64,000 nucleotides of DNA from Dehalococcoidia bacterium. GTDB taxonomy: Bacteria; Chloroflexota; Dehalococcoidia; Lucifugimonadales; UBA3495. This document shows, piece after piece, positions 1 to 64,000 of this stretch (positions within the stretch are counted from its first letter, which is position 1; every line of letters starts with the position of its first letter). The stretch spans positions 916,015 to 980,014 of the forward strand of contig CBDBNP010000006.1 in assembly GCA_965207865.1 (NCBI GenBank). The letters run 5' to 3'. The translations under genes and the position numbers were made by a program. The notes beneath the pieces are model-generated. The model had not been told where the DNA came from and did not search any database. It saw only the letters and a program-made list of their open reading frames with translations.

Positions 1-296
1 ACCAGTTGAGCGGGGAGATGCCGCCGGAGCTGGGCAACCTCGCCAACCTGGAAGAGCTGTTGCTCAACGACAGCCAGTTGAGCGGGGAGATACCGCCGGA
101 GCTGGGCAACCTCGCCAACCTGAAAACGCTGCACCTCCAGGTGAACCAGTTGAGCGGGGAGATACCGCCGGAGCTGGGCAACCTCGCCAACCTGACATAC
201 CTGTCCCTCTGGGGGAACCAGTTGAGCGGATGCGTGCCAAGCAGCCTGGGAGACCAGTTGTCCACTGTAAACATTGGCGACCTGCCCTTCTGCTAG
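1..296 (+). CDS. C-terminal part of a plant-type leucine-rich-repeat protein (5' truncated by window edge)
   Basis: 24-aa repeats LSGEIPPELGNLANLxxLxLxxNQ (72-bp DNA period); typical ending LSGCVP...LPFC*. Confidence 0.9.
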   Translation, partial: QLSGEMPPELGNLANLEELLLNDSQLSGEIPPELGNLANLKTLHLQVNQLSGEIPPELGNLANLTYLSLWGNQLSGCVPSSLGDQLSTVNIGDLPFC

Positions 297-683
297 TGCC
301 AGCAGTTCTCAGCCGGGGGCGGACGGTCTGTCGCCTTGCATGCGCTTATGGCGCGTGTTGGCTATCGCGCAATTAGGACCGGGGGGTAAAGAAAATGACC
401 AGTAGACGGGTGACGAAATAAGGGACACAGTTGAGCATCGTCCTTGCGCTGGCCCTTACGGCAGTGCTCATGGCCTGGGGCGGCGATTCGCCGGAGACCG
501 ACGGGGATCGGGCCGCCCGGCCGGGCATCGCGGTCGCCGTGCTGGTGGTGTGGTGGCTTATCGCGAAGCGGTGGCGTGGCTCCTGCTGACGTGAGAATTG
601 ACTGGCCGCTCTTGAGCCACACCCGAATGACAGATAAGATGCCTCATATTGACTCCAGCTATGATGCACAGGAGCAACACGAT

Positions 684-950
684 ATGAACCAACTTACGGT
701 CAGGGGATTCGATGACGAACTGGATGCAATCATGCGCCGCCTGGCAAGGCAGGAGGGAATCTCCCTGAATCAGGCGGCGTTGAGGCTGCTCAGGAAGGGC
801 GCCGGCCTGACGGACAACAGCAACGGTAATCCCAACGCGATAGGCACTTCGTTGGACGACCTGTTCGGCGCATGGAGCCGGGATGAAGCCGAGAATTTCA
901 ATGCGGCTATTGAAATCTTCGGGACGGTGGACGAGGCGGCGTGGTCATGA
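684..950 (+). CDS. Antitoxin, ribbon-helix-helix (FitA/VapB-like)
   Basis: ATG 684 after AGGAG; MNQLTVRGFDDELDAIMRRLARQEGISLNQAALRLL; ATGA overlap with the PIN toxin gene. Confidence 0.8.
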   Translation: MNQLTVRGFDDELDAIMRRLARQEGISLNQAALRLLRKGAGLTDNSNGNPNAIGTSLDDLFGAWSRDEAENFNAAIEIFGTVDEAAWS

Positions 951-1345
951 GGATTTTGCTGGATTCCAACGCCTACTCCGCGTTCTTGAGGGGCAGCCAC
1001 GAGGTGAGAGATCTTATACAGGTCGCCGAGGAGGTGCTCTTGTCGGCGGTTGTAGTAGGCGAGCAGATGTACGGCTTCCGGCAGGGGGCACATTTTGAGC
1101 GGAACCTGGCGGAACTTCGATCCTTCCTCGAACGTCCCTACGTGTCCTTCGTTCCCGTGGGTCCGGTGACTGCGGACCGGTACGCGCGGGTTATGACGGC
1201 GCTGAGGGCGAAGGGGCGCCCAATTCCGACCAACGACGTCTGGATTGCGGCCCACGCCATGGAAACGGGCGCCGACCTGGTTTCCGCCGACAGCCACTTC
1301 GAGCACGTTGACGGGATTGCGTGGGTCCGGTTGTCGGCAAGTTGA
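947..1345 (+). CDS. vapC: PIN-domain toxin (VapC family)
   Basis: ILLDSNA...VVGE...IPTNDVWIAAHA...LVSADSHF PIN motifs. Confidence 0.93.
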   Translation: MRILLDSNAYSAFLRGSHEVRDLIQVAEEVLLSAVVVGEQMYGFRQGAHFERNLAELRSFLERPYVSFVPVGPVTADRYARVMTALRAKGRPIPTNDVWIAAHAMETGADLVSADSHFEHVDGIAWVRLSAS

Positions 1346-1376
1346 AACCTGATACAGCTAACAGGAGGAGTAAGAG

Positions 1377-2030
1377 ATGAGGAAACAGTTCCAACCCTCA
1401 CGCCGGCGGCCCTCCACGCCAGGGTGTCCAGCGACCGCCAGGACGTAGACCTCTCCGTCGCCGCCCAGATGCGGGCGCTCCACGACTACGCCGAGAGCAA
1501 CGGCTACACCGTGGCCCGCGAGTAGGTGGACGAGGCCGAGAACGGCAGAATCGCCGATAGGCCCCAGTTCCGCCGGATGATCGACGACGGCGGCAAGGCA
1601 CGGCCCCTTTCCAGGTGATCCTGGTCTGGAAGTTCAGCCGGTTCACCCGCAAGCGGGAGTACGCCGTGGCCTTCAAGTCCGTGCTCCGGCGCAAGGGAAT
1701 CCGAGTCGTCTCCATCACCCTAGTAGACCAACTACTTTGAAATGATGGGCGACGAGGGCAACCACAAGGGTTGCCCCTACCAGTCAGAGGCAGTTGCGTA
1801 GGGGCCGCCCCTTGTGTGCGCCCTGACCGATTCCACCAAGGCTAACCATCAATGCAAAGATTTCGCACCCTAGCAAGCCGACTACTCCCCCACCGGCAAG
1901 CTGATGGAGGCCATCATCGAGTCGGTGGACGAGTTCTACAGCGAAAATCTTGCCGAAGAAGTTCGGCGGGGAATGCGTGAGGCCGCCTCAAGGGGGTTCT
2001 GGGTCGCCAGCCGGGTCTCTTACGGCTACC
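1377..2030 (+). pseudogene. Decayed large serine recombinase, paralog of 7503..9107
   Basis: RBS AGGAGG and ATG 1377; DNA closely follows the intact LSR (ARVSSDRQDVDLSVAAQ, LVWKFSRFTRKRE, PTGKLMEAIIESVDEFYSENLAEE) but has frameshifts, a TAC>TAG stop near 1523, a 150-bp insertion, and is truncated near 2030. Confidence 0.9.
1716..1873. mobile_element. REP-doublet (REPIN/MITE-like) insertion with CACCCTAG direct repeats
   Basis: CACCCTAG at 1716-1723 and 1866-1873; two oppositely oriented GTAG-family REP palindromes at 1755-1780 and 1798-1824; absent from the intact paralog. Confidence 0.75.
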
Positions 2031-2077
2031 TTCTCGCCGCCCATGACAGTCGCCAAGGCCATGCGGGGTGTTGAGGA

Positions 2078-2842
2078 CTACAAATCCCGTTGGGTTCCTG
2101 CTGGCCAGTCAACTTCCCGCATAGCCCAGCGAGCATTATCAATCTGTCCGAGGGCTCCAAGATAGACTGCGCCATCGGAGAAAAGATACGCTGTCGTTGT
2201 GAACAACTTCGCATTACCGGGGAGGGAAGCTCGGTCTGTCGTCCATCCATTGGAAGCTCCCGTCACATCCCATCTGTCAGGACCCGAAGTTGCCCACTGA
2301 ACGGAATTTGGAGCAACCGGCCAAACTTCCGCTTCCACGTAGAGGTCACACCATCCCACCCCGCCAGCGGGAAGACCCCTAACCTCGCCACCTCCCTCCT
2401 CGTATCCGATTTCTAGCATCCTGCACCATCTCAGGACTTCGGAGGGTGCTCGGAATATTGGGATACTATTCAGGGCGGGAGGCAACACTGAACCCTGGCG
2501 AGGAGGGCCAGGCTGGTACAAAGCGAAGTCATCTAGAATGCCGAAGTCGTTGGGGTCAGGCGGCCCTACATGGACCTCGCCCGCATATCGCGCGCCGTAG
2601 AGAGCCCCAGCAAAGAACGCTGTGTCAGGGTTGGACAAGGGCAGATACAATATAGTTGAGCTTCCGTCCACGAGTTCGTGTAATTCGTCCATCTGGGTGG
2701 TCGCTGGCGCCCTTACCAGCATTCCACCTGACACCAAGGCCGTCGTCACACCCGGCAACCACGTATCGCCGGGATCCCCCCGACGATGCACACGTAACGA
2801 GACATTGATCCCTCCTCTTGAACGTCGCTCCGCTGTTCTCAA
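2078..2842 (-). CDS. Hypothetical protein, possibly degenerate
   Basis: 254-codon ORF with globular-looking composition in a lower-GC stretch; no motif recognised; start uncertain. Confidence 0.4.
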   Translation of the reverse strand: MRTAERRSRGGINVSLRVHRRGDPGDTWLPGVTTALVSGGMLVRAPATTQMDELHELVDGSSTILYLPLSNPDTAFFAGALYGARYAGEVHVGPPDPNDFGILDDFALYQPGPPRQGSVLPPALNSIPIFRAPSEVLRWCRMLEIGYEEGGGEVRGLPAGGVGWCDLYVEAEVWPVAPNSVQWATSGPDRWDVTGASNGWTTDRASLPGNAKLFTTTAYLFSDGAVYLGALGQIDNARWAMREVDWPAGTQRDL

Positions 2843-4323
2843 ACGACCGGAGCGTGTGGCATCTGCGGCCTGGTTAATGCTCTCCAGCAGCTATGCCGCA
2901 CTAGGGATGGAAGGGTCAGTAGTTGCTGATCAACTCCAACCCGAGCGTGAGGATACGGCGAAGCAGGTCAACCGCTACGCAGGTGAATCCAATAGGGAAA
3001 GGGGCGCAGGGAGTGCCGTGCTGTCTCCGGTTGCCACCTCCTAGATTCAGTCCGTGGGGCAGGGAATCCGCCTTGGGTCGGGATACCAGGTGAGGCGCAC
3101 GGTGCGCCTGGGTTAACGTCCCTCGCGGACGCCCATCGAGAGAGCGCGATGCTCAATCCTCCTGAGACGGTCCGGCATGGGCGCCCGTTCGGAGAGCTAG
3201 GCTCAATCCTATGCGGCCATTCCCGGGTCCTGGGACGGGACCCTCCAGTTTTCTCGGCAGGAATCACTGGCAAAAGCCCGATCACGTAATCCAGTATCCG
3301 GCACCACGAGGCCGGATGCAATGCTCTTGCCGCCATCGCCCCCCAAATTGTTCGCAAAACTCTAAGCACGGGCCCGCGACGGCGTTGACCACCATCAATG
3401 CCACCGGCAAGGCGTCGTCATTATCCTCACCTCAGGACGCTACCGCCGCCACAGCCCGGAGTGACCCACCGCCGAGCCCGGCGCAGCATTTCCAGACAGG
3501 CGCGCCTTTGCCGGAGTTTGGCCAGATCCCCCCAACTGCCAGTACAACTGCTCGTTGCGGTCCAGGACCCAAGGCGGCGCCGTCTCTGGGGCAAGATCAT
3601 CAGCCGCAGGTCCGGCCGGGCGCCGCCGCGTGGGGTTCTGGCCCCGTAGCTCCGTTGTACGATCCTCAACCCCCTGCAAACTTGTCGTTTTCGGTTGGGG
3701 CCTGCCACCCGGGGCAGTTCCGACTACCGCAAACTTGTTGTTTTCCAACGTGGGCCTTGCTCGCTAGCCGCAACCGGCCCTTGACAGAAAATGTTCGCTG
3801 TTTCGGTCCGGTAGGGGGTGATTTACCCGCGACTCAGCTTTGAAACTGCCCGCATCTGCAAACTTGCGTCCAAACCACTTTCCTGTACAACCCCCTGACC
3901 TCGCAACGTTTTTTCTCAGCATTGTCCTGGAGATTGGATCGAGGTATCAGGGGAGGCGCCGGGACCACTACATCAATGAAATCCCTTTCGAGGGATAACG
4001 CTAGGTTCTCACGGCCCGCAGACTGGCCGCTGAACACCACATAGCCATAGGCAACGGCGGGGAATCGGTACGCAATCCCGCCAAGACCGGGCAGAAGGAG
4101 CGAAAGGGAGACTGAAAAGACGGGGTGTGTAGGGACCCGCACTCGTGCGGCCCCCTGTGAGAGGTTCTTTCCGGCGTCCCGGTGACGCACACTCAATAGC
4201 AGAGCCGGAGACGATGCCGGTGGCCCAATCCCACCCATACGTAACCGAGGTGAACGACATGTTCCTGAATCCGATGACCCAGCTCGACACCGAGGCCCAA
4301 TCACACAACGCCAACGAGAGGCT

Positions 4324-4557
4324 ATGCGAGACAAGACGAGAACAAACGGAAAGACGCGCTCCTCTGGGGACGACCGGAAATCAGGGACCGCCGACGGGAA
4401 GGCTCCAAAGCGAACATCCCCGCAGCTCACCGACGGCGAACAGGAGAGGATTCAGACGGGCTGCGCATCCTGGCCCGGATGATCGTCCGCGCCCACCTGC
4501 GGCAAGTGGCCGACCGGCCAGGCCCGGCGCCTGACGAGCCGCCATCTTGCAAATGAC
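4324..4557 (+). pseudogene. Frameshifted small basic protein, paralog of 11110..11358
   Basis: ...PQLTDGEQERIQT then, after a frameshift near 4460, GLRILARMIVRAHLRQ; compare PQYTARQREQVRKGLRILAKVIVRVHLRK. Confidence 0.6.
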
Positions 4558-4758
4558 CTGCCAGCTAAACCGCTTATGAACCAGTGCCGCGTTCGATACT
4601 TTCCCCGACATCCCGTGGTCCCCGCCCATCCTTGCGCGGCTCGCCTGTTACCACAAAACCCGCCCGAATGTAATCCCTTGCAAGACCTTATGTTCGACCA
4701 ATTTCTCCCGGACAATGGAGTGTTAGACCGTCGCCCAAGGAGAAATGCTTTGACCATA

Positions 4759-6771
4759 ATGAAACCGGCAACGCCGGAGCCCGCCGAACACGCGGCGAGG
4801 AACAACCAGGCCCTGACCAACGCCATTGGAGACTACGTGCGCGCCCACCAGCGGCGGCACGGGCAGGCGAAGACCGCGGCGGCCCTGGGCGTGTCCCGCC
4901 ATACCCTGTGGCGCTACCTGGGGCGGGGCAACAGCGGGCGCGCCGTGCCCGCCGCCGTCTTGAACTGCGTGGGCCAGAGCGTCCGGGACATCGAGGCGGC
5001 CACGCTGGAGATCATCATCGACCTGGAAGGGCTGCGTCCCGACCCGGCCCTGCGCCCCCTGCGCCGGAGACTGGAGGGCGCGCTGCTGCTGGTGTGCGCC
5101 ACGCCCCTGGCCACCGTGGATGAACTGGCCCGCTTTGAACGTGTGCCCGCATCCACGCTGCGCGAACGGCTGGAGAAGCTCGTCAAGCGCGGCCTGGTGG
5201 ACACCGCATCCCACCACCTGGGCGCCCTGGGGTCGCGTCCCCAGCGCCGGTACTTTCCCACGGACAAGGGCGTCACCGCCGCCGGCGCCGCCACCCAGGG
5301 CCGCAGGCACATGCTGACGGCCTACCCGGTATCGAAGCAGTGGTTCCGGCTGCTGGCGGAGCGGCTGGACGCCGTGGCCGTGCTCTACCGCGTCGCCGCC
5401 ATGGTTGCCGACGCCGACCAGCATCAAAACCCGGTGCGGGTGGACCACTACCGCCACGGCCCCTACGACCTGCTGCTCACTCTGTCCGGTGGCCTTACCA
5501 TCGGCGTGATACGCCACGGACCGGCATTGCCCGGCTCCAACCTGCGCTACCGGCTGCGCGGCATCGAGCATCTGCCCAGCAACCATAGGCCCTTCCTCGC
5601 CCTGGTACTGACCCATGCCGACCAGGCCACCCGCCGGGCCGTCCGCGCCCTGGGCGACCCCACGGAACACCGCCGGACCTTCGTGGCCACCGAGGGGGAG
5701 CTGCTGGCCGGGGACCACACCGGCGTGGTCTGGCAGCAGGGCGGCAGCGGCCTGGGCCAGGACCCTCCAGTGAACATCGTACCCGAGACCAGCCTGGCGG
5801 ACATCCTGCCGTGGGCGGAGGGCCTGCTGGAATCATCCCACCAGTCCCTCCGCGACAACCCCAGGCCCGACGCGGACGATCTCTATTCCTACAGCGTGCA
5901 GGCAGCCATGCCGCAGCCCGCCCAGCAGCTGGCGTCGGCCCTGGCAGTGCAACTGACCCGGGGCGAGAAGGACGCGCTGGACCTGCTTTGCGCTTGGCCC
6001 CTGTGCACCCGGGAGCAGCTGGCCGGACTGATGGGCGGCGTTACCCTGCGCCGGGTCAACCAGGTGCTCCGTTCCCTCCGTGAACACGACCTGGTTCAGG
6101 AGGACGATTCCCGGCTCATGCTCACCGACCGGGGCCTGACCTGCCTGGCCCGCCGGGACCGGGCCGCCGTGGGCCTCACTCTGGACCGCTGGACCGCCCA
6201 GCCCGCCGTCTCCAACCCATCGGTCTACGCCGGAAGCGCCCTGCGCGCCCTGGCCTCCCAGATGCGCCACCAATGCGGCGTAACCGGCTTTGCCGCCGCC
6301 CTGAGCGCTGAGGTTGCCCGTTCCCAGGATTATGATCTGTTCGACCTGCTGCCTACCCACCGCGCCAGCATTGGCTACCGCTGCCACCGGACCAACTACG
6401 TGATCCATCCCGACGCCTCCTTCACCCTGGAGTACAAAGGCAAGTGGCTTCCCTTCCTGCTGGAGTTCGAGCGAAGGGCCACCACGCCCGGCCGCATCCC
6501 CCAGCGGCTGGCGTCCTACCAGCGCTACTTCGCCTCAGGCTGGGCAGAGCGGGACCACGGGGGCCACAAGCCCGGGGTGCTGTTCGTGTTCGAGACTCCG
6601 GAGAGTGAGGCGGCCTTCCTGGACGTGTCCGACGGCACGGAGGAGCTGGACGTGATCACCTCCAACGCGGAAACCCTCATGGAACAGGGCGTCCTGGGCG
6701 AGGCGTGGATCTTTCCGCCGCCCCACTCCCTGGACCGGATGCCGCTGGCCGGATTGTACCCAGTTCCCTAA
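4759..6771 (+). CDS. HTH plus tandem wHTH/PD-(D/E)xK protein, Replic_Relax (MOBC-like relaxase) family
   Basis: N-terminal HTH (TAAALGVSRHTLWRYL); two wHTH-nuclease modules; C-terminal IHPDA...FLLEFERRA; start uncertain (4690 or 4759). Confidence 0.75.
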   Translation: MKPATPEPAEHAARNNQALTNAIGDYVRAHQRRHGQAKTAAALGVSRHTLWRYLGRGNSGRAVPAAVLNCVGQSVRDIEAATLEIIIDLEGLRPDPALRPLRRRLEGALLLVCATPLATVDELARFERVPASTLRERLEKLVKRGLVDTASHHLGALGSRPQRRYFPTDKGVTAAGAATQGRRHMLTAYPVSKQWFRLLAERLDAVAVLYRVAAMVADADQHQNPVRVDHYRHGPYDLLLTLSGGLTIGVIRHGPALPGSNLRYRLRGIEHLPSNHRPFLALVLTHADQATRRAVRALGDPTEHRRTFVATEGELLAGDHTGVVWQQGGSGLGQDPPVNIVPETSLADILPWAEGLLESSHQSLRDNPRPDADDLYSYSVQAAMPQPAQQLASALAVQLTRGEKDALDLLCAWPLCTREQLAGLMGGVTLRRVNQVLRSLREHDLVQEDDSRLMLTDRGLTCLARRDRAAVGLTLDRWTAQPAVSNPSVYAGSALRALASQMRHQCGVTGFAAALSAEVARSQDYDLFDLLPTHRASIGYRCHRTNYVIHPDASFTLEYKGKWLPFLLEFERRATTPGRIPQRLASYQRYFASGWAERDHGGHKPGVLFVFETPESEAAFLDVSDGTEELDVITSNAETLMEQGVLGEAWIFPPPHSLDRMPLAGLYPVP

Positions 6772-7223
6772 ATACAACTTTGCCGCGCCGGGGATTTCCT
6801 GTAGGGGTGGCCCAACGGGCACGATTGGACAAAATTCCTGCAACTTGCCGCCATCGTGTCCCGTTACATCCCCGCCACTGCAATGTGTTGCAGGGCCGAT
6901 GCGTCAGGCCGCCACCGCAGAGATACCATACTCAACCAACCGGGTATGCAATCCAGGTATGAACGCCAGCGACAAACACAGGGCCACGGAATCTGTCCGA
7001 TAGGGACAAGATTGACGTCGAGCGTGTCCAAAAGGGTCAGCGGAGCCGTTCCCGTGGTTTCCCATAGTTCCCAAAAGGGAAGTCGTTACCATTCCCGTGT
7101 CTGCGTGCAACAGGTCGAAAGGGTGCGAAATGTTGCAGGTTCCGGACCCGGCGGACACCCTCGCCATTCTTCACCGACGGCGGGCCGAGCGCTGGTTGCC
7201 CGGTGATATCCAGTAAGACAACG

Positions 7224-7232
7224 TGGTATAAT
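7224..7232 (+). promoter_or_regulatory. Extended -10 promoter (TGnTATAAT) for the RHH-LSR operon
   Basis: TGGTATAAT just upstream of the AAGGAG RBS and ATG 7252. Confidence 0.55.
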
Positions 7233-7251
7233 GGCCGCACAAGGAGTGCAC

Positions 7252-7479
7252 ATGGCCCCCATCATATCCAGGAACACCGAGACCGTCACGTTCTCATTGC
7301 CACCGGCGATGGCCCAGAGCCTGCGCCATGTGGCGAAGGAGGAGGAGCGCACCGTTAGCGAACTGCTTCGGGAGGCCATCCGCCTGTACATGGAGGAGCG
7401 GGAGTGGCGCGTGAAGGAGCGGATGCAGCGGCGGTCCCGCCGGGCGAACGCGGCTGAGACTACGGGAGACGAGACATGA
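7252..7479 (+). CDS. CopG/RHH DNA-binding protein
   Basis: TVTFSLPPAMAQSLRHVAKEEERTVSELLREAIRLY; AAGGAG RBS. Confidence 0.85.
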   Translation: MAPIISRNTETVTFSLPPAMAQSLRHVAKEEERTVSELLREAIRLYMEEREWRVKERMQRRSRRANAAETTGDET

Positions 7480-7502
7480 ACGAGAGCAGCAAAGGAGGCG
7501 AG

Positions 7503-9107
7503 ATGAAAAACCGGCAGTTTCAACCCCTGACCCCGGCGGCGCTCTACGCCCGGGTCTCCAGCGACCGCCAGGACGTGGACCTTTCCGTGGCCGCCCAGCT
7601 TCGGGCCCTGCGGGACTACGCCAAGAGCAACGGCTACTCCGTGGCCAGGGAGTACGTGGACGAGGCCGAGAGCGGCCGCATCGCCGACCGGCCCCAGTTC
7701 CGCAACATGATCGACGAGGGCGGCAAGGCCACGGCCCCTTTCCAGGTGATTCTTGTTTGGAAATTCAGTCGCTTCACCCGCAAGCGGGAACACGCGGTAG
7801 CGTTCAAGTCCATGCTCCGGCGCAAGGGCATCCGCGTTGTCTCCATCACCGAGCACGCCGACGACTCCCCCACCGGCAAGCTGATGGAGGCCATCATTGA
7901 GTCCGTGGACGAGTTCTACTCGGAAAATCTTGCCGAAGAAGTAAAACGGGGAATGCGGGAAGCGGCGTCCCGTGGTTACTTCCTGGCGTCCCGCGCTCCC
8001 TTTGGGTACAAGCGCATCAAGGTCAGCGACGGGGTGAAGGACCGCCCCACCCTTGAGGTTGACCCGGTGGCCGCGCCCATCGTCAGGGAGATATTCGAGA
8101 GTTCCCGCCGGGGCAACGGGCTCGCGGAAATCTGCAAGGAATTGAACGGTCGGGGCATCACCAACCGGGGACGCCGCTGGCAGAAGAACGTGGCCCACTA
8201 CCTGCTGACCAACGAGGCCTACACCGGCACCGCCGTCTGGGGAGTCAAGAGCAAGGACGAGAAGGCGGGTGAGCCGGTAAGGGTGGAGAACGCCTGGCCC
8301 GCCCTGGTTTCCAGGGAGACTTTCGAGGCGGTGCAGCAGGGTCTCCACCAGCGGGCGCCTACGGTGGCGGGGCCCGCACGGGTGGGCAGCCAGTACTTGC
8401 TGAGCGGACTGCTCCGCTGCGGGGTGTGCGGCAAGCCCTACTCGGCCCAGGGAGCCAAGAGCGGCCAGTTCGCCTACTACGTCTGCGCCAGCCTGTTCCG
8501 GGAGGGAGCGGGAGCGTGCAGCAACGGGCGATACCTGAACGCCGCGAAAGTGGAGTACCTGGTGATCGAGAAGGTCAGGGAGCGGATTCTCACCGAGGAG
8601 ACCATCACCGAGCTGGTGACCCTGGTGGCCGAGGAGATCGACAACCTGGCCGGTGAGGTCAACGGCAGGCTGACGGCCATCAACAGCGAACTATCCGACG
8701 TGGATACCCGGTTGGAGAACCTCTACCAGGCTTTGGAGACCAAGCAGTTGCCCATCGAGGTGATCTCGCCCCGCATCCTGGCGCTGAAGAGCCGCCAGGA
8801 CCAGCTGACGGCGGCGAGAGAGGGAGCCGAGGCCCAGTTGGAGCAGCGGCGGGCGGAACTGCCCACCAGCAAGGAGATCAAGGGGTACGTGGCCGACTTC
8901 CGCGCACTCTTCCAGGAAGGGACGTTCCCGGAGCGGAAGGCGCTCATCCGCAACTTCGTGCAGGGCATTGAGATCGTGGAGGACGAGGCGGTTCTGACGT
9001 ACACAATCCCCATGCCGCAGGACGGGGTTACGTCGGAATCGGCCTCGGTTCTTGATTTTGTCCAGTCCGGCCCACCATACTTGACGGTAGACAGTACCGG
9101 CCCGTGA
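7503..9107 (+). CDS. Large serine recombinase (LSR1): resolvase, recombinase and Zn-ribbon domains
   Basis: YARVSS catalytic motif, KFSRFTR, LLSGLLRCGVCG...YYVC, coiled coil; RBS AGGAGG. Confidence 0.95.
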   Translation: MKNRQFQPLTPAALYARVSSDRQDVDLSVAAQLRALRDYAKSNGYSVAREYVDEAESGRIADRPQFRNMIDEGGKATAPFQVILVWKFSRFTRKREHAVAFKSMLRRKGIRVVSITEHADDSPTGKLMEAIIESVDEFYSENLAEEVKRGMREAASRGYFLASRAPFGYKRIKVSDGVKDRPTLEVDPVAAPIVREIFESSRRGNGLAEICKELNGRGITNRGRRWQKNVAHYLLTNEAYTGTAVWGVKSKDEKAGEPVRVENAWPALVSRETFEAVQQGLHQRAPTVAGPARVGSQYLLSGLLRCGVCGKPYSAQGAKSGQFAYYVCASLFREGAGACSNGRYLNAAKVEYLVIEKVRERILTEETITELVTLVAEEIDNLAGEVNGRLTAINSELSDVDTRLENLYQALETKQLPIEVISPRILALKSRQDQLTAAREGAEAQLEQRRAELPTSKEIKGYVADFRALFQEGTFPERKALIRNFVQGIEIVEDEAVLTYTIPMPQDGVTSESASVLDFVQSGPPYLTVDSTGP

Positions 9108-10654
9108 AGGGCCACCTCCTCGGCGACCCTTCCAGGTATCCGGCTGTCTTCGGGCATTGGGATTGTGTAGCGCACGACGGCGTTGCCGGGTTTCACCACG
9201 ATCTCCTTGACGAACGACTCGATGAAAGCCCTCCGCTCGGTAAGTTCGCTCTCGTTCAGGAACTCGCTCATATCCTCAGCGTAGGCGGTGATGGTCTTCA
9301 CATCATCCAGGACCACCCGTCGCTGAGACAGCAGCCCCCTAGCCTCCTCCGCCGTGGCCTCCAACCGCTCCTGACGCTCCCGGTGGTCCCTGATGCGGGG
9401 CTTGAAGTCGTCGATGTCCATGTCGGTGGTCTCCACCAGGTTGTAAAGCCGTTCCAGCCTGCGCCGAACGTCGGCCAGTTCCGCCTCCACCGTCTCCAGC
9501 TTCACCCGCTGCTCCTTGGCCACGCCGTCCATCTCCTCGTCCACCAGCTTGACCAGTTCCCTGATATTGCCCTCGGTCAGGATGTTGGTGCGAATCTTCT
9601 CCACCACCATCTCCTCGAAACGGCGGGCGTTCAGCCTGGGGGCGTCGCAGGCCCCGCTGCCCCGCTTTTGCAGCGACTGGCAGACGTAGTAGGCAAACTG
9701 GCCGCTCTTGGAGTCCTGGCCGGAGAGGGCGCGGTTGCACTGGTGGCACTTGACCAGCCCGCTGAGGAGATAAGAGCTGCCGACCCGGCGGGGGTGGGCC
9801 TTTTTCGGCGCGCGAGAGCGCATCTGCCGGTTCACCTTGCGGAACTGGGTCTTGGTGACGATGGCGGGGAAAGCTTTCTCCACCCTTACCGGCTCCGCCT
9901 TGTCCTTGGCGTTGGTCCCCCAGACCAAAGTGCCGGTGTAGCTCTCGTTTCTCAGGATGATGTGAATGCCGTTCTTGGACCAGAGCTTGCCGGTGGGATT
10001 GGCGATGCCCTCGTCGCTCAGGGTGCGGGATATGTCCAGCATCCCCTTGCCCGCCTCGGCCAGGTCGAAGATTCGTTTGACCACCGGGGAGGTTTCCGGG
10101 TCCGGCTCCAGGGTGGGGCGCTTTTTCGCCCCGTCCTGGACCATCACCTTGCGGTAGCCGTAGGGCACTCTGCTGGTGACCCAGAACCCCCGCGAGGCGG
10201 CCTCCCGCATCCCCCGCGTCACTTCCTGGGCCAGATTCTCCGAGTAAAATTCGTCCACGCTCTCGATGATGGCCTCCATCAGCTTGCCCGTGGGGGTGTC
10301 GTCGGCGTGCTCGGTGATGGAGACCACGCGGACGCCCTTGCGCCGCAGCAGGGACTTGAAGGCCACGGCGTGCTCCCGCTTGCGGGTGAAGCGGGAGAAT
10401 TTCCAGACCAGGATTTCCTTGAAAGGTGATTCGGGCCTGCTGGCGGCGTCGATCATCTTGCGGAACTCGGGCCTGTCGGCGATACGGCCACTCTCGGCCT
10501 CGTCCACATACTCGCGGGCGACGACGTAGCCGTTCCTGTCGGCGTAGTCCCGGAGCGCCCTGAGCTGGGCCGCCACGGAGAGGTCCACGTCCTGGCGGTC
10601 GCTGGACACCCGGGCGTAGAGGGCCGCCGGGGTGAGGGTTGCTATCTGGCTCAT
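8723..10654 (-). CDS. Large serine recombinase (LSR2), probable ICE integrase; last ~116 codons run antisense through LSR1
   Basis: YARVSSDRQ, LLSGLVKCHQC...YYVC; homology with LSR1 ends at VLSTVKYGG near 9072. Confidence 0.93.
   Translation of the reverse strand: MSQIATLTPAALYARVSSDRQDVDLSVAAQLRALRDYADRNGYVVAREYVDEAESGRIADRPEFRKMIDAASRPESPFKEILVWKFSRFTRKREHAVAFKSLLRRKGVRVVSITEHADDTPTGKLMEAIIESVDEFYSENLAQEVTRGMREAASRGFWVTSRVPYGYRKVMVQDGAKKRPTLEPDPETSPVVKRIFDLAEAGKGMLDISRTLSDEGIANPTGKLWSKNGIHIILRNESYTGTLVWGTNAKDKAEPVRVEKAFPAIVTKTQFRKVNRQMRSRAPKKAHPRRVGSSYLLSGLVKCHQCNRALSGQDSKSGQFAYYVCQSLQKRGSGACDAPRLNARRFEEMVVEKIRTNILTEGNIRELVKLVDEEMDGVAKEQRVKLETVEAELADVRRRLERLYNLVETTDMDIDDFKPRIRDHRERQERLEATAEEARGLLSQRRVVLDDVKTITAYAEDMSEFLNESELTERRAFIESFVKEIVVKPGNAVVRYTIPMPEDSRIPGRVAEEVALHGPVLSTVKYGGPDWTKSRTEADSDVTPSCGMGIVYVRTASSSTISMPCTKLRMSAFRSGNVPSWKSARKSATYPLISLLVGSSARRCSNWASAPSLAAVSWSWRLFSARMRGEITSMGNCLVSKAW
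9048..9097. other. Putative att site: imperfect palindrome formed by the 3' ends of both LSR genes
   Basis: GTTCTTGATTTTGTCCAGTCCGG-CCCA-CCATACTTGACGGTAGACAGTAC; the two arms align as inverted repeats. Confidence 0.6.
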
Positions 10655-10692
10655 GATGGGTCCTCCTTGTCTCTGTACCTTGTTCCAAGAGT

Positions 10693-10733
10693 AGGCCGCC
10701 GCCGGTTGTCTGCAATCGGCGGCGGCCTTTTTT
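10693..10733. terminator. Strong hairpin with T-tract on the + strand, between the antitoxin-like gene and LSR2
   Basis: AGGCCGCCGCCG...CGGCGGCGGCCT followed by a T run. Confidence 0.55.
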
Positions 10734-11025
10734 ATTGCCTTTCGGATTCGTCTATGGGGGTTACCTGGAGCCGGAAGCCCAGGGCCCGGGTCACCTTCAG
10801 GACGGTGTTGAACTCGGGGTTGGCCCCGGCCCGCATGGACTTGTACAGGCTCTTCTCGCCGAGGCCGGTCTCCCGGGCCACCCGCCGCATGCGGTGGGCG
10901 CGGGCCATCCGGGCCAGAATGCCCGTGATGGCTTCCAGGTCTCCCGCTGCCAGGGCTGCGTTCAGGGCAGCCGTAACGTCTTCCTCAGTGGCAAGGTAGT
11001 CGGCCCGGGGTTCTGAACTGCCCAT
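10732..11025 (-). CDS. Orphan addiction-module antidote protein (HI1420-like HTH)
   Basis: ADYL..EED...LNAAL..GD...ARAHRMRRVARETGLGEKSLYKSM...NPEFNTVLKVTRALG; no toxin gene adjacent. Confidence 0.85.
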   Translation of the reverse strand: MGSSEPRADYLATEEDVTAALNAALAAGDLEAITGILARMARAHRMRRVARETGLGEKSLYKSMRAGANPEFNTVLKVTRALGFRLQVTPIDESERQ

Positions 11026-11109
11026 CGCTGCCGCCTCATCGTCGTGAATTTGACCTTGATTCCACCTCAAATGTTATCCCTTCGGATACCATAGCGCAAT
11101 AGTCAAACG

Positions 11110-11358
11110 TCAGTCAGGATCGGCCAGTTCAGCCTGCTTGCGCAGGTGGACGCGGACGATGACCTTGGCCAGGATGCGCAATCCTTTGCGCACCTGCTCC
11201 CGCTGTCTTGCAGTGTACTGGGGTAATTCCGGTGTTGTTGATGCCCCTGTTGCCGGTGATTGCACCCGTTTGCGGCGCGCCTTGGAGGATTCACTGTTGG
11301 GGCGCTCCGATATGTTCTTTCCTGTGTCTTTCTGCATATCCTCTCGTTGCCGGTTCAT
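11110..11358 (-). CDS. Small basic protein (GLRILAKVIVRVHLR family)
   Basis: Co-oriented with neighbours; has a paralog near 4324. Confidence 0.6.
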   Translation of the reverse strand: MNRQREDMQKDTGKNISERPNSESSKARRKRVQSPATGASTTPELPQYTARQREQVRKGLRILAKVIVRVHLRKQAELADPD

Positions 11359-11423
11359 GGTTGGACCGCCGGCGCAGGCGGATGGGACGGGCGCCGGCGG
11401 CGTTAGGCGTTAAGTGTTGCGGT

Positions 11424-11765
11424 CTAGGTCCCGTCCTGCTCGTCCCAGGCAAGGTCCTCCGTCAGGTCCTCCCCCAGGAGGATGTCCAGGCCGCCGGGAA
11501 TCCGCATAGCGAACCTGACCAAGGAGAGCATGGCCCCGCCGCAGGGCTCCACGTCCTCGGCCCAGCGGCGCACCTGCTTGCGGTCCACCCCGATGGCCTG
11601 GGCCAAGCCGCTCCAGCTGAGGCCGCTGGCCTCCTTGAGGCGGAGCAGCCGCTGCGGGAAGTCCGGGGGCAGCACACCGTTCCCCTGGGGCACGGGGCGG
11701 CCGCCCATGTTGATCCTGTCCGAGTACCCGTCGAAACGGGGCTCGTTCTTACGGGTCGTCATCAA
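11424..11765 (-). CDS. XRE-family HTH regulator
   Basis: DFPQRLLRLKEASGLSWSGLAQAIGVDRKQVRRW; paralog of 40939..41184. Confidence 0.8.
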   Translation of the reverse strand: MMTTRKNEPRFDGYSDRINMGGRPVPQGNGVLPPDFPQRLLRLKEASGLSWSGLAQAIGVDRKQVRRWAEDVEPCGGAMLSLVRFAMRIPGGLDILLGEDLTEDLAWDEQDGT

Positions 11766-12030
11766 TGTCCTCCAATCTGAAAAGCTGGTGAAAATCGTTC
11801 ACGCCGAGGACACGGAGCATCCTTCTGCGGATGCGGCCCGAGGGCGTCCGGCTCCCGTTGACCAGCTTGGAGACATAGGAGGGAGTGACCCCCATTTCGC
11901 CGGCGAGCCAGTTCTGGGACCGGCCCAGTAGGGCCAGCTTTTCCCAGAGGGCCGCCGTATCGAGCCGGACGACGGTCCGTCCCCCACGCCCCCGAGGTCC
12001 CCGGTCGTGACTGGTATGTTGCAAGCACAT
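11749..12030 (-). CDS. XRE-family HTH regulator
   Basis: SQNWLAGEMGVTPSYVSKLVNGSRTPS; AAGGAGG RBS upstream. Confidence 0.8.
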   Translation of the reverse strand: MCLQHTSHDRGPRGRGGRTVVRLDTAALWEKLALLGRSQNWLAGEMGVTPSYVSKLVNGSRTPSGRIRRRMLRVLGVNDFHQLFRLEDIDDDP

Positions 12031-12094
12031 TGCTTATTTCCTCCTTAGTTGAATGAAGCGATTTCGGATGATTTGGCGCGTTTTCAATAGCGTT

Positions 12095-13723
12095 TCAGCG
12101 TGCCGGAGGCAGACGCTCCGGCTGCCGGTCGCCGGGGTTCCGCCAGGCCCGCCCCAGCGTCCCCGGGGTTTCGAGTGCGGTCCGGTGGGAGACCCATAGG
12201 GGGACATTGACCCCCGCCCTCTTCATCTCCTCAGCCGCCAGCCGCAGAAAGTGTTCTGCAACGAGGGCTTCGTCGAAGACCACCAGGACGTCGGGCCTTA
12301 CGCCATGGTCGTCGGTGGGCCTGGGAGTGGAGTAATAGCGCAGGTAGGGGGCGAGGCGGTCGGCCATGGTGCCGGGCCGGACGGCGCGGCGCTCCCACTC
12401 CAGGAAGAAGGCCCATTCGACGGGGCCGCGGCTCACAAGTCCAAAGGCGTCCGGGTGTACCGAGCGCAGACCGCCCCTGTGCCGGAAGTGTCTTGACGCC
12501 CGGTGCGGCGGGTCCAGTTGGCGGACCTCCCAGCCCAGGGCGCGGGCCTGATGCGCCAGGGCCGAGATGAACTCATGGACGGCGCCGGTGTGGACGATGT
12601 TTCTCAGCAGCTGCCTGGTCCTGCTGCCGGAAATGTTGCGCCAGTGGAGGGGCTCGTCCTCATCCAGGGGCGAAACGCTCCAGCGCTTCCTGGCCGCGCC
12701 CACCGAGGTCCGGTCGCGGCGGGAAAGCAGTGCCAGTCCCTCATCGGTGAGGGCCAGCCACCCAGCCGTGCCCCCTAGCCTGGTTACAAGCTCGTTGATT
12801 TCCAGGGAGACCGCGATCTGGGAGGCGCGGGGTTCGGAGACGTTGAGCAGGGCCGCCAGTTGCTTCCGCGACAGCCATGGCCAGTCGGCCAGCAGGTCCA
12901 GGGCGCGTTTTTCCGTTTGCTTGAGCAGGGAGGGCAGGAAGTGCCCTTCGTCGTTGTTGCTGGTGATTTCCGCTTTCGGTGGCGGTTCCTCCTCTATCAC
13001 CCGTCCGCCGGGTTGAAGACGTTTCAGCGCGGATCGCAGGTCCAGAGCAGCGTTGACGGCGGACGGCCGCCAGATGCGGTGTTCCGGCCCAGCCAGTGCC
13101 GCGTCCCGTTCCAGGGCAAGCAACGCGGGTACGGGAGTGCGGGCCAGCAGCCGGCGGGCGTGTCCCAAGCGCACCTCGTCCGGGACCAGCACCAGGACGG
13201 CTCCGGGGAGCGGGCCCTCGGCCAGCCGCCTCACCCGCTTGGCGAAGCCGGTGCGGTCGGCGGTGGCGCCCAACCGCAGGATGCCAAGGGTGCGGCCGCC
13301 GGGCAGGGCGATGGCGGCGTCCAGCGGCGCGGCCCGGTACCAGCGGAACCGGACGGGATGAGCGACGTTGGCGACGGCGGCGGCCAGCCTGTAGATGACG
13401 CCCAGGGCGTCCAGTCGTCCCAGCAGTACGCGCATCCACCTCTTTGACACGGGGCGGGAACGAAGCAGGCCGTCCAAGGCGACGCCGTTGATCCCGGCCA
13501 GGCGGCACAGGCCGTCGCCGTTCAGGTAATGGCGACGGGTGGAGGGAAGCAGGCCGGTGGCGTGAGAAAGGGAGGCAACGTATCCGTATTCCTCCAGTTT
13601 TCCGACGCCCCGGTACACCGCGCCCCGGGACCAGCCCGTGACGGCGGTCAATTCCAGGCGGTCCAGGAAGGGCATCTCCGCCAGCGCTCCCAGCAGTTCG
13701 GATTCCCAGGACGAGGCCCTCAT
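12095..13723 (-). CDS. Replic_Relax/MOBC-like relaxase candidate with internally duplicated wHTH-nuclease module
   Basis: VHPDAFG...FFLEWERRA in the C-half; start overlaps the VirD4 stop. Confidence 0.75.
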   Translation of the reverse strand: MRASSWESELLGALAEMPFLDRLELTAVTGWSRGAVYRGVGKLEEYGYVASLSHATGLLPSTRRHYLNGDGLCRLAGINGVALDGLLRSRPVSKRWMRVLLGRLDALGVIYRLAAAVANVAHPVRFRWYRAAPLDAAIALPGGRTLGILRLGATADRTGFAKRVRRLAEGPLPGAVLVLVPDEVRLGHARRLLARTPVPALLALERDAALAGPEHRIWRPSAVNAALDLRSALKRLQPGGRVIEEEPPPKAEITSNNDEGHFLPSLLKQTEKRALDLLADWPWLSRKQLAALLNVSEPRASQIAVSLEINELVTRLGGTAGWLALTDEGLALLSRRDRTSVGAARKRWSVSPLDEDEPLHWRNISGSRTRQLLRNIVHTGAVHEFISALAHQARALGWEVRQLDPPHRASRHFRHRGGLRSVHPDAFGLVSRGPVEWAFFLEWERRAVRPGTMADRLAPYLRYYSTPRPTDDHGVRPDVLVVFDEALVAEHFLRLAAEEMKRAGVNVPLWVSHRTALETPGTLGRAWRNPGDRQPERLPPAR

Positions 13724-16374
13724 TCGCCGCCCTCCTCATCGGCCCCGTTGCCCTCCCCTGCTCCGACGCCGGCGTTCCGTCTACTGGTCTGCCCTCCCCG
13801 GTGGTTCTCCCTGGGCTCAATGCCTCCGCCGGTTTCCCGCTGGGCCAGCAAGTGGCGGTAATCGCTGACCTGCTGTTTGCCGTTACCGGGGCCGTTGGCC
13901 TCCTGCATCTCTGCGAGCATCCGGCGGTACTCGCTGATCTTCTGCTCGCCGTCGGCTTGCCCCTCCATCAAACCGGAGAGGTTGTGGGCCGGAAGGGTGT
14001 AGGCGGCGGTGGCGGCGCGGATGCGGCGGGCCACGACGGGGTCGCCGTTGTCGGGCTTCCTGACCATCATGGAGAAGGCGGGCAGCCGCTCGGCGCCAAC
14101 GGTGGCCCGCACGTAGCAGTGGTGCACGTCCAGGGACGTGATGTCGTCCTCGGACACCCGCTCCTTGCCCAGCTCCCACACCAGTTGCCGGGCGTCGTTG
14201 CCCGACACCTGGAAGACGGCAAGGCAGCCCACGTTGGCCAGTATGGTGTCCCGCATGGTGGGGGAGAGGTCGTCCAGCTTGGCCAGGCTCTGGGTGGCCA
14301 GGATGAAACTGGCGCCGAACTTGCCAAGCTCCGACAGCATGGACTCGTAGTCCACGCCAGGCATGGACTGCATTTCGTCGACGACCACCAGGGCGCCGCG
14401 GCGCTGGCTCGCCGGCAACCCGCCCTGCTCCCGGATCACCGAGTCCACCAGGTTGAGCAGGGACGCTCCCACCAATGCGGCCACGTCCCGGCCCGCCGTC
14501 CCCTGGGATGTGGAGACCAACAGGATGCCGCCGTCAAGAATCGTCTCCCGCAGGTCGATGGTGGAGCGGGGCTGGCCCAGTATGGCCCTGGCCCGCTTGG
14601 ACGAGGCGTAGTAGGACAGCCTGGTCTGCACCGGGGCCAGGGCCTCGGCCCGGTACTGGCGGTGCCAGTTGCCGAAGTCCCGGGCCCACCACTCAAGGAT
14701 GTAGGGGTCCGACACCTTGGCCAGCACCGTGTTTCGGAAGGGGTCGTTGGACAGGAGCCCCAAGCCGTCCAGTATGGTGTGCTGGCGGTCGTCGCTGGTG
14801 CCGGGGTGGGCGTTGGCCTCGTGCAGGGTCTTGACCGTCTGCTCCAGGATGGACTGCATCCGGGGACCCCACTGCTCCCACAGGCCCCTCGCCACCCGTA
14901 CCACCGAGTCGGCGGTGCGGTCCCGGTCGGCGAAGACGCGGGTGTCCAGCAGGTTTATGCCGGGAGTGCGGGTCTCGTCGGCCAGGTCAATGAGCCTCAC
15001 CCTGTCGATCAGGGACTCGGGTACCTGCTCCAGGATGCCGGCCACCAGGTCGGCGTGGGGGTCAACGACGACGATGGCGTCGTTGTCCCTTCCTGCCGCC
15101 TTTTCCCTGAGCTTGTGGCTGACGATGTGGTGCATCAGGGTGGACTTGCCCATGCGGGTGCGGGCTACGTACAGGTGGTGCCGGCGCAGCAGGTCCCCGG
15201 GGAAGCGGATGGGTTGCTGCGTTCCCGTGGTGGTGTCGCCCACCAAAGCGCCGGCCTGGACTCCCCGGGCGGTGGGCAACAGCCCCCTGGCGCCCGACCG
15301 CTCCACCAGGGGCGTCTCGTCCCGTTCGCCGGGCGGGTGCCACAGGGACGCCGCCTCGCGGACACCCAGGACGCTGCGCCTGCCGAATAGCCCTGCCGCC
15401 GGAGGATGCAGGTTGGCGGCGGGCAGCGGCTCCCGCACGTCGCCCACCTTGAACCCCGCACCGGCGGGGTGCTGGTAATGGCGGTAGGCGGCGGCCACCG
15501 GCGTCAGCAGTTCCCCGGCCCGAGGGAGCCTGGTGGTCTTCGGGATGACGGCGGTTACCTGTATCTCGGCGTCGAAGGCGATGCGGGAGACCTTCTCCCT
15601 GATCAGCACCGGGTCGTAGACCCGGCGCCGGGCCTGCTTCCAGCGCCACCAGCCCCATCCCGCCACGGTCAGGCCGAGGACGGAACCTGCTGCCAGCAGC
15701 GACGCCTTCAGGTACTCGCCGTCCTGGAACCACAGGTAGCCTTTGAGCGCCGCCAGCGCCCCCACACCCAGGACGGCCATGGTCACGCCGTCCAGCTGCA
15801 GGGGCTTGGTCTGGTAGGTGTAGGACGGCTCGCGGTTTTCCGGCACGGCCTGCTTGTGGGCGCGAACCTGGTGGGCCTGGGACCAGTCGGGGCCCAGGGA
15901 GCGCAGCAGCATGCGGGATACCAGCCGCTCGCCGGAACGCAGGTTGGACAATGCGCCGATGACCGCCAGCAGGGGGTCGGAACCGGCGTCCAGCAGGTCG
16001 TCGTCCCGGAAGGTGCGCAGGGGCACGTATTCCGGCCCGTCGGCCCGCAGGGTGATGGAGGCGGCCTGCTCGTCCTCTGCTACCAACAAGGGGTCATCCT
16101 CGGGAGGCACCTGCCGGATGCGGGCCTGGGGGTAGTGAGCGGCGATTTGGCCCCGCACCACCTGGTCGTCCTGGCAGCGGACCATGAGGGTGACGCCATT
16201 GGCGTCGCCAGCCAGCTCCAGGGAGAAGGGTTCGGGTACGGCGATGGACTGCAGCAGGTTTTCCACGCCCAGCAGGGTCCGCTCGCCGGTGCGCGGCGGC
16301 GTCACCGCCAGCAACACCGGGGCGGGCCTGTTACGCCCGTCGCCGAACAGCATTTTCTTGACATTCAGATTCAT
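13720..16374 (-). CDS. virD4: Type IV coupling protein (VirD4/TraD-like ATPase)
   Basis: Two TM helices, Walker A ARTRMGKST, VVDPHADL, Walker B VVVDEMQ, FILATQ. Confidence 0.88.
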   Translation of the reverse strand: MNLNVKKMLFGDGRNRPAPVLLAVTPPRTGERTLLGVENLLQSIAVPEPFSLELAGDANGVTLMVRCQDDQVVRGQIAAHYPQARIRQVPPEDDPLLVAEDEQAASITLRADGPEYVPLRTFRDDDLLDAGSDPLLAVIGALSNLRSGERLVSRMLLRSLGPDWSQAHQVRAHKQAVPENREPSYTYQTKPLQLDGVTMAVLGVGALAALKGYLWFQDGEYLKASLLAAGSVLGLTVAGWGWWRWKQARRRVYDPVLIREKVSRIAFDAEIQVTAVIPKTTRLPRAGELLTPVAAAYRHYQHPAGAGFKVGDVREPLPAANLHPPAAGLFGRRSVLGVREAASLWHPPGERDETPLVERSGARGLLPTARGVQAGALVGDTTTGTQQPIRFPGDLLRRHHLYVARTRMGKSTLMHHIVSHKLREKAAGRDNDAIVVVDPHADLVAGILEQVPESLIDRVRLIDLADETRTPGINLLDTRVFADRDRTADSVVRVARGLWEQWGPRMQSILEQTVKTLHEANAHPGTSDDRQHTILDGLGLLSNDPFRNTVLAKVSDPYILEWWARDFGNWHRQYRAEALAPVQTRLSYYASSKRARAILGQPRSTIDLRETILDGGILLVSTSQGTAGRDVAALVGASLLNLVDSVIREQGGLPASQRRGALVVVDEMQSMPGVDYESMLSELGKFGASFILATQSLAKLDDLSPTMRDTILANVGCLAVFQVSGNDARQLVWELGKERVSEDDITSLDVHHCYVRATVGAERLPAFSMMVRKPDNGDPVVARRIRAATAAYTLPAHNLSGLMEGQADGEQKISEYRRMLAEMQEANGPGNGKQQVSDYRHLLAQRETGGGIEPRENHRGGQTSRRNAGVGAGEGNGADEEGGE

Positions 16375-16411
16375 GTGGGTTGCCTCCGTCTATCGGAATC
16401 GGTATTGCGTG

Positions 16412-18652
16412 CTAATGGCGTGGTCCGGGCCGCCACTCGATTACCGCCGTTTCCTCGGGCGTGGCCTCGATGCGAACGGGAAAGCGGTTGCCCCTGGCCA
16501 ACAGCAACCCGTCGCCCCTGGGACAGGAAAGCAGCCAGCGCTGCAGTTCCTCGGGCAGGTCGAAAGCCTCGCCCACGGTGCTGACGGCGGCGGCGTCCTG
16601 CTGCAGCAGCAGCTTGAAAGCGGCGTTCTGGAGCAGGGCGCGACCGCTGTGTCCGGTGATAGCCCGGGAGGAATCCTCGGAAAGGAGGTCCTGCACGTCC
16701 TGGGTGATGAACTGCAACCCCAGGCGGTGCTTCCTGGCGCGCTTGGCCATCGAGACCATGAACGCGGCCCCCTCGGGGTGCTGCATGATCGACCACACCT
16801 CGTCCACCACCAGCAGTCTCGGTCGGGGGTCCTGGGCTGCGGCAGCCCACACCGTCTCGGTGCAGACCATCGCAGCGGCTGGTCTCAGTTCCGGCTCCAG
16901 CAGGTGCAGGTCGAATACGGTGACCAGGGCCTCTCGGGCCAGCAGGTCGTCGCCCTCGTCGGAGAGCAGGTCCCGCAGGCTGCCGGTGGCGAAGGGCCGC
17001 AGCAGGTGGGCGATGTCCGGTGTCTCTCCCTCCAGGTAGGCGTAGAAATCGCGGAAGCCGGTGCGCTCCCTACGCTCCGCGTAGTAGCCGGCCAGTGCGT
17101 GGTCCAGAGAGGAGCGCCGTTCCGCGCTGAGCCTTTCCCCCACCATCACCTCGATCAACCGCCGCAGGCTGCCGATGCGCTGGAGCAACTCCTCGCTGTC
17201 GCCCCGGTCGATTACGAACGGATTCATGCCCTGGCCGGGAACTCCGGGGGACAGGACGCGGCCGCCGGCGGCGCGGGCCATGTCGGTGTACTCGCCCTCC
17301 GGGTCGATGATGTAGGCCCGCACTCCCCGGCACAGCCCACGCAGGACGCCCAGCTTGGTGGCGAACGACTTGCCCGAGCCAGAGCGGGCCAACACCGCCG
17401 TGTTGGCGTTCAGGTGAGTCCCGTCGAAGGGGTCGTAGACGATGGGGGCGCAGGCCCGCAGGTCGATGCCGTAGAGCGTGCCGCTGCGGGTGTCCAGGTC
17501 CGGCGGTGAGAAGGGGAACAGCCTCGCCAGGGATGACGTATCCAGGGTCCGCCACACCGCCACTGCGTTCAGGCCCAGGGGCAGGGTGGACAGCAGCCCC
17601 TCCCTTTGCCGGAAGGCCAGGCTGTCCAGCTTGCCCAGCGTGGCGGCGAAGTGAGCTCTTGCCCTCTGGGTCAGGTCCCTGAGCGTATCGGCATCGTCGG
17701 CGTGCAGTGTCACCGACAACGATGCGTGGAACAGCCTTTCCCGGCCCCGCTGCACCTCGTCGCGCAGGCGGCTAACGTCCTCCAGGGCGATCTCCGCCTC
17801 GGAGGACATGCTGCGGCCCCGCTTGAAGGACAGGGACTGGGCCGACTCGAAGCGGACCTTCTGCCATTCCAGGGTGCGGGCCGCCTGCTCCGTGGGGATG
17901 GCTCCCAAGTGTACCGACAGGTCCATGGGCGCCCCGGCGGCCATCAGTCCCTGCAAAAACCCGGGGGCCAGGGAGCGCGGCCACTTGCCCAGGTGGAGCG
18001 AGCGAACCAGGTGGTTGCCGATGCGGATGTCGCGCCGGTTTACCTCTATGTCAGTCGCGGCGTTTTCGTCCCTCTCGTTGGGCGAGCCGCCAAGGGCCGA
18101 GGCGAAGAGCAGCAACTTGAGGGAGTCGCCGGAAAGGGGAAATACGCCGAGGCCGGCGCGCAGCAGCAGGCCGCGCAGTTCGTCGGCCCGGGTGTGCTCG
18201 CAGACGGCGTAGAACCGCCGGTCCAGGATGCCCTCACGCGTTTCCAGCGTTGTCAGCAGCCGTCCCAGGCTGTCGGCGGCGTCCCTGGTCTGCTGCGGCA
18301 GGTCCTCGGGCTGGGACGCCGTCAGGTTGTTGCGGAGGGCCTGCAGCACCGGCGGGTGCTGCCTTACCAGCAGTTGCACCGGGAAGTCCACGGCGTTTAG
18401 GGAACCGGCGAAGGACCCCAGCTTGGGCTCGTCCAGCTCCAACCCCATCACCTCCAGCACCGCCAGCTTCACCCCGTCCAGGCGCACCGGTCCGTCGTCC
18501 TCCAGGTGGGACAGCATGAAAAACAGCGGCAGCGGGGCCGGAGGCTTGGGTTCGGGAGCCGCCTGCCCCGTCTCCGCGTCGTTGGTCTCGCCGGATTGGC
18601 CGTTTCCGGCCCGGCCCGGCATCTTTGCCATATCTGGCAATTTCAGTTTCAT
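16412..18652 (-). CDS. virB4: VirB4-like conjugation ATPase
   Basis: NANTAVLARSGSGKS, IIDPEGEY, LLVVDEVW, KRARKH...FITQ. Confidence 0.92.
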   Translation of the reverse strand: MKLKLPDMAKMPGRAGNGQSGETNDAETGQAAPEPKPPAPLPLFFMLSHLEDDGPVRLDGVKLAVLEVMGLELDEPKLGSFAGSLNAVDFPVQLLVRQHPPVLQALRNNLTASQPEDLPQQTRDAADSLGRLLTTLETREGILDRRFYAVCEHTRADELRGLLLRAGLGVFPLSGDSLKLLLFASALGGSPNERDENAATDIEVNRRDIRIGNHLVRSLHLGKWPRSLAPGFLQGLMAAGAPMDLSVHLGAIPTEQAARTLEWQKVRFESAQSLSFKRGRSMSSEAEIALEDVSRLRDEVQRGRERLFHASLSVTLHADDADTLRDLTQRARAHFAATLGKLDSLAFRQREGLLSTLPLGLNAVAVWRTLDTSSLARLFPFSPPDLDTRSGTLYGIDLRACAPIVYDPFDGTHLNANTAVLARSGSGKSFATKLGVLRGLCRGVRAYIIDPEGEYTDMARAAGGRVLSPGVPGQGMNPFVIDRGDSEELLQRIGSLRRLIEVMVGERLSAERRSSLDHALAGYYAERRERTGFRDFYAYLEGETPDIAHLLRPFATGSLRDLLSDEGDDLLAREALVTVFDLHLLEPELRPAAAMVCTETVWAAAAQDPRPRLLVVDEVWSIMQHPEGAAFMVSMAKRARKHRLGLQFITQDVQDLLSEDSSRAITGHSGRALLQNAAFKLLLQQDAAAVSTVGEAFDLPEELQRWLLSCPRGDGLLLARGNRFPVRIEATPEETAVIEWRPGPRH

Positions 18653-18673
18653 AATGTGTGTCTCCTATTCTTG

Positions 18674-18997
18674 CTACAGGCTGGGACTGATTCCGCCCAC
18701 CAGCAGCAGGGTTATGGTCTTGGCCAGCAGCACCACAACGAGGCCAACCACGGCCATCAGCACTGCGTTCCTGGCCCGGCCACGGCCCTCGCCCTCGGCC
18801 CCCTCGGCCATCAGCACGAAACCGGCCCAGACGATGGCGAAAAAGCACAGTCCGGCGGCAACGGCGGCCATGGCGGTGAGCACGGCGTCGAAGGACGCAA
18901 GCATCGTGGCCGCCGCTGCCGCTTTCTCCTCCGGCGTTGCGGCGATGAGAGATGCGGCCAAGCAGGCCAATACCAGGAGCTGTAGGGCACGGCGCAT
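18674..18997 (-). CDS. TrbC/VirB2-like pilin
   Basis: Signal peptide and two hydrophobic helices separated by GRARNA. Confidence 0.7.
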   Translation of the reverse strand: MRRALQLLVLACLAASLIAATPEEKAAAAATMLASFDAVLTAMAAVAAGLCFFAIVWAGFVLMAEGAEGEGRGRARNAVLMAVVGLVVVLLAKTITLLLVGGISPSL

Positions 18998-20979
18998 CAG
19001 GGAAACTCCCGCCGGTCTGACCGGTTGAACAGTTCTTTTGTCTCGTCATCGCTCAGGGGTCGGTGTGTAACCGGCTCGGGCGTCGGCGTTGGGTCCGGCA
19101 GAGCCAGGGTCGCGAACGCGACATCAGCAGCCAGGGTGGTGGACATCGTTACGGTCTCGCTGGTGGTCCTGGCGAGGGCGTCCCGCTGCACCACCTCGGC
19201 CCGGACGTGCTCGGGATGGTCGATTTCCAGCGTCACGTCCTGCTGCACCGTCTCGCTGGGGACGGACAAGGTGGCGCCGATGGTGTAGTTCACCACCTGC
19301 CCGTCAGGGGGCAGGGCCACGGACACGGTTCTGCTGACGTAGCGACTCACGCCGGGACGCAGCAGGCTGACCGTCTCAGTGCGTCGTTCGACCCGCTGGG
19401 GGTGATGCGTGAGCTGCACCAGGGGAGGCTGCGGCACCGACAGGGAGGCCGAGAGCGACGCCTCCATCGCAATCTCGTGCACCGTCTCTCCTGCGGCCAC
19501 GGGCAGACTGAAACTGGTCTCGCCGTCCTGAACGAATGCGGCGCTGGCGCTTGCACCGCCCGCGCTCACGCTGACGGTGCCGGTAACGGCGGCAACCGTT
19601 GCCGGCAGCAGTGCGTCCACCGACTGACGGTGGTGTCCGGCGGCCATCGTCACCTCGACCTGTTCCTCCAATTCCTCGGCGCACTCCGAGACGATTACGC
19701 CGGTCAGGCTGCCGGGCGTCCAGCCCAGGGTGTCCATCCGCAGCGAGCAGGCGTGGCCCTCGACCGCCGGCATTGGATGGGGCAGCTGGCGTCCCTTGAG
19801 GGCCAGGGCCCCGGTCTGCCCCAAACCGTCCTGCCAGGCGAGGGTGAAGGACGGGTGGGGTCCGTCCAGGGAGAGGCCGAATCTCTCGGTCTCTCCCTGC
19901 TCCAGGATGTCGTGGACGAAGAAGGTCAGCACCCGACCGCTGTCGCCGCCGTATGACCGGACGTCCAACTTCAGCTCCGTAGCGGCCCTGACGGTGACCA
20001 TGGCCAGGGTGCCGGTCACGGTGATTTCCTCCATATAGAGTCTGCGGCCGGTTACCGGCTCGGGAGGCGGATACCCGATCTCGTCCAGCCGCCAGGCGTC
20101 GTCGGACCACGGGCCGTCGGCCAGGGCCAATGCCGGTAAGGTGGCGATTGCCAGGGCCAGCGCAGCCAGAGATACGGACAGGCGCCGGTGCTTGCGACTC
20201 CGACTTTCCTTGTCCTTGGGAGTCTTTCTCTTGTCGCCGTCCCCGCGACTGCGGCGCTTGCCGAACCAGACGTGGGCGCGGAATGGGGGACGGCCCCTCC
20301 CACGTGCCGCCTTGACCGCCCGGCCTGCGCCCGAAAGCGCTTTCCTTATCAGTAGCCGATGAGGTTGCGGTTTGGATTGCGGCAAAATCGGGATCTCGGT
20401 GCTCGGCCGTCCGAGCAGGGCAGGGAACTTGGGGCGAGCCGCCTTGACCGCCCGGCCTGCGCCGGACAGCCCTTTCCTTATCAGCAACCGCAGAGGGTCG
20501 TGTCCGACCTCCGCTCCGGCGGAGGTCTCGGATTGAACCTGTTCCGCTGGACGCGCAGGGCGAATGCGCGACGCTCCCGCCCTTGCCAGAACGGGTACAA
20601 CCTGGCTCGCTCCCTTCACTACTTGCAGGACCGGGTTGGGCCTGGGCTCTGCCGGTTCGGGAGCGGGGACCTCGGATCGCACCAGCTCCGATATAGTTCC
20701 GGCGTAGCGCCGGGCGCCCAAGTTGAACTTCAGCAGGTCGGCGGCCACCAACGGCAGCCCACGGCCTCCCACCCTGCCCACGGTCATGGCTATGCCCAGG
20801 ATGCCCAGCAGGACCGCCACGCCCAAGCGGAACTCAGACGGCCCCAGGGGAAAGTAGAGGTAGGCGCCGTAGGCCACGGCGCACACCGCCACCACCGCCA
20901 CGATCTGGGGGAAGGTGAGCCACAGCAGCACCCGGTCCTCGGCCTGCACGTGGGTCGGTACCTCGTGCTCTCTCATCAC
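18997..20979 (-). CDS. PrgI/VirB3-like membrane domain fused to a large beta-rich extracellular region
   Basis: HEVPTHVQAEDRVLLWLTFPQ plus two TMs; basic linker, third hydrophobic segment, beta-rich C-terminus. Confidence 0.7.
   Translation of the reverse strand: MMREHEVPTHVQAEDRVLLWLTFPQIVAVVAVCAVAYGAYLYFPLGPSEFRLGVAVLLGILGIAMTVGRVGGRGLPLVAADLLKFNLGARRYAGTISELVRSEVPAPEPAEPRPNPVLQVVKGASQVVPVLARAGASRIRPARPAEQVQSETSAGAEVGHDPLRLLIRKGLSGAGRAVKAARPKFPALLGRPSTEIPILPQSKPQPHRLLIRKALSGAGRAVKAARGRGRPPFRAHVWFGKRRSRGDGDKRKTPKDKESRSRKHRRLSVSLAALALAIATLPALALADGPWSDDAWRLDEIGYPPPEPVTGRRLYMEEITVTGTLAMVTVRAATELKLDVRSYGGDSGRVLTFFVHDILEQGETERFGLSLDGPHPSFTLAWQDGLGQTGALALKGRQLPHPMPAVEGHACSLRMDTLGWTPGSLTGVIVSECAEELEEQVEVTMAAGHHRQSVDALLPATVAAVTGTVSVSAGGASASAAFVQDGETSFSLPVAAGETVHEIAMEASLSASLSVPQPPLVQLTHHPQRVERRTETVSLLRPGVSRYVSRTVSVALPPDGQVVNYTIGATLSVPSETVQQDVTLEIDHPEHVRAEVVQRDALARTTSETVTMSTTLAADVAFATLALPDPTPTPEPVTHRPLSDDETKELFNRSDRREFP
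20306..20490. repeat. Two ~53-bp direct repeats encoding RLLIRK(G/A)LSGAGRAVKAAR
   Basis: 20306-20358 and 20438-20490. Confidence 0.85.
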
Positions 20980-20986
20980 TTCTCCT

Positions 20987-21028
20987 TTTTCTAGGTTTTG
21001 TTCTCTAGGTCTTGTTTTCTAGGTCTTG
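20987..21028. repeat. Three tandem 14-bp repeats TTYTCTAGGTYTTG
   Basis: TTTTCTAGGTTTTG TTCTCTAGGTCTTG TTTTCTAGGTCTTG between the pilin stop and the next RBS. Confidence 0.85.
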
Positions 21029-21303
21029 GTTGGCGGCGGGGTGGGATCGGGCACGCTGGGGTCCACGGTGTTGCCCACGACGGCGCCCATCACCAGTTCC
21101 ACCACGCCGTAGGCCACCATGGCCAGCACGATTCCGGCCAAAGCGGTCATCATGGCGCTCTTACCGCGCTCCATCTGGTTGGGGGCGCCGGAAGCGGTGA
21201 GGTAGAGGTAGGCCCCGTAGATGAAGTAGCCGACGCCCACGACTCCCACCAGGCCCAGCAGGATGCCCACCAGGTTGGATATGGTCTGTGTCAGGTCTCC
21301 CAT
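21019..21303 (-). CDS. TrbC/VirB2-like pilin
   Basis: YFIYGAYLYLTASGAPNQMERGKSAMMTALAGIVL; AAAGGAG RBS. Confidence 0.85.
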   Translation of the reverse strand: MGDLTQTISNLVGILLGLVGVVGVGYFIYGAYLYLTASGAPNQMERGKSAMMTALAGIVLAMVAYGVVELVMGAVVGNTVDPSVPDPTPPPTKT

Positions 21304-21421
21304 AAATCGTTCTCCTTTCGCTTTTCTGTTCCGTGTTTCTGTCATTGCCCTTGTAGGTAAGTCCCGGGTCTCTACTGGCACATGGCTTTCACCTCTTTCA
21401 GTGATGCAGCAGCGGTCGCGG

Positions 21422-22378
21422 TCAGGGTCCCTGGCTCCTGGGCGTGGGGCCCGCTTGGGCGGCGGTGGTGGCGGTCTGCGCCGCCGAATTGGCGGTTCCC
21501 GCTGCCGCCGATGCCGCTCCTGTTGCCACCGCTGCAGCAGCCCCGACCGGTCCGGCACCGCCCAGCACCGCCAGGGCCCGTCCCGAGCGCATCAGAGCGC
21601 TGGGCAGGGACATCCCGAAGTACAGGGTGTGCAGCCAGGCGTCGAAGGTGCCGTGGTTGCCCAACATCGAGGGGATGCGGGTGGCCAGGTAGACGAAGGC
21701 CAGGGACATCAGCAGCTTCCAGATCAGGTCCTGGGCCGGCTCGAAGACCGCTATGGGCGCCAGGTCGCTGAGAAACCCGAACCCCAGGGCCAGGGCGATG
21801 ATCTGCACCGCCTGCTGGAACACCGTGGTCATGAACAGCCGGAGCCAGTGGCGTCCCCAGCCCGCCGTGTGGGGCAGGATCCACAGCCCCAGGGCGATGG
21901 GCGCCAAGGCGATCAGGATGTCGATCAGCGCCAGGCGCAGGATCATCTGCACCAGCAGGTAGAGGACGAAAAACCCGTAGACCAGGTAGATCAGGGCCAG
22001 GAGCAGCACCAGGCCTACTCCGCCCGAGGCCACTGCCCTCAGCATCGTGTCAAGGGACGCCCGGAGCAGGTCCCCGGCGGTAACGCCCAGCGACACGGTG
22101 ATGAAACCGGAGACGGCGTCGGCCACGTCGATGACCAAGGCGCACCACCACAGGGACGAGGCGGCGGCGGCCAGGCCCAGCACCAAACGGGGCACCATCT
22201 CCCGCCAGCCCGACTGGTGCCGGCCCAGGTGCTCCTGGACGATGAAGCTGAGTCCCATCCAGCCCAGGATCACCACCAGGGCGCCGGAGGCCACGGCCCA
22301 GACCACGGTCCAGGCCAGCCTGACCGATTCATGGGCGTAGGTGAGTTCTGCGGGGGTGCCGGTGAGGATGTCGCCCAT
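21422..22378 (-). CDS. VirB6/TrbL-like polytopic membrane protein
   Basis: Multiple TMs, RLALIDILIALAPIALGLWILP...W, Ala-rich tail. Confidence 0.8.
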   Translation of the reverse strand: MGDILTGTPAELTYAHESVRLAWTVVWAVASGALVVILGWMGLSFIVQEHLGRHQSGWREMVPRLVLGLAAAASSLWWCALVIDVADAVSGFITVSLGVTAGDLLRASLDTMLRAVASGGVGLVLLLALIYLVYGFFVLYLLVQMILRLALIDILIALAPIALGLWILPHTAGWGRHWLRLFMTTVFQQAVQIIALALGFGFLSDLAPIAVFEPAQDLIWKLLMSLAFVYLATRIPSMLGNHGTFDAWLHTLYFGMSLPSALMRSGRALAVLGGAGPVGAAAAVATGAASAAAGTANSAAQTATTAAQAGPTPRSQGP

Positions 22379-22383
22379 GAGCG

Positions 22384-22989
22384 CTACCCTCCCCGGCAGT
22401 TGCTGGAGTCGGAGCCGGTGGCCTGCTCCACCACGCCGCAGAGGGCGCCGTGGACGCCCTCGATGGCCCAGCGGGCCATGGCCCTTCCCCAGCGGTCGGG
22501 CTCCAGGGACTGGAGCACCTTGTCCCACAGCTTGCCCGACTGGTGCTCGGGTACCAGGGCGTAGTAGGCCCAGGGGTCGCCGCCGCCGGGGTTCTTGACC
22601 AGGAGGGCCAGCAGGTAGGACTGGTCGGGGTCGAGAGCGGGCTGCCCGTCCAGGGCGGGGTACTCGATGGTGTACTCCCAGCCGTCGGATAGCTCTTTGT
22701 CGCCTCCCTGGACGCGGTAGGTGGCGGTGAGCCAGTCGCCGCTGTCGGGGTGGCGGACGGCGTAGAACAGCACGTCGACGGGGCGGCTGAAGACGGGACG
22801 GGCGATGAACCGGCCGTCGTCCTTTCGCTCGACGACCTGCAGGTCCTCGTTGACGAAGACCGGAGGCTGGTCGGCGGGAGTCTGGGCCAGGGCGACGCCG
22901 CCAGCGGGCAGGGCCGGAATGGCCGCCAGCAGCAACGCCACCAGGAGCAGCAAGGCCCGGCGCAGGGGCAAGGGTTTCGGTATTCGCAT
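22384..22989 (-). CDS. Secreted protein, first gene of the transfer operon
   Basis: Signal peptide LLLLVALLLAA...ALA-Q; GAGGTG RBS. Confidence 0.7.
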   Translation of the reverse strand: MRIPKPLPLRRALLLLVALLLAAIPALPAGGVALAQTPADQPPVFVNEDLQVVERKDDGRFIARPVFSRPVDVLFYAVRHPDSGDWLTATYRVQGGDKELSDGWEYTIEYPALDGQPALDPDQSYLLALLVKNPGGGDPWAYYALVPEHQSGKLWDKVLQSLEPDRWGRAMARWAIEGVHGALCGVVEQATGSDSSNCRGG

Positions 22990-23387
22990 CAAGTCGTTCA
23001 CCTCTCTCTGGTCTGGGCGACGGCGGTTTCGCCAGCGCCGCCAGAGAGTGTGAACAACCCGGCCCCTCCGCATAACCTCCCATAGGGGGCAGCACACATG
23101 AACGGTCTTTCAGGGCCTTACGTGGTCGGCCCTACCCGTGATGTCATTGGGGTGTACAGGGATTTGCGTTTTGTCGGCAGACGAGAGGGGAGGCCGTGTT
23201 GAACCTGAATCGGGGTGAAATCGGCCCTCTACAGGACGTATCCAGTCAACACTTTTCGTAAGTCCCCGTTCCACGGTCTGTGTTCACGGGCCGTAGCTGG
23301 AGTGTGCATTCTTGTCCGCTGGAAACCGGGGGAACCCGTACAAGTCCCCAGGCTGAAATGAACATTTTTGTACGCGGAGGCGTGATC

Positions 23388-24227
23388 GTGGCGGAGGAAC
23401 AGCCGGGCATCGACCGGAGCAGGAGCATCGAGGACCTGCACCACCTGAGGCTGATGGCGCTCTTGGACGAGCAGGTGCGGGACAAGGGAGCAAGGCGGGC
23501 GGCGGAGGATCTGGGGGTGGACCACCGGACGTTGGCGTCGAGCCTGGAGTCAGGGACGCTGTCCCGGCGGATGCGGGTTGCACTGGACCGGGCGCTGTTG
23601 TCCGGGGAGGGTTCGCCGGCCCGGGAACAGAGGGAACGCAACGACCAACTGGCCGGGCGGCTGGACGGCGTGGAGGAAAGGGTGGGTGGCCTGGAACAGG
23701 ACGTGAGCAAGGGCCTGTCCGCCGTGCAGGGCGAGGTCCGGCAGCTCAGGACGGAACAGGAGCAGTCTGTGCGCCGGGTCGAGGAGCGGCTGGACCGGGT
23801 GGAGAGTGGCGGCGGCTCGTCTGGTTTGGCGGCGCCGGACGGACCTGGACGCCGTTCGCCGCGCCAGCCCCAGCGGCAATTCCCCGACCTGGTGACCCTG
23901 GACCCCACTGCTGACGACGCTGCGGTATTCGGCGCTGCTTGGCCATTGGTCCGGGAGTGGCGGGAACTCAAGGGCACCCACCCCGACCGGGGACAGGGAC
24001 TGGAATGGCTGCGGGCGGAAGAACGGTTTCTTACGGTGGAACTGGCACTGCTGGAGGAGCACGGCCTGACCTTGCCGCCGGAGACCTATCCCCTCAGGGG
24101 CCTGGACCGTAGCGGACAAGTGAACTGGCGGCGCAAGGCGTTGGAGAGCACGCAAAGAGCTCGGAAACGGAGGGAGTGGCTGCTGCGGCTCAGGCGGGCG
24201 GTGACGCTGAGGATATGGCGCGGTTAG
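23388..24227 (+). CDS. Hypothetical protein with HTH and coiled coil
   Basis: ARRAAEDLGVDHRTLASSL HTH-like motif, heptad region; GGAGG RBS before GTG (alternative ATG 23358). Confidence 0.7.
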   Translation: MAEEQPGIDRSRSIEDLHHLRLMALLDEQVRDKGARRAAEDLGVDHRTLASSLESGTLSRRMRVALDRALLSGEGSPAREQRERNDQLAGRLDGVEERVGGLEQDVSKGLSAVQGEVRQLRTEQEQSVRRVEERLDRVESGGGSSGLAAPDGPGRRSPRQPQRQFPDLVTLDPTADDAAVFGAAWPLVREWRELKGTHPDRGQGLEWLRAEERFLTVELALLEEHGLTLPPETYPLRGLDRSGQVNWRRKALESTQRARKRREWLLRLRRAVTLRIWRG

Positions 24228-24339
24228 CCGCTTTGGCCTGTCAACTGTAGTCAACTTTTGTCCACACTTTGCCGAATGGGACTTCCAGGGGCTACCCAAC
24301 GAGGCCTGGCACAGGAGAAAATTACACCGTTGTCAGGCT

Positions 24340-25240
24340 TTTCCAGGTTTCCCGCCCTAGAAATCTGGGGGTCCCCCCTCAGCCCGGGCTTTGCCAAGAG
24401 GTTGGCCCACGAGGGAATGCTGCCGGAGCGGGATGTTCAAGTGCCCCGCAGGCAGCGCGGGCCGGTGCACGGGGTGTCTAAGTCCCTCGTTCCCGGCCCA
24501 GTCCAACGGGTTGGAGTGTTTAAGTCCTTCTCCCGTTGGGCAGTCCGGCGGTTGGAGTGTTTAAGTCCTTCTTCCGCCGGGCACCGTTCAGCGGTCTGGA
24601 GCTGACTCCTCCAGTCGCTGGGCACCCGTCCGGTGGCAGGAGTTTGTCTTTCCCGCGACTGGACGACGGGGACGGAGCGTTTGGCCACGCATCGTTCTCA
24701 TCTAGGCTGAGGCGTCCGCGGGTTCCGCTCGCGGCGCCCCGGCCCGAATCACCAGGTAACCAATCCCAAGGTGGCAACCCAATTCAAGGCGCGGAATCCC
24801 TGCCCAACGGACTGAAATAGGAGGTTCGGCTGGACCCAGGACGGTAGACCGGAACCCTACCCACGTACTCATAGGCGGAGCGCCCTAGCGCTTCGAACTG
24901 TCTTCACATTGCGGTTGGAGTGGCACAAGCCTCCAGCCGCCTCCCCATGCCTGCGGCATAGCTGCTGATTGACAGCTGCAGACCGCAGGTCTCACACGCT
25001 CCGGTCGGCCAGTGGCGGCGAACCGGACGTTTACTGTCGCAACGCGGTTGCCGCTGACGGGACCGCGTTCCTCGTCGTTTCCCCCACTTTCCCCTTGCAG
25101 CAGCTCCCAGGCTCGGCGTTGACGCTGGACAACACCCTGGCGTAGCTGCGTCTCTCTCCAATCCCCAGATTGTCTTCTTCCCTTGTGGATTCAAACCCAG
25201 GGCGGAGTGCACCCGTCGTCGGAGCGGTCTTTTTCCTCAA
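24340..25240 (+). ncRNA. Candidate large structured RNA or ssDNA element (oriT, single-strand origin or promoter) ahead of the leading-region operon
   Basis: About 1 kb without a credible CDS; nearly contiguous hairpins, several with G-T(U) pairs valid only on the + strand. Confidence 0.4.
24419..24582 (+). repeat. Array of four ~41-nt stem-loops with conserved loop TGTYYAAGT and variable, covarying stems
   Basis: Loop motifs start at 24434, 24475, 24517 and 24558; each is closed by its own inverted repeat. Confidence 0.85.
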
Positions 25241-25268
25241 CGTGATTCACCATTTTAAGGAGGTGCGT

Positions 25269-25574
25269 ATGAGCATCGCAGAAAGGTTCACCCAAATCAG
25301 GAGTCTCGCGGTCAAGGTCGTGGAGTTCATCAAGCGGCACCCACGGGCGTCAATCGCGGCGGGCGTTGCCCTGCTCATCCTGGGGCCGCTGCTCACCGGG
25401 GCTGGTGGCGGGGCATTCTTTCTCAACCTAGTCGGCCTGGGCATTGTCGCCCTTATCGTCCGGCGGATCATGCTGGCCAATGAGAGGCGGCGGGCGGCGC
25501 AGGCGCGGCAGGCCAATCGACAGTGCATATGCCATAGACAGCAACAAACTCAGCAACAGAGAGGTACGCCATGA
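25269..25574 (+). CDS. Small 2-TM membrane protein
   Basis: TAAGGAGGT RBS; two hydrophobic helices. Confidence 0.75.
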   Translation: MSIAERFTQIRSLAVKVVEFIKRHPRASIAAGVALLILGPLLTGAGGGAFFLNLVGLGIVALIVRRIMLANERRRAAQARQANRQCICHRQQQTQQQRGTP

Positions 25575-26029
25575 CGACAGTTACCCTGGACTCCCCATCC
25601 ACTACAGGGAGTCTCGAATTTCTGGTTGACCGGCTGCTGGCTACCCTTTTCCGGGACAAACCGGAGCAGGGGGTACCGGCGTCCGGCTTGGTCAAGGCGG
25701 TCCACGAGGCCCGGCGTCTCAGGCAGTCGGGCGACCTGGACGGGGCGCTGGAGGCATTCAACGGAATTGATATCGCAGACACCCAGGACTCCCAACTGCG
25801 GTGGCTCTACTCCGAATGGCTGGACATCGCCCGGCGCCGGTTCACTGGCTGCGGGGCAATGATCTACAGCCCCGCGGCCGGCCGGGCGGCGGTGCTAGTT
25901 CCTACTGCCGACGGCAACGGAAAGGCGCTGGAAGTTGCGGTGGTCCTGGGAATGCGCTGGCCATTGGGCAAGACGGTCTCCCAACGCAGCTTGCGGGGGC
26001 TGAAACCACTGGTGAAAGGGGATTCATGA
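25571..26029 (+). CDS. Hypothetical protein
   Basis: ATGA-coupled on both sides; GAGGT RBS. Confidence 0.7.
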   Translation: MTTVTLDSPSTTGSLEFLVDRLLATLFRDKPEQGVPASGLVKAVHEARRLRQSGDLDGALEAFNGIDIADTQDSQLRWLYSEWLDIARRRFTGCGAMIYSPAAGRAAVLVPTADGNGKALEVAVVLGMRWPLGKTVSQRSLRGLKPLVKGDS

Positions 26030-27078
26030 TGGTCGCAGCCCCCGCCACCGTGAACATCGCGGAACTCAAGGCTCGCCACCCTCTGGGCGACGCGGTGGAG
26101 GTCGCAGGCATTGCCCTGCGCGGCAAAGGGCGCGTCCGGCAGGGAGTCTGCCCCTTTCACGAGGAAACGGAGGGCAGTTTCACAGTGTACTCCGACACCG
26201 AGAGATTCTACTGTTTCGGCTGCGGCGCCGGTGGAGACGTGCTGGATTTCGTGGGCCGCATGGAGGGTCTGACACTGCCGGAGACGATACGACGGCTGGA
26301 CGGCGATGGTTCCGGGCCGGTTGCCACGGCGCCGTCGATGCCAAGAGCTACTGCACCTGCGCCTATGGTTCCGCCCCGCGATCCCGCCTTGCTGACGGCG
26401 GCGGTGCGGTTCTACGCCAGTCAGCTCTGGCGCAGCCAAGTTGCCCGGGATTACCTGGCCTCCCGGGGCATCGGAGTCGACGCCGCTATGCGGCTGGGTC
26501 TGGGATACGCGCCGGGCCACGGCCTGCGGGAGTACCTTGACTTGCTCGGTTTCAACTTGGACAGGCAGCGGGACTCGGGGTTGTTCCTGGAGCAGGGAAG
26601 GGAACGGTTCGCCGGAATGATCACTGTTCCCGACATGGTCGCGGGCCGTGTCCGGTGGCTCACCGGGCGAGCGGTGGCGGCTAACACCAAGCCCCGGTTT
26701 CAGGCGATGCCCGGCCCCAAGCCGGTGCCGGGCCTGGCGGCTCTTGATCCCGCGCGCCCTTACGTCATCGTTACGGAAGGTGTCTTTGACTACCTGACTC
26801 TGGCGAGTTGGGGCTACTCCGCCTGCGCAGCCCTGGGCACCCAGGGCATGGACAAGGTGGCGGCGGCGTTCCGGGGCTGCCCACGGGTGTTCCTGGCCTT
26901 CGACAACGATGGAGCTGGCTATGAGGCCGCCGGTAGTCTCAAGGAACTGCTGGGCCGCCGTGGCGCCGTGGTAAACCTGCCCCGTGGCATTTCCGACGTG
27001 AGCGAACTGGCCAACCTGCCCCACGGCAAAATGCTTTTCAACCGCCTGCTGGCTCAGGCAGCCCGAAACGCCCGCTAG
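26026..27078 (+). CDS. DNA primase-like protein (CHC2 zinc finger plus Toprim)
   Basis: CPFHEE...FYCFGC; VTEGVFD; AFDNDGAG. Confidence 0.92.
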   Translation: MMVAAPATVNIAELKARHPLGDAVEVAGIALRGKGRVRQGVCPFHEETEGSFTVYSDTERFYCFGCGAGGDVLDFVGRMEGLTLPETIRRLDGDGSGPVATAPSMPRATAPAPMVPPRDPALLTAAVRFYASQLWRSQVARDYLASRGIGVDAAMRLGLGYAPGHGLREYLDLLGFNLDRQRDSGLFLEQGRERFAGMITVPDMVAGRVRWLTGRAVAANTKPRFQAMPGPKPVPGLAALDPARPYVIVTEGVFDYLTLASWGYSACAALGTQGMDKVAAAFRGCPRVFLAFDNDGAGYEAAGSLKELLGRRGAVVNLPRGISDVSELANLPHGKMLFNRLLAQAARNAR

Positions 27079-27107
27079 GCAACTCCTCTCCCGGACTTCT
27101 CCTCTAC

Positions 27108-27140
27108 AGGCCCGTCGTCCCCGGCGGGCCTTTCCTTTTC
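27108..27140 (+). terminator. Rho-independent terminator-like hairpin after primase
   Basis: AGGCCCGTCG-loop-CGGCGGGCCT followed by TTCCTTTTC. Confidence 0.6.
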
Positions 27141-27250
27141 CACCCACTCGTCGACTCATCTCCCGACGAGGTCTCGCCCCGCTTACGGCACTGCCTCAGG
27201 GCAATCCGCGTCTCCGGCAACTCACAACACAACCACAAAGGAGCAACGTC

Positions 27251-28114
27251 ATGTCCAACGAGAACGGCAACGGCAACCACCACAGGAACGGCCACAGCCC
27301 CAACGGCCACGTCGACGTCGACGTGAATGGCAACGGCAACTCCAACGGCCACCGGCGCAACGGCCAGATCCCCGCCAACGGCGTCGCCAAGAACGGCAAC
27401 GGGCACCACGGAGCCGAGTCCATCCCCGCCCACGACCTCCTCTGGGACTCCCTGCCGGCCAGCGTCACCGACAAGCTGGCCCAGCCCCTGGACGCCAGCC
27501 TGGTATCCCAGCGCAAGGGCCGGGGCAACCGCTCCGTCTCCTACCTGGAGGGCCGCACCGTCATCGACCAAGCCAACCGGATATTCGGCCACGGCGGTTG
27601 GGGCCACGAGGTCGTCGGAGACGTGATCCTGCGGGAGCTGGACCAGGTGAACGCCCAGACCGGCGAGGTCAAGCGCATCCGGGCCTACTCCGCCACGGTG
27701 AAGGTCACCGTCCCCGGCGCAACTCCCCGCACCGACGTGGGGTTCCAGCCGGTGGCCGAAGAGACGGTGGAGGGCCATGAGACGGCGTTCAAGGGCGCGG
27801 TCACCGACGGGCTCAAGCGGGCGCTCCGGACCTTCGGCGCCCAGTTCGGCAACTCCCTCTACGGCGACGTTGCGGGCCAGCCGGGAGGCGGCGCCGGGGA
27901 CACGCTGGCCCCGGCCCTGCGCAAGACCCTGCTGGACCTGGGCGTAAGCCAGGGTTTCGACGAGGAACGGGTGCGGCAGGCGGTGCGGGGCCAGACGGGC
28001 AAGGACCTGGACGAGCTGCCCGCCTCTGAGCTGACGCCCCTTGTCGAGCGCGCCGCCCGCAAGGTGCAGCAGCGGCAGGACGCTGAAGGCCAGGGCAGCG
28101 ACGGCGAACAGTAG
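27251..28114 (+). CDS. Rad52/Sak-family single-strand annealing protein with N/G/H-rich N-terminus
   Basis: SYLEGRTVIDQANRIFGHGGW...KGAVTDGLKRALRTFGAQFGNSLY. Confidence 0.9.
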   Translation: MSNENGNGNHHRNGHSPNGHVDVDVNGNGNSNGHRRNGQIPANGVAKNGNGHHGAESIPAHDLLWDSLPASVTDKLAQPLDASLVSQRKGRGNRSVSYLEGRTVIDQANRIFGHGGWGHEVVGDVILRELDQVNAQTGEVKRIRAYSATVKVTVPGATPRTDVGFQPVAEETVEGHETAFKGAVTDGLKRALRTFGAQFGNSLYGDVAGQPGGGAGDTLAPALRKTLLDLGVSQGFDEERVRQAVRGQTGKDLDELPASELTPLVERAARKVQQRQDAEGQGSDGEQ

Positions 28115-28203
28115 CCGCAGCACGAGACCACCAACCAGGCAATGGGGCCGTCGCCACAGCGGGGCGGCCCCGATTCTCATTTACCGGACCAGGAGGAAAA
28201 GCA

Positions 28204-28521
28204 ATGACCGGTACCAGGATGCACACCCCCTGGGGCTGCCCCCAGGACATTACCGAACTGGACGAGGGAATCTGGCGGGTCTCCACCGCCGGGCACGGCG
28301 GCCTCAAGCTGAGCCGGGAGCGGTGGGAGGAACTCCCCGACGTGGTGAGGGACACGTTCCTCAACGCGACCTTCGCCGAGGAGGACTGCGAGGAACCCAT
28401 AGCTCGGACGCTGCTGGGCATCGGCGACGACGGGGATAGGGAATTCGCCATCAAGGTGGCGGGCTGCTTCGACCGCTACGCCCCGGCGCTGCCCTACCTG
28501 CGGAGCAAGGAAGGTGCGTAA
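28204..28521 (+). CDS. Conserved mobile-element protein (DUF7007-like)
   Basis: TPWG...GIWRVSTAGHGGLKLS...EEDCE. Confidence 0.7.
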   Translation: MTGTRMHTPWGCPQDITELDEGIWRVSTAGHGGLKLSRERWEELPDVVRDTFLNATFAEEDCEEPIARTLLGIGDDGDREFAIKVAGCFDRYAPALPYLRSKEGA

Positions 28522-28922
28522 TGATCGCCACGACGACGCGTCCCCGGCCACGCAGCCTGCCCAGCGTTACCACCAAGCTGGCGACGGAGCTGGGCAACCT
28601 CTACGTCACCGTCTGCCTGGACGATGACGGCAACCCCTTCGAGGTGTTTGGCTCCCTGGGCAAGGCCGGCAGCCTCCAGAACGGAGTAACCGAACTGGCC
28701 TGCCGTCTGGTGTCCCTGCACCTGCGGCGGGGTACGCCGCTGGACGAAATCGTGGACCAGTGCCTGGGCATTTCGGAGATGCAGCCCTGGCCCAACGTGA
28801 TGAAGGACGGCAGCACGGTCTACGTGCGCGGCCTGGGCGACGCCATCGCGTTGATTCTCAGGGGCCACATCGAGGCTCAGACGGAGACGGAGGAAGTTGA
28901 ACTCAAGCTGGCCGCCGACTGA
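28521..28922 (+). CDS. Stand-alone TSCPD-like domain (C-terminal module of class II ribonucleotide reductases)
   Basis: RPRSL...T..GNLYVTV..DDDGNPFEVF...GKAG...RLVSLHLRRG...LGI...DAIA. Confidence 0.8.
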   Translation: MIATTTRPRPRSLPSVTTKLATELGNLYVTVCLDDDGNPFEVFGSLGKAGSLQNGVTELACRLVSLHLRRGTPLDEIVDQCLGISEMQPWPNVMKDGSTVYVRGLGDAIALILRGHIEAQTETEEVELKLAAD

Positions 28923-29013
28923 ACGCAATTAATGATCTGGCCGACAGACCCACGGGGCCGTCTCTGTATCGGGAGACGGCCCCGCTATTCATTTCAACTA
29001 AAGGAGCAAGTCA

Positions 29014-30069
29014 ATGACCACGATGATTGAGAACAGGACCGACGTCTACTCGCGGCCCAACGCCCGCTTCGGCGAGGGCGGGACCCTGGAGATCCGGGCC
29101 TCGGCGGCGGGCAACTGCCGCCGCGCCCTTTGGTACGAGGCCAACGAGTACCCGGTGACCAACCCCCGCACTGAGGAATCGTTGACTGTCCTGGAGGCGG
29201 GCAACGCGCTGGAGCCGGTGGTACTGAACGCCATGCGGCGGGCCGGTTGGGACATCGACGCCACAGACAAGGACAGCCCCCAGATGGTCTCCCTGCGCCT
29301 CGGCCCGACGCTGGTGGTGACCGGCCACGTGGACGCCACGGGCGTCGTCCCCATATTCGGCGAGGAACCCAGCGTCATCGAGATCAAGACCCGGGGGCCG
29401 GAGGCATACCGCCGCTGGCGGACGCTGGGCGCTGAGCGCAGCCACCCGGAGTCAGTTGCCCAAGGAGCTTTCTACTCCTACGGGACCTTCGGCGAGGCCA
29501 GGGACCTGGTGATCGCCACTATGGACACCGGCTCCCGGCAGTGGGACTTCGAGGTGATACCCGTCGAGCGAGTGGCGGAAGCCTTCCAACGGGCCTGCGA
29601 GCGGCTGGGGACACTGGGCGCTCACCACGCGCTGCACGGGCCGGACTCCTCGGCCCTGCCGGAGCGGGACTTTACCGCCGACGACTGGCAGTGCCAGCGC
29701 TGCCCCTTCCTCAACACCTGCCTGCCGGGGTCGGCGGTGGCTGAACCGGAGGACGAACCCACCGAGGAGACCGAGCCGGTCACTGACGAGGAGGCCCAAG
29801 CGGCGCTCCACGAGTATGAGAACGCCCAGGAGATGCTGAAGGCTATCGAGGAGGACAAGGCTTGGGCACTGGGCCAGCTCCGGGCCTGGCTCAGCCAGCA
29901 GGGCAGGGAAAAAGCCAAGCTGGAGGGGCGTGAGAAGACCCGGACCGTGGGGATGGTCAAGAGCACCAAGTACAGCGTGGACCACAAGCGGCTGAACGCC
30001 CTGCTGGACCCGGAGACCAGGGCGGGCATCGTCACTGAGAACGTATCCGAGTACCTGCGGGTCAGCTAG
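29014..30069 (+). CDS. Cas4/RecB-like PD-(D/E)xK exonuclease with probable Fe-S cysteines
   Basis: CRRALWY, GHVD, EIKT, CQRCPFLNTC. Confidence 0.85.
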   Translation: MTTMIENRTDVYSRPNARFGEGGTLEIRASAAGNCRRALWYEANEYPVTNPRTEESLTVLEAGNALEPVVLNAMRRAGWDIDATDKDSPQMVSLRLGPTLVVTGHVDATGVVPIFGEEPSVIEIKTRGPEAYRRWRTLGAERSHPESVAQGAFYSYGTFGEARDLVIATMDTGSRQWDFEVIPVERVAEAFQRACERLGTLGAHHALHGPDSSALPERDFTADDWQCQRCPFLNTCLPGSAVAEPEDEPTEETEPVTDEEAQAALHEYENAQEMLKAIEEDKAWALGQLRAWLSQQGREKAKLEGREKTRTVGMVKSTKYSVDHKRLNALLDPETRAGIVTENVSEYLRVS

Positions 30070-30176
30070 GGACACCCTGACGTTCCCTGATCGGAGCGCG
30101 ACACGGGGCCGTGATCCCTTACCGGATAGGGTCCCGCAACGGCAACCCCATTTCAAAACCAAATGGAGGAACGATC

Positions 30177-30617
30177 ATGGCGAAGACCATCAACAGGGTG
30201 GAACTCCTGGGGCGCGTGGGCGCCGATCCCGAAATGAAGTACACCGCCAACGGCACTGCGGTCACCCAGCTGCGCCTGGCCACCGACCGGGTGCGCAAGG
30301 GCGGCGAAGCCGAGACCGACTGGCACACCGTTGTGGTGTGGGACAAGTTGGCCGATGCCGTCGCGCAGTACGTGCAGAAAGGGCAGAGGATCTACATCGC
30401 GGGACGCCTGGCGCAGAACTCCTGGACCGGCGACGACGGGCAGCGGCGCTACCGCACCGAGATTCACGCCCAGGACGTGGTGTTCCTGGACTCGGACCGC
30501 AACGGCAACGGCGCCGGCGGCGACAGCAATTCCGGCAACTACGCCAACACCGTTGCCGCCAACGGTGCCAACACCGGGGCCGGCCACCAGCCCGCCGACG
30601 AGGACTCTCCCTTCTAA
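30177..30617 (+). CDS. ssb: Single-stranded DNA-binding protein
   Basis: INRVELLGRVGADPE...TDWHTVVVW...; acidic tail ending EDSPF. Confidence 0.95.
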   Translation: MAKTINRVELLGRVGADPEMKYTANGTAVTQLRLATDRVRKGGEAETDWHTVVVWDKLADAVAQYVQKGQRIYIAGRLAQNSWTGDDGQRRYRTEIHAQDVVFLDSDRNGNGAGGDSNSGNYANTVAANGANTGAGHQPADEDSPF

Positions 30618-30721
30618 CCCGAATGCCAACTACAGCCGCCCTCCAAGGCGCAACACGGGGCCGCCCCTGCCAGCAGGGGCGGCCCCGCTTTCTTTTCCAG
30701 ACCAATCCGAAGGAGCGAGCC

Positions 30722-31282
30722 ATGCCCCGCAAGAACCAAGCCAAGCAAGAGGAATTGCCCATGTCCATACCCGAACCCGCCGCTGCCGCAACGCCGGAGG
30801 GCGAGGCCGTGCTGGAGGCCCTGCGCTCCAACCTGACCCTGCTGGGGGAACTGGCGGCCCGCTACCAGGTGGCCTTCCAGCCGGAACGCCCCGCCGACAG
30901 GCCGCAGATCAACTGCCCGGAAGATGTCCACAACCTGCTGGCCCCGGAGATGAGCGGACTGGCCCAGGAGCAGCTCAGGGTGCTGCTGCTCAACACCCGC
31001 AACCAGGTGACGGGCCAGCGGGTCATCTACATCGGCAACGTCAACTCGTCGGTGGTCAGGCCCGCCGAGGTGCTGCGGCACGCAATCATCGAATGCGCCA
31101 CCAGCATCATCATCGTCCACAACCATCCGTCGGGAGATCCCACGCCCAGTGGCGCCGACGTGTCCATCACCAAGGACATCTTCGAGGGCGCCAAGCTGCT
31201 GGGCTTCGACCTGCTGGACCACATCGTCATCGGCGACGACAGGTGGGTCAGCCTCAAGGAAGGCAAGCTCTTCGGCGACTAA
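30722..31282 (+). CDS. radC: RadC-family JAB domain protein
   Basis: QEQLRVLLLNTRN...IIVHNHPSGDPTPSGAD...LLDHIVIG. Confidence 0.93.
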   Translation: MPRKNQAKQEELPMSIPEPAAAATPEGEAVLEALRSNLTLLGELAARYQVAFQPERPADRPQINCPEDVHNLLAPEMSGLAQEQLRVLLLNTRNQVTGQRVIYIGNVNSSVVRPAEVLRHAIIECATSIIIVHNHPSGDPTPSGADVSITKDIFEGAKLLGFDLLDHIVIGDDRWVSLKEGKLFGD

Positions 31283-31380
31283 CCCTTTTCCACCGAGACC
31301 GGCGCTGGGCCGCCGGCCCCCACGCGGGGACTCCTGATCTCCCCGCCCCTCCCCACACCTTCACCTACAGGAGGCAACCC

Positions 31381-32046
31381 ATGATTCCGACGCAACCCGC
31401 CTTGAACGGCGAGGACCTGTTCACCATCAACGCCGGCGGCTACTCGGCCACCGCCGACGCCTATGCCCGCGACCCGGACACCGAGGGTCTCTGGTTCCTG
31501 TCCATGGTGGGACCGCAGACCGCCCTCAAGGCCATCTGGGCCTCCCTGCTCAAGCAGCCTCCCGACGCCGCCTACATCATCAAGGGCGTGGAGGGCATGG
31601 CCCTCTCCGGCGGATACCAACGGTGCCAGGTGCCCCACCACACCGTGGGCACCTGGACCACCCGGATCGTACGGCTCCCCGCCAGCCGGGGCTGGCATGC
31701 GCTCGTTTACACGCGGCTGGCCGAGTTCAGTTTCGAGCGCGACGACTTTCTGCTGCTGGCCCAGGACCAGGCCGACGCGCCAACGCTGCACCACCGCTTC
31801 CTGGACCGTCGCAGCCCCCTGCCACTCCACCGCACCTGGCGGGACTGGCTCTGGCGCCGGGGGTTGGATACCGGCGAGATCGTCCCCCTGGAGTCCGCCG
31901 GTCTGCTGGCCTACACCTGCAACCCCAACGGCGAGGAACTCAAGGCCGACCTTTCGGCAGCGGTGGCGGCGGGGACGCTAACGCTCGACTCCCACGACAA
32001 CGATCGCAACAACGACACCGACAAGGAGGATAGCAACGATGGATAG
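31381..32046 (+). CDS. Conserved ICE hypothetical protein
   Basis: AGGAGG RBS; LWFLSMVG..TA...PLPLH..W.DWLW, resembling proteins found upstream of methylase-helicase pairs in ICEs. Confidence 0.75.
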   Translation: MIPTQPALNGEDLFTINAGGYSATADAYARDPDTEGLWFLSMVGPQTALKAIWASLLKQPPDAAYIIKGVEGMALSGGYQRCQVPHHTVGTWTTRIVRLPASRGWHALVYTRLAEFSFERDDFLLLAQDQADAPTLHHRFLDRRSPLPLHRTWRDWLWRRGLDTGEIVPLESAGLLAYTCNPNGEELKADLSAAVAAGTLTLDSHDNDRNNDTDKEDSNDG

Positions 32047-32464
32047 GACCTTGAACCCGGTGAAGCGGGGCAACAAGCGCCGCCGCGCCCGCAACTGGAA
32101 GGCCTGGCAGCTCTTCTCCCCGGACGGCGACACCTGCCGGTTCTGCCCCCACGGGGCCGCCGACCACCTGACTTCGAGCGGGCAGCCCCATTTCTACCGG
32201 CCCGCGACGGAGGGGGACTGGAGCAACCCCGGCGATAAACTCTACCGCCACGAGATGGAGGACGGCTCGGAGGTGCTGGTGAAGCGCGTCACCGTCGCCA
32301 ACCGCGCCGAGCTGCTCACCGTTTTCTGCGTCCAGTGCGCCAAGGACAAGGACACCTGCCAGGTGCTGTGTTTCCAGCGCACCCTCGCCAAGGGCGAGGT
32401 GGTGGGTCTGAACCACTATTCCAACGGACACCACGCCAACGGCAACCACAGCAACGGGAGGTAG
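32039..32464 (+). CDS. Hypothetical Cys/His-rich protein
   Basis: CRFCPH...H, CVQC...C..C; AGGAGG RBS; NGH-rich tail. Confidence 0.7.
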   Translation: MDRTLNPVKRGNKRRRARNWKAWQLFSPDGDTCRFCPHGAADHLTSSGQPHFYRPATEGDWSNPGDKLYRHEMEDGSEVLVKRVTVANRAELLTVFCVQCAKDKDTCQVLCFQRTLAKGEVVGLNHYSNGHHANGNHSNGR

Positions 32465-32468
32465 CGAA

Positions 32469-32738
32469 ATGGCCGATAACCAAACCTTGTACTTCCCCTG
32501 CCCCTCCTGCGGGGCGCGGTTCTGCCAGATGGAAGAAACCGACAAGGACATCCACGCCGGCGAGACCTATCACTGCAACGAGTGCGGCGCGGCGGTGGTC
32601 CTCGTCGCCCTGAGCATGGAGATGCTGGCCTCACCCGAAAACATACGGTGGGGGTGCCACTTCTGCCAGCCCGGTCCCTGCCGGTTGGCGCCGTCCACGC
32701 CTCCCGCCAGCGAACCCAAAACAACCCGTTCAGAGTAA
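32469..32738 (+). CDS. Small zinc-ribbon protein
   Basis: CPSC...CNEC...CHFC; GGAGGT RBS. Confidence 0.65.
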   Translation: MADNQTLYFPCPSCGARFCQMEETDKDIHAGETYHCNECGAAVVLVALSMEMLASPENIRWGCHFCQPGPCRLAPSTPPASEPKTTRSE

Positions 32739-32780
32739 CCCACCGAATCCATTAATCCATACAGGTAGAGGAGGACAGAC

Positions 32781-33815
32781 ATGAGACTCGCTGCTCAAGC
32801 AAAGGGCGGGTACTATCCCACGCCGCCCCGGGTGGTTGACCTGGTGGCCCAGTTGCTCTACGGGGCCCGGGGCCGCCCCCGCAACGCCGACGCTCTGCGG
32901 GTCCTGGACCCCTGCTGCGGGGCAGGGGACGCGCTGGCCCAGTTCGCGGACCTGCTGCGCGATCGTAGCACGGTGCCGGTGGAGACCTTCGGGGTGGAGC
33001 TGCACCGCGACCGGGCGGAGCAGGCTTCGGAGGTCCTGGACCGCGCCCTGGCCTGCGATCTCTTCGCCACCACCATCGCCAACAATGCCTTCGGCGTGCT
33101 TTTCCTCAACCCGCCCTATGATTTCGATGCCGAGGACAAGCGCACCGAACACGCCTTCCTGACGTACACCACGCGGTATCTCACCGAGGGCGGGCTGCTG
33201 CTGTTCATCGTCCCGAAACAGCGGCTGGCCGTCTCCGCCCGGTACCTCTCCTCCCACTACCGGGACATCCGCTGCTGGGCGTTCCCGAATCCGGAAAGGG
33301 AAGTCTTCGACCAGGTGGTCTTGATCGGACGGCGCAAGTCCGAGCCCAGCCCGGACCCCTACGCCGAGGAGCAGGTGCGAGAGTGGTCCTTCGGCGAGCC
33401 GGAGGAGTTCTCCTACCGTCCCTACCCGGTCTACGACCCGCCGGTGGTTCCGTCCGGGGACATCCTCTTCGCCACTCGCACCGTGGACCCCTTGGCGGCG
33501 GTCGCCGAGGCTCGGAAGGCGGGCCTGTGGACCAGCCAGGAGGTGCGGGACACCCTCTGGCCTGCCGACGACCGGCGTACCCGGCCCCTGATGCCCCTGC
33601 GCCGTGGTCACCTGGCCATGCTGGTCGCAGCGGGCTTTCTCGACAACCTGGTGCTGGAGGCCGACGGGCAGCGCATCCTGGTCAAGGGGAGGACCACCAA
33701 GGAGATGGTCTTGGCCGAGGAGACGGAGAACACCGAGGTCTACCGCGAGCGGCTGAAGACCACCGTGGTCGCTCTGGACCTGGACGGCGGGGAGATCACC
33801 GACATCGCCGCCTGA
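32781..33815 (+). CDS. SAM-dependent (N6-adenine-type) methyltransferase, DUF6094-like
   Basis: GYYPTP, VLDPCCGAG, FGVEL, LFLNPPY. Confidence 0.9.
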   Translation: MRLAAQAKGGYYPTPPRVVDLVAQLLYGARGRPRNADALRVLDPCCGAGDALAQFADLLRDRSTVPVETFGVELHRDRAEQASEVLDRALACDLFATTIANNAFGVLFLNPPYDFDAEDKRTEHAFLTYTTRYLTEGGLLLFIVPKQRLAVSARYLSSHYRDIRCWAFPNPEREVFDQVVLIGRRKSEPSPDPYAEEQVREWSFGEPEEFSYRPYPVYDPPVVPSGDILFATRTVDPLAAVAEARKAGLWTSQEVRDTLWPADDRRTRPLMPLRRGHLAMLVAAGFLDNLVLEADGQRILVKGRTTKEMVLAEETENTEVYRERLKTTVVALDLDGGEITDIAA

Positions 33816-33938
33816 CGCGCCCGCGACAACAACTGAATTGACGGCTGCCGAGCCAGCCGCACACGAAGGCCCCGCCGGTGGATGAAACCGGCGGGGCCTC
33901 GCTTTTCCAACGGCAACCCTCACGTCAAGGAGAATACC

Positions 33939-36314
33939 ATGAACCTGTCCGGTTTCATCGACACCTTCAAGGACGCCATAGCCAAGCGGGTGGTGGATTC
34001 CTACCCGCCTCTCTACCGGCCCTCGGAAACCCCGGTCAGGCTGCCCCGGCTGCTGCGCACGCCCATGGGCGGCCAGGAAGACGCCATCAAGGGCACGGCC
34101 CTCTCCCTCCAGGCGCATAGGGGCACCACCGTCGTCGGCGAGATGGGCACCGGCAAGACGTTCATCGGCGCTGCAGCCGCCCACGCCGCTGGCTTCCGTC
34201 GGATTTTGATCCTCTGCCCGCCGCACCTCACGCGAAAGTGGAAGCGGGAGGTGGAGGACACGGTGCCGGGCGCGCGAGCCGCCATCGTCGCCTCCATCAC
34301 CGACCTGGAGCGGCTGCGGCTGTCGGTGGGTCCCGCGCCCCTCTTCGCCATCATGTCCCGGGAACGGGCCAAGCTGTCCTACCGCTGGCAGCCCGCCGTA
34401 ATCGAACGCTGGGCCACGGCGGGCTTCAACGGCTACGGCGGCAAGCTGGTACGGGACGAGCAGACCGGCGAGCCCTTCAAGATCCCCTGCTGCCCCACCT
34501 GCTACGCCCAGGTGGTAGACAGGGACGGGGTTCCCCTGACCGCCGAGGAAATGCGACGCAAGCGGCGCACCTGCCACCTGTGCCGCTCGGCGCTGTGGCA
34601 GGCCGACGGCAGCGGCCCCAAACGGTTTCCCCTGGCCGACTACGTGAAGGTCAGGATGCGGGACTTTTTTGACCTGCTTATAGGCGACGAGGTCCATGAG
34701 TATAAGGGAAGGGGTTCGGCTCAGGGCATCGCCGCCGGGGTGCTGGCCGACGCCTGCGGCAAGTCCCTCACTCTTACCGGAACGCTCACCGGCGGCTATT
34801 CCTCGACCCTTTTCCACCTGCTGTACCGGTTCTCGCCGGACATCCGGGCCGAGTTTGGCAGATCGGAGGAAGGCCGCTGGATACAGCGCTACGGCTTCCT
34901 GGAGGAGACGGTGCGCCACTCCGACGACGGCGACGCCTTCGAGGACGGGCGCAACAGCCGCCGCAAGGGATACCGCAAGACGGTGCGGGAGCGTCCCGGC
35001 CTGGCGCCCTCTGCCCTGTTTCACCTGATCGGCAACAGCGTATTTCTCAGGCTCTCCGACGTGGCCTCGGGGCTGCCGCCCTACGAAGAGCAGGTGCTGC
35101 TGTCGGGCATGGACCGGGAGACGGACCACACCGGCTTCTCCCAGCGCAAGGCCTACGACCTGGTGTTCGACACCCTGCGCCAGGCGCTCGCGGCGGCCTT
35201 GGCCACGGGTTCCAAACGGCTGCTGGCCACGTATTTGCAAACCCTGCTGGCCTACCCAGACGGCTGCACCCGGGGCGAGACGGTATTCGTCCCCCAGACC
35301 GGCAACGTGCTGATACAGATGCCGCCCCTGTCCGAGGACAAGCTCTACCCCAAGGAGCAGGCGCTGGTGGACCTGGTGGCCGCCGAGCGGCTGGCCGGCA
35401 GGAAGGTGCTGGTCTACGCCACCCACACGGGAACCCGGGATATCACCGAGCGGATGGAGCAGTTCCTGACCACCCACGGGTTTCGGGTGGCGGTGCTCAA
35501 GGCGGACTCGGTGGCCCCGGACCGGCGGGAAGCCTGGGTGGAGGAACGGGTCAAGCAGGGCATCGACGTGCTCATCTGCCACCCCAGGCTGGTGCAGACC
35601 GGCCTGGACCTGATCGATTTTCCTACTCTCTGTTGGTTCGAGACGGATTACAGCGTTTACACCATGCGGCAGGCGTCGCGGCGCTCCTGGCGCATCGGGC
35701 AGAAGCGCCCGGTGAAGGTGGTGTTTATGGCCTACCGGAACACCATCCAGGCTGAAGCGCTCAAGCTGGTGGCCAAGAAGCTGCAATCTTCGCTGGCGGT
35801 GGAGGGGGAACTGCCCGAGGACGGGCTGGCCGCCTTCGGCGACGACGGCGACGATCTGATGCTGGCCCTGGCAAGGCAGATCGTCAGCCGCGATGAGACC
35901 GACGCCGATGGCGAATCGCTGGAGGACGTGTTCGCCCGCGCGCGGGACACCGAGGCCAGCGCCGAGGAGCTCCTGGTGGACGACAACTGGAAGGTCGTCG
36001 AGGTTGAGCCGGAGACCGTCACGGTCAACCGGAACGGGCATTACTCCAAAAACAGCAGACATGGCGACGGCATCGAGGCGACGGCGGAGCTGGTCTTGGG
36101 TAACGGCCACTACGCCAACGGCTACGGTAACGGCCACCAAGACGTTGCGCCCGCCGAAGGGCAGCAGTCCCTCTTCTCGTGGGCTGAGTTCCTGTCCGAG
36201 GAACCGGCGCGGCCCAACGGACGGAAGGGGAAGTCCCAGCCGGCCGCCGCGTCCCTGTTCGATTGGGCCCTGGAAAAGGAACAGGAACAGGAATTGGTGG
36301 GAGCAGGCCGCTAG
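33939..36314 (+). CDS. SF2 (SNF2-like) helicase with Zn-ribbon insertion
   Basis: GEMGTGKT, DEVH, LTGT, VQTGLDL, QASRRSWRIGQ; CPTC...CHLC. Confidence 0.92.
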   Translation: MNLSGFIDTFKDAIAKRVVDSYPPLYRPSETPVRLPRLLRTPMGGQEDAIKGTALSLQAHRGTTVVGEMGTGKTFIGAAAAHAAGFRRILILCPPHLTRKWKREVEDTVPGARAAIVASITDLERLRLSVGPAPLFAIMSRERAKLSYRWQPAVIERWATAGFNGYGGKLVRDEQTGEPFKIPCCPTCYAQVVDRDGVPLTAEEMRRKRRTCHLCRSALWQADGSGPKRFPLADYVKVRMRDFFDLLIGDEVHEYKGRGSAQGIAAGVLADACGKSLTLTGTLTGGYSSTLFHLLYRFSPDIRAEFGRSEEGRWIQRYGFLEETVRHSDDGDAFEDGRNSRRKGYRKTVRERPGLAPSALFHLIGNSVFLRLSDVASGLPPYEEQVLLSGMDRETDHTGFSQRKAYDLVFDTLRQALAAALATGSKRLLATYLQTLLAYPDGCTRGETVFVPQTGNVLIQMPPLSEDKLYPKEQALVDLVAAERLAGRKVLVYATHTGTRDITERMEQFLTTHGFRVAVLKADSVAPDRREAWVEERVKQGIDVLICHPRLVQTGLDLIDFPTLCWFETDYSVYTMRQASRRSWRIGQKRPVKVVFMAYRNTIQAEALKLVAKKLQSSLAVEGELPEDGLAAFGDDGDDLMLALARQIVSRDETDADGESLEDVFARARDTEASAEELLVDDNWKVVEVEPETVTVNRNGHYSKNSRHGDGIEATAELVLGNGHYANGYGNGHQDVAPAEGQQSLFSWAEFLSEEPARPNGRKGKSQPAAASLFDWALEKEQEQELVGAGR

Positions 36315-36412
36315 ACCGTAAAGGCACCCGGGAGAGGCCGCCAACCAAACGGCGGCCTCCCCGCACAACGCAACCCAACCGAAACAGCACCATTCACTAA
36401 AGGAGACCAATC

Positions 36413-36619
36413 ATGGCACGCATCTTTGTGTACGACGACCGCGAGTTCCCCGACCCTGACCCGGAAATGAGCGTGGAGCAGGTGAAAGCGACCCTGGCCG
36501 ACTTCTACGGCGAGATCGCAAACGCCTCGGTCAAGGAGACCACCCGGGGCGAGGACACCATCTTCGAGTTCCAGCGGCGGGTGGGCACCAAGGGGGCCTT
36601 CGCCTCTGCCCATAGCTAG
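36413..36619 (+). CDS. Prokaryotic ubiquitin-like protein (PRTRC system protein C-like)
   Basis: RIFVY...PDPDPEMSVEQVK...Y.EIANA...FEFQRRVGTKG followed by AFASAHS. Confidence 0.88.
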   Translation: MARIFVYDDREFPDPDPEMSVEQVKATLADFYGEIANASVKETTRGEDTIFEFQRRVGTKGAFASAHS

Positions 36620-36631
36620 GAGGCAGTACAG

Positions 36632-36862
36632 ATGGACAACCTGACCTTCGCAGGTCTGCTGGCAGATATTCCGTCGGCAGGCCTGAAAATCACCGAGCTG
36701 GCGGCGGAGCTCACCCTGCCCGACGGCGGGCTGGACCTGGACGCGGCGGCGGCCCGCCAGGGGGAGGTGGAACTGGCCTGCGCCCAGGCCCAGGACTATG
36801 CCACCGCAACCAACCGGCTGCTGGAGGCGCTGAAATGGCAACTGCGGCCCCGCCGGCACTGA
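36632..36862 (+). CDS. Small helical protein in the Ubl cassette
   Basis: AGGAGG RBS; between the Ubl and F-like genes. Confidence 0.7.
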   Translation: MDNLTFAGLLADIPSAGLKITELAAELTLPDGGLDLDAAAARQGEVELACAQAQDYATATNRLLEALKWQLRPRRH

Positions 36863-37683
36863 GCAACTTGGCCGAAAGGCTCCTGCGGCGTCCGCCGTCG
36901 CTGAGGGAGCTGATCGTCCGGCTGGGCTACGCCGAGGACTACGCCTGGTTCGCCGGGCTGGCCCACCGACTCTTTCCCGACAAGGCGGAAACGATGCTGG
37001 CGATACCCGACGTGGGGGAGCGGCTGGAACGCTTCGCCCGGCTCTTCGAGGAGCGCCACTTTCCCCTCTACGCCCCCTATCTTGAATTCTACGTGGACGA
37101 GGGCGAGGACCCGCCCTTCACCTGGCTTAGGCGAGGCATCCCCTTCCAGTTGATCGGCATCGGCTACGACGGGCTGCATGAGATGTGGGACGGCTGCCGG
37201 GAGGGGTTCTCGGCGCTGGCGCTGCTGGCCGAACTCCCCGACTTCTACAGCGACGAACCCGGCGGGCTGCGCACGGCCTGGCTGGAGTCCGCCGCCCGGT
37301 GCATCCCCCAGGAAACCCTACTCCGCATACCTACGGGCGGCATTCCCCTGGATGTCCTCACCGAGGCGGTGCAGGACACGAGGTATGCGGGCGCGGCCCA
37401 GGCCGCCGCCTGGGTGAGGGCCGAGACCGGCAACTTCTTTCTCGACCACTCCTTTGAGGATGGCGACTACGACGGCTTCTCCGATCCCTGGGAAGAGGAA
37501 ATCATCGCTGAGGGCACCGAGGAGTGGCAGAGGGCCAGTGCGCTGATGGACTCGGTGGTGAAGCTGGCCGATTGGCTGGAAGGAGACTTGCCCAGCCGGT
37601 TCGCCGAACTGCTGGAATTCATCCTGCCCCGGCTGCCCGAACCAACAACACAACTGGAGGAAAACGATGATGACGACCAATGA
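36835..37683 (+). CDS. Acidic helical protein in the position of PRTRC protein F
   Basis: Gene order Ubl-X-E2-JAB-E1; start uncertain. Confidence 0.6.
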   Translation: MATAAPPALSNLAERLLRRPPSLRELIVRLGYAEDYAWFAGLAHRLFPDKAETMLAIPDVGERLERFARLFEERHFPLYAPYLEFYVDEGEDPPFTWLRRGIPFQLIGIGYDGLHEMWDGCREGFSALALLAELPDFYSDEPGGLRTAWLESAARCIPQETLLRIPTGGIPLDVLTEAVQDTRYAGAAQAAAWVRAETGNFFLDHSFEDGDYDGFSDPWEEEIIAEGTEEWQRASALMDSVVKLADWLEGDLPSRFAELLEFILPRLPEPTTQLEENDDDDQ

Positions 37684-38380
37684 CACTCACCGGACCGAGT
37701 GTTCCCTGCCGGGCCCGGACGATCTGCCCCGGGACCAGCTCCAAGTCCAACTGGAGGTCTACCAGGGAACCATCCTGCTGCGGGGATTCGAGGCTGACCG
37801 CAACTGGGTCAGGACCGTCTCGGCGGATGAGATCGCCAACGTGTTCATCCGGCACCTGGGATTCTCGTCGGGTCTCTTGCCCGAAAACGCCCTCTGGTGG
37901 AACCAGGGGGAGACCGGCCGGGTGGTGGCCCTGTGGCGCCCGCCCCAGGTGTGGCCGGTGGCGTTGCAACGGGAGGCGTTCCAGCCTCCCGCCCGGCTCC
38001 GGCTGCCCATGCCGGGACTGGTCTTCGTCTGCTCGCCGGGCCGGGCCCCCTGGGTCTACGCCGCCCTGGAACGGCCCACGGATCCCGAGCAGCAGCTCTA
38101 CCGCGCTCCCGCCTTCAACGTCTTCCGCGACGGCCGGGTCTGCCCTGGCAGCCACCGCTTCCCAGAGGAGGTGGGACGTATACCCGAGTCCTTCTTCCAG
38201 TCCTTCTTCTCCCTTACCGGAGATACCAAGGACCGGTCGAAGCGACACCCCGACAACCTGAATGCGTTATGGGAGGAATTTGATGGAATGGCTGAGTACC
38301 CGGTTGAGGACCTGGTTCCCCAATGCACTGTGGGCCACGTCATGGCGGCCAGCGAAGGGAGACGGGGCTACTACCCCTAG
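37667..38380 (+). CDS. Prokaryotic E2 family D (PRTRC protein B-like)
   Basis: GLLPEN.LW...LPMPGLVF...LYRAPAFNVFRDGRVCPG with candidate catalytic Cys. Confidence 0.88.
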   Translation: MMTTNDTHRTECSLPGPDDLPRDQLQVQLEVYQGTILLRGFEADRNWVRTVSADEIANVFIRHLGFSSGLLPENALWWNQGETGRVVALWRPPQVWPVALQREAFQPPARLRLPMPGLVFVCSPGRAPWVYAALERPTDPEQQLYRAPAFNVFRDGRVCPGSHRFPEEVGRIPESFFQSFFSLTGDTKDRSKRHPDNLNALWEEFDGMAEYPVEDLVPQCTVGHVMAASEGRRGYYP

Positions 38381-39005
38381 CCTCGGCGCTGCCCCGGTGG
38401 GCTACCTGGTGAACCAACCCGCCGGACTCTCCGGAACCCAGGGCGTGGGCTACGACTACGTGCTGGGCTCCGGCGGCCTCTACGTCCAGTCGGAGAGCGC
38501 CCACCTTACGGCGCGAATGCTGGTCGCTCCCGCCGAGGTGCGGGGTCTGGCGCCCGTGTCCGAAAAGCTGGAATTGGCCCACGGCCCGATACCGGCCCAC
38601 GTCTTCGAGCTCGGGCTGGGCTGGATGCTAGCGGCGCCGGACACCGAGCGGTTCTTCGCCGTCCGGTGGGACGGGGGCGCCTACCGGCTGGTGGTGCCGC
38701 CGCAGGAAGGAACGTCGGCTTCTCTCACCTACCAGCCGCCCACCGGCGTCGTTGCCGAGTTCCACTCCCACGGCAGACACCGGGCCTTCTTCTCAGCCAC
38801 CGACGACCGGGACGAGCAGGGCTTCCGCGTGTACGGCGTCGTGGGACGCCTGGATGCCCCTGCGCCCGAAATGGCCCTTCGCGTCGGCGTTTACGGCCAC
38901 TTCGCGCCCCTGCACTGGTCCCAGGTCTTCGACGGCCCGCTCTCACCGGGTCCGCGGCTACCGGGCCAGAAATCCGAACCAACATCAAGCAACCCACAAA
39001 TATAA
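38262..39005 (+). CDS. JAB/MPN metallopeptidase (PRTRC protein A-like); true start probably downstream
   Basis: E...EFHSHGRHRAFFSATDDRDE...YGVVGRLD...RVG.YG. Confidence 0.9.
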   Translation: MRYGRNLMEWLSTRLRTWFPNALWATSWRPAKGDGATTPSLGAAPVGYLVNQPAGLSGTQGVGYDYVLGSGGLYVQSESAHLTARMLVAPAEVRGLAPVSEKLELAHGPIPAHVFELGLGWMLAAPDTERFFAVRWDGGAYRLVVPPQEGTSASLTYQPPTGVVAEFHSHGRHRAFFSATDDRDEQGFRVYGVVGRLDAPAPEMALRVGVYGHFAPLHWSQVFDGPLSPGPRLPGQKSEPTSSNPQI

Positions 39006-39020
39006 GGAGGTAACGCAACC

Positions 39021-39806
39021 ATGCCCTACTACCTAGACAACCAATTCCTGCTGGACAACCCTTGGATCACCGTCGTCGGCTGCGGCGGTACCGGCGGCTT
39101 CGTCGCCGAGGGCCTCTGCCGCCTGTTCCAGGGCCGCGACGCCACCGTAGTCATGGTGGACCACGACCGGGTGGAACCCCACAACCTGCTCCGCCAGAAT
39201 TTCCACGCCGATGATATCGGGAAGTTCAAAAGCCAGGCGCTGGCCGACCGGCTGGCGAAAGCCTACGACCGGCCCATTGGCTACTCGGTCTATCCCTTCC
39301 GGGAGGAAGAGTGCCGCTACCCCGGCCTCTCCTCCCACGACGGCCTGATCATCGGCTGCGCCGACAACGCCGCCGCCCGTCGGGCCATGGCCGATTGCCT
39401 GCCCGGAGACCCCTGCCGCTGGCTCATCGACGCGGGCAACGACACCAACTGGGGCCAGGTCCTCGTCGGCAACGTGGCCGAGAGGGTGGTCCTGGAGGAA
39501 CCACCCTTCACCGGCGATACCTGCCACCTGGCCCCGGCGCCCACGCTGCAACGCCCTGACCTGCTGACCGCCGTGTCCACCCGTCCGCCCGACGTGGACT
39601 GCGCGGCAGCCCTGGACCTGACCGACCAGGACCCCACCATCAACCAGATGATGGCCTCGCTGGTGTTGCAAGTGGTCCGCCGCATGGTGGCGGGCACCTG
39701 CCCATTCCTGGGCCTCTACCTGGACATGGACCTGGGCACGGTCACCCCCACCTACGTCACCCCGGAGGCGGTGGCCCGGTTGGTAGAGCGCACCGACTCC
39801 GCCTGA
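39021..39806 (+). CDS. E1/ThiF-family adenylyltransferase (PRTRC ThiF-like)
   Basis: VVGCGGTGG, DHDRVEPHNLLRQ, GKFKS, IGCADN, WLIDAGN..GQV, DCA. Confidence 0.92.
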   Translation: MPYYLDNQFLLDNPWITVVGCGGTGGFVAEGLCRLFQGRDATVVMVDHDRVEPHNLLRQNFHADDIGKFKSQALADRLAKAYDRPIGYSVYPFREEECRYPGLSSHDGLIIGCADNAAARRAMADCLPGDPCRWLIDAGNDTNWGQVLVGNVAERVVLEEPPFTGDTCHLAPAPTLQRPDLLTAVSTRPPDVDCAAALDLTDQDPTINQMMASLVLQVVRRMVAGTCPFLGLYLDMDLGTVTPTYVTPEAVARLVERTDSA

Positions 39807-39856
39807 CTGGCGCGAGCCAACCCCAACCCACAGAACCAATAAGGAGATGAGCAACC

Positions 39857-40260
39857 ATGACCGACCAAAAGGATACCGACGCGGCCATGTGGCAGGACGA
39901 ACACAGCGGAAAGCGGGGACACCAGCTGATGACGCAGAAGCTGGCCGACACCATCCCCGCCCTCGGCACCAACGAGAAGGCCCGCGACTACGATGAGGTG
40001 CTGGCCCCGGCCAAGCTGTTCAGCCCCTACAACGGCTGGACCTAGTACATCACGGAAATGGACCCCGCTACGGGCCAGTGCTTCGGCCTGGTGGAGGGAT
40101 TTGAAAAGGAAATCGGCTACTTCGACCTCACCGAATTGGCGGAAACCACCGTCTTCGGCGGCGTTCCTGCAGTGGAACGCGACCTCTATTGGGAACCCCG
40201 GACCCTGGAAGAGATCAAGCGCGGGTCTCAAGGGGACTCATCGCCAAGCGAAGGAGAGAC
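39857..40260 (+). pseudogene. DUF2958-like gene with an in-frame amber stop at 40043-40045
   Basis: KLFSPYNGWT*YITEMD...FGLV.G.E.EIGYF.L.EL...VERDLYW reads in one frame across the TAG (probably TGG originally). Confidence 0.8.
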
Positions 40261-40261
40261 C

Positions 40262-40810
40262 ATGACTGACGAAACCGGAACGCAGGACGCGGTGAGCGCC
40301 GAAGAGTTCCTATTCGGTACTGCGGCGGATGATTCGCCTGACGACGCTTTAGAGGAGCTTCCAGCCGGAGGTGCTACGGATGAGGCGGGAGACACGGAAG
40401 CCGACGCAGAACCGGAAGACGACACGGACACCGACGCTGAGGAACCCGGAACTGCTGACGACGCCGAGGAGCAGCCCACCCCAGCCGACACGGAAACCAC
40501 TGATGAGCTGAAGGTGGTCCTGTCCATCCGGGGCGGGCGCGCCGTCATCGGCGTGCAGCGGCCCTCGGCGGACCCCCACATCGAGTCCTTCGACGACCCG
40601 GACCTGTTCGAGCTGGCCGACCAGTTTCCGGCGGTGGTGGCAAGGGCCCGGGCCATCTGGGAGGAGGAACCCAGGCATCCGGCCTACGTGAAGCCCACTC
40701 ACCCGCCCCGGCAGCGGAACCGCCGCCAGCAGGCGACGGCCCAGGGTGTCACGGACGAGAGTGAGACGGCGGCGGAACAGCAGCAACCTGAGACGCTGCG
40801 TCTGTTCTAG
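40262..40810 (+). CDS. Acidic protein closing the Ubl operon (possibly PRTRC E-like), in frame with the DUF2958-like ORF
   Basis: Own AAGGAG RBS; D/E-rich N-half; C-terminus QQQPETLRLF. Confidence 0.7.
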   Translation: MTDETGTQDAVSAEEFLFGTAADDSPDDALEELPAGGATDEAGDTEADAEPEDDTDTDAEEPGTADDAEEQPTPADTETTDELKVVLSIRGGRAVIGVQRPSADPHIESFDDPDLFELADQFPAVVARARAIWEEEPRHPAYVKPTHPPRQRNRRQQATAQGVTDESETAAEQQQPETLRLF

Positions 40811-40938
40811 GGGACGCCGCTCGCCCTGTACTTGGGAGAATAGGGGAGGGACGCTATTTCAGCGTACCTCCCCGACAGTGCATATATGCGGCCCTTTTGG
40901 CGTTTCAGGCCAAAGGCGCTTCCATAAGACGTACCGGA

Positions 40939-41184
40939 TTACCCGGTCAGCAGGTGGCGGAGGCCCAGCTCGTCGGCCAGCTGCAGTAGCGCCATCAGGT
41001 GCTCGGCGCTGGGCCGGATTCCCAGGTTCCTCCAGCGCCACAACGTGTGTGGATAGGCGCCGATGCGGCGGGCTATTTCCGACCAGGGCAGCCCCGACTC
41101 CTCCCGGAACCTCTCCAGGCGCTGCGGGAAGTCGTCTGGAAACTCATAGGTATCTATGTTGTAGTAGATCCGTTGCCTCGGCAT
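40939..41184 (-). CDS. XRE-family HTH regulator
   Basis: DFPQRLERFREESGLPWSEIARRIGAYPHTLWRW. Confidence 0.85.
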   Translation of the reverse strand: MPRQRIYYNIDTYEFPDDFPQRLERFREESGLPWSEIARRIGAYPHTLWRWRNLGIRPSAEHLMALLQLADELGLRHLLTG

Positions 41185-41255
41185 TCTGCCGGTCCCTTGT
41201 TAGCTGGGGCGGGTTTCGAGTTTCGTGTGGCGCAGGCTATCGCGCTCGGCGGCGG

Positions 41256-41558
41256 TCAGGCGTTGTTCCACAGGTCGGTCTCCATTTCGAGGTCGCGGGC
41301 GATGCGCCGGAGCATCAGCACCACCAGCGCCCCCACGACAGCGTCCAGCCCGTAGCGGTTGGGGTCGCGCTGTACGCCGGCGGCCAGCTCGTAGGCCTCC
41401 GCCACCGCGGAGTAGGCCCAGCCGATCTGGGTGGCCTTGGTCTGGTCGTCGGTCTCGAGGACCTGCGCCACTGGAGTAAGCACGTTGAGCGCGTCGCAGA
41501 TGAAGTGCAGGTCCCGTGCCGCTTCCACCACCGGTTCGGGGAGGCTGCTCGTGGTCAT
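41256..41558 (-). CDS. Hypothetical helical protein
   Basis: AGGAG RBS; co-oriented with the HTH gene. Confidence 0.55.
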   Translation of the reverse strand: MTTSSLPEPVVEAARDLHFICDALNVLTPVAQVLETDDQTKATQIGWAYSAVAEAYELAAGVQRDPNRYGLDAVVGALVVLMLRRIARDLEMETDLWNNA

Positions 41559-41579
41559 GTCATCGTCTCCTGCCCGCTC

Positions 41580-41975
41580 TCAATCAGGCCGGCGCTGGCG
41601 GCGTCCCGCATCGGACCAGCCGCCCATTCCGGTGTTCGAGCGGCAGCGTCGGCCGGTCAATCGGTAGTGGCGGCACCCAGCGGGGCCCGCGCCATGGGTG
41701 TTGACGTTGTGGGACCTGATCTGCAATTGGTACTGCGTACTGGTCGTCAGGCGTTGAATGGGATCGAGGTTTTCCTGGACCTCATGTGGCCTCCTGACGC
41801 TGGCGCCATCGGAGGAACCGTCTTTGCTGTGGCGAATGGTGCATTCGTTCATTGCTTGTCTGCCCGCCCAGCCCTGGCAGTCCACCTTTTGGTTGGGGTC
41901 GTGGTCCGGACCGTCGTAGGACAGTTCGGTGGCCATTCGGGACCGCGCAGCAATGGTTCCGGTGTTCAGCGACAC
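41580..41975 (-). pseudogene. Possible degenerate fibronectin type III fragment
   Basis: IQRLTTSTQYQLQIRSHNVNTHGAGP resembles the FN3 C-terminal motif GL...T.Y..QVRA.N..G.G. Confidence 0.35.
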
Positions 41976-42018
41976 CGCCTATTTCTCGGTTCGGGTGCAC
42001 CGCCGCGGGCTGCAGACC

Positions 42019-42047
42019 GGCGGGGGCGAAGCTCCTTCGCCCCCGCC
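42019..42047 (-). terminator. Hairpin downstream of the adhesin gene
   Basis: GGCGGGGGCGAAG-CTC-CTTCGCCCCCGCC, a 13-bp stem 12 nt after the stop. Confidence 0.6.
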
Positions 42048-42059
42048 TTGTCCTAGTCC

Positions 42060-45000
42060 CTAGAAACTGCACGTGGCGCCGGTGGGGTTAGCCCACGCTA
42101 CGTTGCTGCCCGGGCCTGAGCTGTTCACGAGCAGAGTGATGACGCCATCCGAGGTACTGTTGCCGCTGTTGTCCTTGCTGGTAACCGTGATTTTCCAGTT
42201 GACGCCGTCGGCCGCGCTTGTCCAATTGACCTGTCCATTGCCATTGCCTTTACCGGAACCGATGCATATCCAGATCTTCTCCCCCGAGGCGTAAGCGGAA
42301 ATGGTGTCATTGCCGAAACTGCCGAAGAAGATGAACTCATCGGTGCCGGCGGCACCAGCCAGGAGGTCGTTGCCCGCGCCGCCCCTGAGCCTGTCGTTGC
42401 CGCCGCCGCCGGACATGGTGTCGTTGCCCTCGCGGCCCCAGAGCACGTTGGCGTTTCCGTCGCCGGTGAAGATGTCGTTGTGCGCCGAGCCGGTGATATT
42501 CTCGAAGTTGGAGATGGTGTCCCCCGCGGCATGGCCGCCGCTCGCGTTACCGTTGATGCTCACGTTTACCGCGGCGTCGGAACCGACATAGCTTACCGTG
42601 TCGGTGCCGGCGCTGCCGTCCAGCGTGTCTGCACCCGCCCCGCCATTGATGGTGTCTGCTCCCGCGCCGCCCGTGATCCTGTTGGCGTTTGCGTCGCCGG
42701 TGAGGGTGTCGGCGTGCGCCGAGCCGATCAGGTTCTGGATGCCGAAAAGGCTATCGCCTGAGGCATGGCCGCCGCTGCCGTTAGTGGTAGCGATGTTGAC
42801 CGCAACCCCGGCGTTCGAAGAGGCGTAGGACGCCGTGTCGTTGCCCGCTTGGCCCCTCAGGGTGTCGGCGCCGGCAAGGCCCTCCAGGGTGTCGTCGCCG
42901 TTGCCGCCGTAGATCTCGTTGGCGTTTGCATCGCCGGTGAGGGTGTCGTCGTGGGCCGAGCCGATCAGGTTCTGGATGCCGAAAAAGGTATCGCCTGCGG
43001 CATGGCCGCCGCTGGCGCTATTGTTGCCGATGTGGACCGTAACCCCGGCGCCCGAAGAGGCGTAGGTCACCGTGTTGTTGCCCACTTGGCCCCTCAGGGT
43101 GTCGGCACCGGCAAGGCCCTCCAGGATGTCGTCGCCGTTGCCGCCGTAGATCTCGTTGGCGTTAGCGTCGCCGGTGAGGGTGTCGGCGTGGGCCGAGCCG
43201 ATCAGGTTCAGGATGTCGAAAAGGCGATCGCCTGCGGCATGGCCGCCGCTGGCGGTATTGTTGCCGATGTGGACCGTAACCGCGGCGCCCGAAGAGGCGT
43301 AGGACGCCGTGTCGTTGCCCGCTTGGCCCCTCAGGGTGTCGGCACCGGCAAGGCCCTCTAGGGTGTCGTCGCCCGCGCCGCCCTCGATCACGTTGGCGTT
43401 TGCGTCGCCGGTGAGGGTGTCGGCGTGGGCCGAGCCGATCAGGTTCTCGAATCCGCCAAGTCCCGTATCTCCCTGTGCGTGCCCGCCGCTGGCGGTCCGG
43501 TCGGCGATGTTGACCGTGACCCCAGCGCCCGAAGAGGCGTAGGACAAGGTGTCCCCCGTGCCGCCTTCACCCCACAATGTATCGCTGCCGGATCCCCCTT
43601 CCAGGGTGTCGTCGCCGTCTCCGCCTTCCAATGTGTCAGCACCCGACCCGCCATACAACGTGTCGTTGCCTTCCTGACCTTGAACGGCGTCATTACCGCT
43701 TCCGCCGTACAGGACGTCGTCGCCAAAACCGCCGTACATATCGTCGTTATGGGCATTACCATACAACGTGTCGTCGCCGCGGTTACCGATGAGGGTGTCG
43801 GCGCCATTATTGCCTCTGATGGTGTCATTGCCGTCCATGCCTTTGATGTTGTCATCACCATAATAGCCCTGAAAAATGTTGTCTTCGGCATCGCCAATGA
43901 CGATGTCAGGACCTAGCGTCATTAGAAATTCCTCAATGCTGGTGAAGGTGTCGCCGACGGCCTGGCCAGTGTTGTTGGATGGTGTGGTTAGGTCGAATGT
44001 GATACCAGAATCTATCCATGGCCAGTAGTAAAATACCATGTCATAGCCGGCTCCGCCGTCGAAGCTGTCGTCGGCGCCAAATCCAATAAACCAGTTGTTG
44101 TCAGCGTTGCCGATCAACGTGTCATCGTGTACCGAGCCCCACGCGCCCTCAATGGAGATGTACGTGTCGCCCTCGGCGTGGCCGCCGGTGCCCTTGCCCG
44201 TGGTCAAGTTCACGGTTACACCAGCATCGCTTTCCGTGTAATCGACCCAGTCTCCCTCCCACCTTTTTTGGTCTAGGGTGCCGCCGTTCAAGATGTCGGC
44301 GCCGGGACCGCCCCCGAGCTGGTCCGTGCCTGGGCCTCCCATTAAGGTGTCGTCGCCGTCCTGGCCCCACAATTTGTCCTCACCAGAGCCTCCGATTAGT
44401 CTGTCGTCGCCCGCGCCTCCCCACTGCGTGCTAGCGCCCCCCAAGTCCGTGATCACGTTGTTGTTGGCGTCGCCGGTGAGAAAGTCGTGGTACTCCGACC
44501 CGGTGATATTTTCGCAGTTGGAGATGGTGTCCCCCTGGGCATCGCCGCCGCTTGCCGTACTGTCGCTGATGTTCACGGTTACCCCGGCGCTGGAACCGGC
44601 ATAGCTTAGCGTGTCGCTGCCGCCGGCGCAGTCCAGCGTGTCGCCGCCCGCGCCGCCCTCGATCACGTTTGCGTTCGCGTCGCCGGTGAGGGTGTCGGCG
44701 TGCGTCGAGCCGAGGATGTTCTCGAAGTTGGAGAGGGTGTCCCCCGCGGCATCGCCGCCGCTTACCGTACCGTTGATGGTCACGGTTACCGCGGCGCTGG
44801 AACCAGCATAGCTTACCGTGTCGGTGCCGGCGCCGCCGTTCTTCGTGTCGCCCCCCGCGCCGCCCTCGATCACATCGTCGCCGCCGCGGCCGGTGAGGGC
44901 GTCTGCTCCCGCGGCGCCCTTGAGGACGTTGACATTTGCGTCGCCGGCCAGGGTGTCGGCGACCGCCGAGCCGGTCAGGTTCTCACAGTTGGAGATGGTG

Positions 45001-48000
45001 TCACTGGCGGCGTGGCCGCCGCTGGCGGTATTCTCGAACAGTTTTACCGTCACCCCGGCGTTGGAGGAGGCGTAGGACAGCGTGTCGACGCCGTCGCCGC
45101 AGTTCAGAGTGTCCCCGCCGGCAAGGCCCTCCAGGGTGTCGTCGCCCCCTTCGCCTCCGAGGACGTTGGCGTTTGCGTCGCCGGTGAGGGTGTCGTCGTA
45201 ATCCGAGCCGGTGATATTTTCGAAGTTGGAGATGGTGTCGCCTTCGGCATCGCCGCCGCTCGTCGTATTGTCGTTGAGGCTCACGGTTACCGCTGCGCTG
45301 GAACCGGTATAGCTTACCGTGTCGCTGCCGGCGGCGCCGTCCAGGGTGTCATCTCCCGCGCCGCCCTCGAACACGTTGGCGTTTCCGTCGCCGGTGAAGC
45401 TGTCGTCGTAAACCGAGCCGTCGTACCGCTCGATGCTGGTGAAGGTGTTGCTCCTGGCTATATCCTCGTTATTGGTGGCGTCGGCCAGGTCGAGGGTCAC
45501 CCCGACGTCCGCTCTCGCGTAGGATACGATGTCCGTTCCGGCCCCGCCGTCGAGATTTGCGCCATAGCCGCTGAACAGCGTGTCGTCGCCGGCGCCGCCG
45601 CTCAGGGCGGCGTTACTGGACTGGCTGCCGTCCAGCACGTCGTCGCCGTCTCCGCCCTCCAGCTTCTCGGTGCTGCCCCCGCCGCCTATGAGGTGGTCGT
45701 TGCCGGCCAGGCCGACGATGTAGTCAGGACCAAACACGCCGACCAGCCGGTCCACCCCCGACGTGCCGTATGACACGGAGTCGTAGTTGGCGTTGGCGTG
45801 GAAGCTGTGGGCCCCGCTCTTCACCGAGCGGATCTGGAAGAAGTAGTTGTGACCGGCGGTCAGCCCGGTGACGTCAACCTCCAGCGTGCCCGTCCCGTCA
45901 TCGGTGGGAGTGCCGGTATCCGTCCAGGCGCTGAAGTCGGACCATCTCGGGTTGGCGGCGTCGGGGTCCCGGGTCTGGTACCGGTACTGGTGGGTTGTGC
46001 CGGTGCCGCTGGGTTTAGTCCAACTGAGCGTGATCTTGCCGTCCCCCGGCTCGACCTCGAAATTGCCGGGAGGGGCCTCATCCTGAAGGACGACTGCCTG
46101 CAGGTTGGTTCCGTTGTTTCTGACGCCCTTGGCTATCAACTGGGCGACAGTCCAGGGCGCGCCGTCGTTGCCGAACAGCGCCAAGCCCTCCAGGCTGGTC
46201 AGGGGCGTGAACACTCCGTCGGGCAGTATGTTCGGCGAGGTCTTTGTGAATCCGTTGTTCGCCAGGTCCAGCTCCTTCAGGTTGGTCAGGCCGGTGAACA
46301 CGTTTGCGTTCAGGCTGGTCAGCAGGGCAGTGGTCTTGGGCTCGAACTCGTTGTCCTCGTCCTGTTCGAACTGGTTGTTGAGCGCCAGCCACTCGAGGCT
46401 GGACAAATCCTCGAACACACTTGCCGTCGCGGACGCCGGCAACCCGGTAGAGGTGAGTTCGTTTCGGCCCAGGTCCAGATACCAGAGATTGCTCAGGCCG
46501 TCGAATACGTTCACGTCGAGGGTTGCGATCTGGTTCCGGCTGAGGTCCAGCCACCACAGGTCTGTCAGCCTGCTGCCCGTGGCGCCGAACGCATTGGCGG
46601 GCAGCGAGTTGATCCGGGTACCGGCCAGATGCAAGGTCTTCAGGTTGGGCGCACCAACGAAGCAGTTCCCCGGAAGCGCAGCGCCGGTGCCACCGATATC
46701 CTTGTTGTTATTCAGGTTGATGTCCGTCACACTGTCGCCCCATTTGCCAGTGCCGCAGACATCGGTCCACGCCGTGAACGAGTTGCTGGACACATCCACT
46801 TCCCTCAGGCTGCTCATGCCGGAGAAGTCTTCGGTTCTCAGCGAGCGCAGCCCCGTGTTCGATAGGCCCAGCCTGGTCACCCGTGACAAGTCCTCAGCGG
46901 TGATGTTCTCACAGGCCTTGCCGAGGAGCTTCACCAGGACGTCCCTCACCTGGGGCGTCCGGTCGCAGACGGACGACAGAGCGGATGCAGGTGCGGCCTC
47001 CCAGTTGGTGCGGAACTCCCCCGTCACGGAGGCGGAGAGACCGCCGGGGTCGGTGGCCGTCAGCGTCACCGTGGTGACCAGCGGCTTTGGCAGCGCGGGG
47101 GTGACGGCGCCCCAGTCGTCGTCGGCGTCCAGCCGTATGAACACCCGCTGGGCGCTTTTCAGGACGTACACCGTATCCACCAGCCCGCTGCGGTCAGCGG
47201 GGATCGAGACGGTGTAGGTCAGCGTGTCGCCGTTGGGGTCGGAAAAGATGCCGTCGTAGACCTTGCTGACCAGGGTGCCCCGGGGCGCATTGTCCGTTCC
47301 GGTGAAGCCCTGGTACCGTTCCGCCTGGTCATCGACCACCGGGCCAAAGTTGACAGTAGTCTCGTCAACATCGGTGATCGTTATGGTCACGCCCAAGGTC
47401 GAGGTGTTCGTCCCGTCCGATGCGGTGAGGGTCACCGAGTACGAATCCTTGGTCTCGTAGTCCGGGGCGGCGTTGAACGTGAGCGTGCCGTCGGCGAAAG
47501 TAAAGCTCGCCGCGTCCGTTCCGCCCAGGGTCTGCGTGGCCGTCCCTCCCTCAGGGTCTGCAGCCGAGTATTGGCCCACGCCGGACCCGGAATGCTCGGC
47601 GAAGCTCACCGTGGCCGGACCGGTGATCACCGGCGCCTCGTCCACGTCCAGGACGGTTACCGTTACGTCCAACTTCGTGGTCTCCCCGCTCCCGCCCGCG
47701 TCGGTAGCTTGAATGGTTACCTCGTACACTCCGTCGCCATTGGCGTCGGCCGGCGACTCGTAGTCCGGCGTGGCGTTCAAGTCCAGACCGACGCGCACCT
47801 CGTTGCCACTCCGAATGTCATAGGCGGAGAAACTGGCGGCGTCAGCTCCGGCGAGGGAGGTGGTAATCCGGTCGTTCTCAGGGTCACGCAACACGTAAAC
47901 GCCCGCGTAGATCAATGGCCCGTAGTTCTCCAAGACGGTATGGATTCTGATATTGTTTCGATCAAATACCGGAGGTTGGTTCGGGGTAATTGGAGTGGGC

Positions 48001-48434
48001 GTGGGAGTTGGTTCGGGGGCCGGTTCCACACTGAACCGCTCCGAAGTGGGTTTCCCGCATCCGGCGTCGTTGCAGGCCTGGACCCGCACCACCCACTCGC
48101 CGTAGTCGTCCAAGGTGATGGCGGCGCTGGATGACTGGGTTCGCACTCCCTCGTTCAGTCGCTCCCCATTGGGCCGCCAGCGCACGAGGTAGTCGTCAGC
48201 CCCCTCAACGTCGTCCCAGTCCGCAGACACGTTCAGCGAGCCCTGCTCCGTGGCAACGCTCAACCCGGTGGGCTTGGCCGGGACTTCGGAACCATCCTCA
48301 CTCTGCGCACTGAACGGGTTCCAGTCTGCCGACAGCACACCCGGCAGGAACACGGCTGCAAAGACAAGAAGCAACACCGCAAGGGAGAGCAGGATCCAAC
48401 GGGGCAGGAAGGGGGTGGCAGTTGTGGGAGTCAT
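42060..48434 (-). CDS. Giant surface protein: signal peptide, FN3, cadherin-like, LRR, FN3 and many RTX Ca-binding repeats
   Basis: Hydrophobic N-terminus; VRVQACN FN3; PDYE cadherin motifs; LxxLxLxxN LRRs; GGxGxDxL nonapeptides. Confidence 0.92.
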   Translation of the reverse strand: MTPTTATPFLPRWILLSLAVLLLVFAAVFLPGVLSADWNPFSAQSEDGSEVPAKPTGLSVATEQGSLNVSADWDDVEGADDYLVRWRPNGERLNEGVRTQSSSAAITLDDYGEWVVRVQACNDAGCGKPTSERFSVEPAPEPTPTPTPITPNQPPVFDRNNIRIHTVLENYGPLIYAGVYVLRDPENDRITTSLAGADAASFSAYDIRSGNEVRVGLDLNATPDYESPADANGDGVYEVTIQATDAGGSGETTKLDVTVTVLDVDEAPVITGPATVSFAEHSGSGVGQYSAADPEGGTATQTLGGTDAASFTFADGTLTFNAAPDYETKDSYSVTLTASDGTNTSTLGVTITITDVDETTVNFGPVVDDQAERYQGFTGTDNAPRGTLVSKVYDGIFSDPNGDTLTYTVSIPADRSGLVDTVYVLKSAQRVFIRLDADDDWGAVTPALPKPLVTTVTLTATDPGGLSASVTGEFRTNWEAAPASALSSVCDRTPQVRDVLVKLLGKACENITAEDLSRVTRLGLSNTGLRSLRTEDFSGMSSLREVDVSSNSFTAWTDVCGTGKWGDSVTDINLNNNKDIGGTGAALPGNCFVGAPNLKTLHLAGTRINSLPANAFGATGSRLTDLWWLDLSRNQIATLDVNVFDGLSNLWYLDLGRNELTSTGLPASATASVFEDLSSLEWLALNNQFEQDEDNEFEPKTTALLTSLNANVFTGLTNLKELDLANNGFTKTSPNILPDGVFTPLTSLEGLALFGNDGAPWTVAQLIAKGVRNNGTNLQAVVLQDEAPPGNFEVEPGDGKITLSWTKPSGTGTTHQYRYQTRDPDAANPRWSDFSAWTDTGTPTDDGTGTLEVDVTGLTAGHNYFFQIRSVKSGAHSFHANANYDSVSYGTSGVDRLVGVFGPDYIVGLAGNDHLIGGGGSTEKLEGGDGDDVLDGSQSSNAALSGGAGDDTLFSGYGANLDGGAGTDIVSYARADVGVTLDLADATNNEDIARSNTFTSIERYDGSVYDDSFTGDGNANVFEGGAGDDTLDGAAGSDTVSYTGSSAAVTVSLNDNTTSGGDAEGDTISNFENITGSDYDDTLTGDANANVLGGEGGDDTLEGLAGGDTLNCGDGVDTLSYASSNAGVTVKLFENTASGGHAASDTISNCENLTGSAVADTLAGDANVNVLKGAAGADALTGRGGDDVIEGGAGGDTKNGGAGTDTVSYAGSSAAVTVTINGTVSGGDAAGDTLSNFENILGSTHADTLTGDANANVIEGGAGGDTLDCAGGSDTLSYAGSSAGVTVNISDSTASGGDAQGDTISNCENITGSEYHDFLTGDANNNVITDLGGASTQWGGAGDDRLIGGSGEDKLWGQDGDDTLMGGPGTDQLGGGPGADILNGGTLDQKRWEGDWVDYTESDAGVTVNLTTGKGTGGHAEGDTYISIEGAWGSVHDDTLIGNADNNWFIGFGADDSFDGGAGYDMVFYYWPWIDSGITFDLTTPSNNTGQAVGDTFTSIEEFLMTLGPDIVIGDAEDNIFQGYYGDDNIKGMDGNDTIRGNNGADTLIGNRGDDTLYGNAHNDDMYGGFGDDVLYGGSGNDAVQGQEGNDTLYGGSGADTLEGGDGDDTLEGGSGSDTLWGEGGTGDTLSYASSGAGVTVNIADRTASGGHAQGDTGLGGFENLIGSAHADTLTGDANANVIEGGAGDDTLEGLAGADTLRGQAGNDTASYASSGAAVTVHIGNNTASGGHAAGDRLFDILNLIGSAHADTLTGDANANEIYGGNGDDILEGLAGADTLRGQVGNNTVTYASSGAGVTVHIGNNSASGGHAAGDTFFGIQNLIGSAHDDTLTGDANANEIYGGNGDDTLEGLAGADTLRGQAGNDTASYASSNAGVAVNIATTNGSGGHASGDSLFGIQNLIGSAHADTLTGDANANRITGGAGADTINGGAGADTLDGSAGTDTVSYVGSDAAVNVSINGNASGGHAAGDTISNFENITGSAHNDIFTGDGNANVLWGREGNDTMSGGGGNDRLRGGAGNDLLAGAAGTDEFIFFGSFGNDTISAYASGEKIWICIGSGKGNGNGQVNWTSAADGVNWKITVTSKDNSGNSTSDGVITLLVNSSGPGSNVAWANPTGATCSF
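42694..43440. repeat. 237-bp (79-aa) near-identical tandem units in the RTX region
   Basis: TCGCCGGTGAGGGTGTC recurs at 42694, 42931, 43168 and 43405. Confidence 0.85.
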
Positions 48435-48515
48435 GCCGTCACCTCCTCAGGGTGACGGGCACCGGGCTCCCGGTTTTGGTGGTTAGATGAGGCGGAAAGT
48501 CGGGGGGGGGGGGGG

Positions 48516-49851
48516 CTGAAAGGGGTATGTAAAGGGTTTTCAGGGGGGCGCGTGGCAGGTAATTTCCAGGTTGGGCTTGGGTGTGGGCCAGGGTTCGGGC
48601 AGCAGCCAGACCTGGGTCCAGAGCCTTCCCTTGAGCATCAGCCGTCTCAGCCAGTTGACGCCGTGGCGGAATACGCTGACGATGCGGGGCGGACGGCTCC
48701 GAGGGTCCCGGTGATTGGGAGCCAGAGCCATGGGCGGCTTTCTCAGGTTGCCCGGGGCGATTTTGCGGTCATGGGCGTCCTCCACTCTGGTGCCATAGGC
48801 CAGGGCCAGCAGGGTGGCCACCGAGAGCACCAGCCAGTGGCGGGAGACGCGAGCGGGGTCGGTGCGCTGGGTCTTGTCCCACTTCCAGCCCAGGCTCTTG
48901 AGGGCCTTGAAGCCCAGCTCGATCCAGAAGCGCAGGGCGTACCAGCTGGGTCCCACCTTGTCGGGCGCCAGGTCGGTGAGGATGATCCAGGGTTCCTCCT
49001 GCTCGGAGTACCAGACCACCAGCAGGGTGCACCGGCGTTTGGCCTTGGTGGTGCTGAAGGCGGTGCCACGGCCGATCCACGCCGTATCGGGACGGGAGAC
49101 GAAACGATGGGCGGGCAAACGTTTGCCACCGTCGGCGCAGAAAGTGATGTTCTTCCGGTAGCGCATACCGGGATGCCAGCCCTGGGCGCGTATCTGTTTC
49201 CACAGCTTGGGACTGGCGATGCCCCGGTCGCAGAGCACGATTACGGTCTTGTTCCTGGGGACCGCTGGGGCCAGTTCCTGGAGCAGCTTCACGGTGGGGT
49301 CGGCCCAGGAGCCTTTCTGGGTGGCGTGATGGATGCGCCAGGCCACGGGGATGGCGCAACTGCGGTAGAGGACGCTGATGACGATGGCGGTGGTCCGGTC
49401 GCCCTTGAGGGTGGGGTCGATGGCCAGGGCGAGATGTTCCGAATGCCACCAGGCCAGGACCCAGCGGAGCAGGGGCGCAAAGCAGAGGGTTACATCCAGT
49501 TGGGTTTTGCAGGGGCGGGCCCGGTCGCTGCCGTCGTAGAGCCACTCCCGGAGATACTGTCGAAATTTGTTCCATCCGCCCCAGGGAGAGAGGGCCGAGG
49601 CGACGGCGTTCTGGCAGGCGCTGCCGGCGAGGATGGCCCCGCAGACCCACAGCGCCAAGCCGGCCAATTGTGGCTGAGAGAGGTGAGGTAAATGCGTTTC
49701 AATAGTTTGCTGAATCTGATAGGTTTCTCTGGGAAGGCGCATGGGGGACCTCCGGTGTCTGGGTGTGTGACTAACACCAGAATGCCGGATTCTCCGGCGC
49801 GTTCCCAAGGTTCATTTGGAGCCAATTTCAGCCGTTACATACCCCTTTCAG
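48516..49851 (-). mobile_element. IS4-superfamily insertion sequence with perfect 17-bp TIRs, inserted in a poly-G tract
   Basis: CTGAAAGGGGTATGTAA (48516-48532) and TTACATACCCCTTTCAG (49835-49851); G14 on the left, G13 on the right. Confidence 0.9.
48540..49742 (-). CDS. DDE transposase (IS4-like)
   Basis: LAIDPT, VLCDRG, YALRFWIELGFKALKS (YREK-type motif). Confidence 0.92.
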   Translation of the reverse strand: MRLPRETYQIQQTIETHLPHLSQPQLAGLALWVCGAILAGSACQNAVASALSPWGGWNKFRQYLREWLYDGSDRARPCKTQLDVTLCFAPLLRWVLAWWHSEHLALAIDPTLKGDRTTAIVISVLYRSCAIPVAWRIHHATQKGSWADPTVKLLQELAPAVPRNKTVIVLCDRGIASPKLWKQIRAQGWHPGMRYRKNITFCADGGKRLPAHRFVSRPDTAWIGRGTAFSTTKAKRRCTLLVVWYSEQEEPWIILTDLAPDKVGPSWYALRFWIELGFKALKSLGWKWDKTQRTDPARVSRHWLVLSVATLLALAYGTRVEDAHDRKIAPGNLRKPPMALAPNHRDPRSRPPRIVSVFRHGVNWLRRLMLKGRLWTQVWLLPEPWPTPKPNLEITCHAPP

Positions 49852-50377
49852 GGGGGGGGGGGGGTAAGAAACGGCTACCCGCTACACGCGGGCAAACCAA
49901 GGCCGTTCCGGCTACGTCAGGCAGCGCCGCGAATGCAGGGAACTGCAGGACAAAAGGAAATCGAGAGTTGGTTGACGAGGGCCGGACCGGCAGATGATCA
50001 GCCCGGCACCCGGGAAGGGCAAGGGCCATGACAATTCGACCTCTACATCCTGAGAATTCCAGCATCCTGGCGCGGCTCGTAACGTCGCACTCGCAGGTAA
50101 GCCGGAAAAGCTTATCATCATTTCCATCACAATGGCGTCTCTTTATAACCAACATGTATATCGTTTGCGTATCCTATAGGCTTCAAGCAGGGATGACAGG
50201 CTAGAGATGGTTTTGAGGCAGGATGGCGTGGCGGGTCTTATAGGAGGAGCCGATGTGCAGCAACAGCCAACATGGAAGGGAGACTCAGGCCCTGCGGGAG
50301 CGGATCGCCGAGTCCCCGTGAGGTCCATCCATTTCCCTCCCGGCCGACCATTTGCCGAACGTCGAAAAGCCTGCCTG

Positions 50378-52141
50378 TCAACCCCGGAAGTGGAGCGCCG
50401 CCGTCACTCCGTCCCTGCTCCACACCGTCACTGGGCCGGTGAGCGGCCCGGCCAGGGCCTCCTCCTGGGTGGCGGTCAGCATGGGCAGGTCGCCGGCGAC
50501 GGCCTCGAAGTTCTGCCGGGCCAGCGCCGTCTCGCACACCATCAGCAGCGGCAGGGGACGCATTGCCCGGGCCATGCGGCGGTAGGGTCCCAGCTTGCGC
50601 TCAACTTCAGAGGGAGATACCGAGTAACGCTCGAACTCGATGCAGTGGGTCTCCGCTCCCAGGGGGCCCTGGCTGACCTGCACCAGCAGGTCGGGCCGCA
50701 CCTGGGTCAGGCCGGGCACGTTCACCTCGCCACGCCAGCCGGCGACAACGGCCACGCCTTCCCGTGCGAAACGCACCACCAAGCGGTTCACGCCGTCGTT
50801 GTGGTGCTGTTCCTGATCCCGGAACCAGCGGCCCAGGTAGGCACCGTGGCGACGGCGGATCACGGCGGGCAGTATCCGGCTCATGTTGGCCGCCCGCCTC
50901 ATGCCCCGCTCCGAGAGGTAGTGCCTCCCGTCGAACACCGCCACCAAGCCGGTGTCCACGAAACGGCGCAGGTGGCGGGAGACCTCGCCGGGCGAGCCGC
51001 CGACGACCACGCTGAGCCAGGAGGCCCGCATGGCCGGGAACTGGCAGAGGGCCAGGAACAGCCGGTGGGCCAGCCTGCCGTCGATGGCCGCCACGTCGGG
51101 GTTCTGCCTCAGCCACAGGTCCACGCTCTCGGGCCTGCCGACGCTGGGATGGCCCGATGGGTCGGATACAAGATCACGGGAGGGCCACAGCTCTACGGCA
51201 GGGGTGCACTGGCCGTCTGGAGTGCAGAAGATGGTCGGCGTGGAACGGGGCAGGGTGCTCTGGGCCAGGGACCTGGCCCAGGCGTCCACGGCCACCACCA
51301 CCTGTCCCGAGGGCTCAACCTCCTGGTCCGGGTCCTCGTAGAACGTGCGGTTGCCGATTCTCAGGTAGCGGCCTTCCTCGCTGGAGTAGCAGTCCACGCC
51401 CCAGAACCGGTGCAGCTCCTTGCGCCGCAGCACCCGTTCGGTAGCGTGCATACCAGCGTAGGTGAACGGGGTCCAGAGGTCCGGGCCGTAGCGGGCCACG
51501 GCGTGATAGAAACCGCCGTGCCGGAGCAGCCGGAAGTCGGTCATCCTGGCCTCCCTGGTGGTGGCGGTGTCACTCGCGGGCAGGCTGACCCGGCCGCTGC
51601 GCAGCAGGTCCGGGGCCAGGCGGTAGACAGGCTCCAACATGGCCAGACGGCGCAGGGACATCTCCACGCCCCGCGACGTTGCGGTCCAGGGCGGGTGCTC
51701 GTGGCCGGCCTCATCGCTGGTCTGGTCAGACGGTTCACCGCCGGCAAAGGGAGAGTTTTCCTGGCTCTCCTGGTGCACCGGATGATCGTGGTCCAGGGCG
51801 AAACGCTCCCGGTATTCTTGGGGCAGTTCACGCTGCGGGCGGAACTGGGCCTGGACCTCGGCCCGGGCCTCCTCTCTGGAGCTGGGATGCTGGTGGCCGG
51901 TCTCGTACAGCAGGTCCACGGCCTGGCCGGTGAGGAAGAACCGGTGCTGGCGCCTCTCGGTCATGCCCCGCATCACCGAGGCCACCCAGCCGCCGGAGTG
52001 CAGGCGGCCCAGCATCCTCCTTACCTGATCCTCGGTGGTTTCCATCGCTGACGCCAGATTGTTCACTCTGGCCAGGGGCATCCTTGCGGTGATTCTCAGC
52101 AGTCGTCGCTGTTCGTCGTCCAGTGGTTGCCGGGAGGCCAT
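50378..52141 (-). CDS. Third tandem wHTH/PD-(D/E)xK (Replic_Relax-like) protein
   Basis: Two wHTH modules; HNDGVN...VRPDLLV...CIEFER...KLGPY; AGGAGG RBS. Confidence 0.72.
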   Translation of the reverse strand: MASRQPLDDEQRRLLRITARMPLARVNNLASAMETTEDQVRRMLGRLHSGGWVASVMRGMTERRQHRFFLTGQAVDLLYETGHQHPSSREEARAEVQAQFRPQRELPQEYRERFALDHDHPVHQESQENSPFAGGEPSDQTSDEAGHEHPPWTATSRGVEMSLRRLAMLEPVYRLAPDLLRSGRVSLPASDTATTREARMTDFRLLRHGGFYHAVARYGPDLWTPFTYAGMHATERVLRRKELHRFWGVDCYSSEEGRYLRIGNRTFYEDPDQEVEPSGQVVVAVDAWARSLAQSTLPRSTPTIFCTPDGQCTPAVELWPSRDLVSDPSGHPSVGRPESVDLWLRQNPDVAAIDGRLAHRLFLALCQFPAMRASWLSVVVGGSPGEVSRHLRRFVDTGLVAVFDGRHYLSERGMRRAANMSRILPAVIRRRHGAYLGRWFRDQEQHHNDGVNRLVVRFAREGVAVVAGWRGEVNVPGLTQVRPDLLVQVSQGPLGAETHCIEFERYSVSPSEVERKLGPYRRMARAMRPLPLLMVCETALARQNFEAVAGDLPMLTATQEEALAGPLTGPVTVWSRDGVTAALHFRG

Positions 52142-52532
52142 GGGTGTCCCTCCTTCTTCGACACTCCTCCCATGGCACCCCTGGCGGTAATTCCGGCGGG
52201 TTCAGCCGTTATTGATGGTCGCGCTGGGAGAGAGTTATCCGTATATCTGATATTTAATATACGGATAACTAGGGTTGGCGGATTACCTATATCGTCGTGC
52301 AATGATCAGAAACGGTTGTTGTAGCTGGATGATGGCGTTGAAACCCCTTAGACGTGGAATCCGTGGCTGTGGATCTGGCAACCGTTGACCTCCCACCCGC
52401 CTCGCAAGTCAAATTTGGCTGCAGCAGCGAGGGGCAAGAGTAAGATGGGGTGGAACACCCGATAACGACAAAACGCCAAGCGTGAATCAGGTTCTATACT
52501 GACTTGGAGACACTGGAAAAGGGAGGGTAAGG

Positions 52533-52919
52533 ATGAAGACTTACTTAGTTGGACAGAAGATGGGCCGGATGGCATATCTTCTGGCGATGGCCGTCTTGGT
52601 TACTTTCGTAGATGCTCCCGTCAACGACAAAGCGTTGGTTTGGACTTTCATGAGCCTCTGCTTCCTCGCCGTTGCGTTCGCCCCGAGCCAGTGGCCGGGC
52701 TGGAGGCAATTGCCATCGCTGGTGATCCTTTATATTCCGACAATAGCCGCGCTCGCAGCGTCCCTCTTTATGCTGGCGCACGCAGGGGGGCTCGGTGTGG
52801 TATCGGCCCTCGCTGTAGGAATGGCGTGGGCAGGAGCCATTGGCGGCGCTTTGACAAACTTGACGTCAGCAATAACCCAGTTGATGGGTCAGTTACGACG
52901 CTATTGGCGGGGCCGCTGA
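52533..52919 (+). CDS. Small polytopic membrane protein
   Basis: GGAGG RBS; about four hydrophobic segments. Confidence 0.6.
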   Translation: MKTYLVGQKMGRMAYLLAMAVLVTFVDAPVNDKALVWTFMSLCFLAVAFAPSQWPGWRQLPSLVILYIPTIAALAASLFMLAHAGGLGVVSALAVGMAWAGAIGGALTNLTSAITQLMGQLRRYWRGR

Positions 52920-53142
52920 TATGTAATCAACGAACGACAAGTTGAGGACGACGTGACCGTCGGTCGAATTTTCATCGACCAGTTTCGAGAACGGTCTGAG
53001 GTTATCGACAACTGGATTGTCGAGGTTGCCAGCGCACTCATAGGAATCGCTACGGTCGCCGACTCCGGAGTCGGGCGACCCGTCTGATTAGTGCATAGCC
53101 CCAACTCGGCTGGTCGGCCTGCCGGTACGGGACGTGGTGCTC

Positions 53143-53931
53143 ACTCGTGACGGAAACTGACCAGCAGGAGCACTCCGAGGGTCAAGATGTTCTGGATCAT
53201 CCCCAGTCTAGGACTGTGCCCCGAGTAGCCTTCACCCTATCCGGCCTGTCTCGCCGCCGAGCCTATCCGCATCGCTATCTGGTTGGATCTCATCCCCAGG
53301 AGCGCCTCGTTGTCGCCGGTGCCACGGCGGACCGACTACAGCAGCTTCATGGTGTCGGCGCCCACCACCCGGCAATCGGAGTCGCCGACGCGCACCCGAC
53401 CGGCCCCACCGTGCAACCTCTCCATGTCTCCCCAGATCAACGTCGCCGCCTGTTTACCCGGAGCCGGACGTCCCGCATAAGGCTGATCATTGACACGTCC
53501 GACATCCCTCGTCGGCGGGCAATGGACACCCGTTTCTCGTGTCCGCCCCTGCCGCTGCGCTGCTCTTTGGTAACCTTCCTGATGGCTAGCTAGGGGTTCA
53601 GGTCGAGAAGTAGAGCCCTGGTGGTGCTAGGAGAGTCGCCCTCCGTCAGTTCGTCCAGGACGGCCCTGGTGACGTCCTGCTGCACAGCTACGTCGAACCC
53701 TGCTTCCCTGTGGCTGCGTGCTATGGCGGCCGCCACCACCTTGAGGGTCGAGGGCTTCGCCCCCGATTCCCGCCGGTCTTTAGGGTGGGCCGCTACGTCG
53801 TCGGAAGCTGCGGGCAGCGAATTGCTACACGATTCCTCGCACCAGGCGACGAAACGGTTCCATTGGCTGGCGTATCTGGCCCCGGGCCGCTTTCTGTCAA
53901 ATCCTGATGTTGCCGGACGTTCTTCAGCCAT
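53143..53931 (-). pseudogene. Cre-like tyrosine recombinase pseudogene
   Basis: YASQWNRFVAWC...AAAIARSHREAG core-binding domain; beyond stops and frameshifts ISLMRD..LRV, TLIWGD and GYSGHSPRLGM. Confidence 0.8.
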
Positions 53932-54283
53932 CGGCAAGCGTCCCTCCGACCACCGCAAATACACCAGCCGCCACCCGGTTTTATAGTAGCACTCACGCCA
54001 ATTGGTGGGAGATTGGAGTAGGCTGTTGACAAACTAAGCTCGTAGTAGGAAAAATTGTTTGGTTGTTGCTGGTCGCGAATTGCGGCGACCCCTTCTTTCT
54101 TTGAAGGGTGCCGACTGAGATTAGGTTGGTTGAATTTTCAAGGGGGTACCGAATGGCTACCTTGCTACAGGGATGGCCTTGATTGGGCCCTGGTAAAGTC
54201 TGCGGTGCCATGAAATGGCGACAGGTTTGAAGACAGATTTTTACTATTTCCGGCAAAGCACTGCTCCGGAACAAGGATGCACA

Positions 54284-54688
54284 ATGGCCAACTTGAAAAT
54301 TTTCGTGAGTTTCGAGTTCGACAAGGACAAGGATCTAAAGAATAACTTTTATCGACAGTCCAAGGATCTCACATCTCACCGAGTTGGAGACTCCTCGCTC
54401 AAAGAAACATATCCAGACGAGCAATGGAAGAAGAAAGCTAGGTCGGCGATCCGCAAATGCGACCTAGTCATAGTCCTGGTAGGTCAAGACACGCATAACG
54501 CTCCTGGCGTGAAAACCGAGGTTGACATCGCTCGCGGCCTTAAGAAGCCCGTGTTTCAGATAATACCCCAGAGGCGTCCTTATACGGGCTTGCAGTACAT
54601 AAAAGCCCCAATTCGTTGGAAATGGAAACGTATCAACAAGAAGATTGACGAATTATGGATCCGCAAACCGCCCGCATCGAACACCTGA
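54284..54688 (+). CDS. TIR-like domain protein (ThsB/DUF1863-like)
   Basis: KIFVSF..D.D...D.SL.E...W...I..CD.VIVLVG..T....V..EV.IA...KP. Confidence 0.85.
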   Translation: MANLKIFVSFEFDKDKDLKNNFYRQSKDLTSHRVGDSSLKETYPDEQWKKKARSAIRKCDLVIVLVGQDTHNAPGVKTEVDIARGLKKPVFQIIPQRRPYTGLQYIKAPIRWKWKRINKKIDELWIRKPPASNT

Positions 54689-55074
54689 AGTTAATTCAGG
54701 CCGTGATAACAAGACTTGCCAGGAATTCTTTTGCTGTTAAGTCGCTGGCTGTGGCGGCTTCTGCGGCCCTAATAGCATTTACGTCAGCAACCGGAACTCC
54801 GTTAGCGTCCGTGGGGGGCGCGGCCATTCTGCCTCTATGGTGGTTGGACGCCAGCTACCTCCGGAACGAACGCCTCTTCCGCGGGCTGTATGACTACATT
54901 CGAGAGGGGCCGCCGGCAGAGTTCGGGGCGTGCCATTATTTCAGCATGGACGTTTCAGTCGCCGAGCAACGCAACGAGGGCATGCTCAAGGTTGTCATCA
55001 GCCGAAGCATATTGTTGGTCTACCTTCCGCTTCTCGTATTGATTGGGTTGGCGTCCCTTATTGCGATCGCATGA
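54655..55074 (+). CDS. 3-TM membrane protein coupled to the TIR gene; putative effector
   Basis: HLKLIQAVITRLARNSF..K...WWLDASYLRNERLFRGLYD...FSMD; overlaps the TIR gene. Confidence 0.75.
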   Translation: MDPQTARIEHLKLIQAVITRLARNSFAVKSLAVAASAALIAFTSATGTPLASVGGAAILPLWWLDASYLRNERLFRGLYDYIREGPPAEFGACHYFSMDVSVAEQRNEGMLKVVISRSILLVYLPLLVLIGLASLIAIA

Positions 55075-55220
55075 CTGTTAAGATAGTCCTTTCTTGAAGC
55101 TTCCGTGCCAGTGGAAACTCGAGAGTATTTCACCCTGAATTTGCTGCCTAGCTATCACCCTTTACGTTAGGAGTGAAGCCAGTTGTCCTGACTTTGTGAT
55201 AAAGAGGTTAATCGATCTCT

Positions 55221-55988
55221 ATGATGCGACTTGACCCGGGCGCCAAGTACAGCCGAGCAGACGTCAAAGAGATTGCGGGTTTGTCTCGCGACGCCAAGGG
55301 CGGGAACTGGGACACCGGAATCGTGGAGCATGATTCCGAGTTCCTAATATTCGCCAACGTTGGAACCGAAGGGCGGACTGGCCACGACTACAACAACCGA
55401 TGGGAGGGGGAGTGGTTTCGCTGGTCTCACAAAGGAGGCTCCCGACTCCGATGGACGAGTGTCCGTAAACTGTTGGAGGAGGGGAGACGGGTTCACCTTT
55501 TCTGGAGGGAATCGAATTCCGCCCCCTTCGAGTATGCTGGCTTGGCCAAGGCGATTGAAGTCCTGGACAAATCTCCTGTAGAAATCCTTTGGACCTTCGA
55601 AGGCGTAACCCATGATGGAAACTTCTTCCAGGGTCCAGACGAGGTCCATTCGGAGGAGTACACGGAAGGCACTGCTCATCAGGTGTCGGTGAACATGTAC
55701 GAGAGAAGCGCCAGCGCTCGCCGAGCTTGCATTGACCACTACGGGACAAGTTGCGTCGTCTGCTGCCTAAATTTCGAGGACCTTTACGGACCGATAGGCT
55801 CTGGATACATCCACGTTCATCACCTGGTTCCTCTTTCCGATTGTGGAGAGGGTTACAAAGTCGATCCGGTCAAGGACCTTCGCCCCATTTGCCCCAACTG
55901 TCACGCGATGGCCCACAGGCGAGTCCCGCCGTATTCGGTTGAAGAAGTCAGGCTGATGCTAAAAGCAAGGTCCGCACTCAGTCCGTAG
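55221..55988 (+). CDS. HNH endonuclease with N-terminal DUF3427/SRA-like domain; candidate modification-dependent restriction enzyme
   Basis: HDYNNRW...F.W...VHLFWR....F.Y.G; YERS..AR..CI...CVVC...HVHH.VP...CPNCHAM.H. Confidence 0.85.
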   Translation: MMRLDPGAKYSRADVKEIAGLSRDAKGGNWDTGIVEHDSEFLIFANVGTEGRTGHDYNNRWEGEWFRWSHKGGSRLRWTSVRKLLEEGRRVHLFWRESNSAPFEYAGLAKAIEVLDKSPVEILWTFEGVTHDGNFFQGPDEVHSEEYTEGTAHQVSVNMYERSASARRACIDHYGTSCVVCCLNFEDLYGPIGSGYIHVHHLVPLSDCGEGYKVDPVKDLRPICPNCHAMAHRRVPPYSVEEVRLMLKARSALSP

Positions 55989-56466
55989 TGGTGGCGTGAA
56001 TCATCGCACATAGGATTCGTAATGTGCAGACCATCGCTTCGACGACGTGTAGGGAATCCGAATTCGCTAAGGCACTGGGACGGAATTTACCTTCTGCGCA
56101 GCCGGGCACTAAAAGAAAGGATTTCCACAAGGCGGCGATGTAGGGTCGGTTGCCCGAAATCAAGTCTTTGCCAGGGAGTGAGATGAAGTTCCCAAGTGGT
56201 CACTTGCTGAGTTGGGGATTTGAACCGATGAGGAGCTGAACTTGGGATTGGTACTGAATATCGATGGGTAAACCATCGCAATCGAAGTTGGCGCTTTTAT
56301 CGTCTGAATTGTCGAGAATTTGCGCTTAAGAAAAGTAACCGCCGTGTTAAACGTGAAGATTAAGTGACCGCAGCCGACCATGTGCGTTAGAATCGAGTGC
56401 AAACGCAACATCCATTCGTATCCTGAAACGCCTCAGATTTCGCACCTTTAGGGAGGCCATGGGGAC

Positions 56467-59400
56467 TTGACCGCTTCCTCCGAAGAAAGCCATAAACAAT
56501 TGTCGCGCTGTCTATCCGTCGACCTGGAGGTCACCGTACGGGAACGGCGCATCCGGGCTTTCGCCGGAGTCCGTTGGGATACCGGCAAGTCCTTTCTCTT
56601 TCCGGGCGCAGGAAGCAGGTTGCCGCGATCCCTGGCAAAGTTGGATGACTTCGCAACCGGCGCGGACTTCCTTCTCGGCCACAACCTGATTGATTTCGAC
56701 CTCCCTCATCTGCGGGCGGTCAATCCTGAGTTGAAGCTGTTGGGGTTGCCTGCGGTGGACACCCTACGCCTGAATCCACTGGCGTTCCCCCGCAATCCCT
56801 ATCACCATCTGGTCAAGCATTACCAGGACGGCCATCTCAAGAGGGGCCGCATCAACGACCCGGAACTGGACGCTCGGCTCGCCCTGGAGGTATTCGGCAA
56901 CCAGCTGAGCGCCCTTTCTGCGGCTTCCAAAGAACTTCTGACAGCCTGGCACTGGCTCACGTCAGCGAACGATGGGTTCGGGTTTGATTTTGTTTTCGAA
57001 TCAATTCGCAACTCGCCCAGACCGGCGGACACCCAGGCGCTGGAAGCCATTGAGACGCGACTGGCCGGCGGCGCCTGCCGGACCTGCGCCCGAGAGATCA
57101 TCGGAGACGCTGCAAGCCAGGGCTGGGATCTGGCCTTTGCCCTGGCGTGGCTCTCCGTGGCGGGCGGCAACTCGGTGATGCCGCCGTGGGTGCAGTACCA
57201 GTTCCCCAGGGCAGGCCGATTGGTCAGGCGGTTGCGGGACACCGCCTGCTCCGACCCTGCCTGCGACTGGTGCCGGGAACGGCATGATGCGACAAAGGAA
57301 CTGACTCGCTGGTTCGGCTACGACAGCTTCCGGCCTGAGCCTGCCGACGAAGATGGGAAGCCCCTGCAACAGTCGGTGGTCGAGGCAGCGATGGCTGGAG
57401 AGCACGCCTTGGCGATCCTGCCCACAGGAAGTGGAAAATCCGTCTGCTACCAGGTGCCCGCACTCTCCCGATACGACAAGACGGGCGCCCTCACCGTGGT
57501 GATTTCGCCCCTGGTGGCTCTCATGGCCGACCAAGTGGCGGGGCTGGAGGGAAGAGGCATTGGCTGCTGCGTCACCGTCAACGGCCTGCTTTCCATGCCC
57601 GAACGCGCCGACGCATTGGACCGGGTTAGGATGGGAGACGCCTCCATCCTGCTCATCTCGCCGGAGCAACTGCGCAGCGTCTCCCTGCGGAGCGCTCTGG
57701 CGCAGCGTGAGATTGGAGCGTGGGTGCTGGACGAAGCCCACTGCCTTTCCCGCTGGGGTCATGACTTCCGGCCCGACTACCGCTACGTGGGACGCTTCAT
57801 ACGCGAAAAGGCAGGGGAGGAGCCAGTCCCGCCGGTATTGTGCCTGACCGCCACCGCGAAGCCGGACGTGGTGGACGAAATCGTGGACTTCTTCCGACAG
57901 GAGCTTGCCATCGAGCTGGAGGTCTTCGACGGCGGCGCCCGTCGCACCAACCTGGAGTTTGTGGTGGTCAAGACGGGCGTCGGAGAAAAGTTCGCCCACG
58001 TTCACCAGGTACTGACGGCAGACTTGCCGGAGGACGAACCGGGAGGGGCTATAGTCTACTGTGCCACCCGGAACCACACCGAAGAGTTGGCCGAGTTCCT
58101 ACAGGCCAAGGGTATGAAGGCGGATCACTTTCACGCCGGACTGCCGCCGGAAACCAAGAAGAGCGTCCAGGAAAACTTCATCAACGGCGGCCTGCGGGCC
58201 ATCGTGGCCACCAATGCCTTCGGCATGGGCATCGACAAGCCCGACGTGCGGTTGGTGGTTCACGCCGACATACCGGGGTCCCTGGAGAATTATTTGCAGG
58301 AGGCGGGCCGGGCCGGGCGGGACCAGCAGGCAGCCCGGTGCGTGTTGCTTTACACCCAGGAGGACGTGGAGCGCCAGTTCGGTATGTCCGCCCGCTCCCG
58401 GCTGACGCGGCCGGAGATTCACGGCGTTCTCAAGGCTCTGCGGAATTTGGACCGGAGGAAACGAACGGAAGGTGAAGTGGTGGCCACCTCCGGGGAGATT
58501 CTGACCGAAGACGAGGACAACGTTTTTGAGCGGGATTCCGCCACTGACGACACCCGCTTGCGTACGGCGGTGGCCTGGCTGGAGGAGGCCGTGCTGCTGA
58601 CCCGGGAGGAGAACCGGGTGCAGGTGTTCCCGTCGTCGCTGCGGGTCGGTTCCGTCGCGGAGGCGCAGTCCAAGCTCCAGCAGAGGAATGTCGCGGTTGA
58701 GTACCACCGGCAGTTGCTGAAGATCTGCGAGACGCTGATAGAGGCCGACGCCGACGAGGGCATCAGCACCGACGAGCTGATGGCCGCCTCCGGCCTCAAT
58801 TCAGAAGAGGTGCGAAGGGCGCTCCACGACCTGGAGGAGGTGGGCATCGCCAGCGATGATACGGCGTTGACCGCCTTTGTCCATGTGGGAGTGGAACGGT
58901 CGTCGCTCCGACGGTTCGAGCAGGCCGCCGCAATGGAGGAATCTCTCATCGACCTGATGCGCGAGGCGGCCCCGGATATGGAACGGGGCGATACGTCCAT
59001 GCTGCATCTGCGCCTCGCCACCCAGCAACTCAAGGACGACGGTCACGGTTACGCCCTGCCGGAGCGGCTGAGAAGGATCGTCCGAAGCATCGCCGCCGAT
59101 GGGCGGGGAGAGGGCGGCTGCGGGGGCAGCCTCTCGGTTCGGAATCGTGATGCGGACTCTTTACAGGTTACGCTGCAACGCGAGTGGCGGGCCTTGGTGA
59201 AGACAGCCGAGTTGCGACGCGCCGCTGCGCAACGGTTGCTGGAGCATCTTCTCTCCACCATACCCCGGGGCACCAGGGGCACCGACCTATTGGCCGAGAC
59301 TACCCTGAGCAAGCTCCTGGCCCCCATCCTGCAGGACCGGAGCCTGAGCAGCCAGGTAAGGGAGCCGGACAAGTTGAGGGACCGCGCCCTGCTGTGGCTG

Positions 59401-61587
59401 CACGAGCAGGAGGTCATCCGGCTAAACAAGGGCCTGGCGGTGTTCCGCCCGGCCATGACCATCCGCCTCAAACAGGAACGGCGCGGCTTTGCCGAACCGG
59501 ACTTCCGGCCCCTCAAGTTCCACTACGACGAACAGGTCCTCCAGATTCACGTGATGGCCGAATACGCGCAGCAAGGCCTTGAGTCCATATCCGATGCCGT
59601 TCGTTTGGCGATGGACTACTTCAGCCTCAGCCAGGAGGACTTCCTGAACCGCTGGCTGCCGGACCGACAACGAGAGCTGACCCTACAGACTACGCCGGAG
59701 TCCTGGCGGACCATCGTCGAAGATCTTAGGAATCCCGTACAGCGGCGTATCGTGGCCGACGACCGGGAACAGACCAACGTCCTGGTCTTGGCCGGGCCGG
59801 GTTCGGGCAAGACCAGGACGTTGGTACACCGCATCGCCTACCTGATACGGGTCAGGCGGGAGAACCCCCGCTCCATCCTGGCCCTGGCATACAACCGGCA
59901 CGCCGCAGTTGAGATTCGCCGGCGGCTGGAGGAACTCATCGGCGACGACGCCAGCGGCGTAATCGTGCTTACCTGCCACGGCCTGGCCATGCGGCTGGCC
60001 GGCGCCAGTTTCTCGGGTCGGGCCAACCGTTTGGAGGACGGTGATTTCCGGGACGTGCTCAAGCAGGCGTCCGCCCTGCTGAGAGGCGAGGGATTGCCAC
60101 CCGATGAGGCGGACGACTTCAGGACCCGGCTTCTGTCGGGGTTCCGCTGGATATTGGTGGACGAGTACCAGGACATTGGCCCGGACCAGTACGAGCTCAT
60201 TTCGGCCCTGGCGGGCAGGACCCTCTCCGACGCTGACGACAAGCTGACCATCTTTGCGGTGGGTGACGACGACCAGAATATCTACGCCTTCAACGGGTCC
60301 TCGGTTGATTTCATCAGGCGTTTCGAGGAGGACTATGGGCCCAGGCCCACCTACTTGACCGGTAACTATCGTTCCACCGGCCATATAATCGCCGCCGCCA
60401 ATGCGGTCATAGAGCCAGCGCGGCAGCGGATGAAGGCAGATCATCCCATACACGTAAACCAAGCCCGTGAGAAGGACCCGCCCGGGGGGGATTGGTCATT
60501 GCTGGACCCTGTTGCCCGAGGCCAGGTCCAGATTCTGTCCGCAGGCGATTCTCCCATCTCTCAAGCTCAGGCGGTCATAGCGGAGTTGAAACGATTGTCC
60601 GCCCTCGACGACGGTTGGGACTGGTCTTCCTGCGCCGTCATCGGTCGGGAGTGGAGCTACCTGGACCCGGTGCGCAGCCTTTGCGAGATGGAAGACATTC
60701 CGGTGCAGATGGCTAACGAGGATTTCTCGGGCGTGTGGCACCTTCGGGAGACCAGGGCGCTCGTCAACTGGGTCCGAGAACGGGACTCCAAGCTGGTCAT
60801 GAGCGGGGAACTGAGCGCCTGGCTTGGGAGACAACCCTCCAACACTTGGAACGAGTTACTGGGGGAAGCCGTACGTGAGTACGATCTGGAAACCGGCGGG
60901 GCCGAGACTCCCGTCGACCACTTCGTAGAATGGTTGGCTGAGTGGGGACGGGAGGTCCGCCGGCGGCAGCGGGGACTGCTATTGCTGACCGCACATCGAG
61001 CTAAGGGATTGGAGTTCGACCACGTGGTGGTGCTTGATGGGGGTTGGGACCGAATGGGACGTGGGGAGGATGCGGACGCCCCCCGGCGGCTCTACTACGT
61101 GTCCATGACCCGTGCGCGACAGACTCTAACGCTTGCTTGCCTACCGGGATTACATCCCTTCCACGACGCCTTGCTGAAGGCTCCGATGGTGCTCGAACGC
61201 GATAGACCAGTCGCGTTTCCGCTTGCGGCCCCGGAACTTTCTCGCCGCTATCGCAGGCTAAGTCTGCGCGACGTGTTCTTGAGCTATGCCGGGTACCGTC
61301 GCCCTGACGATCCGGTGCATCGGTCCATTGCCGACTTGTCGTCCGGCGACGCGCTCCGAATGCGCGAGGGGGTGACGCGTTGGGAGTTGTTGGACTGCAA
61401 CGGGACCGTCGTGGGTCAGCTTGCCAGGGATTTCGAGGGAATCTCCGGGATGAAGTGCGCTTTTGCCAAGGTCTTGGCCGTTGTAGCTTGGGACCGCGAG
61501 TGTTCCGAGCCCGAGTACCAAAAAGGGATTCGCTGCGAATCTTGGGATGTGGTTGTGCCGGAGATGGTGTTCGAGCCGGGGCATTAG
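56467..61587 (+). CDS. DEDD exonuclease-RecQ-UvrD multidomain helicase
   Basis: VDLE...GHN...FD; LPTGSGKS, DEAHCLSRWGHDFRPDY, QEAGRAGRD; AGPGSGKT, VDEYQD, VGDDDQNIY, HRAKGLEF, MTRAR. Confidence 0.93.
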   Translation: MTASSEESHKQLSRCLSVDLEVTVRERRIRAFAGVRWDTGKSFLFPGAGSRLPRSLAKLDDFATGADFLLGHNLIDFDLPHLRAVNPELKLLGLPAVDTLRLNPLAFPRNPYHHLVKHYQDGHLKRGRINDPELDARLALEVFGNQLSALSAASKELLTAWHWLTSANDGFGFDFVFESIRNSPRPADTQALEAIETRLAGGACRTCAREIIGDAASQGWDLAFALAWLSVAGGNSVMPPWVQYQFPRAGRLVRRLRDTACSDPACDWCRERHDATKELTRWFGYDSFRPEPADEDGKPLQQSVVEAAMAGEHALAILPTGSGKSVCYQVPALSRYDKTGALTVVISPLVALMADQVAGLEGRGIGCCVTVNGLLSMPERADALDRVRMGDASILLISPEQLRSVSLRSALAQREIGAWVLDEAHCLSRWGHDFRPDYRYVGRFIREKAGEEPVPPVLCLTATAKPDVVDEIVDFFRQELAIELEVFDGGARRTNLEFVVVKTGVGEKFAHVHQVLTADLPEDEPGGAIVYCATRNHTEELAEFLQAKGMKADHFHAGLPPETKKSVQENFINGGLRAIVATNAFGMGIDKPDVRLVVHADIPGSLENYLQEAGRAGRDQQAARCVLLYTQEDVERQFGMSARSRLTRPEIHGVLKALRNLDRRKRTEGEVVATSGEILTEDEDNVFERDSATDDTRLRTAVAWLEEAVLLTREENRVQVFPSSLRVGSVAEAQSKLQQRNVAVEYHRQLLKICETLIEADADEGISTDELMAASGLNSEEVRRALHDLEEVGIASDDTALTAFVHVGVERSSLRRFEQAAAMEESLIDLMREAAPDMERGDTSMLHLRLATQQLKDDGHGYALPERLRRIVRSIAADGRGEGGCGGSLSVRNRDADSLQVTLQREWRALVKTAELRRAAAQRLLEHLLSTIPRGTRGTDLLAETTLSKLLAPILQDRSLSSQVREPDKLRDRALLWLHEQEVIRLNKGLAVFRPAMTIRLKQERRGFAEPDFRPLKFHYDEQVLQIHVMAEYAQQGLESISDAVRLAMDYFSLSQEDFLNRWLPDRQRELTLQTTPESWRTIVEDLRNPVQRRIVADDREQTNVLVLAGPGSGKTRTLVHRIAYLIRVRRENPRSILALAYNRHAAVEIRRRLEELIGDDASGVIVLTCHGLAMRLAGASFSGRANRLEDGDFRDVLKQASALLRGEGLPPDEADDFRTRLLSGFRWILVDEYQDIGPDQYELISALAGRTLSDADDKLTIFAVGDDDQNIYAFNGSSVDFIRRFEEDYGPRPTYLTGNYRSTGHIIAAANAVIEPARQRMKADHPIHVNQAREKDPPGGDWSLLDPVARGQVQILSAGDSPISQAQAVIAELKRLSALDDGWDWSSCAVIGREWSYLDPVRSLCEMEDIPVQMANEDFSGVWHLRETRALVNWVRERDSKLVMSGELSAWLGRQPSNTWNELLGEAVREYDLETGGAETPVDHFVEWLAEWGREVRRRQRGLLLLTAHRAKGLEFDHVVVLDGGWDRMGRGEDADAPRRLYYVSMTRARQTLTLACLPGLHPFHDALLKAPMVLERDRPVAFPLAAPELSRRYRRLSLRDVFLSYAGYRRPDDPVHRSIADLSSGDALRMREGVTRWELLDCNGTVVGQLARDFEGISGMKCAFAKVLAVVAWDRECSEPEYQKGIRCESWDVVVPEMVFEPGH

Positions 61588-61888
61588 CTCAAATAGTAGA
61601 AAGTATTGCCACCTAACGCATAAGCTTAAAGGGTTTGCGCTTTGCGAACGTGTAAATTCCTCTGCGTCGTAAGAGTTTGGAAGACTCAGCGAGGATCACC
61701 CATCGCCAATAGGAATGTCGCTAGCTTCCTCGCAACAGCTGGAATTGATTTATCTGGACGAAAGATGACGAAGGATTCGGAAGTTGAGAAAGAGTTTTAG
61801 TAGCACGGTGGATGAAAATGCAAATCATTGACACTTGCAGCCTTTCCATCGTCCCCTGAAGTTGCTGACAAAATAGCAGGATGGTCAA

Positions 61889-62743
61889 ATGAGCAATGCG
61901 ACGGCATCGGGTTCCATCGAAATTTTCAAAGCCCAACGGCTTTTTGAACACTTGGCCAGCTCAACATGGCGTTGGCTTGAGGATGCCAGAAGGCTGAGCT
62001 TGGGCTTTTCCGAAGATACGATTTCCGACTTGACCATGTTGGAAATAGGACGCGCTGGATTGGACGGCGTTAGTATCGAGCGAGTGTCCAAGAGGCGGGA
62101 ACACTTCTTTGGGTTCGATTGGCTCTGGTTGATAAGTGGACCCGGGGTTCCACCAACTGCCTACGTCGTCCAAGCCAAGAAGCAAAAACTGAAGCCGCCA
62201 AGCTCGCTGTCCTATGGAAAGCTAAGGTACCCCACTGGCCCAGGTTTCCAAATAGATGCTCTTGAGGCTTTTGCTAAACTTACGGGGGCGATTCCCCTCT
62301 ATTGCTTCTACAACAATGTTGACCGAGTGGACGCCGCAGATTGTTGGGGTTGTCTCGTACAGCAACCACCGGATGTTTCGCAGATGGGATGCACGTTAGC
62401 GCCTTTAGCACTGGTGAGACAAGTTCACGACGGACCGTATCCAAAGAACTTTCTGGCGGTCCACCACAGCCGAGAAGCTCTACCATGGAGGTGCCTGTTC
62501 CATTTTCCTTGCACAAGAGCCTGGCCTGGCGGAATCCTTGGACAGAATTTGGACCGAGTTACCCGACGGAGAAGCGAACTGCTTGTCGATAACATTCAAG
62601 CATTACATCCAGAGGGTATTAATGCGATCGATGCGGAGTCCCTTATCCGTCAACTGCAGCTGCAAGAGTTGGTAGAAACTCATGCTTCCGCTAAGTTCTT
62701 GCCAGTGCCAGAAAGGGTTCTTACTTTGACCCTGGAAGGGTAA
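61889..62743 (+). CDS. PD-(D/E)xK-like protein (DUF6615-like)
   Basis: EDTISD...E...GFDWLW...VQAKK...Q...L...PLYCFYN. Confidence 0.75.
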   Translation: MSNATASGSIEIFKAQRLFEHLASSTWRWLEDARRLSLGFSEDTISDLTMLEIGRAGLDGVSIERVSKRREHFFGFDWLWLISGPGVPPTAYVVQAKKQKLKPPSSLSYGKLRYPTGPGFQIDALEAFAKLTGAIPLYCFYNNVDRVDAADCWGCLVQQPPDVSQMGCTLAPLALVRQVHDGPYPKNFLAVHHSREALPWRCLFHFPCTRAWPGGILGQNLDRVTRRRSELLVDNIQALHPEGINAIDAESLIRQLQLQELVETHASAKFLPVPERVLTLTLEG

Positions 62744-63400
62744 TTGCCTAGGGCATTGGTCGGAAGCCCCGTCGTACTTCGTCCCCTGTATAGAGCTGAG
62801 TCCCATCAGGGGGGCTTGGTGGGTGCGGGGTACCCTCCATTAGGGACCAAGTCTATGCTGACCGGGGGCTTCGGCCGGCGGCTGGCTGTAAGTCCGTACC
62901 TGAGTCCTCGGAAAATCTTGCGCCGGTACGAGCCATCGTGATTCCTTGAATATGGGCGGCGATTCAAGGGGCCTGCTAGGGGGATTTGGATTGTAGGCGG
63001 GCTGGAAGCTCATGGCTATGAGTTCGGGACAGCGTCGTCTTCCTCGCACCTGAAGCATCTGGCCAAATATTCAAGGAGGCGATTTGGTAGAATGCAAAAG
63101 GCACAAGACGTTCCTTGTCAGGAAAGGTCCGAACGTAGCTTGCGGAATAGTTCTTTGTCCCTGATACTCGCAATTTAACTTAAGGAGAGCAGATTGCGTG
63201 AGCCGAAACGCACGAGGTCGAGGGCCTAGGGATGGGGACACGGGGGCTCAAAGATTCATCACTTCGAAGGAACTGATCGCGCCCGCGAAGTTGATCGAGG
63301 CCGAAATCGGCTAAGTGACGGAAGGGGTTCATGCCTGAACCTCACTTCCACCGTTAGTCGGTTTTCTCGGCTCACGATAACGCTCATCAAAGAAGTTGAC

Positions 63401-64000
63401 ATGACAACATTATCAGAAGTTCAGTTTGTAACAGACTACGTTTCTGGGATCGATGTGAAGGTTGGGCCAGAAGAGATTGAGGCGGTACAACCCTTTTCCC
63501 GCCGCTTGGTCGAAGAATATGCTTATTCCAAGGAGCAAATTCAAACTCGACCCCAGTTCCGCGTAAAGGCCTCTCCCTCCGGCGAGGAAAAGTATCCAGT
63601 CGACATCGCGGTATTCCGTGACTCCAGGAAGACCTACGACAATCTTTACTTGATTGTGGAGTGCAAGCGGAAAAACCGGGTGGATGGTGAAAAACAACTC
63701 AAACTATATATGGGTCTCTCTTCAGCCCAGATCGGGGTGTGGTTCAACGGCTTAGAGCACTTGTACCTACAGAAGGTTCTCGACAGCCAGGGGAACGTGA
63801 GCTACCGGGAACTTCCCAACATCCCGAAAGCTGGGCAACGTCTTGAGGACATCGGCAGGTTTCGAAGGAGCGACCTCCAAAAGCCACTCAACCTCCGTTC
63901 CGTTTTCCGTGATATCCGTAATCATCTTGCCGGCATGACCACTGGCATCACACGCGACGAAGCACTAGCCAGAGAGCTCATCAATGTCTTGTTCTGTAAA
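63401..64000 (+). CDS. N-terminus of a restriction-modification protein (HsdR_N-like domain followed by N6-methylase N-terminus), truncated by window edge
   Basis: MTTLSEVQFVTDYVSG...GPEEIEAVQPF...YPVDIAVF...IVECK...G.KQL..Y...GVWFNG...F.DIRNHLAG...ELIN.LFCK. Confidence 0.85.
   Translation, partial: MTTLSEVQFVTDYVSGIDVKVGPEEIEAVQPFSRRLVEEYAYSKEQIQTRPQFRVKASPSGEEKYPVDIAVFRDSRKTYDNLYLIVECKRKNRVDGEKQLKLYMGLSSAQIGVWFNGLEHLYLQKVLDSQGNVSYRELPNIPKAGQRLEDIGRFRRSDLQKPLNLRSVFRDIRNHLAGMTTGITRDEALARELINVLFCK

Follow-up and report, generated by a model that had tools for sequence, protein, structure and literature searches.

The window analysed here, a 64,000-nucleotide stretch of a Dehalococcoidia genome (C6:916015-980014, where C1 to C8 are contigs of the same assembly), contains two convergent genes for large serine recombinases, LSR-A and LSR-B (Table 1). 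The proteins are 57% identical over 535 amino acids, with 86% identity in the catalytic domains and 41-57% in the DNA-binding domains. Resolvase, Recombinase and Zn_ribbon_recom domains are recognised by Pfam in both: the resolvase-type catalytic domain (PF00239) is matched with E-values of 4e-33 in LSR-A and 6e-33 in LSR-B, and PF07508 (Recombinase) and PF13408 (zinc ribbon) are found in each. The motif YARVSSDRQ of the nucleophilic-serine catalytic domain is likewise common to the two, and a segment of about 100 residues separates the zinc ribbon from the last conserved block of the LSRs. A sequence-only reading of this DNA had proposed two convergent serine recombinases at these open reading frames, and the domain assignments bear this out.

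Table 1. Features of the window (positions counted from its first nucleotide)
Feature	Position	Strand	Description
N-terminal remnant of another, decayed LSR gene	1364-2030	+	Split by a 150-bp repeat (1719-1868)
LSR-A side module	4576-7479	+	Replic_Relax protein (4576-6771), ribbon-helix-helix protein (7231-7479); Pfam
LSR-A	7476-9107	+	Large serine recombinase, 543 aa; conserved protein up to Gly-Pro-Pro (9069-9077)
P arm	9048-9068	+	Putative attP-type half-site of the LSR-A element, within codons V-L-D-F-V-Q-S of LSR-A
Shared core GGCCCACCA	9069-9077		9 bp, same sequence as the 3' end of tRNA-Ile(gat)
LSR-A tail	9078-9107	+	9 context-dependent residues plus stop
Q arm	9078-9097	-	Putative attP-type half-site of the LSR-B element, within codons V-L-S-T-V-K-Y of LSR-B
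LSR-B, whole frame	8723-10654	-	Large serine recombinase, 643-aa frame
LSR-B, conserved part	9068-10654	-	Up to Gly-Gly-Pro
LSR-B read-through extension	8723-9067	-	114 residues and a stop, antisense to LSR-A; varies with context, protein not conserved
LSR-B side module	10732-13723	-	HigA-like antidote protein, two HTH proteins, Replic_Relax protein; Pfam
Putative conjugative-element backbone joined to LSR-B	13720-52322	-	Pfam, blastn

The backbone joined to LSR-B encodes a coupling-protein-like ATPase, a VirB4/TraC-like ATPase, a primase and a helicase, with Pfam matches to TrwB_AAD_bind (E = 3.7e-6), the TraG P-loop, AAA_10 and TraC. It further holds an E2/JAB/ThiF operon, a gene for a large RTX/LRR protein, an IS and a second Replic_Relax gene. 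The Replic_Relax proteins are possible candidates for relaxases. The reverse reaction of serine integrases depends on an RDF, for which no candidate was recognised.

The core GGCCCACCA is flanked by the last conserved codons of both recombinase genes. Neither gene stops at this junction. The stop of LSR-A, at 9107, lies 10 codons beyond the core, whilst the LSR-B frame continues antisense into LSR-A for 115 codons including the stop, close to the figure of about 116 given by the sequence-only reading. No terminator was found between LSR-A and LSR-B; the sole terminator-like match lies inside LSR-A, and the frequency of such matches is not above that in shuffled sequences. The arms face each other as imperfect inverted repeats, 13 of 23 positions agreeing when 9075-9097 is reverse-complemented and set against 9048-9070 (P = 0.003 in a simple binomial test, per-base match probability 0.27), because the terminal codons of the two genes are homologous. 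Folding of this palindrome into a DNA hairpin was considered and rejected, the predicted -7.5 kcal/mol (z = -0.2) being no better than that of shuffled sequences.

The two kinds of end recur in the same genome. Six A-type copies (93-100% amino acid identity) are present together with seven copies at 55-59% identity to A, these seven being four B-type copies proper (84-100% identical to LSR-B), one copy of a 71% lineage and two of a 67% lineage. A convergent LSR faces four of the six A copies, those of the window, C2, C6:50948-54105 and C8. The other two, on C1 and C7, stand alone and in blastn their homology with the window stops at 9080; positions 4802-9080 of the window, for example, are 90% identical to C1:33378-37655. 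A lone B copy on C4, 99% identical to the conserved part of LSR-B, shows the complementary picture, since its homology with the window (94%) begins at 9069. The interval common to the lone A and lone B copies contains GGCCCACCA, and every copy diverges beyond it. The comparison of homologous LSR loci thus places the break in synteny at the core. The joint designated P-core-Q', found at C6:925083 in the window, occurs four times in the genome and the reciprocal Q*-core-P' joint three times; the latter corresponds to the order B-A. The Q* mirror arm with the core is found at C6:84939, C6:21339, C1:37712 and C7:728967.

The identity of the core with the end of a tRNA gene connects these joints to a target. 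ARAGORN predicts 48 tRNAs in the genome; no tRNA was found within the window, the tRNA-Ile(gat) gene lying at C6:889615-889691, about 35 kb (35.4 kb) upstream of LSR-A. Its 3' end reads ...CCATCCAGGCCCACCA / ...GTCCATCCAGGCCCACCA, and it is followed directly by AGCTGGATAAAATCAAGAAC, the P' arm, which mirrors the last codons of LSR-A; the resulting tRNA-Ile-core-P' joint is at C6:889683. The P' arm is also found 3' of tRNA-Ala(ggc) on C2 and of tRNA-Val(gac) on C8; in both cases a correctly oriented A copy follows downstream, after 17.3 kb on C2 and 27.8 kb on C8. The joints (tRNA)-core-P' and P-core-(flank) thus appear to delimit an A-type element, whose recombinase gene lies at the end away from the tRNA and points outward. 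Read in the direction of the recombinase gene, the A-type end is P-GGCCCACC and the B-type end Q-GGTGGGCC. Given one target core, the LSR would therefore be distal to the tRNA in A elements and proximal to it in B elements. Both copies of the 67% lineage are placed in the B fashion, against tRNA-Arg(cct) and tRNA-Ala(tgc). With one target core and opposite polarity, the order tRNA-A-B makes the recombinase genes converge on a single core.

The outer limits of the two elements are less sharply drawn. The nearest candidate for the left joint of the A copy in the window is tRNA-Ile itself. A decayed LSR gene lies between this tRNA and LSR-A, so the intervening 35 kb may comprise more than one element. 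On the other side, homology of the LSR-B backbone to other copies stops near 52322, where no core is present, and a search of the contig downstream for a Q-like arm with up to four mismatches revealed no right-hand att site for the LSR-B element.

Reconstruction of the complete sites reveals a symmetry which the joint itself lacks. For attP_A (P-core-P') the centre of symmetry falls between 9072 and 9073, and 19 of 25 positions agree about it; for attP_B (Q*-core-Q') the figure is 20 of 25, compared with 13 of 25 for the hybrid P-core-Q of the window. This symmetry would place the central dinucleotide at CC, 9072-9073, in agreement with the CCCA at 9071-9074 around which the sequence-only reading had centred its palindrome. 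The bases to the left of the central CC are GGC, GCT or CGC at tRNA-side joints and constantly GGC on the P side; since the tRNA-side joints carry the tRNA's own bases, the crossover would fall within CCACCA. Serine integrases act on att sites whose inverted arms surround a short crossover, and integration leaves hybrid attL and attR; in keeping with this, inverted arms (P/P' and Q/Q*), a shared core and alternative flanks are present here.

The tRNA half of the target also resembles a known type of site. The motif GTCCA occupies positions 9-13 from the inferred centre in both the P arm and the tRNA-Ile half. Farther out, GTTC..GA is found at 18-25 in the P arm but is shifted 4-6 bp inward in the tRNA, to 14-19 (sequence read by eye). 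For the Listeria LI/A118 integrase, the zinc-ribbon motif of attB likewise lies closer to the centre than that of attP, by 5 bp (Rutherford et al. 2013, PMC3783163). The shift agrees with this rule, and the T-loop and acceptor of the tRNA would accordingly be read as an attB-type half-site, which would explain the use of several tRNAs ending CC-A-CCA. The Q arm resembles an attB-type half-site near the core only; by eye, its distal part is poor for LSR-A.

Related loci in other genomes extend these observations. A scan of genome contigs yielded 80 loci, with few exceptions in MAGs of Dehalococcoidia or Chloroflexota, and the P arm with the core is present in 73 of them. Across 72 loci, column conservation rises from 0.76-0.83 in the 90 nt upstream to 0.94 in the P arm, is 0.92 in the core and falls to 0.49 just past it. 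At 28 of the 73 A-type ends the 3' end of a convergent LSR, full or remnant, adjoins exactly at the core, whilst about 60% face no recombinase. Of the 80 loci, 23 have a match of 150 residues or more to a convergent LSR; in one of these 23 a tRNA-Met intervenes and the match is some 180 nt distant. The convergent partners are 58-85% identical to LSR-B whilst the A partner stays at 88-94%, so that one A lineage meets several partner lineages, at least four. The sequence-only reading had named a fixed overlap with no alternative flanks as the pattern that would speak against it; the flanks past the core proved to be diverse. In 10 of the 73 A-type ends the flank mirrors a tRNA T-loop, and at one locus (L090) a full tRNA-Arg lies on the opposite strand, starting at the core. 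Resemblance of the flank to P' is confined to a single one of the 73 loci, L064, and is weak there (13 of 19 positions by eye). The interiors of A-type elements at their left ends have little DNA in common past about 60 nt. Many of the related records derive from sponge or marine samples, judging by titles and run labels.

Loci seen from the B side and from the tRNA are in keeping with this picture. Thirty B-type loci, one per genome, were sampled from 121 genomes of the same family; these genomes are kin, and the locus counts represent non-independent events. An A-type P arm adjoins 13 of the 30 (12 of 29 without the window), a called tRNA adjoins five (three Ile, one Lys and one Ala) and a tRNA-Ile-like fragment adjoins one. 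Two carry a Q*-type mirror flank, where a B-B tandem or an attP-like joint is possible, and the remainder have other flanks. In 89 of the 121 family genomes the tRNA-Ile gene has an identical 3' end. Thirty such tRNA-Ile loci were examined, and at seven of them a convergent LSR has its Gly-Gly-Pro codons overlapping the tRNA end, two of these LSRs being B-type at 81-84% identity; the P' arm is clear at two of the 30 loci and diverged at one. Thus both B alone and A alone on tRNA-Ile exist in relatives.

Read-level material and metagenomes were searched for further joints. Four sets of Logan contigs, which contained at most 0.38 of the sampled words, gave pieces of related copies of up to 262 nt and no informative joint. 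Short contigs starting at 9070 or ending at 9073 indicate that assembly graphs branch at the core. Nine metagenome contigs carry the P arm and core, four of them with LSR-type flanks, five with other flanks and none with a P' flank. The predicted excised joint of the A element (P-core-P') had no match among metagenome contigs. Neither an excised circle nor an empty site of these elements was seen in the genome and metagenome contigs.

The protein ends vary with their surroundings. The conserved A-type protein always ends ...VLDFVQSGPP and is followed, among the 73 related loci, by between 0 and more than 600 unrelated codons; the LSR-A tails differ among the six A copies of this genome as well as among those loci, natural A tails of 9, 26 and 30 residues being examples. 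The frames of the four B copies run for 124, 124, 87 and 24 residues from the VLSTVK motif, or 114, 114, 77 and 14 residues past Gly-Gly-Pro. The tails beyond Gly-Pro-Pro and Gly-Gly-Pro are, judged by these comparisons, unconserved read-through: with no stop inside its own element, each LSR gene reads on into whatever adjoins it. This DNA has a GC content of 65%, in which long antisense open reading frames are common. The convergent overlap is not to be annotated as a fused or extended protein, and LSR-B is better called to Gly-Gly-Pro followed by an arbitrary tail. The suggestion of the sequence-only reading that the recombination state rewrites both C-termini thus stands insofar as the tails differ in every context, but what is rewritten is unconserved.

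The existence of lone ends, the promiscuity of the partners and the lower symmetry of the hybrid compared with either attP argue that the elements are independent and stacked. The best explanation, held with a probability of about 0.85, is that 9048-9097 is a hybrid attachment site at which the right end of the LSR-A element meets the left end of the putatively conjugative LSR-B element. Such a site would consist of half of the palindromic attP_A (the P arm), the core and half of the palindromic attP_B (the Q arm). The nine bases that close tRNA-Ile(gat) would serve both elements as core, in a polarity that is opposite for the two when judged from the recombinase gene; LSR-A would lie at the right end of its own element and LSR-B at the left end of its own, both reading outward. 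One element would have entered a site already occupied by the other, in either order of arrival. What is observed directly is that the core is shared, that the flanks alternate, that mirror arms stand beside tRNAs and that the joint recurs. Of the two interpretations offered by the sequence-only reading, integration of one element at the att site of another is the one that fits, A-type and B-type ends occurring apart, with many flanks, and both using the tRNA-Ile core.

The other interpretation, a single composite element with its attP between two convergent LSR genes, so that integration would leave the recombinases facing outward at its opposite ends, draws on the att-like character of the P-core-Q joint and on the recurrence of the A/B pairing. 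It is very unlikely, as lone A copies (C1 and C7) and a lone B copy (C4) occur without the other type at a plausible distance and LSRs of at least four lineages are found opposite the one A lineage. Moreover B-type LSRs adjoin tRNA-Ile directly, A-type P' arms adjoin tRNAs directly, and the hybrid falls short of either reconstructed attP in symmetry. Slightly less unlikely is the proposal that A and B were fused through attP_A x attP_B recombination or mobilised together after accretion, the pair then spreading as a unit. Both of the expected hybrid joints exist, four pairs occur in the one genome, and catalytic domains far more alike than the DNA-binding domains might allow mixed synapses. 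Sequential integration at one tRNA core gives the same two joints, however, the partners of A vary in lineage, and recombination of attP with attP is not known for serine integrases in the account of Rutherford et al. (PMC3783163), so that this proposal also appears improbable. A related thought, equally dependent on mixed A+B synapses, is that stacking is more than passive, the tail of each gene serving as a landing half-site for the other lineage. Near-identical catalytic domains on diverged DNA-binding domains would allow such synapses, and the idea is best regarded as a doubtful one.

A regulatory role for the overlap, in which the integration state would rewrite the LSR C-termini and mutual antisense transcription would control directionality, could appeal to the change of tails with context and the lack of a terminator between the genes, and McMurdie et al. 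(2011, PMC3146451) raised the same possibility for dsiB. Tails of 0 to more than 600 codons with no conserved sequence, a conserved protein that always stops at Gly-Pro-Pro or Gly-Gly-Pro, the commonness of long antisense frames in this GC-rich DNA and the many A-type ends that face no recombinase all make it highly improbable. Nothing was found in support of a directionality switch, and as regards an inversion switch the joint is a single hybrid site with no inverted partner site nearby. The convergent overlap is a by-product of two opposite-polarity lineages stacking at one site. Finally, two contigs might have been joined in error at a short repeat, a chimera of which the sequence-only reading had itself warned; the core is indeed a repeat at which assembly graphs branch, with contigs starting or ending at 9070 and 9073. 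The same joint is found at four loci here and, in the 28 of 73 related loci noted above, across many independent assemblies including complete chromosomes, and with this recurrence an assembly artefact is scarcely credible. The stacked joint is real and common in these bacteria, and it follows from known integrase biology.

Integration at the conserved 3' ends of tRNA genes is usually linked with tyrosine integrases. The classic accretion arrays of ICEs, IMEs and CIMEs are also the work of tyrosine recombinases and are arranged head-to-tail. As in those arrays, several elements are stacked here on one core beside the target gene with hybrid joints between them, the tRNA-Ile-core-P' joint (C6:889683) and the P-core-Q' joint (C6:925083) sharing that core; the opposite polarity of two serine-recombinase lineages, by contrast, leads to tail-to-tail recombinase genes. 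The archaeal integrases of the SSV type, again tyrosine recombinases, carry attP inside the integrase gene, which is split in two on integration. The att site here likewise falls within the recombinase coding sequence and integration alters the gene, although only an unconserved tail changes.

The closest precedent is found in the ssrA islands of Dehalococcoides. These have at their edge DsiB, a large serine recombinase of about 540 amino acids. The 3' end of its gene invariably overlaps the att site, and the stop falls outside the island, even inside a neighbouring island; the DsiB C-termini are divergent, and the islands form tandem arrays at a tRNA-like target (McMurdie et al. 2011, PMC3146451). 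Their six-gene integration module comprises DsiB, a small recombinase DsiA, RecF-like, ParB and Mom proteins and an embedded tRNA-like gene, and the stacking of tandem integrative elements at one att site is cited in the same paper as 'accretion' (PMC3146451). The system of the window resembles these islands in the overlap of the LSR gene with att at its 3' end, in a stop outside the element and in its Dehalococcoidia host. It differs in its targets, tRNA-Ile, tRNA-Ala and tRNA-Val in place of the ssrA (tmRNA) gene, and in its neighbours, which are RHH, HTH, HigA-like and Replic_Relax proteins and not DsiA, RecF, ParB and Mom. In this genome the tmRNA gene is at C1:84039-84391, and LSR matches on that contig lie at 36051-37652 and 413430-413705. 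Two lineages of opposite polarity with convergent, overlapping LSR genes are also not described for DsiB islands in the sections of McMurdie et al. drawn on here. On this basis the system is best called a variant of the DsiB-island design with ordinary tRNA targets and two opposite-polarity lineages. No description of this family was found in searches of the literature on serine recombinases targeting tRNA genes, the work of McMurdie et al. being the closest.

Parallels with the Listeria LI/A118 integrase, as described in the parts of Rutherford et al. (2013, PMC3783163) used here, include the division of the protein into three domains, an attP about 50 bp long whose inverted arms flank a central dinucleotide, and an attB half-site whose distal motif is about 5 bp closer to the centre, a geometry which for the present elements is read from sequence only. 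Here, unlike in that integrase, attP overlaps the last codons of the recombinase and the target is the 3' end of a tRNA.

These findings document, in uncultured Dehalococcoidia, a sizeable family of serine-recombinase elements which target the 3' ends of ordinary tRNA genes. The attP of these elements would copy the T-loop and acceptor of the tRNA, with the spacing rule of the phage serine integrases. Should active stacking of the two lineages prove true, A+B composites could move or stay together, with convergent read-through coupling their expression. Since the recombinase gene itself contains an att arm, the sequence reveals enzyme and arm at once, and the family thus offers many natural pairs of enzyme and site, useful for integrase prospecting.

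At C1:37652-37732 of the same genome (G000), an 81-nt segment lies between two copies of the 9-bp att core, in the order P-core ... Q*-core-P', where P is the recombinase-side half-site of an A-type element, P' the mirror copy at its other end and Q* the far-end mirror copy of the B-type half-site. The ends of this segment are able to pair in the manner of a tRNA acceptor stem and it terminates in ACCA; ARAGORN made no tRNA call for the segment. The same flank is also present past an A-type large serine recombinase (LSR) of another genome (L045). At two B-type LSR loci in further genomes, L161 (G027:C2) and L173 (G084:C1), the flank beyond the core reads as a mirror image of the Q* far arm, and such joints could represent either a B–B tandem or an attP-like joint. 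Within the P' arm, most copies of the A-type left end in G000 carry about 16 codons reading outward, ...NLN..(K/R)KVLDFIQ, in frames which are short, spanning only 7-58 codons in most copies. These codons could be what remains of a recombinase tail, or they could reflect a constraint at the DNA level.

Features of the window and examples of A-type left ends
Feature	Position	Remarks
Decayed LSR gene, N-terminal fragment	window 1364-2030	further LSR gene; interrupted by repeat at 1719-1868
Three neighbouring genes, domains Prok-E2_D, Prok-JAB, ThiF	window 37667-39806	within conjugative element
2124-aa protein	window 42060-48434	RTX repeats, LRR, fn3, cadherin domains
IS with DDE_Tnp_1 transposase	window 48516-49851	
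Second Replic_Relax gene	window 50378-52141	
DEAD + UvrD fusion helicase, 1706 aa	window 56467-61587	
DUF6615 protein	in window 52300-64000	
A-type left ends with ...NLN..(K/R)KVLDFIQ	C6:889692-889760; C8:45530-45586	G000

The Prok-E2_D/Prok-JAB/ThiF trio carried by the LSR-B conjugative element is a ubiquitin-like conjugation cassette. Copies of the IS, 99.6-100% identical, are scattered over many sites in the genome; among them are a tandem array of three at C6:419100-423132 and a further two copies at C7:722281-724962. LRR-repeat coding sequence, a feature of the 2124-aa protein, also occupies the start of the window (1-296), and many diverged copies of the latter are found upstream on C6 and on contigs C1, C5, C7 and C8. 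The second Replic_Relax gene adjoins the point at which homology to other copies of the element stops; beyond it (52300-64000) the GC content falls to 0.51-0.55 in several 1-kb windows. The 150-bp repeat which interrupts the decayed LSR gene looks like a miniature mobile element, since about 19 further copies occur genome-wide at 80-91% identity.

The convergent recombinases of the two stacked elements, LSR-A and LSR-B (window 7476-10654), are 86% identical in their catalytic domains and 41-57% identical in their DNA-binding domains, and their 5' parts are linked by an inverted repeat of 456 nt (84%). Co-resident elements may have exchanged domains or undergone gene conversion with each other to give this pattern.

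What the first reader, a model, noticed from the sequence alone, without database searches (positions are those of the whole stretch)
24419..24582. Phased array of four stem-loops with a conserved 9-nt loop and fully covarying stems
Seen: four adjacent ~41-nt hairpins. Unit 1 GCTGCC..GCGGG-ATGTTCAAGTGC-CCCGC.GGCAGC; unit 2 GGGCCGG..GGGG-TGTCTAAGT-CCC..CCGGCCC; unit 3 GTCCAACGGG..GGAG-TGTTTAAGT-CC..CCCGTTGGGC; unit 4 GTCCGGCGG..GGAG-TGTTTAAGT-CC..CCGCCGGGC. The TGTYYAAGT motif starts at 24434, 24475, 24517 and 24558 (period 41-42 bp, about four helical turns). The outer stems differ in sequence but stay paired, and G-T(U) pairs work only on the + strand. This is the reverse of a CRISPR array: the repeat is the loop and the variable part is self-complementary. 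A weaker fifth unit may lie near 24376-24415. Inference: a multivalent docking platform read as RNA or transferred ssDNA (protein sponge, relaxase or primase loading site), possibly also read as phased iterons in dsDNA. The upstream HTH/coiled-coil gene (23388-24227) is a candidate partner.
Basis: partly seen in the sequence, partly recalled or inferred. Interest (0 to 1): 0.85.

Follow-up and report, generated by a model that had tools for sequence, protein, structure and literature searches.

The report
Hairpin-repeat leader RNA of Dehalococcoidia ICEs
The four hairpins are real and form the expandable middle of a much larger, conserved, strand-specific folded noncoding element, most likely an RNA, that follows a regulator gene in a family of conjugative elements of Dehalococcoidia and matches no described RNA family.

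Summary

They are not a stand-alone array. They are units H1-H4 of a conserved noncoding element of about 420 nt (24328-24748, + strand). That element lies in a stretch of about 950 nt without a gene, between a conserved -10 box and the next start codon at 25269.

The element follows a homologue of the HTH/coiled-coil gene in 79 of 80 loci fetched from Dehalococcoidia/Chloroflexota genomes. It lies beside a type IV secretion operon with a MOBC-type (Replic_Relax) relaxase candidate.

The structure is supported by covariation. About 93-95% of cells pair, against 33-64% when partners are slid, and double changes exceed all 500 shuffles. Only the middle of the outer stems covaries. The stem ends and an inner GGAG/CUUC helix with a kept G.U pair are conserved.

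Unit number varies from 1 to 6, and loop sequence differs by clade. Rfam has no match.

My best reading is part of a long structured leader or noncoding RNA with repeated protein-binding hairpins (0.5). A folded form of one DNA strand (second-strand origin or transfer origin) is not excluded (0.2). No RNA data exist.

The parts
23358..24227 (+). Gene of the HTH/coiled-coil protein ('p23280'). The real start is probably the ATG at 23358, not the GTG at 23280. Cro/XRE-like N-terminal HTH, long coiled coil, disordered linker, C-terminal helical domain. No Pfam family.
   Evidence: Frames upstream of about codon 20 carry stops in relatives. Alignment A2. AF2 model with pLDDT about 90 for residues 21-80. 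Foldseek PDB search: no hit at E<=0.001, and the best small matches are Cro proteins. Pfam finds only coiled-coil noise. The Atlas gives weak XRE/Cro leads at 0.78.
24240..24265 (+). Three short direct repeats at an exact 10-bp period: GTCAAC at 24240 and 24250, GTCCAC at 24260. Candidate dsDNA protein-binding sites just after the stop codon.
   Evidence: Read. Related loci carry TGAAC/TTAAC-type repeats at a 9-11 nt period in 26 of 79 loci, against a shuffle mean of 0.5 and maximum of 1.
24317..24322 (+). -10-like hexamer GAAAAT (A at position 2, T at position 6). Predicted transcription start is about 24328-24331.
   Evidence: A hexamer with A2 and T6 ends exactly 13 nt before GGCTTT in 71 of 79 loci. 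A full sigma-70-like promoter (>=9 of 12) occurs in 15 of 79, against a shuffle mean of 0.7 (max 3) and 0 on the reverse complement.
24343..24368 (+). P1: hairpin or inverted repeat CCAGGTTTC-N8-GAAATCTGG. Nearly invariant in sequence across the family. Also present in a second ('type II') leader family.
   Evidence: All P1 pairs are unchanged in at least 15 of 19 sequences. The P1-only module is found at 8 further places in the own genome.
24376..24416 (+). P2: CCCTC...GAGGG helix enclosing a variable inner hairpin.
   Evidence: RNAalifold pairs 70-74/127-131 and 80-83/121-124, and inner-hairpin pairs 89-96 and 90-95 with double changes.
24419..24456 (+). Unit H1: outer stem GCTGCC/GGCAGC, inner stem GCGGG/CCCGC, loop ATGTTCAAGTGC.
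   Evidence: Orthologous covariation in 83 sequences: pair 10-45 is CG 71, GC 10, AU 1; pair 19-35 is AU 64, GC 15.
24459..24499 (+). Unit H2: outer stem GGGCCGG/CCCGGCCC, inner CGGGG/CCCTCG, loop TGTCTAAGT.
   Evidence: Pair 58-96 is GC 40, AU 32. Pair 69-89 is AU 55, GC 21. Pair 54-100 is GU 38, GC 21, AU 15. The kept G.U pair 68-90 is GU 65 of 83.
24501..24541 (+). Unit H3: GTCCAACGGG/CCCGTTGGGC, inner GGAG/CTTC, loop TGTTTAAGTC. Absent from 9 of the 19 close relatives aligned.
24543..24582 (+). Unit H4: GTCCGGCGG/CCGCCGGGC, inner GGAG/CTTC, loop TGTTTAAGTC.
24586..24744 (+). H5-H8: four further conserved hairpins. H5 24586-24623 has loop CTGACTC. H6 is 24627-24666. H7 is about 24667-24699. 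H8 24705-24744 has no T-run after it.
   Evidence: RNAalifold consensus with double changes in H5 (pairs 316-342, 317-341, 319-339, 321-338) and H6 (359-384 to 361-382).
24875..25055 (+). Conserved 'tail' modules of the same noncoding stretch, including hairpin CATGCCTGCGGCATAGCTG...CAGCTGCAGACCGCAGG.
   Evidence: blastn of 24750-25200 matches this part in more than 50 fetched loci and after type II leaders in the own genome.
25257..25574 (+). First gene after the element: SD AAGGAGG at 25257-25263, ATG at 25269, 101-aa small hydrophobic protein. It is followed by a DnaG-like primase (25801-27078) and a Rad52/22 annealing protein (27251-28114).
2805..3322 (-). 'Type II' leader on the opposite strand: promoter-like TTGCAT-17-GATACT, a P1-like hairpin (3278-3260), and further hairpins. 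It shares the 5' and tail modules with the studied element but has no hairpin array.

Best explanation
The four hairpins are repeat units inside a long structured RNA. This RNA is either a leader or a stand-alone noncoding RNA.

Proposed transcript. It runs rightwards from a conserved promoter just downstream of the regulator gene p23280. It starts near 24328. It contains P1, P2, an array of 41-45-nt hairpin units (here H1-H4, plus the related H5 and H6), two more hairpins and tail modules. In this copy it runs about 950 nt to the first gene of an 'establishment' operon: small membrane protein, DnaG-like primase, Rad52-like annealing protein.

Unit anatomy. Each unit has a 9-10-bp outer stem and a small internal loop. 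Next comes a conserved inner helix, 5'-GGAG/CUUC-3', with a kept G.U pair. On top sits a clade-specific loop: UGUUYAAGUC, UGAUAAGCC, UUUGAC-GNNG-GUC or UUGAUCG.

Inferred mechanism. The units are repeated binding sites for one protein. Copy number, which varies from 1 to 6 among elements, would tune avidity. The bound leader would control read-through, stability or translation of the downstream operon. This resembles the large cis-acting RNAs at the start of operons in other conjugative elements, such as conAn2 of pLS20 and the put RNAs of phage HK022 (put is recalled, not read here).

Shown: the structure, its strand, its conservation, its synteny and promoter-like signals.
Inferred: transcription, protein binding and the regulatory outcome.
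For: 1. The structure is real and strand-specific.
- RNAalifold on 19 copies gives 112 pairs, 20 with compensatory changes.
- H1+H2 in 83 sequences: 92.8% of cells paired against 33-60% when partners are slid. There are 84 double-change cells against 32.4 in shuffles (0 of 500 as high). The covariation score is 0.228 against 0.169 (0 of 500).
- GTCC-type units: 94.6% paired against 43-64%, and 21 double-change cells against 7.0 (0 of 500).
- Wobble pairs are G.U, almost never A.C.

2. A transcription signal sits at a fixed distance.
- A -10 hexamer with A2 and T6 lies exactly 13 nt before the first conserved base in 71 of 79 loci.
- Full promoters occur in 15 of 79, against 0.7 in shuffles and 0 on the reverse strand.
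- The distant clade and the type II leaders read TTCACA/TTGCAT-17-TAATAA/GATACT (read by eye).

3. Strand and orientation agree with the flanking genes. The folded strand is the sense strand of that promoter, of p23280, and of the next gene with a strong SD and ATG at 25269.

4. The 5' module (-10 box, P1, P2-like) recurs at 8 other places in the own genome, on either strand. In the window it occurs on the opposite strand at 3322-2805. This fits leaders of separate transcription units better than sites on a single transferred strand.

5. The strand asymmetry of folding is large with RNA energies (-124.5 against -103.4) and small with DNA energies (-57.7 against -53.8).

6. The conserved inner-helix G.U pair (GU 65 of 83 and 32 of 43) is typical of an RNA recognition element.

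7. There is a precedent. [quoted passage not shown] They also carry long structured leaders (PMC13401043: abstract read).
Against: - There is no expression evidence of any kind.
- The -35 region is weak in most loci: 64 of 79 fail the 9-of-12 criterion. The window's own region gives no hit in the standard promoter scan.
- No terminator follows the element.
- A terminator-like hairpin between p23280 and the -10 box is seen in only 12 of 79 loci, against 2.5 in shuffles. The element may therefore be co-transcribed with p23280 rather than have its own start.
- P1 is conserved in sequence without covariation. That fits a DNA operator or nick-region hairpin as well as an RNA site.
- 10-bp phased direct repeats next to inverted repeats are also the published anatomy of a MOBC-type transfer origin (passages of PMC12857230), and the element's relaxase candidate is MOBC-like.
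- As DNA the + strand still folds better than shuffles (z -3.75).
- No binding protein is identified.
- The units are simple hairpins. I saw no long-range tertiary pairing.
Confidence: 0.5

Rival explanations
1. The hairpins fold in single-stranded DNA of the strand displaced or transferred during conjugation or rolling-circle replication of the element. They would act as a single-strand origin or priming signal (sso/ssi), or as part of an elaborate MOBC-type transfer origin: direct repeats as the relaxase binding site, hairpins around the nick.
For: - Strand-specific structure is equally expected for an orientation-specific sso (passages of PMC4595007).
- The element lies beside the T4SS operon. 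The relaxase candidate at 12095-13723 carries Replic_Relax, and PF13814 corresponds to CONJscan MobC (table passage of PMC5357655).
- The MOBC relaxase TraX binds five direct repeats 70-120 bp from the nick and has an N-terminal winged HTH (passages of PMC12857230). Here, 10-bp phased direct repeats lie 100 nt upstream of the hairpins.
- P1 is invariant in sequence.
- The + strand folds better than shuffles with DNA energies too (z -3.75).
- A primase and a Rad52-like protein lie downstream in this copy.
Against: - The P1/P2 module occurs on both strands within 21 kb of the window and at 8 extra genomic sites. Whether the two window copies belong to one element is not settled.
- With DNA energies, H1 and H2 are not in the minimum-energy fold, and the two strands differ by only 3.9 kcal/mol.
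- G.T would have to be tolerated or selected at many positions.
- A primase is downstream in only 26 of 80 loci.
- If the + strand were transferred from a nick at the element, the downstream genes would enter as sense strand, so the hairpins could not act as an F-type ssDNA promoter for them (inference from recalled knowledge of Frpo).
- The conserved -10 box at fixed spacing has no role in this reading.
Confidence: 0.2
2. The repeats act as double-stranded DNA: phased binding sites (iterons or operators) for p23280 or a replication initiator, four helical turns apart.
For: - The conserved core GGAGTGTTYAAGTCC recurs at 41-42 bp.
- In some clades, 8 nt of the core (AGTGTTCA) equals the reverse complement of the direct repeat upstream (seen by eye).
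- p23280 has a Cro/XRE-like HTH.
Against: - dsDNA binding does not explain the compensatory changes in flanking stems or the G.U-only asymmetry.
- The loop core differs between clades while the upstream repeat does not follow it. For example, L055 and L082 keep GAACACTTTGG but have loop UGAUAAGCC.
- The period ranges from 35 to 51 nt.
Confidence: 0.05
3. A tolerated, self-expanding hairpin minisatellite with no function of its own, carried along inside a functional leader.
For: Unit number varies from 1 to 6, and whole units are gained or lost between close relatives. Short versions with one unit precede the same downstream genes.
Against: - The units keep pairing through compensatory change across several families of the class.
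- The inner helix with its G.U pair is conserved whatever the loop type.
- The positional identity of H1 and H2 is kept in 83 sequences.
Confidence: 0.1

Closest known systems
conAn bipartite antitermination system of pLS20 (ConAn1 protein plus conAn2 RNA)
   Same: In both, a conjugative element of a monoderm bacterium carries a protein gene directly followed by a large (about 300-400 nt) noncoding region. In pLS20 that region acts in cis as RNA at the start of a long operon, and stem-loops and a GC-rich part are needed (PMC8191782: abstract and section 22 read).
   Different: - p23280 has no PF17362 (pXO2-34) domain.
- The RNA here heads a primase/Rad52 operon divergent from the T4SS genes, not the conjugation operon.
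- conAn2 has no tandem array of like hairpins.
- No antitermination has been tested here.
Single-strand origins (ICEBs1 sso1, ssoT/ssoA of rolling-circle plasmids)
   Same: Noncoding, orientation-specific, several stem-loops, located in a conjugative element (PMC4595007, passages read).
   Different: - No sequence likeness was tested or seen.
- The sso described there has three dissimilar stem-loops, not repeated units.
- A promoter-like -10 box precedes this element, and its 5' module recurs on both strands.
MOBC-type transfer origin (oriT of pAD1, relaxase TraX)
   Same: A Replic_Relax/MOBC-like relaxase with N-terminal winged HTH domains. Short direct repeats at about one helical turn lie near inverted repeats (passages of PMC12857230).
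   Different: The nick site is unknown here. The hairpin region is far larger (about 400 nt, 9-10 hairpins) and covaries on one strand only. Details of the pAD1 oriT beyond the review's passages are recalled, and the primary papers were not held.
Protein-sponge sRNAs with repeated hairpins (CsrB/RsmZ type; recalled, no paper read)
   Same: Many like hairpins in tandem, with variable copy number, presenting one short conserved motif.
   Different: There the GGA motif is in the loops. Here GGAG is base-paired in the inner helix. This element is also not a free-standing small RNA with a terminator.

Membership tests
Any Rfam 15 family | Covariance-model score at or above the family's gathering threshold | tested here: not met
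   There were 0 matches in the whole 64-kb window at gathering thresholds. In 24000-25200 at E<=10, the 8 matches were all far below threshold; the best was Atu_C6 at 22.1 bits against a threshold of 60.
conAn (ConAn1/conAn2) | Protein partner carries the ConAn1 processivity domain (Pfam pXO2-34, PF17362) | tested here: not met
   Pfam scan of 20 p23280 homologues at E<=1: PF17362 is not among the 25 families listed, and only coiled-coil noise and weak HTH hits appear.
conAn (ConAn1/conAn2) | RNA element directly downstream of the protein gene lets RNA polymerase read through terminators | not testable with these tools
   The position is met in 79 of 80 loci. The activity needs a reporter assay.
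Single-strand origin (sso) | Orientation-specific conversion of ssDNA to dsDNA, with stem-loops formed in the displaced strand | not testable with these tools
   Strand-specific hairpins are present. With DNA energies the + strand scores z -3.75 against -2.63 for the - strand. The function was not assayed.
MOBC-type oriT | Direct repeats bound by the relaxase, and a nick site in or near an inverted repeat | tested here: inconclusive
   Three 10-bp phased repeats lie at 24240-24265. Phased repeats occur in 26 of 79 loci against 0.5 in shuffles. The nick site and binding are unknown.
CRISPR array or its 'reverse' | Constant repeats alternating with hypervariable unique segments | tested here: not met
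   Stem sequences are conserved by position (H1 GCUGCC, H2 GGGCCG, later units GUCCnnnGG) across 83 and 43 sequences. Only 3 of 9 outer pairs vary on both sides.
Dispersed palindromic repeats (REP/MITE-like) | Many copies scattered through intergenic regions of the genome | tested here: not met
   GGRGTGTYYAAGTCC occurs 9 times in the 4.68-Mb genome. Eight lie inside three copies of the element. One, at C8:213054, looks like coding sequence with no tRNA there. The whole-element profile finds only element copies.
Protein-coding sequence | Open frame conserved, with indels in multiples of three | tested here: not met
   Whole units of 39-42 nt are gained or lost, and there are 1-2 nt indels throughout alignment A1. 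The overlapping ORFs of 57-115 aa are not conserved.

The most novel reading that the evidence does not exclude
The array is an expandable RNA scaffold. One to six or more copies of a hairpin with a conserved G.U-containing GGAG/CUUC helix would load several copies of one protein onto the nascent leader of the element's establishment operon. That protein could be encoded by the element (possibly the C-terminal domain of p23280) or by the host. Loading would make transcription termination-resistant, or would act as a decoy for a host factor when the element enters a new cell. This would be a new kind of multivalent riboregulator of conjugative elements, unrelated in sequence and architecture to nut, put, EAR, LoaP leaders or conAn.
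Probability: 0.15. Interest if true: 0.8.

Novelty: new variant of a known kind. Interest (0 to 1): 0.6.

Why it matters
Dehalococcoidia, including SAR202-type lineages, are abundant and mostly uncultured, and nothing is known about how their mobile elements are controlled.

This genome alone carries about ten relatives of the element. The noncoding element recurs in 28 of 401 sampled genomes of the class. It is therefore a widespread, strongly conserved, structured module of horizontal gene transfer in this group.

It offers a well-defined candidate for a new RNA family: about 100 sequences, clear covariation, and natural variants with 1-6 units. It has a built-in experiment, namely unit number against output.

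If it works as RNA, it extends the idea that conjugative elements of monoderm bacteria rely on large cis-acting RNAs. If it works as ssDNA, it would be the first second-strand or transfer origin described for a MOBC-type element outside the Bacillota.

Tried and rejected
Searches and tests that led nowhere:
- Rfam: no family.
- Plasmid collection, blastn with 24230-25800: no match. tblastn with VirB4 gave only distant hits, at most 34.5% identity, the best to Streptomyces and Embleya records.
- Public sequencing runs: no RNA holder listed. Three rows of one study hold the DNA. I laid no reads, because contigs of DNA runs cannot show a transcript.
- Standard promoter/terminator scan of 23000-26000: 0 and 0.
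- p23280: no Pfam family, no significant PDB fold match, only weak Atlas leads.
- Prior description of the element: 'Dehalococcoidia' + 'integrative and conjugative element' + 'type IV secretion' gave 0 papers. 'SAR202' + 'conjugative' gave 6 papers, of which I saw only the listing, and none is about such an element by title. Supplements were not consulted.

Ideas considered and dropped:
- tRNA T-arm mimicry. The loop G-UUCAAGU-C equals a legitimate T-loop, found in 1 host tRNA by aragorn. However, the covariation favours the GGAG/CUUC register, and other clades have unrelated loops.
- Shared recognition of the upstream direct repeats and the loops, based on the 8-nt match AGTGTTCA. The repeat does not change where the loop type changes.
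- The conserved 'ACGGACTGA...AGGAGGT' 3' module as a ribosome-binding site. No open frame follows it in the window, and it is found near the element in few loci.
- The ATG at 2805 (- strand) after the type II leader opens only a 19-codon frame. I make no claim about that leader's gene.
- Unit-level alignment A3 put outer stems out of register. I did not use it for counts and built no covariance model.
Full report
WHAT IS THERE

The window is 60-70% G+C and has no tRNA gene.

Positions 12095-23095 (- strand) encode conjugation functions:
- a relaxase candidate with two winged-HTH regions and a Replic_Relax domain;
- a coupling protein;
- a VirB4-like ATPase;
- a large protein with a weak, sub-threshold PrgI match at its N-terminus;
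- a TrbL/VirB6-like protein.

PF13814 Replic_Relax corresponds to the CONJscan MobC (MOBC) relaxase class (table passage of PMC5357655).

Divergent from this operon lies the gene called here p23280. It is followed by about 1 kb without a gene. Next come a 101-aa hydrophobic protein (SD AAGGAGG, ATG at 25269), a DnaG-like primase (25801-27078) and a Rad52/22-family protein (27251-28114). Large serine recombinases lie at 7476-10654. So this is an integrative conjugative element.

The host genome (8 contigs, 4.68 Mb) holds about ten relatives of the element. The coupling protein has 10 tblastn places and VirB4 has 6.

Record titles of the 80 related loci name Dehalococcoidia, Chloroflexota or SAR202 metagenome-assembled genomes. 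One is binned as Acidimicrobiia.

THE OBSERVATION

The motif count is 5 in the window against 0.66 expected. The + strand folds far better than shuffles (z -4.37) and better than the - strand (z -2.19). Tandem Repeats Finder sees only the last two units as a 41-nt repeat, with 86% matches.

IT IS PART OF SOMETHING LARGER

blastn and a profile search show that the conserved block runs from about 24328 to 24748.

From the 5' end the block contains:
- a -10-like box;
- P1, a nearly invariant hairpin CCAGGTTTC-N8-GAAAYCTGG;
- P2;
- the hairpin units;
- four more hairpins, H5-H8.

Further conserved 'tail' modules lie at about 24875-25055.

The own genome has several versions:
- four full copies;
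- three short copies with P1, P2 and a single unit, which precede homologues of the same small protein and primase;
- eight sites of a second, 'type II' family. These share only the promoter-like box, a P1-like hairpin and tail modules. One lies in the window on the - strand (3322-2805).

DISTRIBUTION AND SYNTENY

- Among relatives, 17 of 61 genomes match, own genome included: 11 of 36 in the same genus and 5 of 24 other families of the order.
- In an even draw from the class, 28 of 401 genomes match, again own genome included.
- Searching with an alignment of p23280 homologues gave 172 encoding places, of which 80 were fetched.
- In 79 of the 80, the element starts about 100 nt after the gene on the same strand. 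The exception, L110, has another gene there.
- Upstream, a TrbL homologue on the opposite strand is seen in 62 of 80. Downstream, a primase is seen in only 26 of 80.

STRUCTURE AND COVARIATION

RNAalifold on 19 close copies predicts a chain of 9-10 hairpins: 112 pairs, 20 with compensatory changes.

For H1+H2 in 83 distinct sequences spanning all clades:
- 92.8% of cells form standard pairs, against 33-60% with slid partners.
- 84 cells show changes on both sides, against 32.4 +/- 8.0 in shuffles (0 of 500).
- The measures that count pairs or pair types do not exceed the shuffles (157 of 500 and 53 of 500).

So the support rests on a limited set of strongly covarying pairs: 10-45, 19-35, 54-100, 58-96 and 69-89.

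For 43 units of the type of the finding's units 3 and 4:
- 94.6% of cells pair, against 43-64%.
- There are 21 double changes, against 7.0 (0 of 500).
- The double changes are confined to the three middle pairs of the outer stem.

All units share the inner helix GGAG/CUUC, with a G.U pair kept in 65 of 83 and 32 of 43 sequences.

Loops fall into clade-specific types:
- UGUUYAAGU(C);
- UGAUAAG(C);
- UUGAUCG;
- in the most distant clade, UUUGAC-GNNG-GUC, which adds a 3-bp helix and a tetraloop.

By a minimum-energy parse, 74 of 79 elements have 1-6 core-bearing units: counts 5, 17, 19, 17, 14 and 2 for one to six units.

RNA OR DNA?

No RNA data exist. The indirect evidence favours RNA:
1. A hexamer with A at position 2 and T at position 6 lies at a fixed 13 nt before the first conserved base in 71 of 79 loci. 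Full promoter matches are enriched: 15 of 79 against 0.7, and none on the other strand. The distant clade and the type II leaders show good -35/-10 pairs (by eye).
2. The folded strand is the sense strand of this promoter and of the flanking genes.
3. The same 5' module occurs on either strand at other sites, each time pointing the same way as its own promoter-like box.
4. The strand asymmetry is 21 kcal/mol with RNA energies and 3.9 kcal/mol with DNA energies. With DNA energies, H1 and H2 are not in the best fold.
5. G.U is near-neutral or conserved at many pairs.

Evidence against RNA:
- The -35 is weak in most loci.
- The window itself fails the standard promoter scan.
- There is no terminator.
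- P1 is conserved in sequence, not by covariation.
- The neighbourhood resembles a MOBC transfer origin: 10-bp phased direct repeats at 24240-24265, with phased repeats in 26 of 79 loci against 0.5 in shuffles. In the MOBC case the relaxase binds direct repeats 70-120 bp from its nick (passages of PMC12857230).

I put the RNA reading at about 0.65 in all. Within that, 0.5 is for the specific leader/platform model. The ssDNA reading gets 0.2.

THE PARTNER GENE

p23280 probably starts at 23358. Its model has a confident N-terminal helical HTH domain, a 64-residue coiled-coil helix, a disordered linker and a C-terminal helical domain. There is no Pfam family and no significant PDB match; the nearest small hits are Cro proteins. 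Atlas leads at 0.78 point to XRE/Cro regulators.

Its position, divergent from the transfer operon, suggests a master regulator of the element. This is an inference from the layout of pLS20 and ICEBs1, which I recall rather than read. Whether it touches the RNA is unknown.

COMPARISON WITH KNOWN SYSTEMS

The nearest working analogue is conAn of pLS20. There, a protein gene is followed by a large RNA element that makes RNA polymerase ignore terminators, and the system is widespread in conjugative elements of Bacillota (PMC8191782). The 456-nt structured leader of the same operon is another analogue (PMC13401043, abstract only).

Membership in conAn fails, because p23280 has no ConAn1 domain, and the architecture differs. 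sso and MOBC oriT remain as rivals. No Rfam family matches. I found no paper on conjugative elements of Dehalococcoidia.

VERDICT

This is a real, conserved and structured noncoding element that is much larger than reported. It is a new candidate family with an unusual expandable hairpin array. Its function is unproven.

Noticed in passing
whole genome G000: The 4.68-Mb genome carries about ten relatives of this conjugative or mobilisable element. The coupling protein has 10 tblastn places, the relaxase-like proteins have 17 or more, and VirB4 has 6. This is an unusual load for one genome.
   Followed up: partly
window 2805-3322, - strand: A second ('type II') structured leader family has a good promoter-like TTGCAT-17-GATACT and a P1-like hairpin but no hairpin array. 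There are 8 copies in the genome. The ATG with a strong SD at 2805 opens only a 19-codon frame, so its downstream gene is unclear.
   Followed up: partly
window 24240-24265: Three direct repeats (GTCAAC, GTCAAC, GTCCAC) sit at an exact 10-bp period right after the p23280 stop codon. Relatives carry TGAAC/TTAAC-type repeats at the same place. In some clades their reverse complement shares AGTGTTCA with the hairpin loops.
   Followed up: partly
window 24434-24442 and equivalents: The loop G-UUCAAGU-C of the near clade is identical to a legitimate tRNA T-loop with its closing G-C pair. One host tRNA has GTTCAAGTC. On top of about 13 bp of stacked stems this looks like a tRNA minihelix. Other clades lack it.
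   Followed up: partly
window 7476-10654: Two large serine recombinase genes appear convergent (7476-9107 on +, 10654-8723 on -), and their predicted 3' ends overlap by about 385 nt. The ORF 9104-10429 (+) has no Pfam family and lies wholly opposite the - strand ORF 8723-10654, so it may be that gene's shadow.
   Followed up: no
window 4576-6771: A second Replic_Relax protein (731 aa, about 31% identical to the 12095 relaxase candidate) has several HTH regions. It lies next to the recombinases and may belong to a separate mobilisable module.
   Followed up: no
window 42060-48434 (-) and 56467-61587 (+): Very long open frames of 2124 and 1706 aa were not examined. G+C drops to 0.52-0.59 at 52-56 kb and 60-64 kb, which may mark an end of the element.
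   Followed up: no
L073 about 5075-7276; L094 about 5193-5879: In two related loci the element is split: the 5' part and the 3' part of the profile match lie 0.7-2.2 kb apart. This suggests an insertion inside the hairpin array.
   Followed up: no
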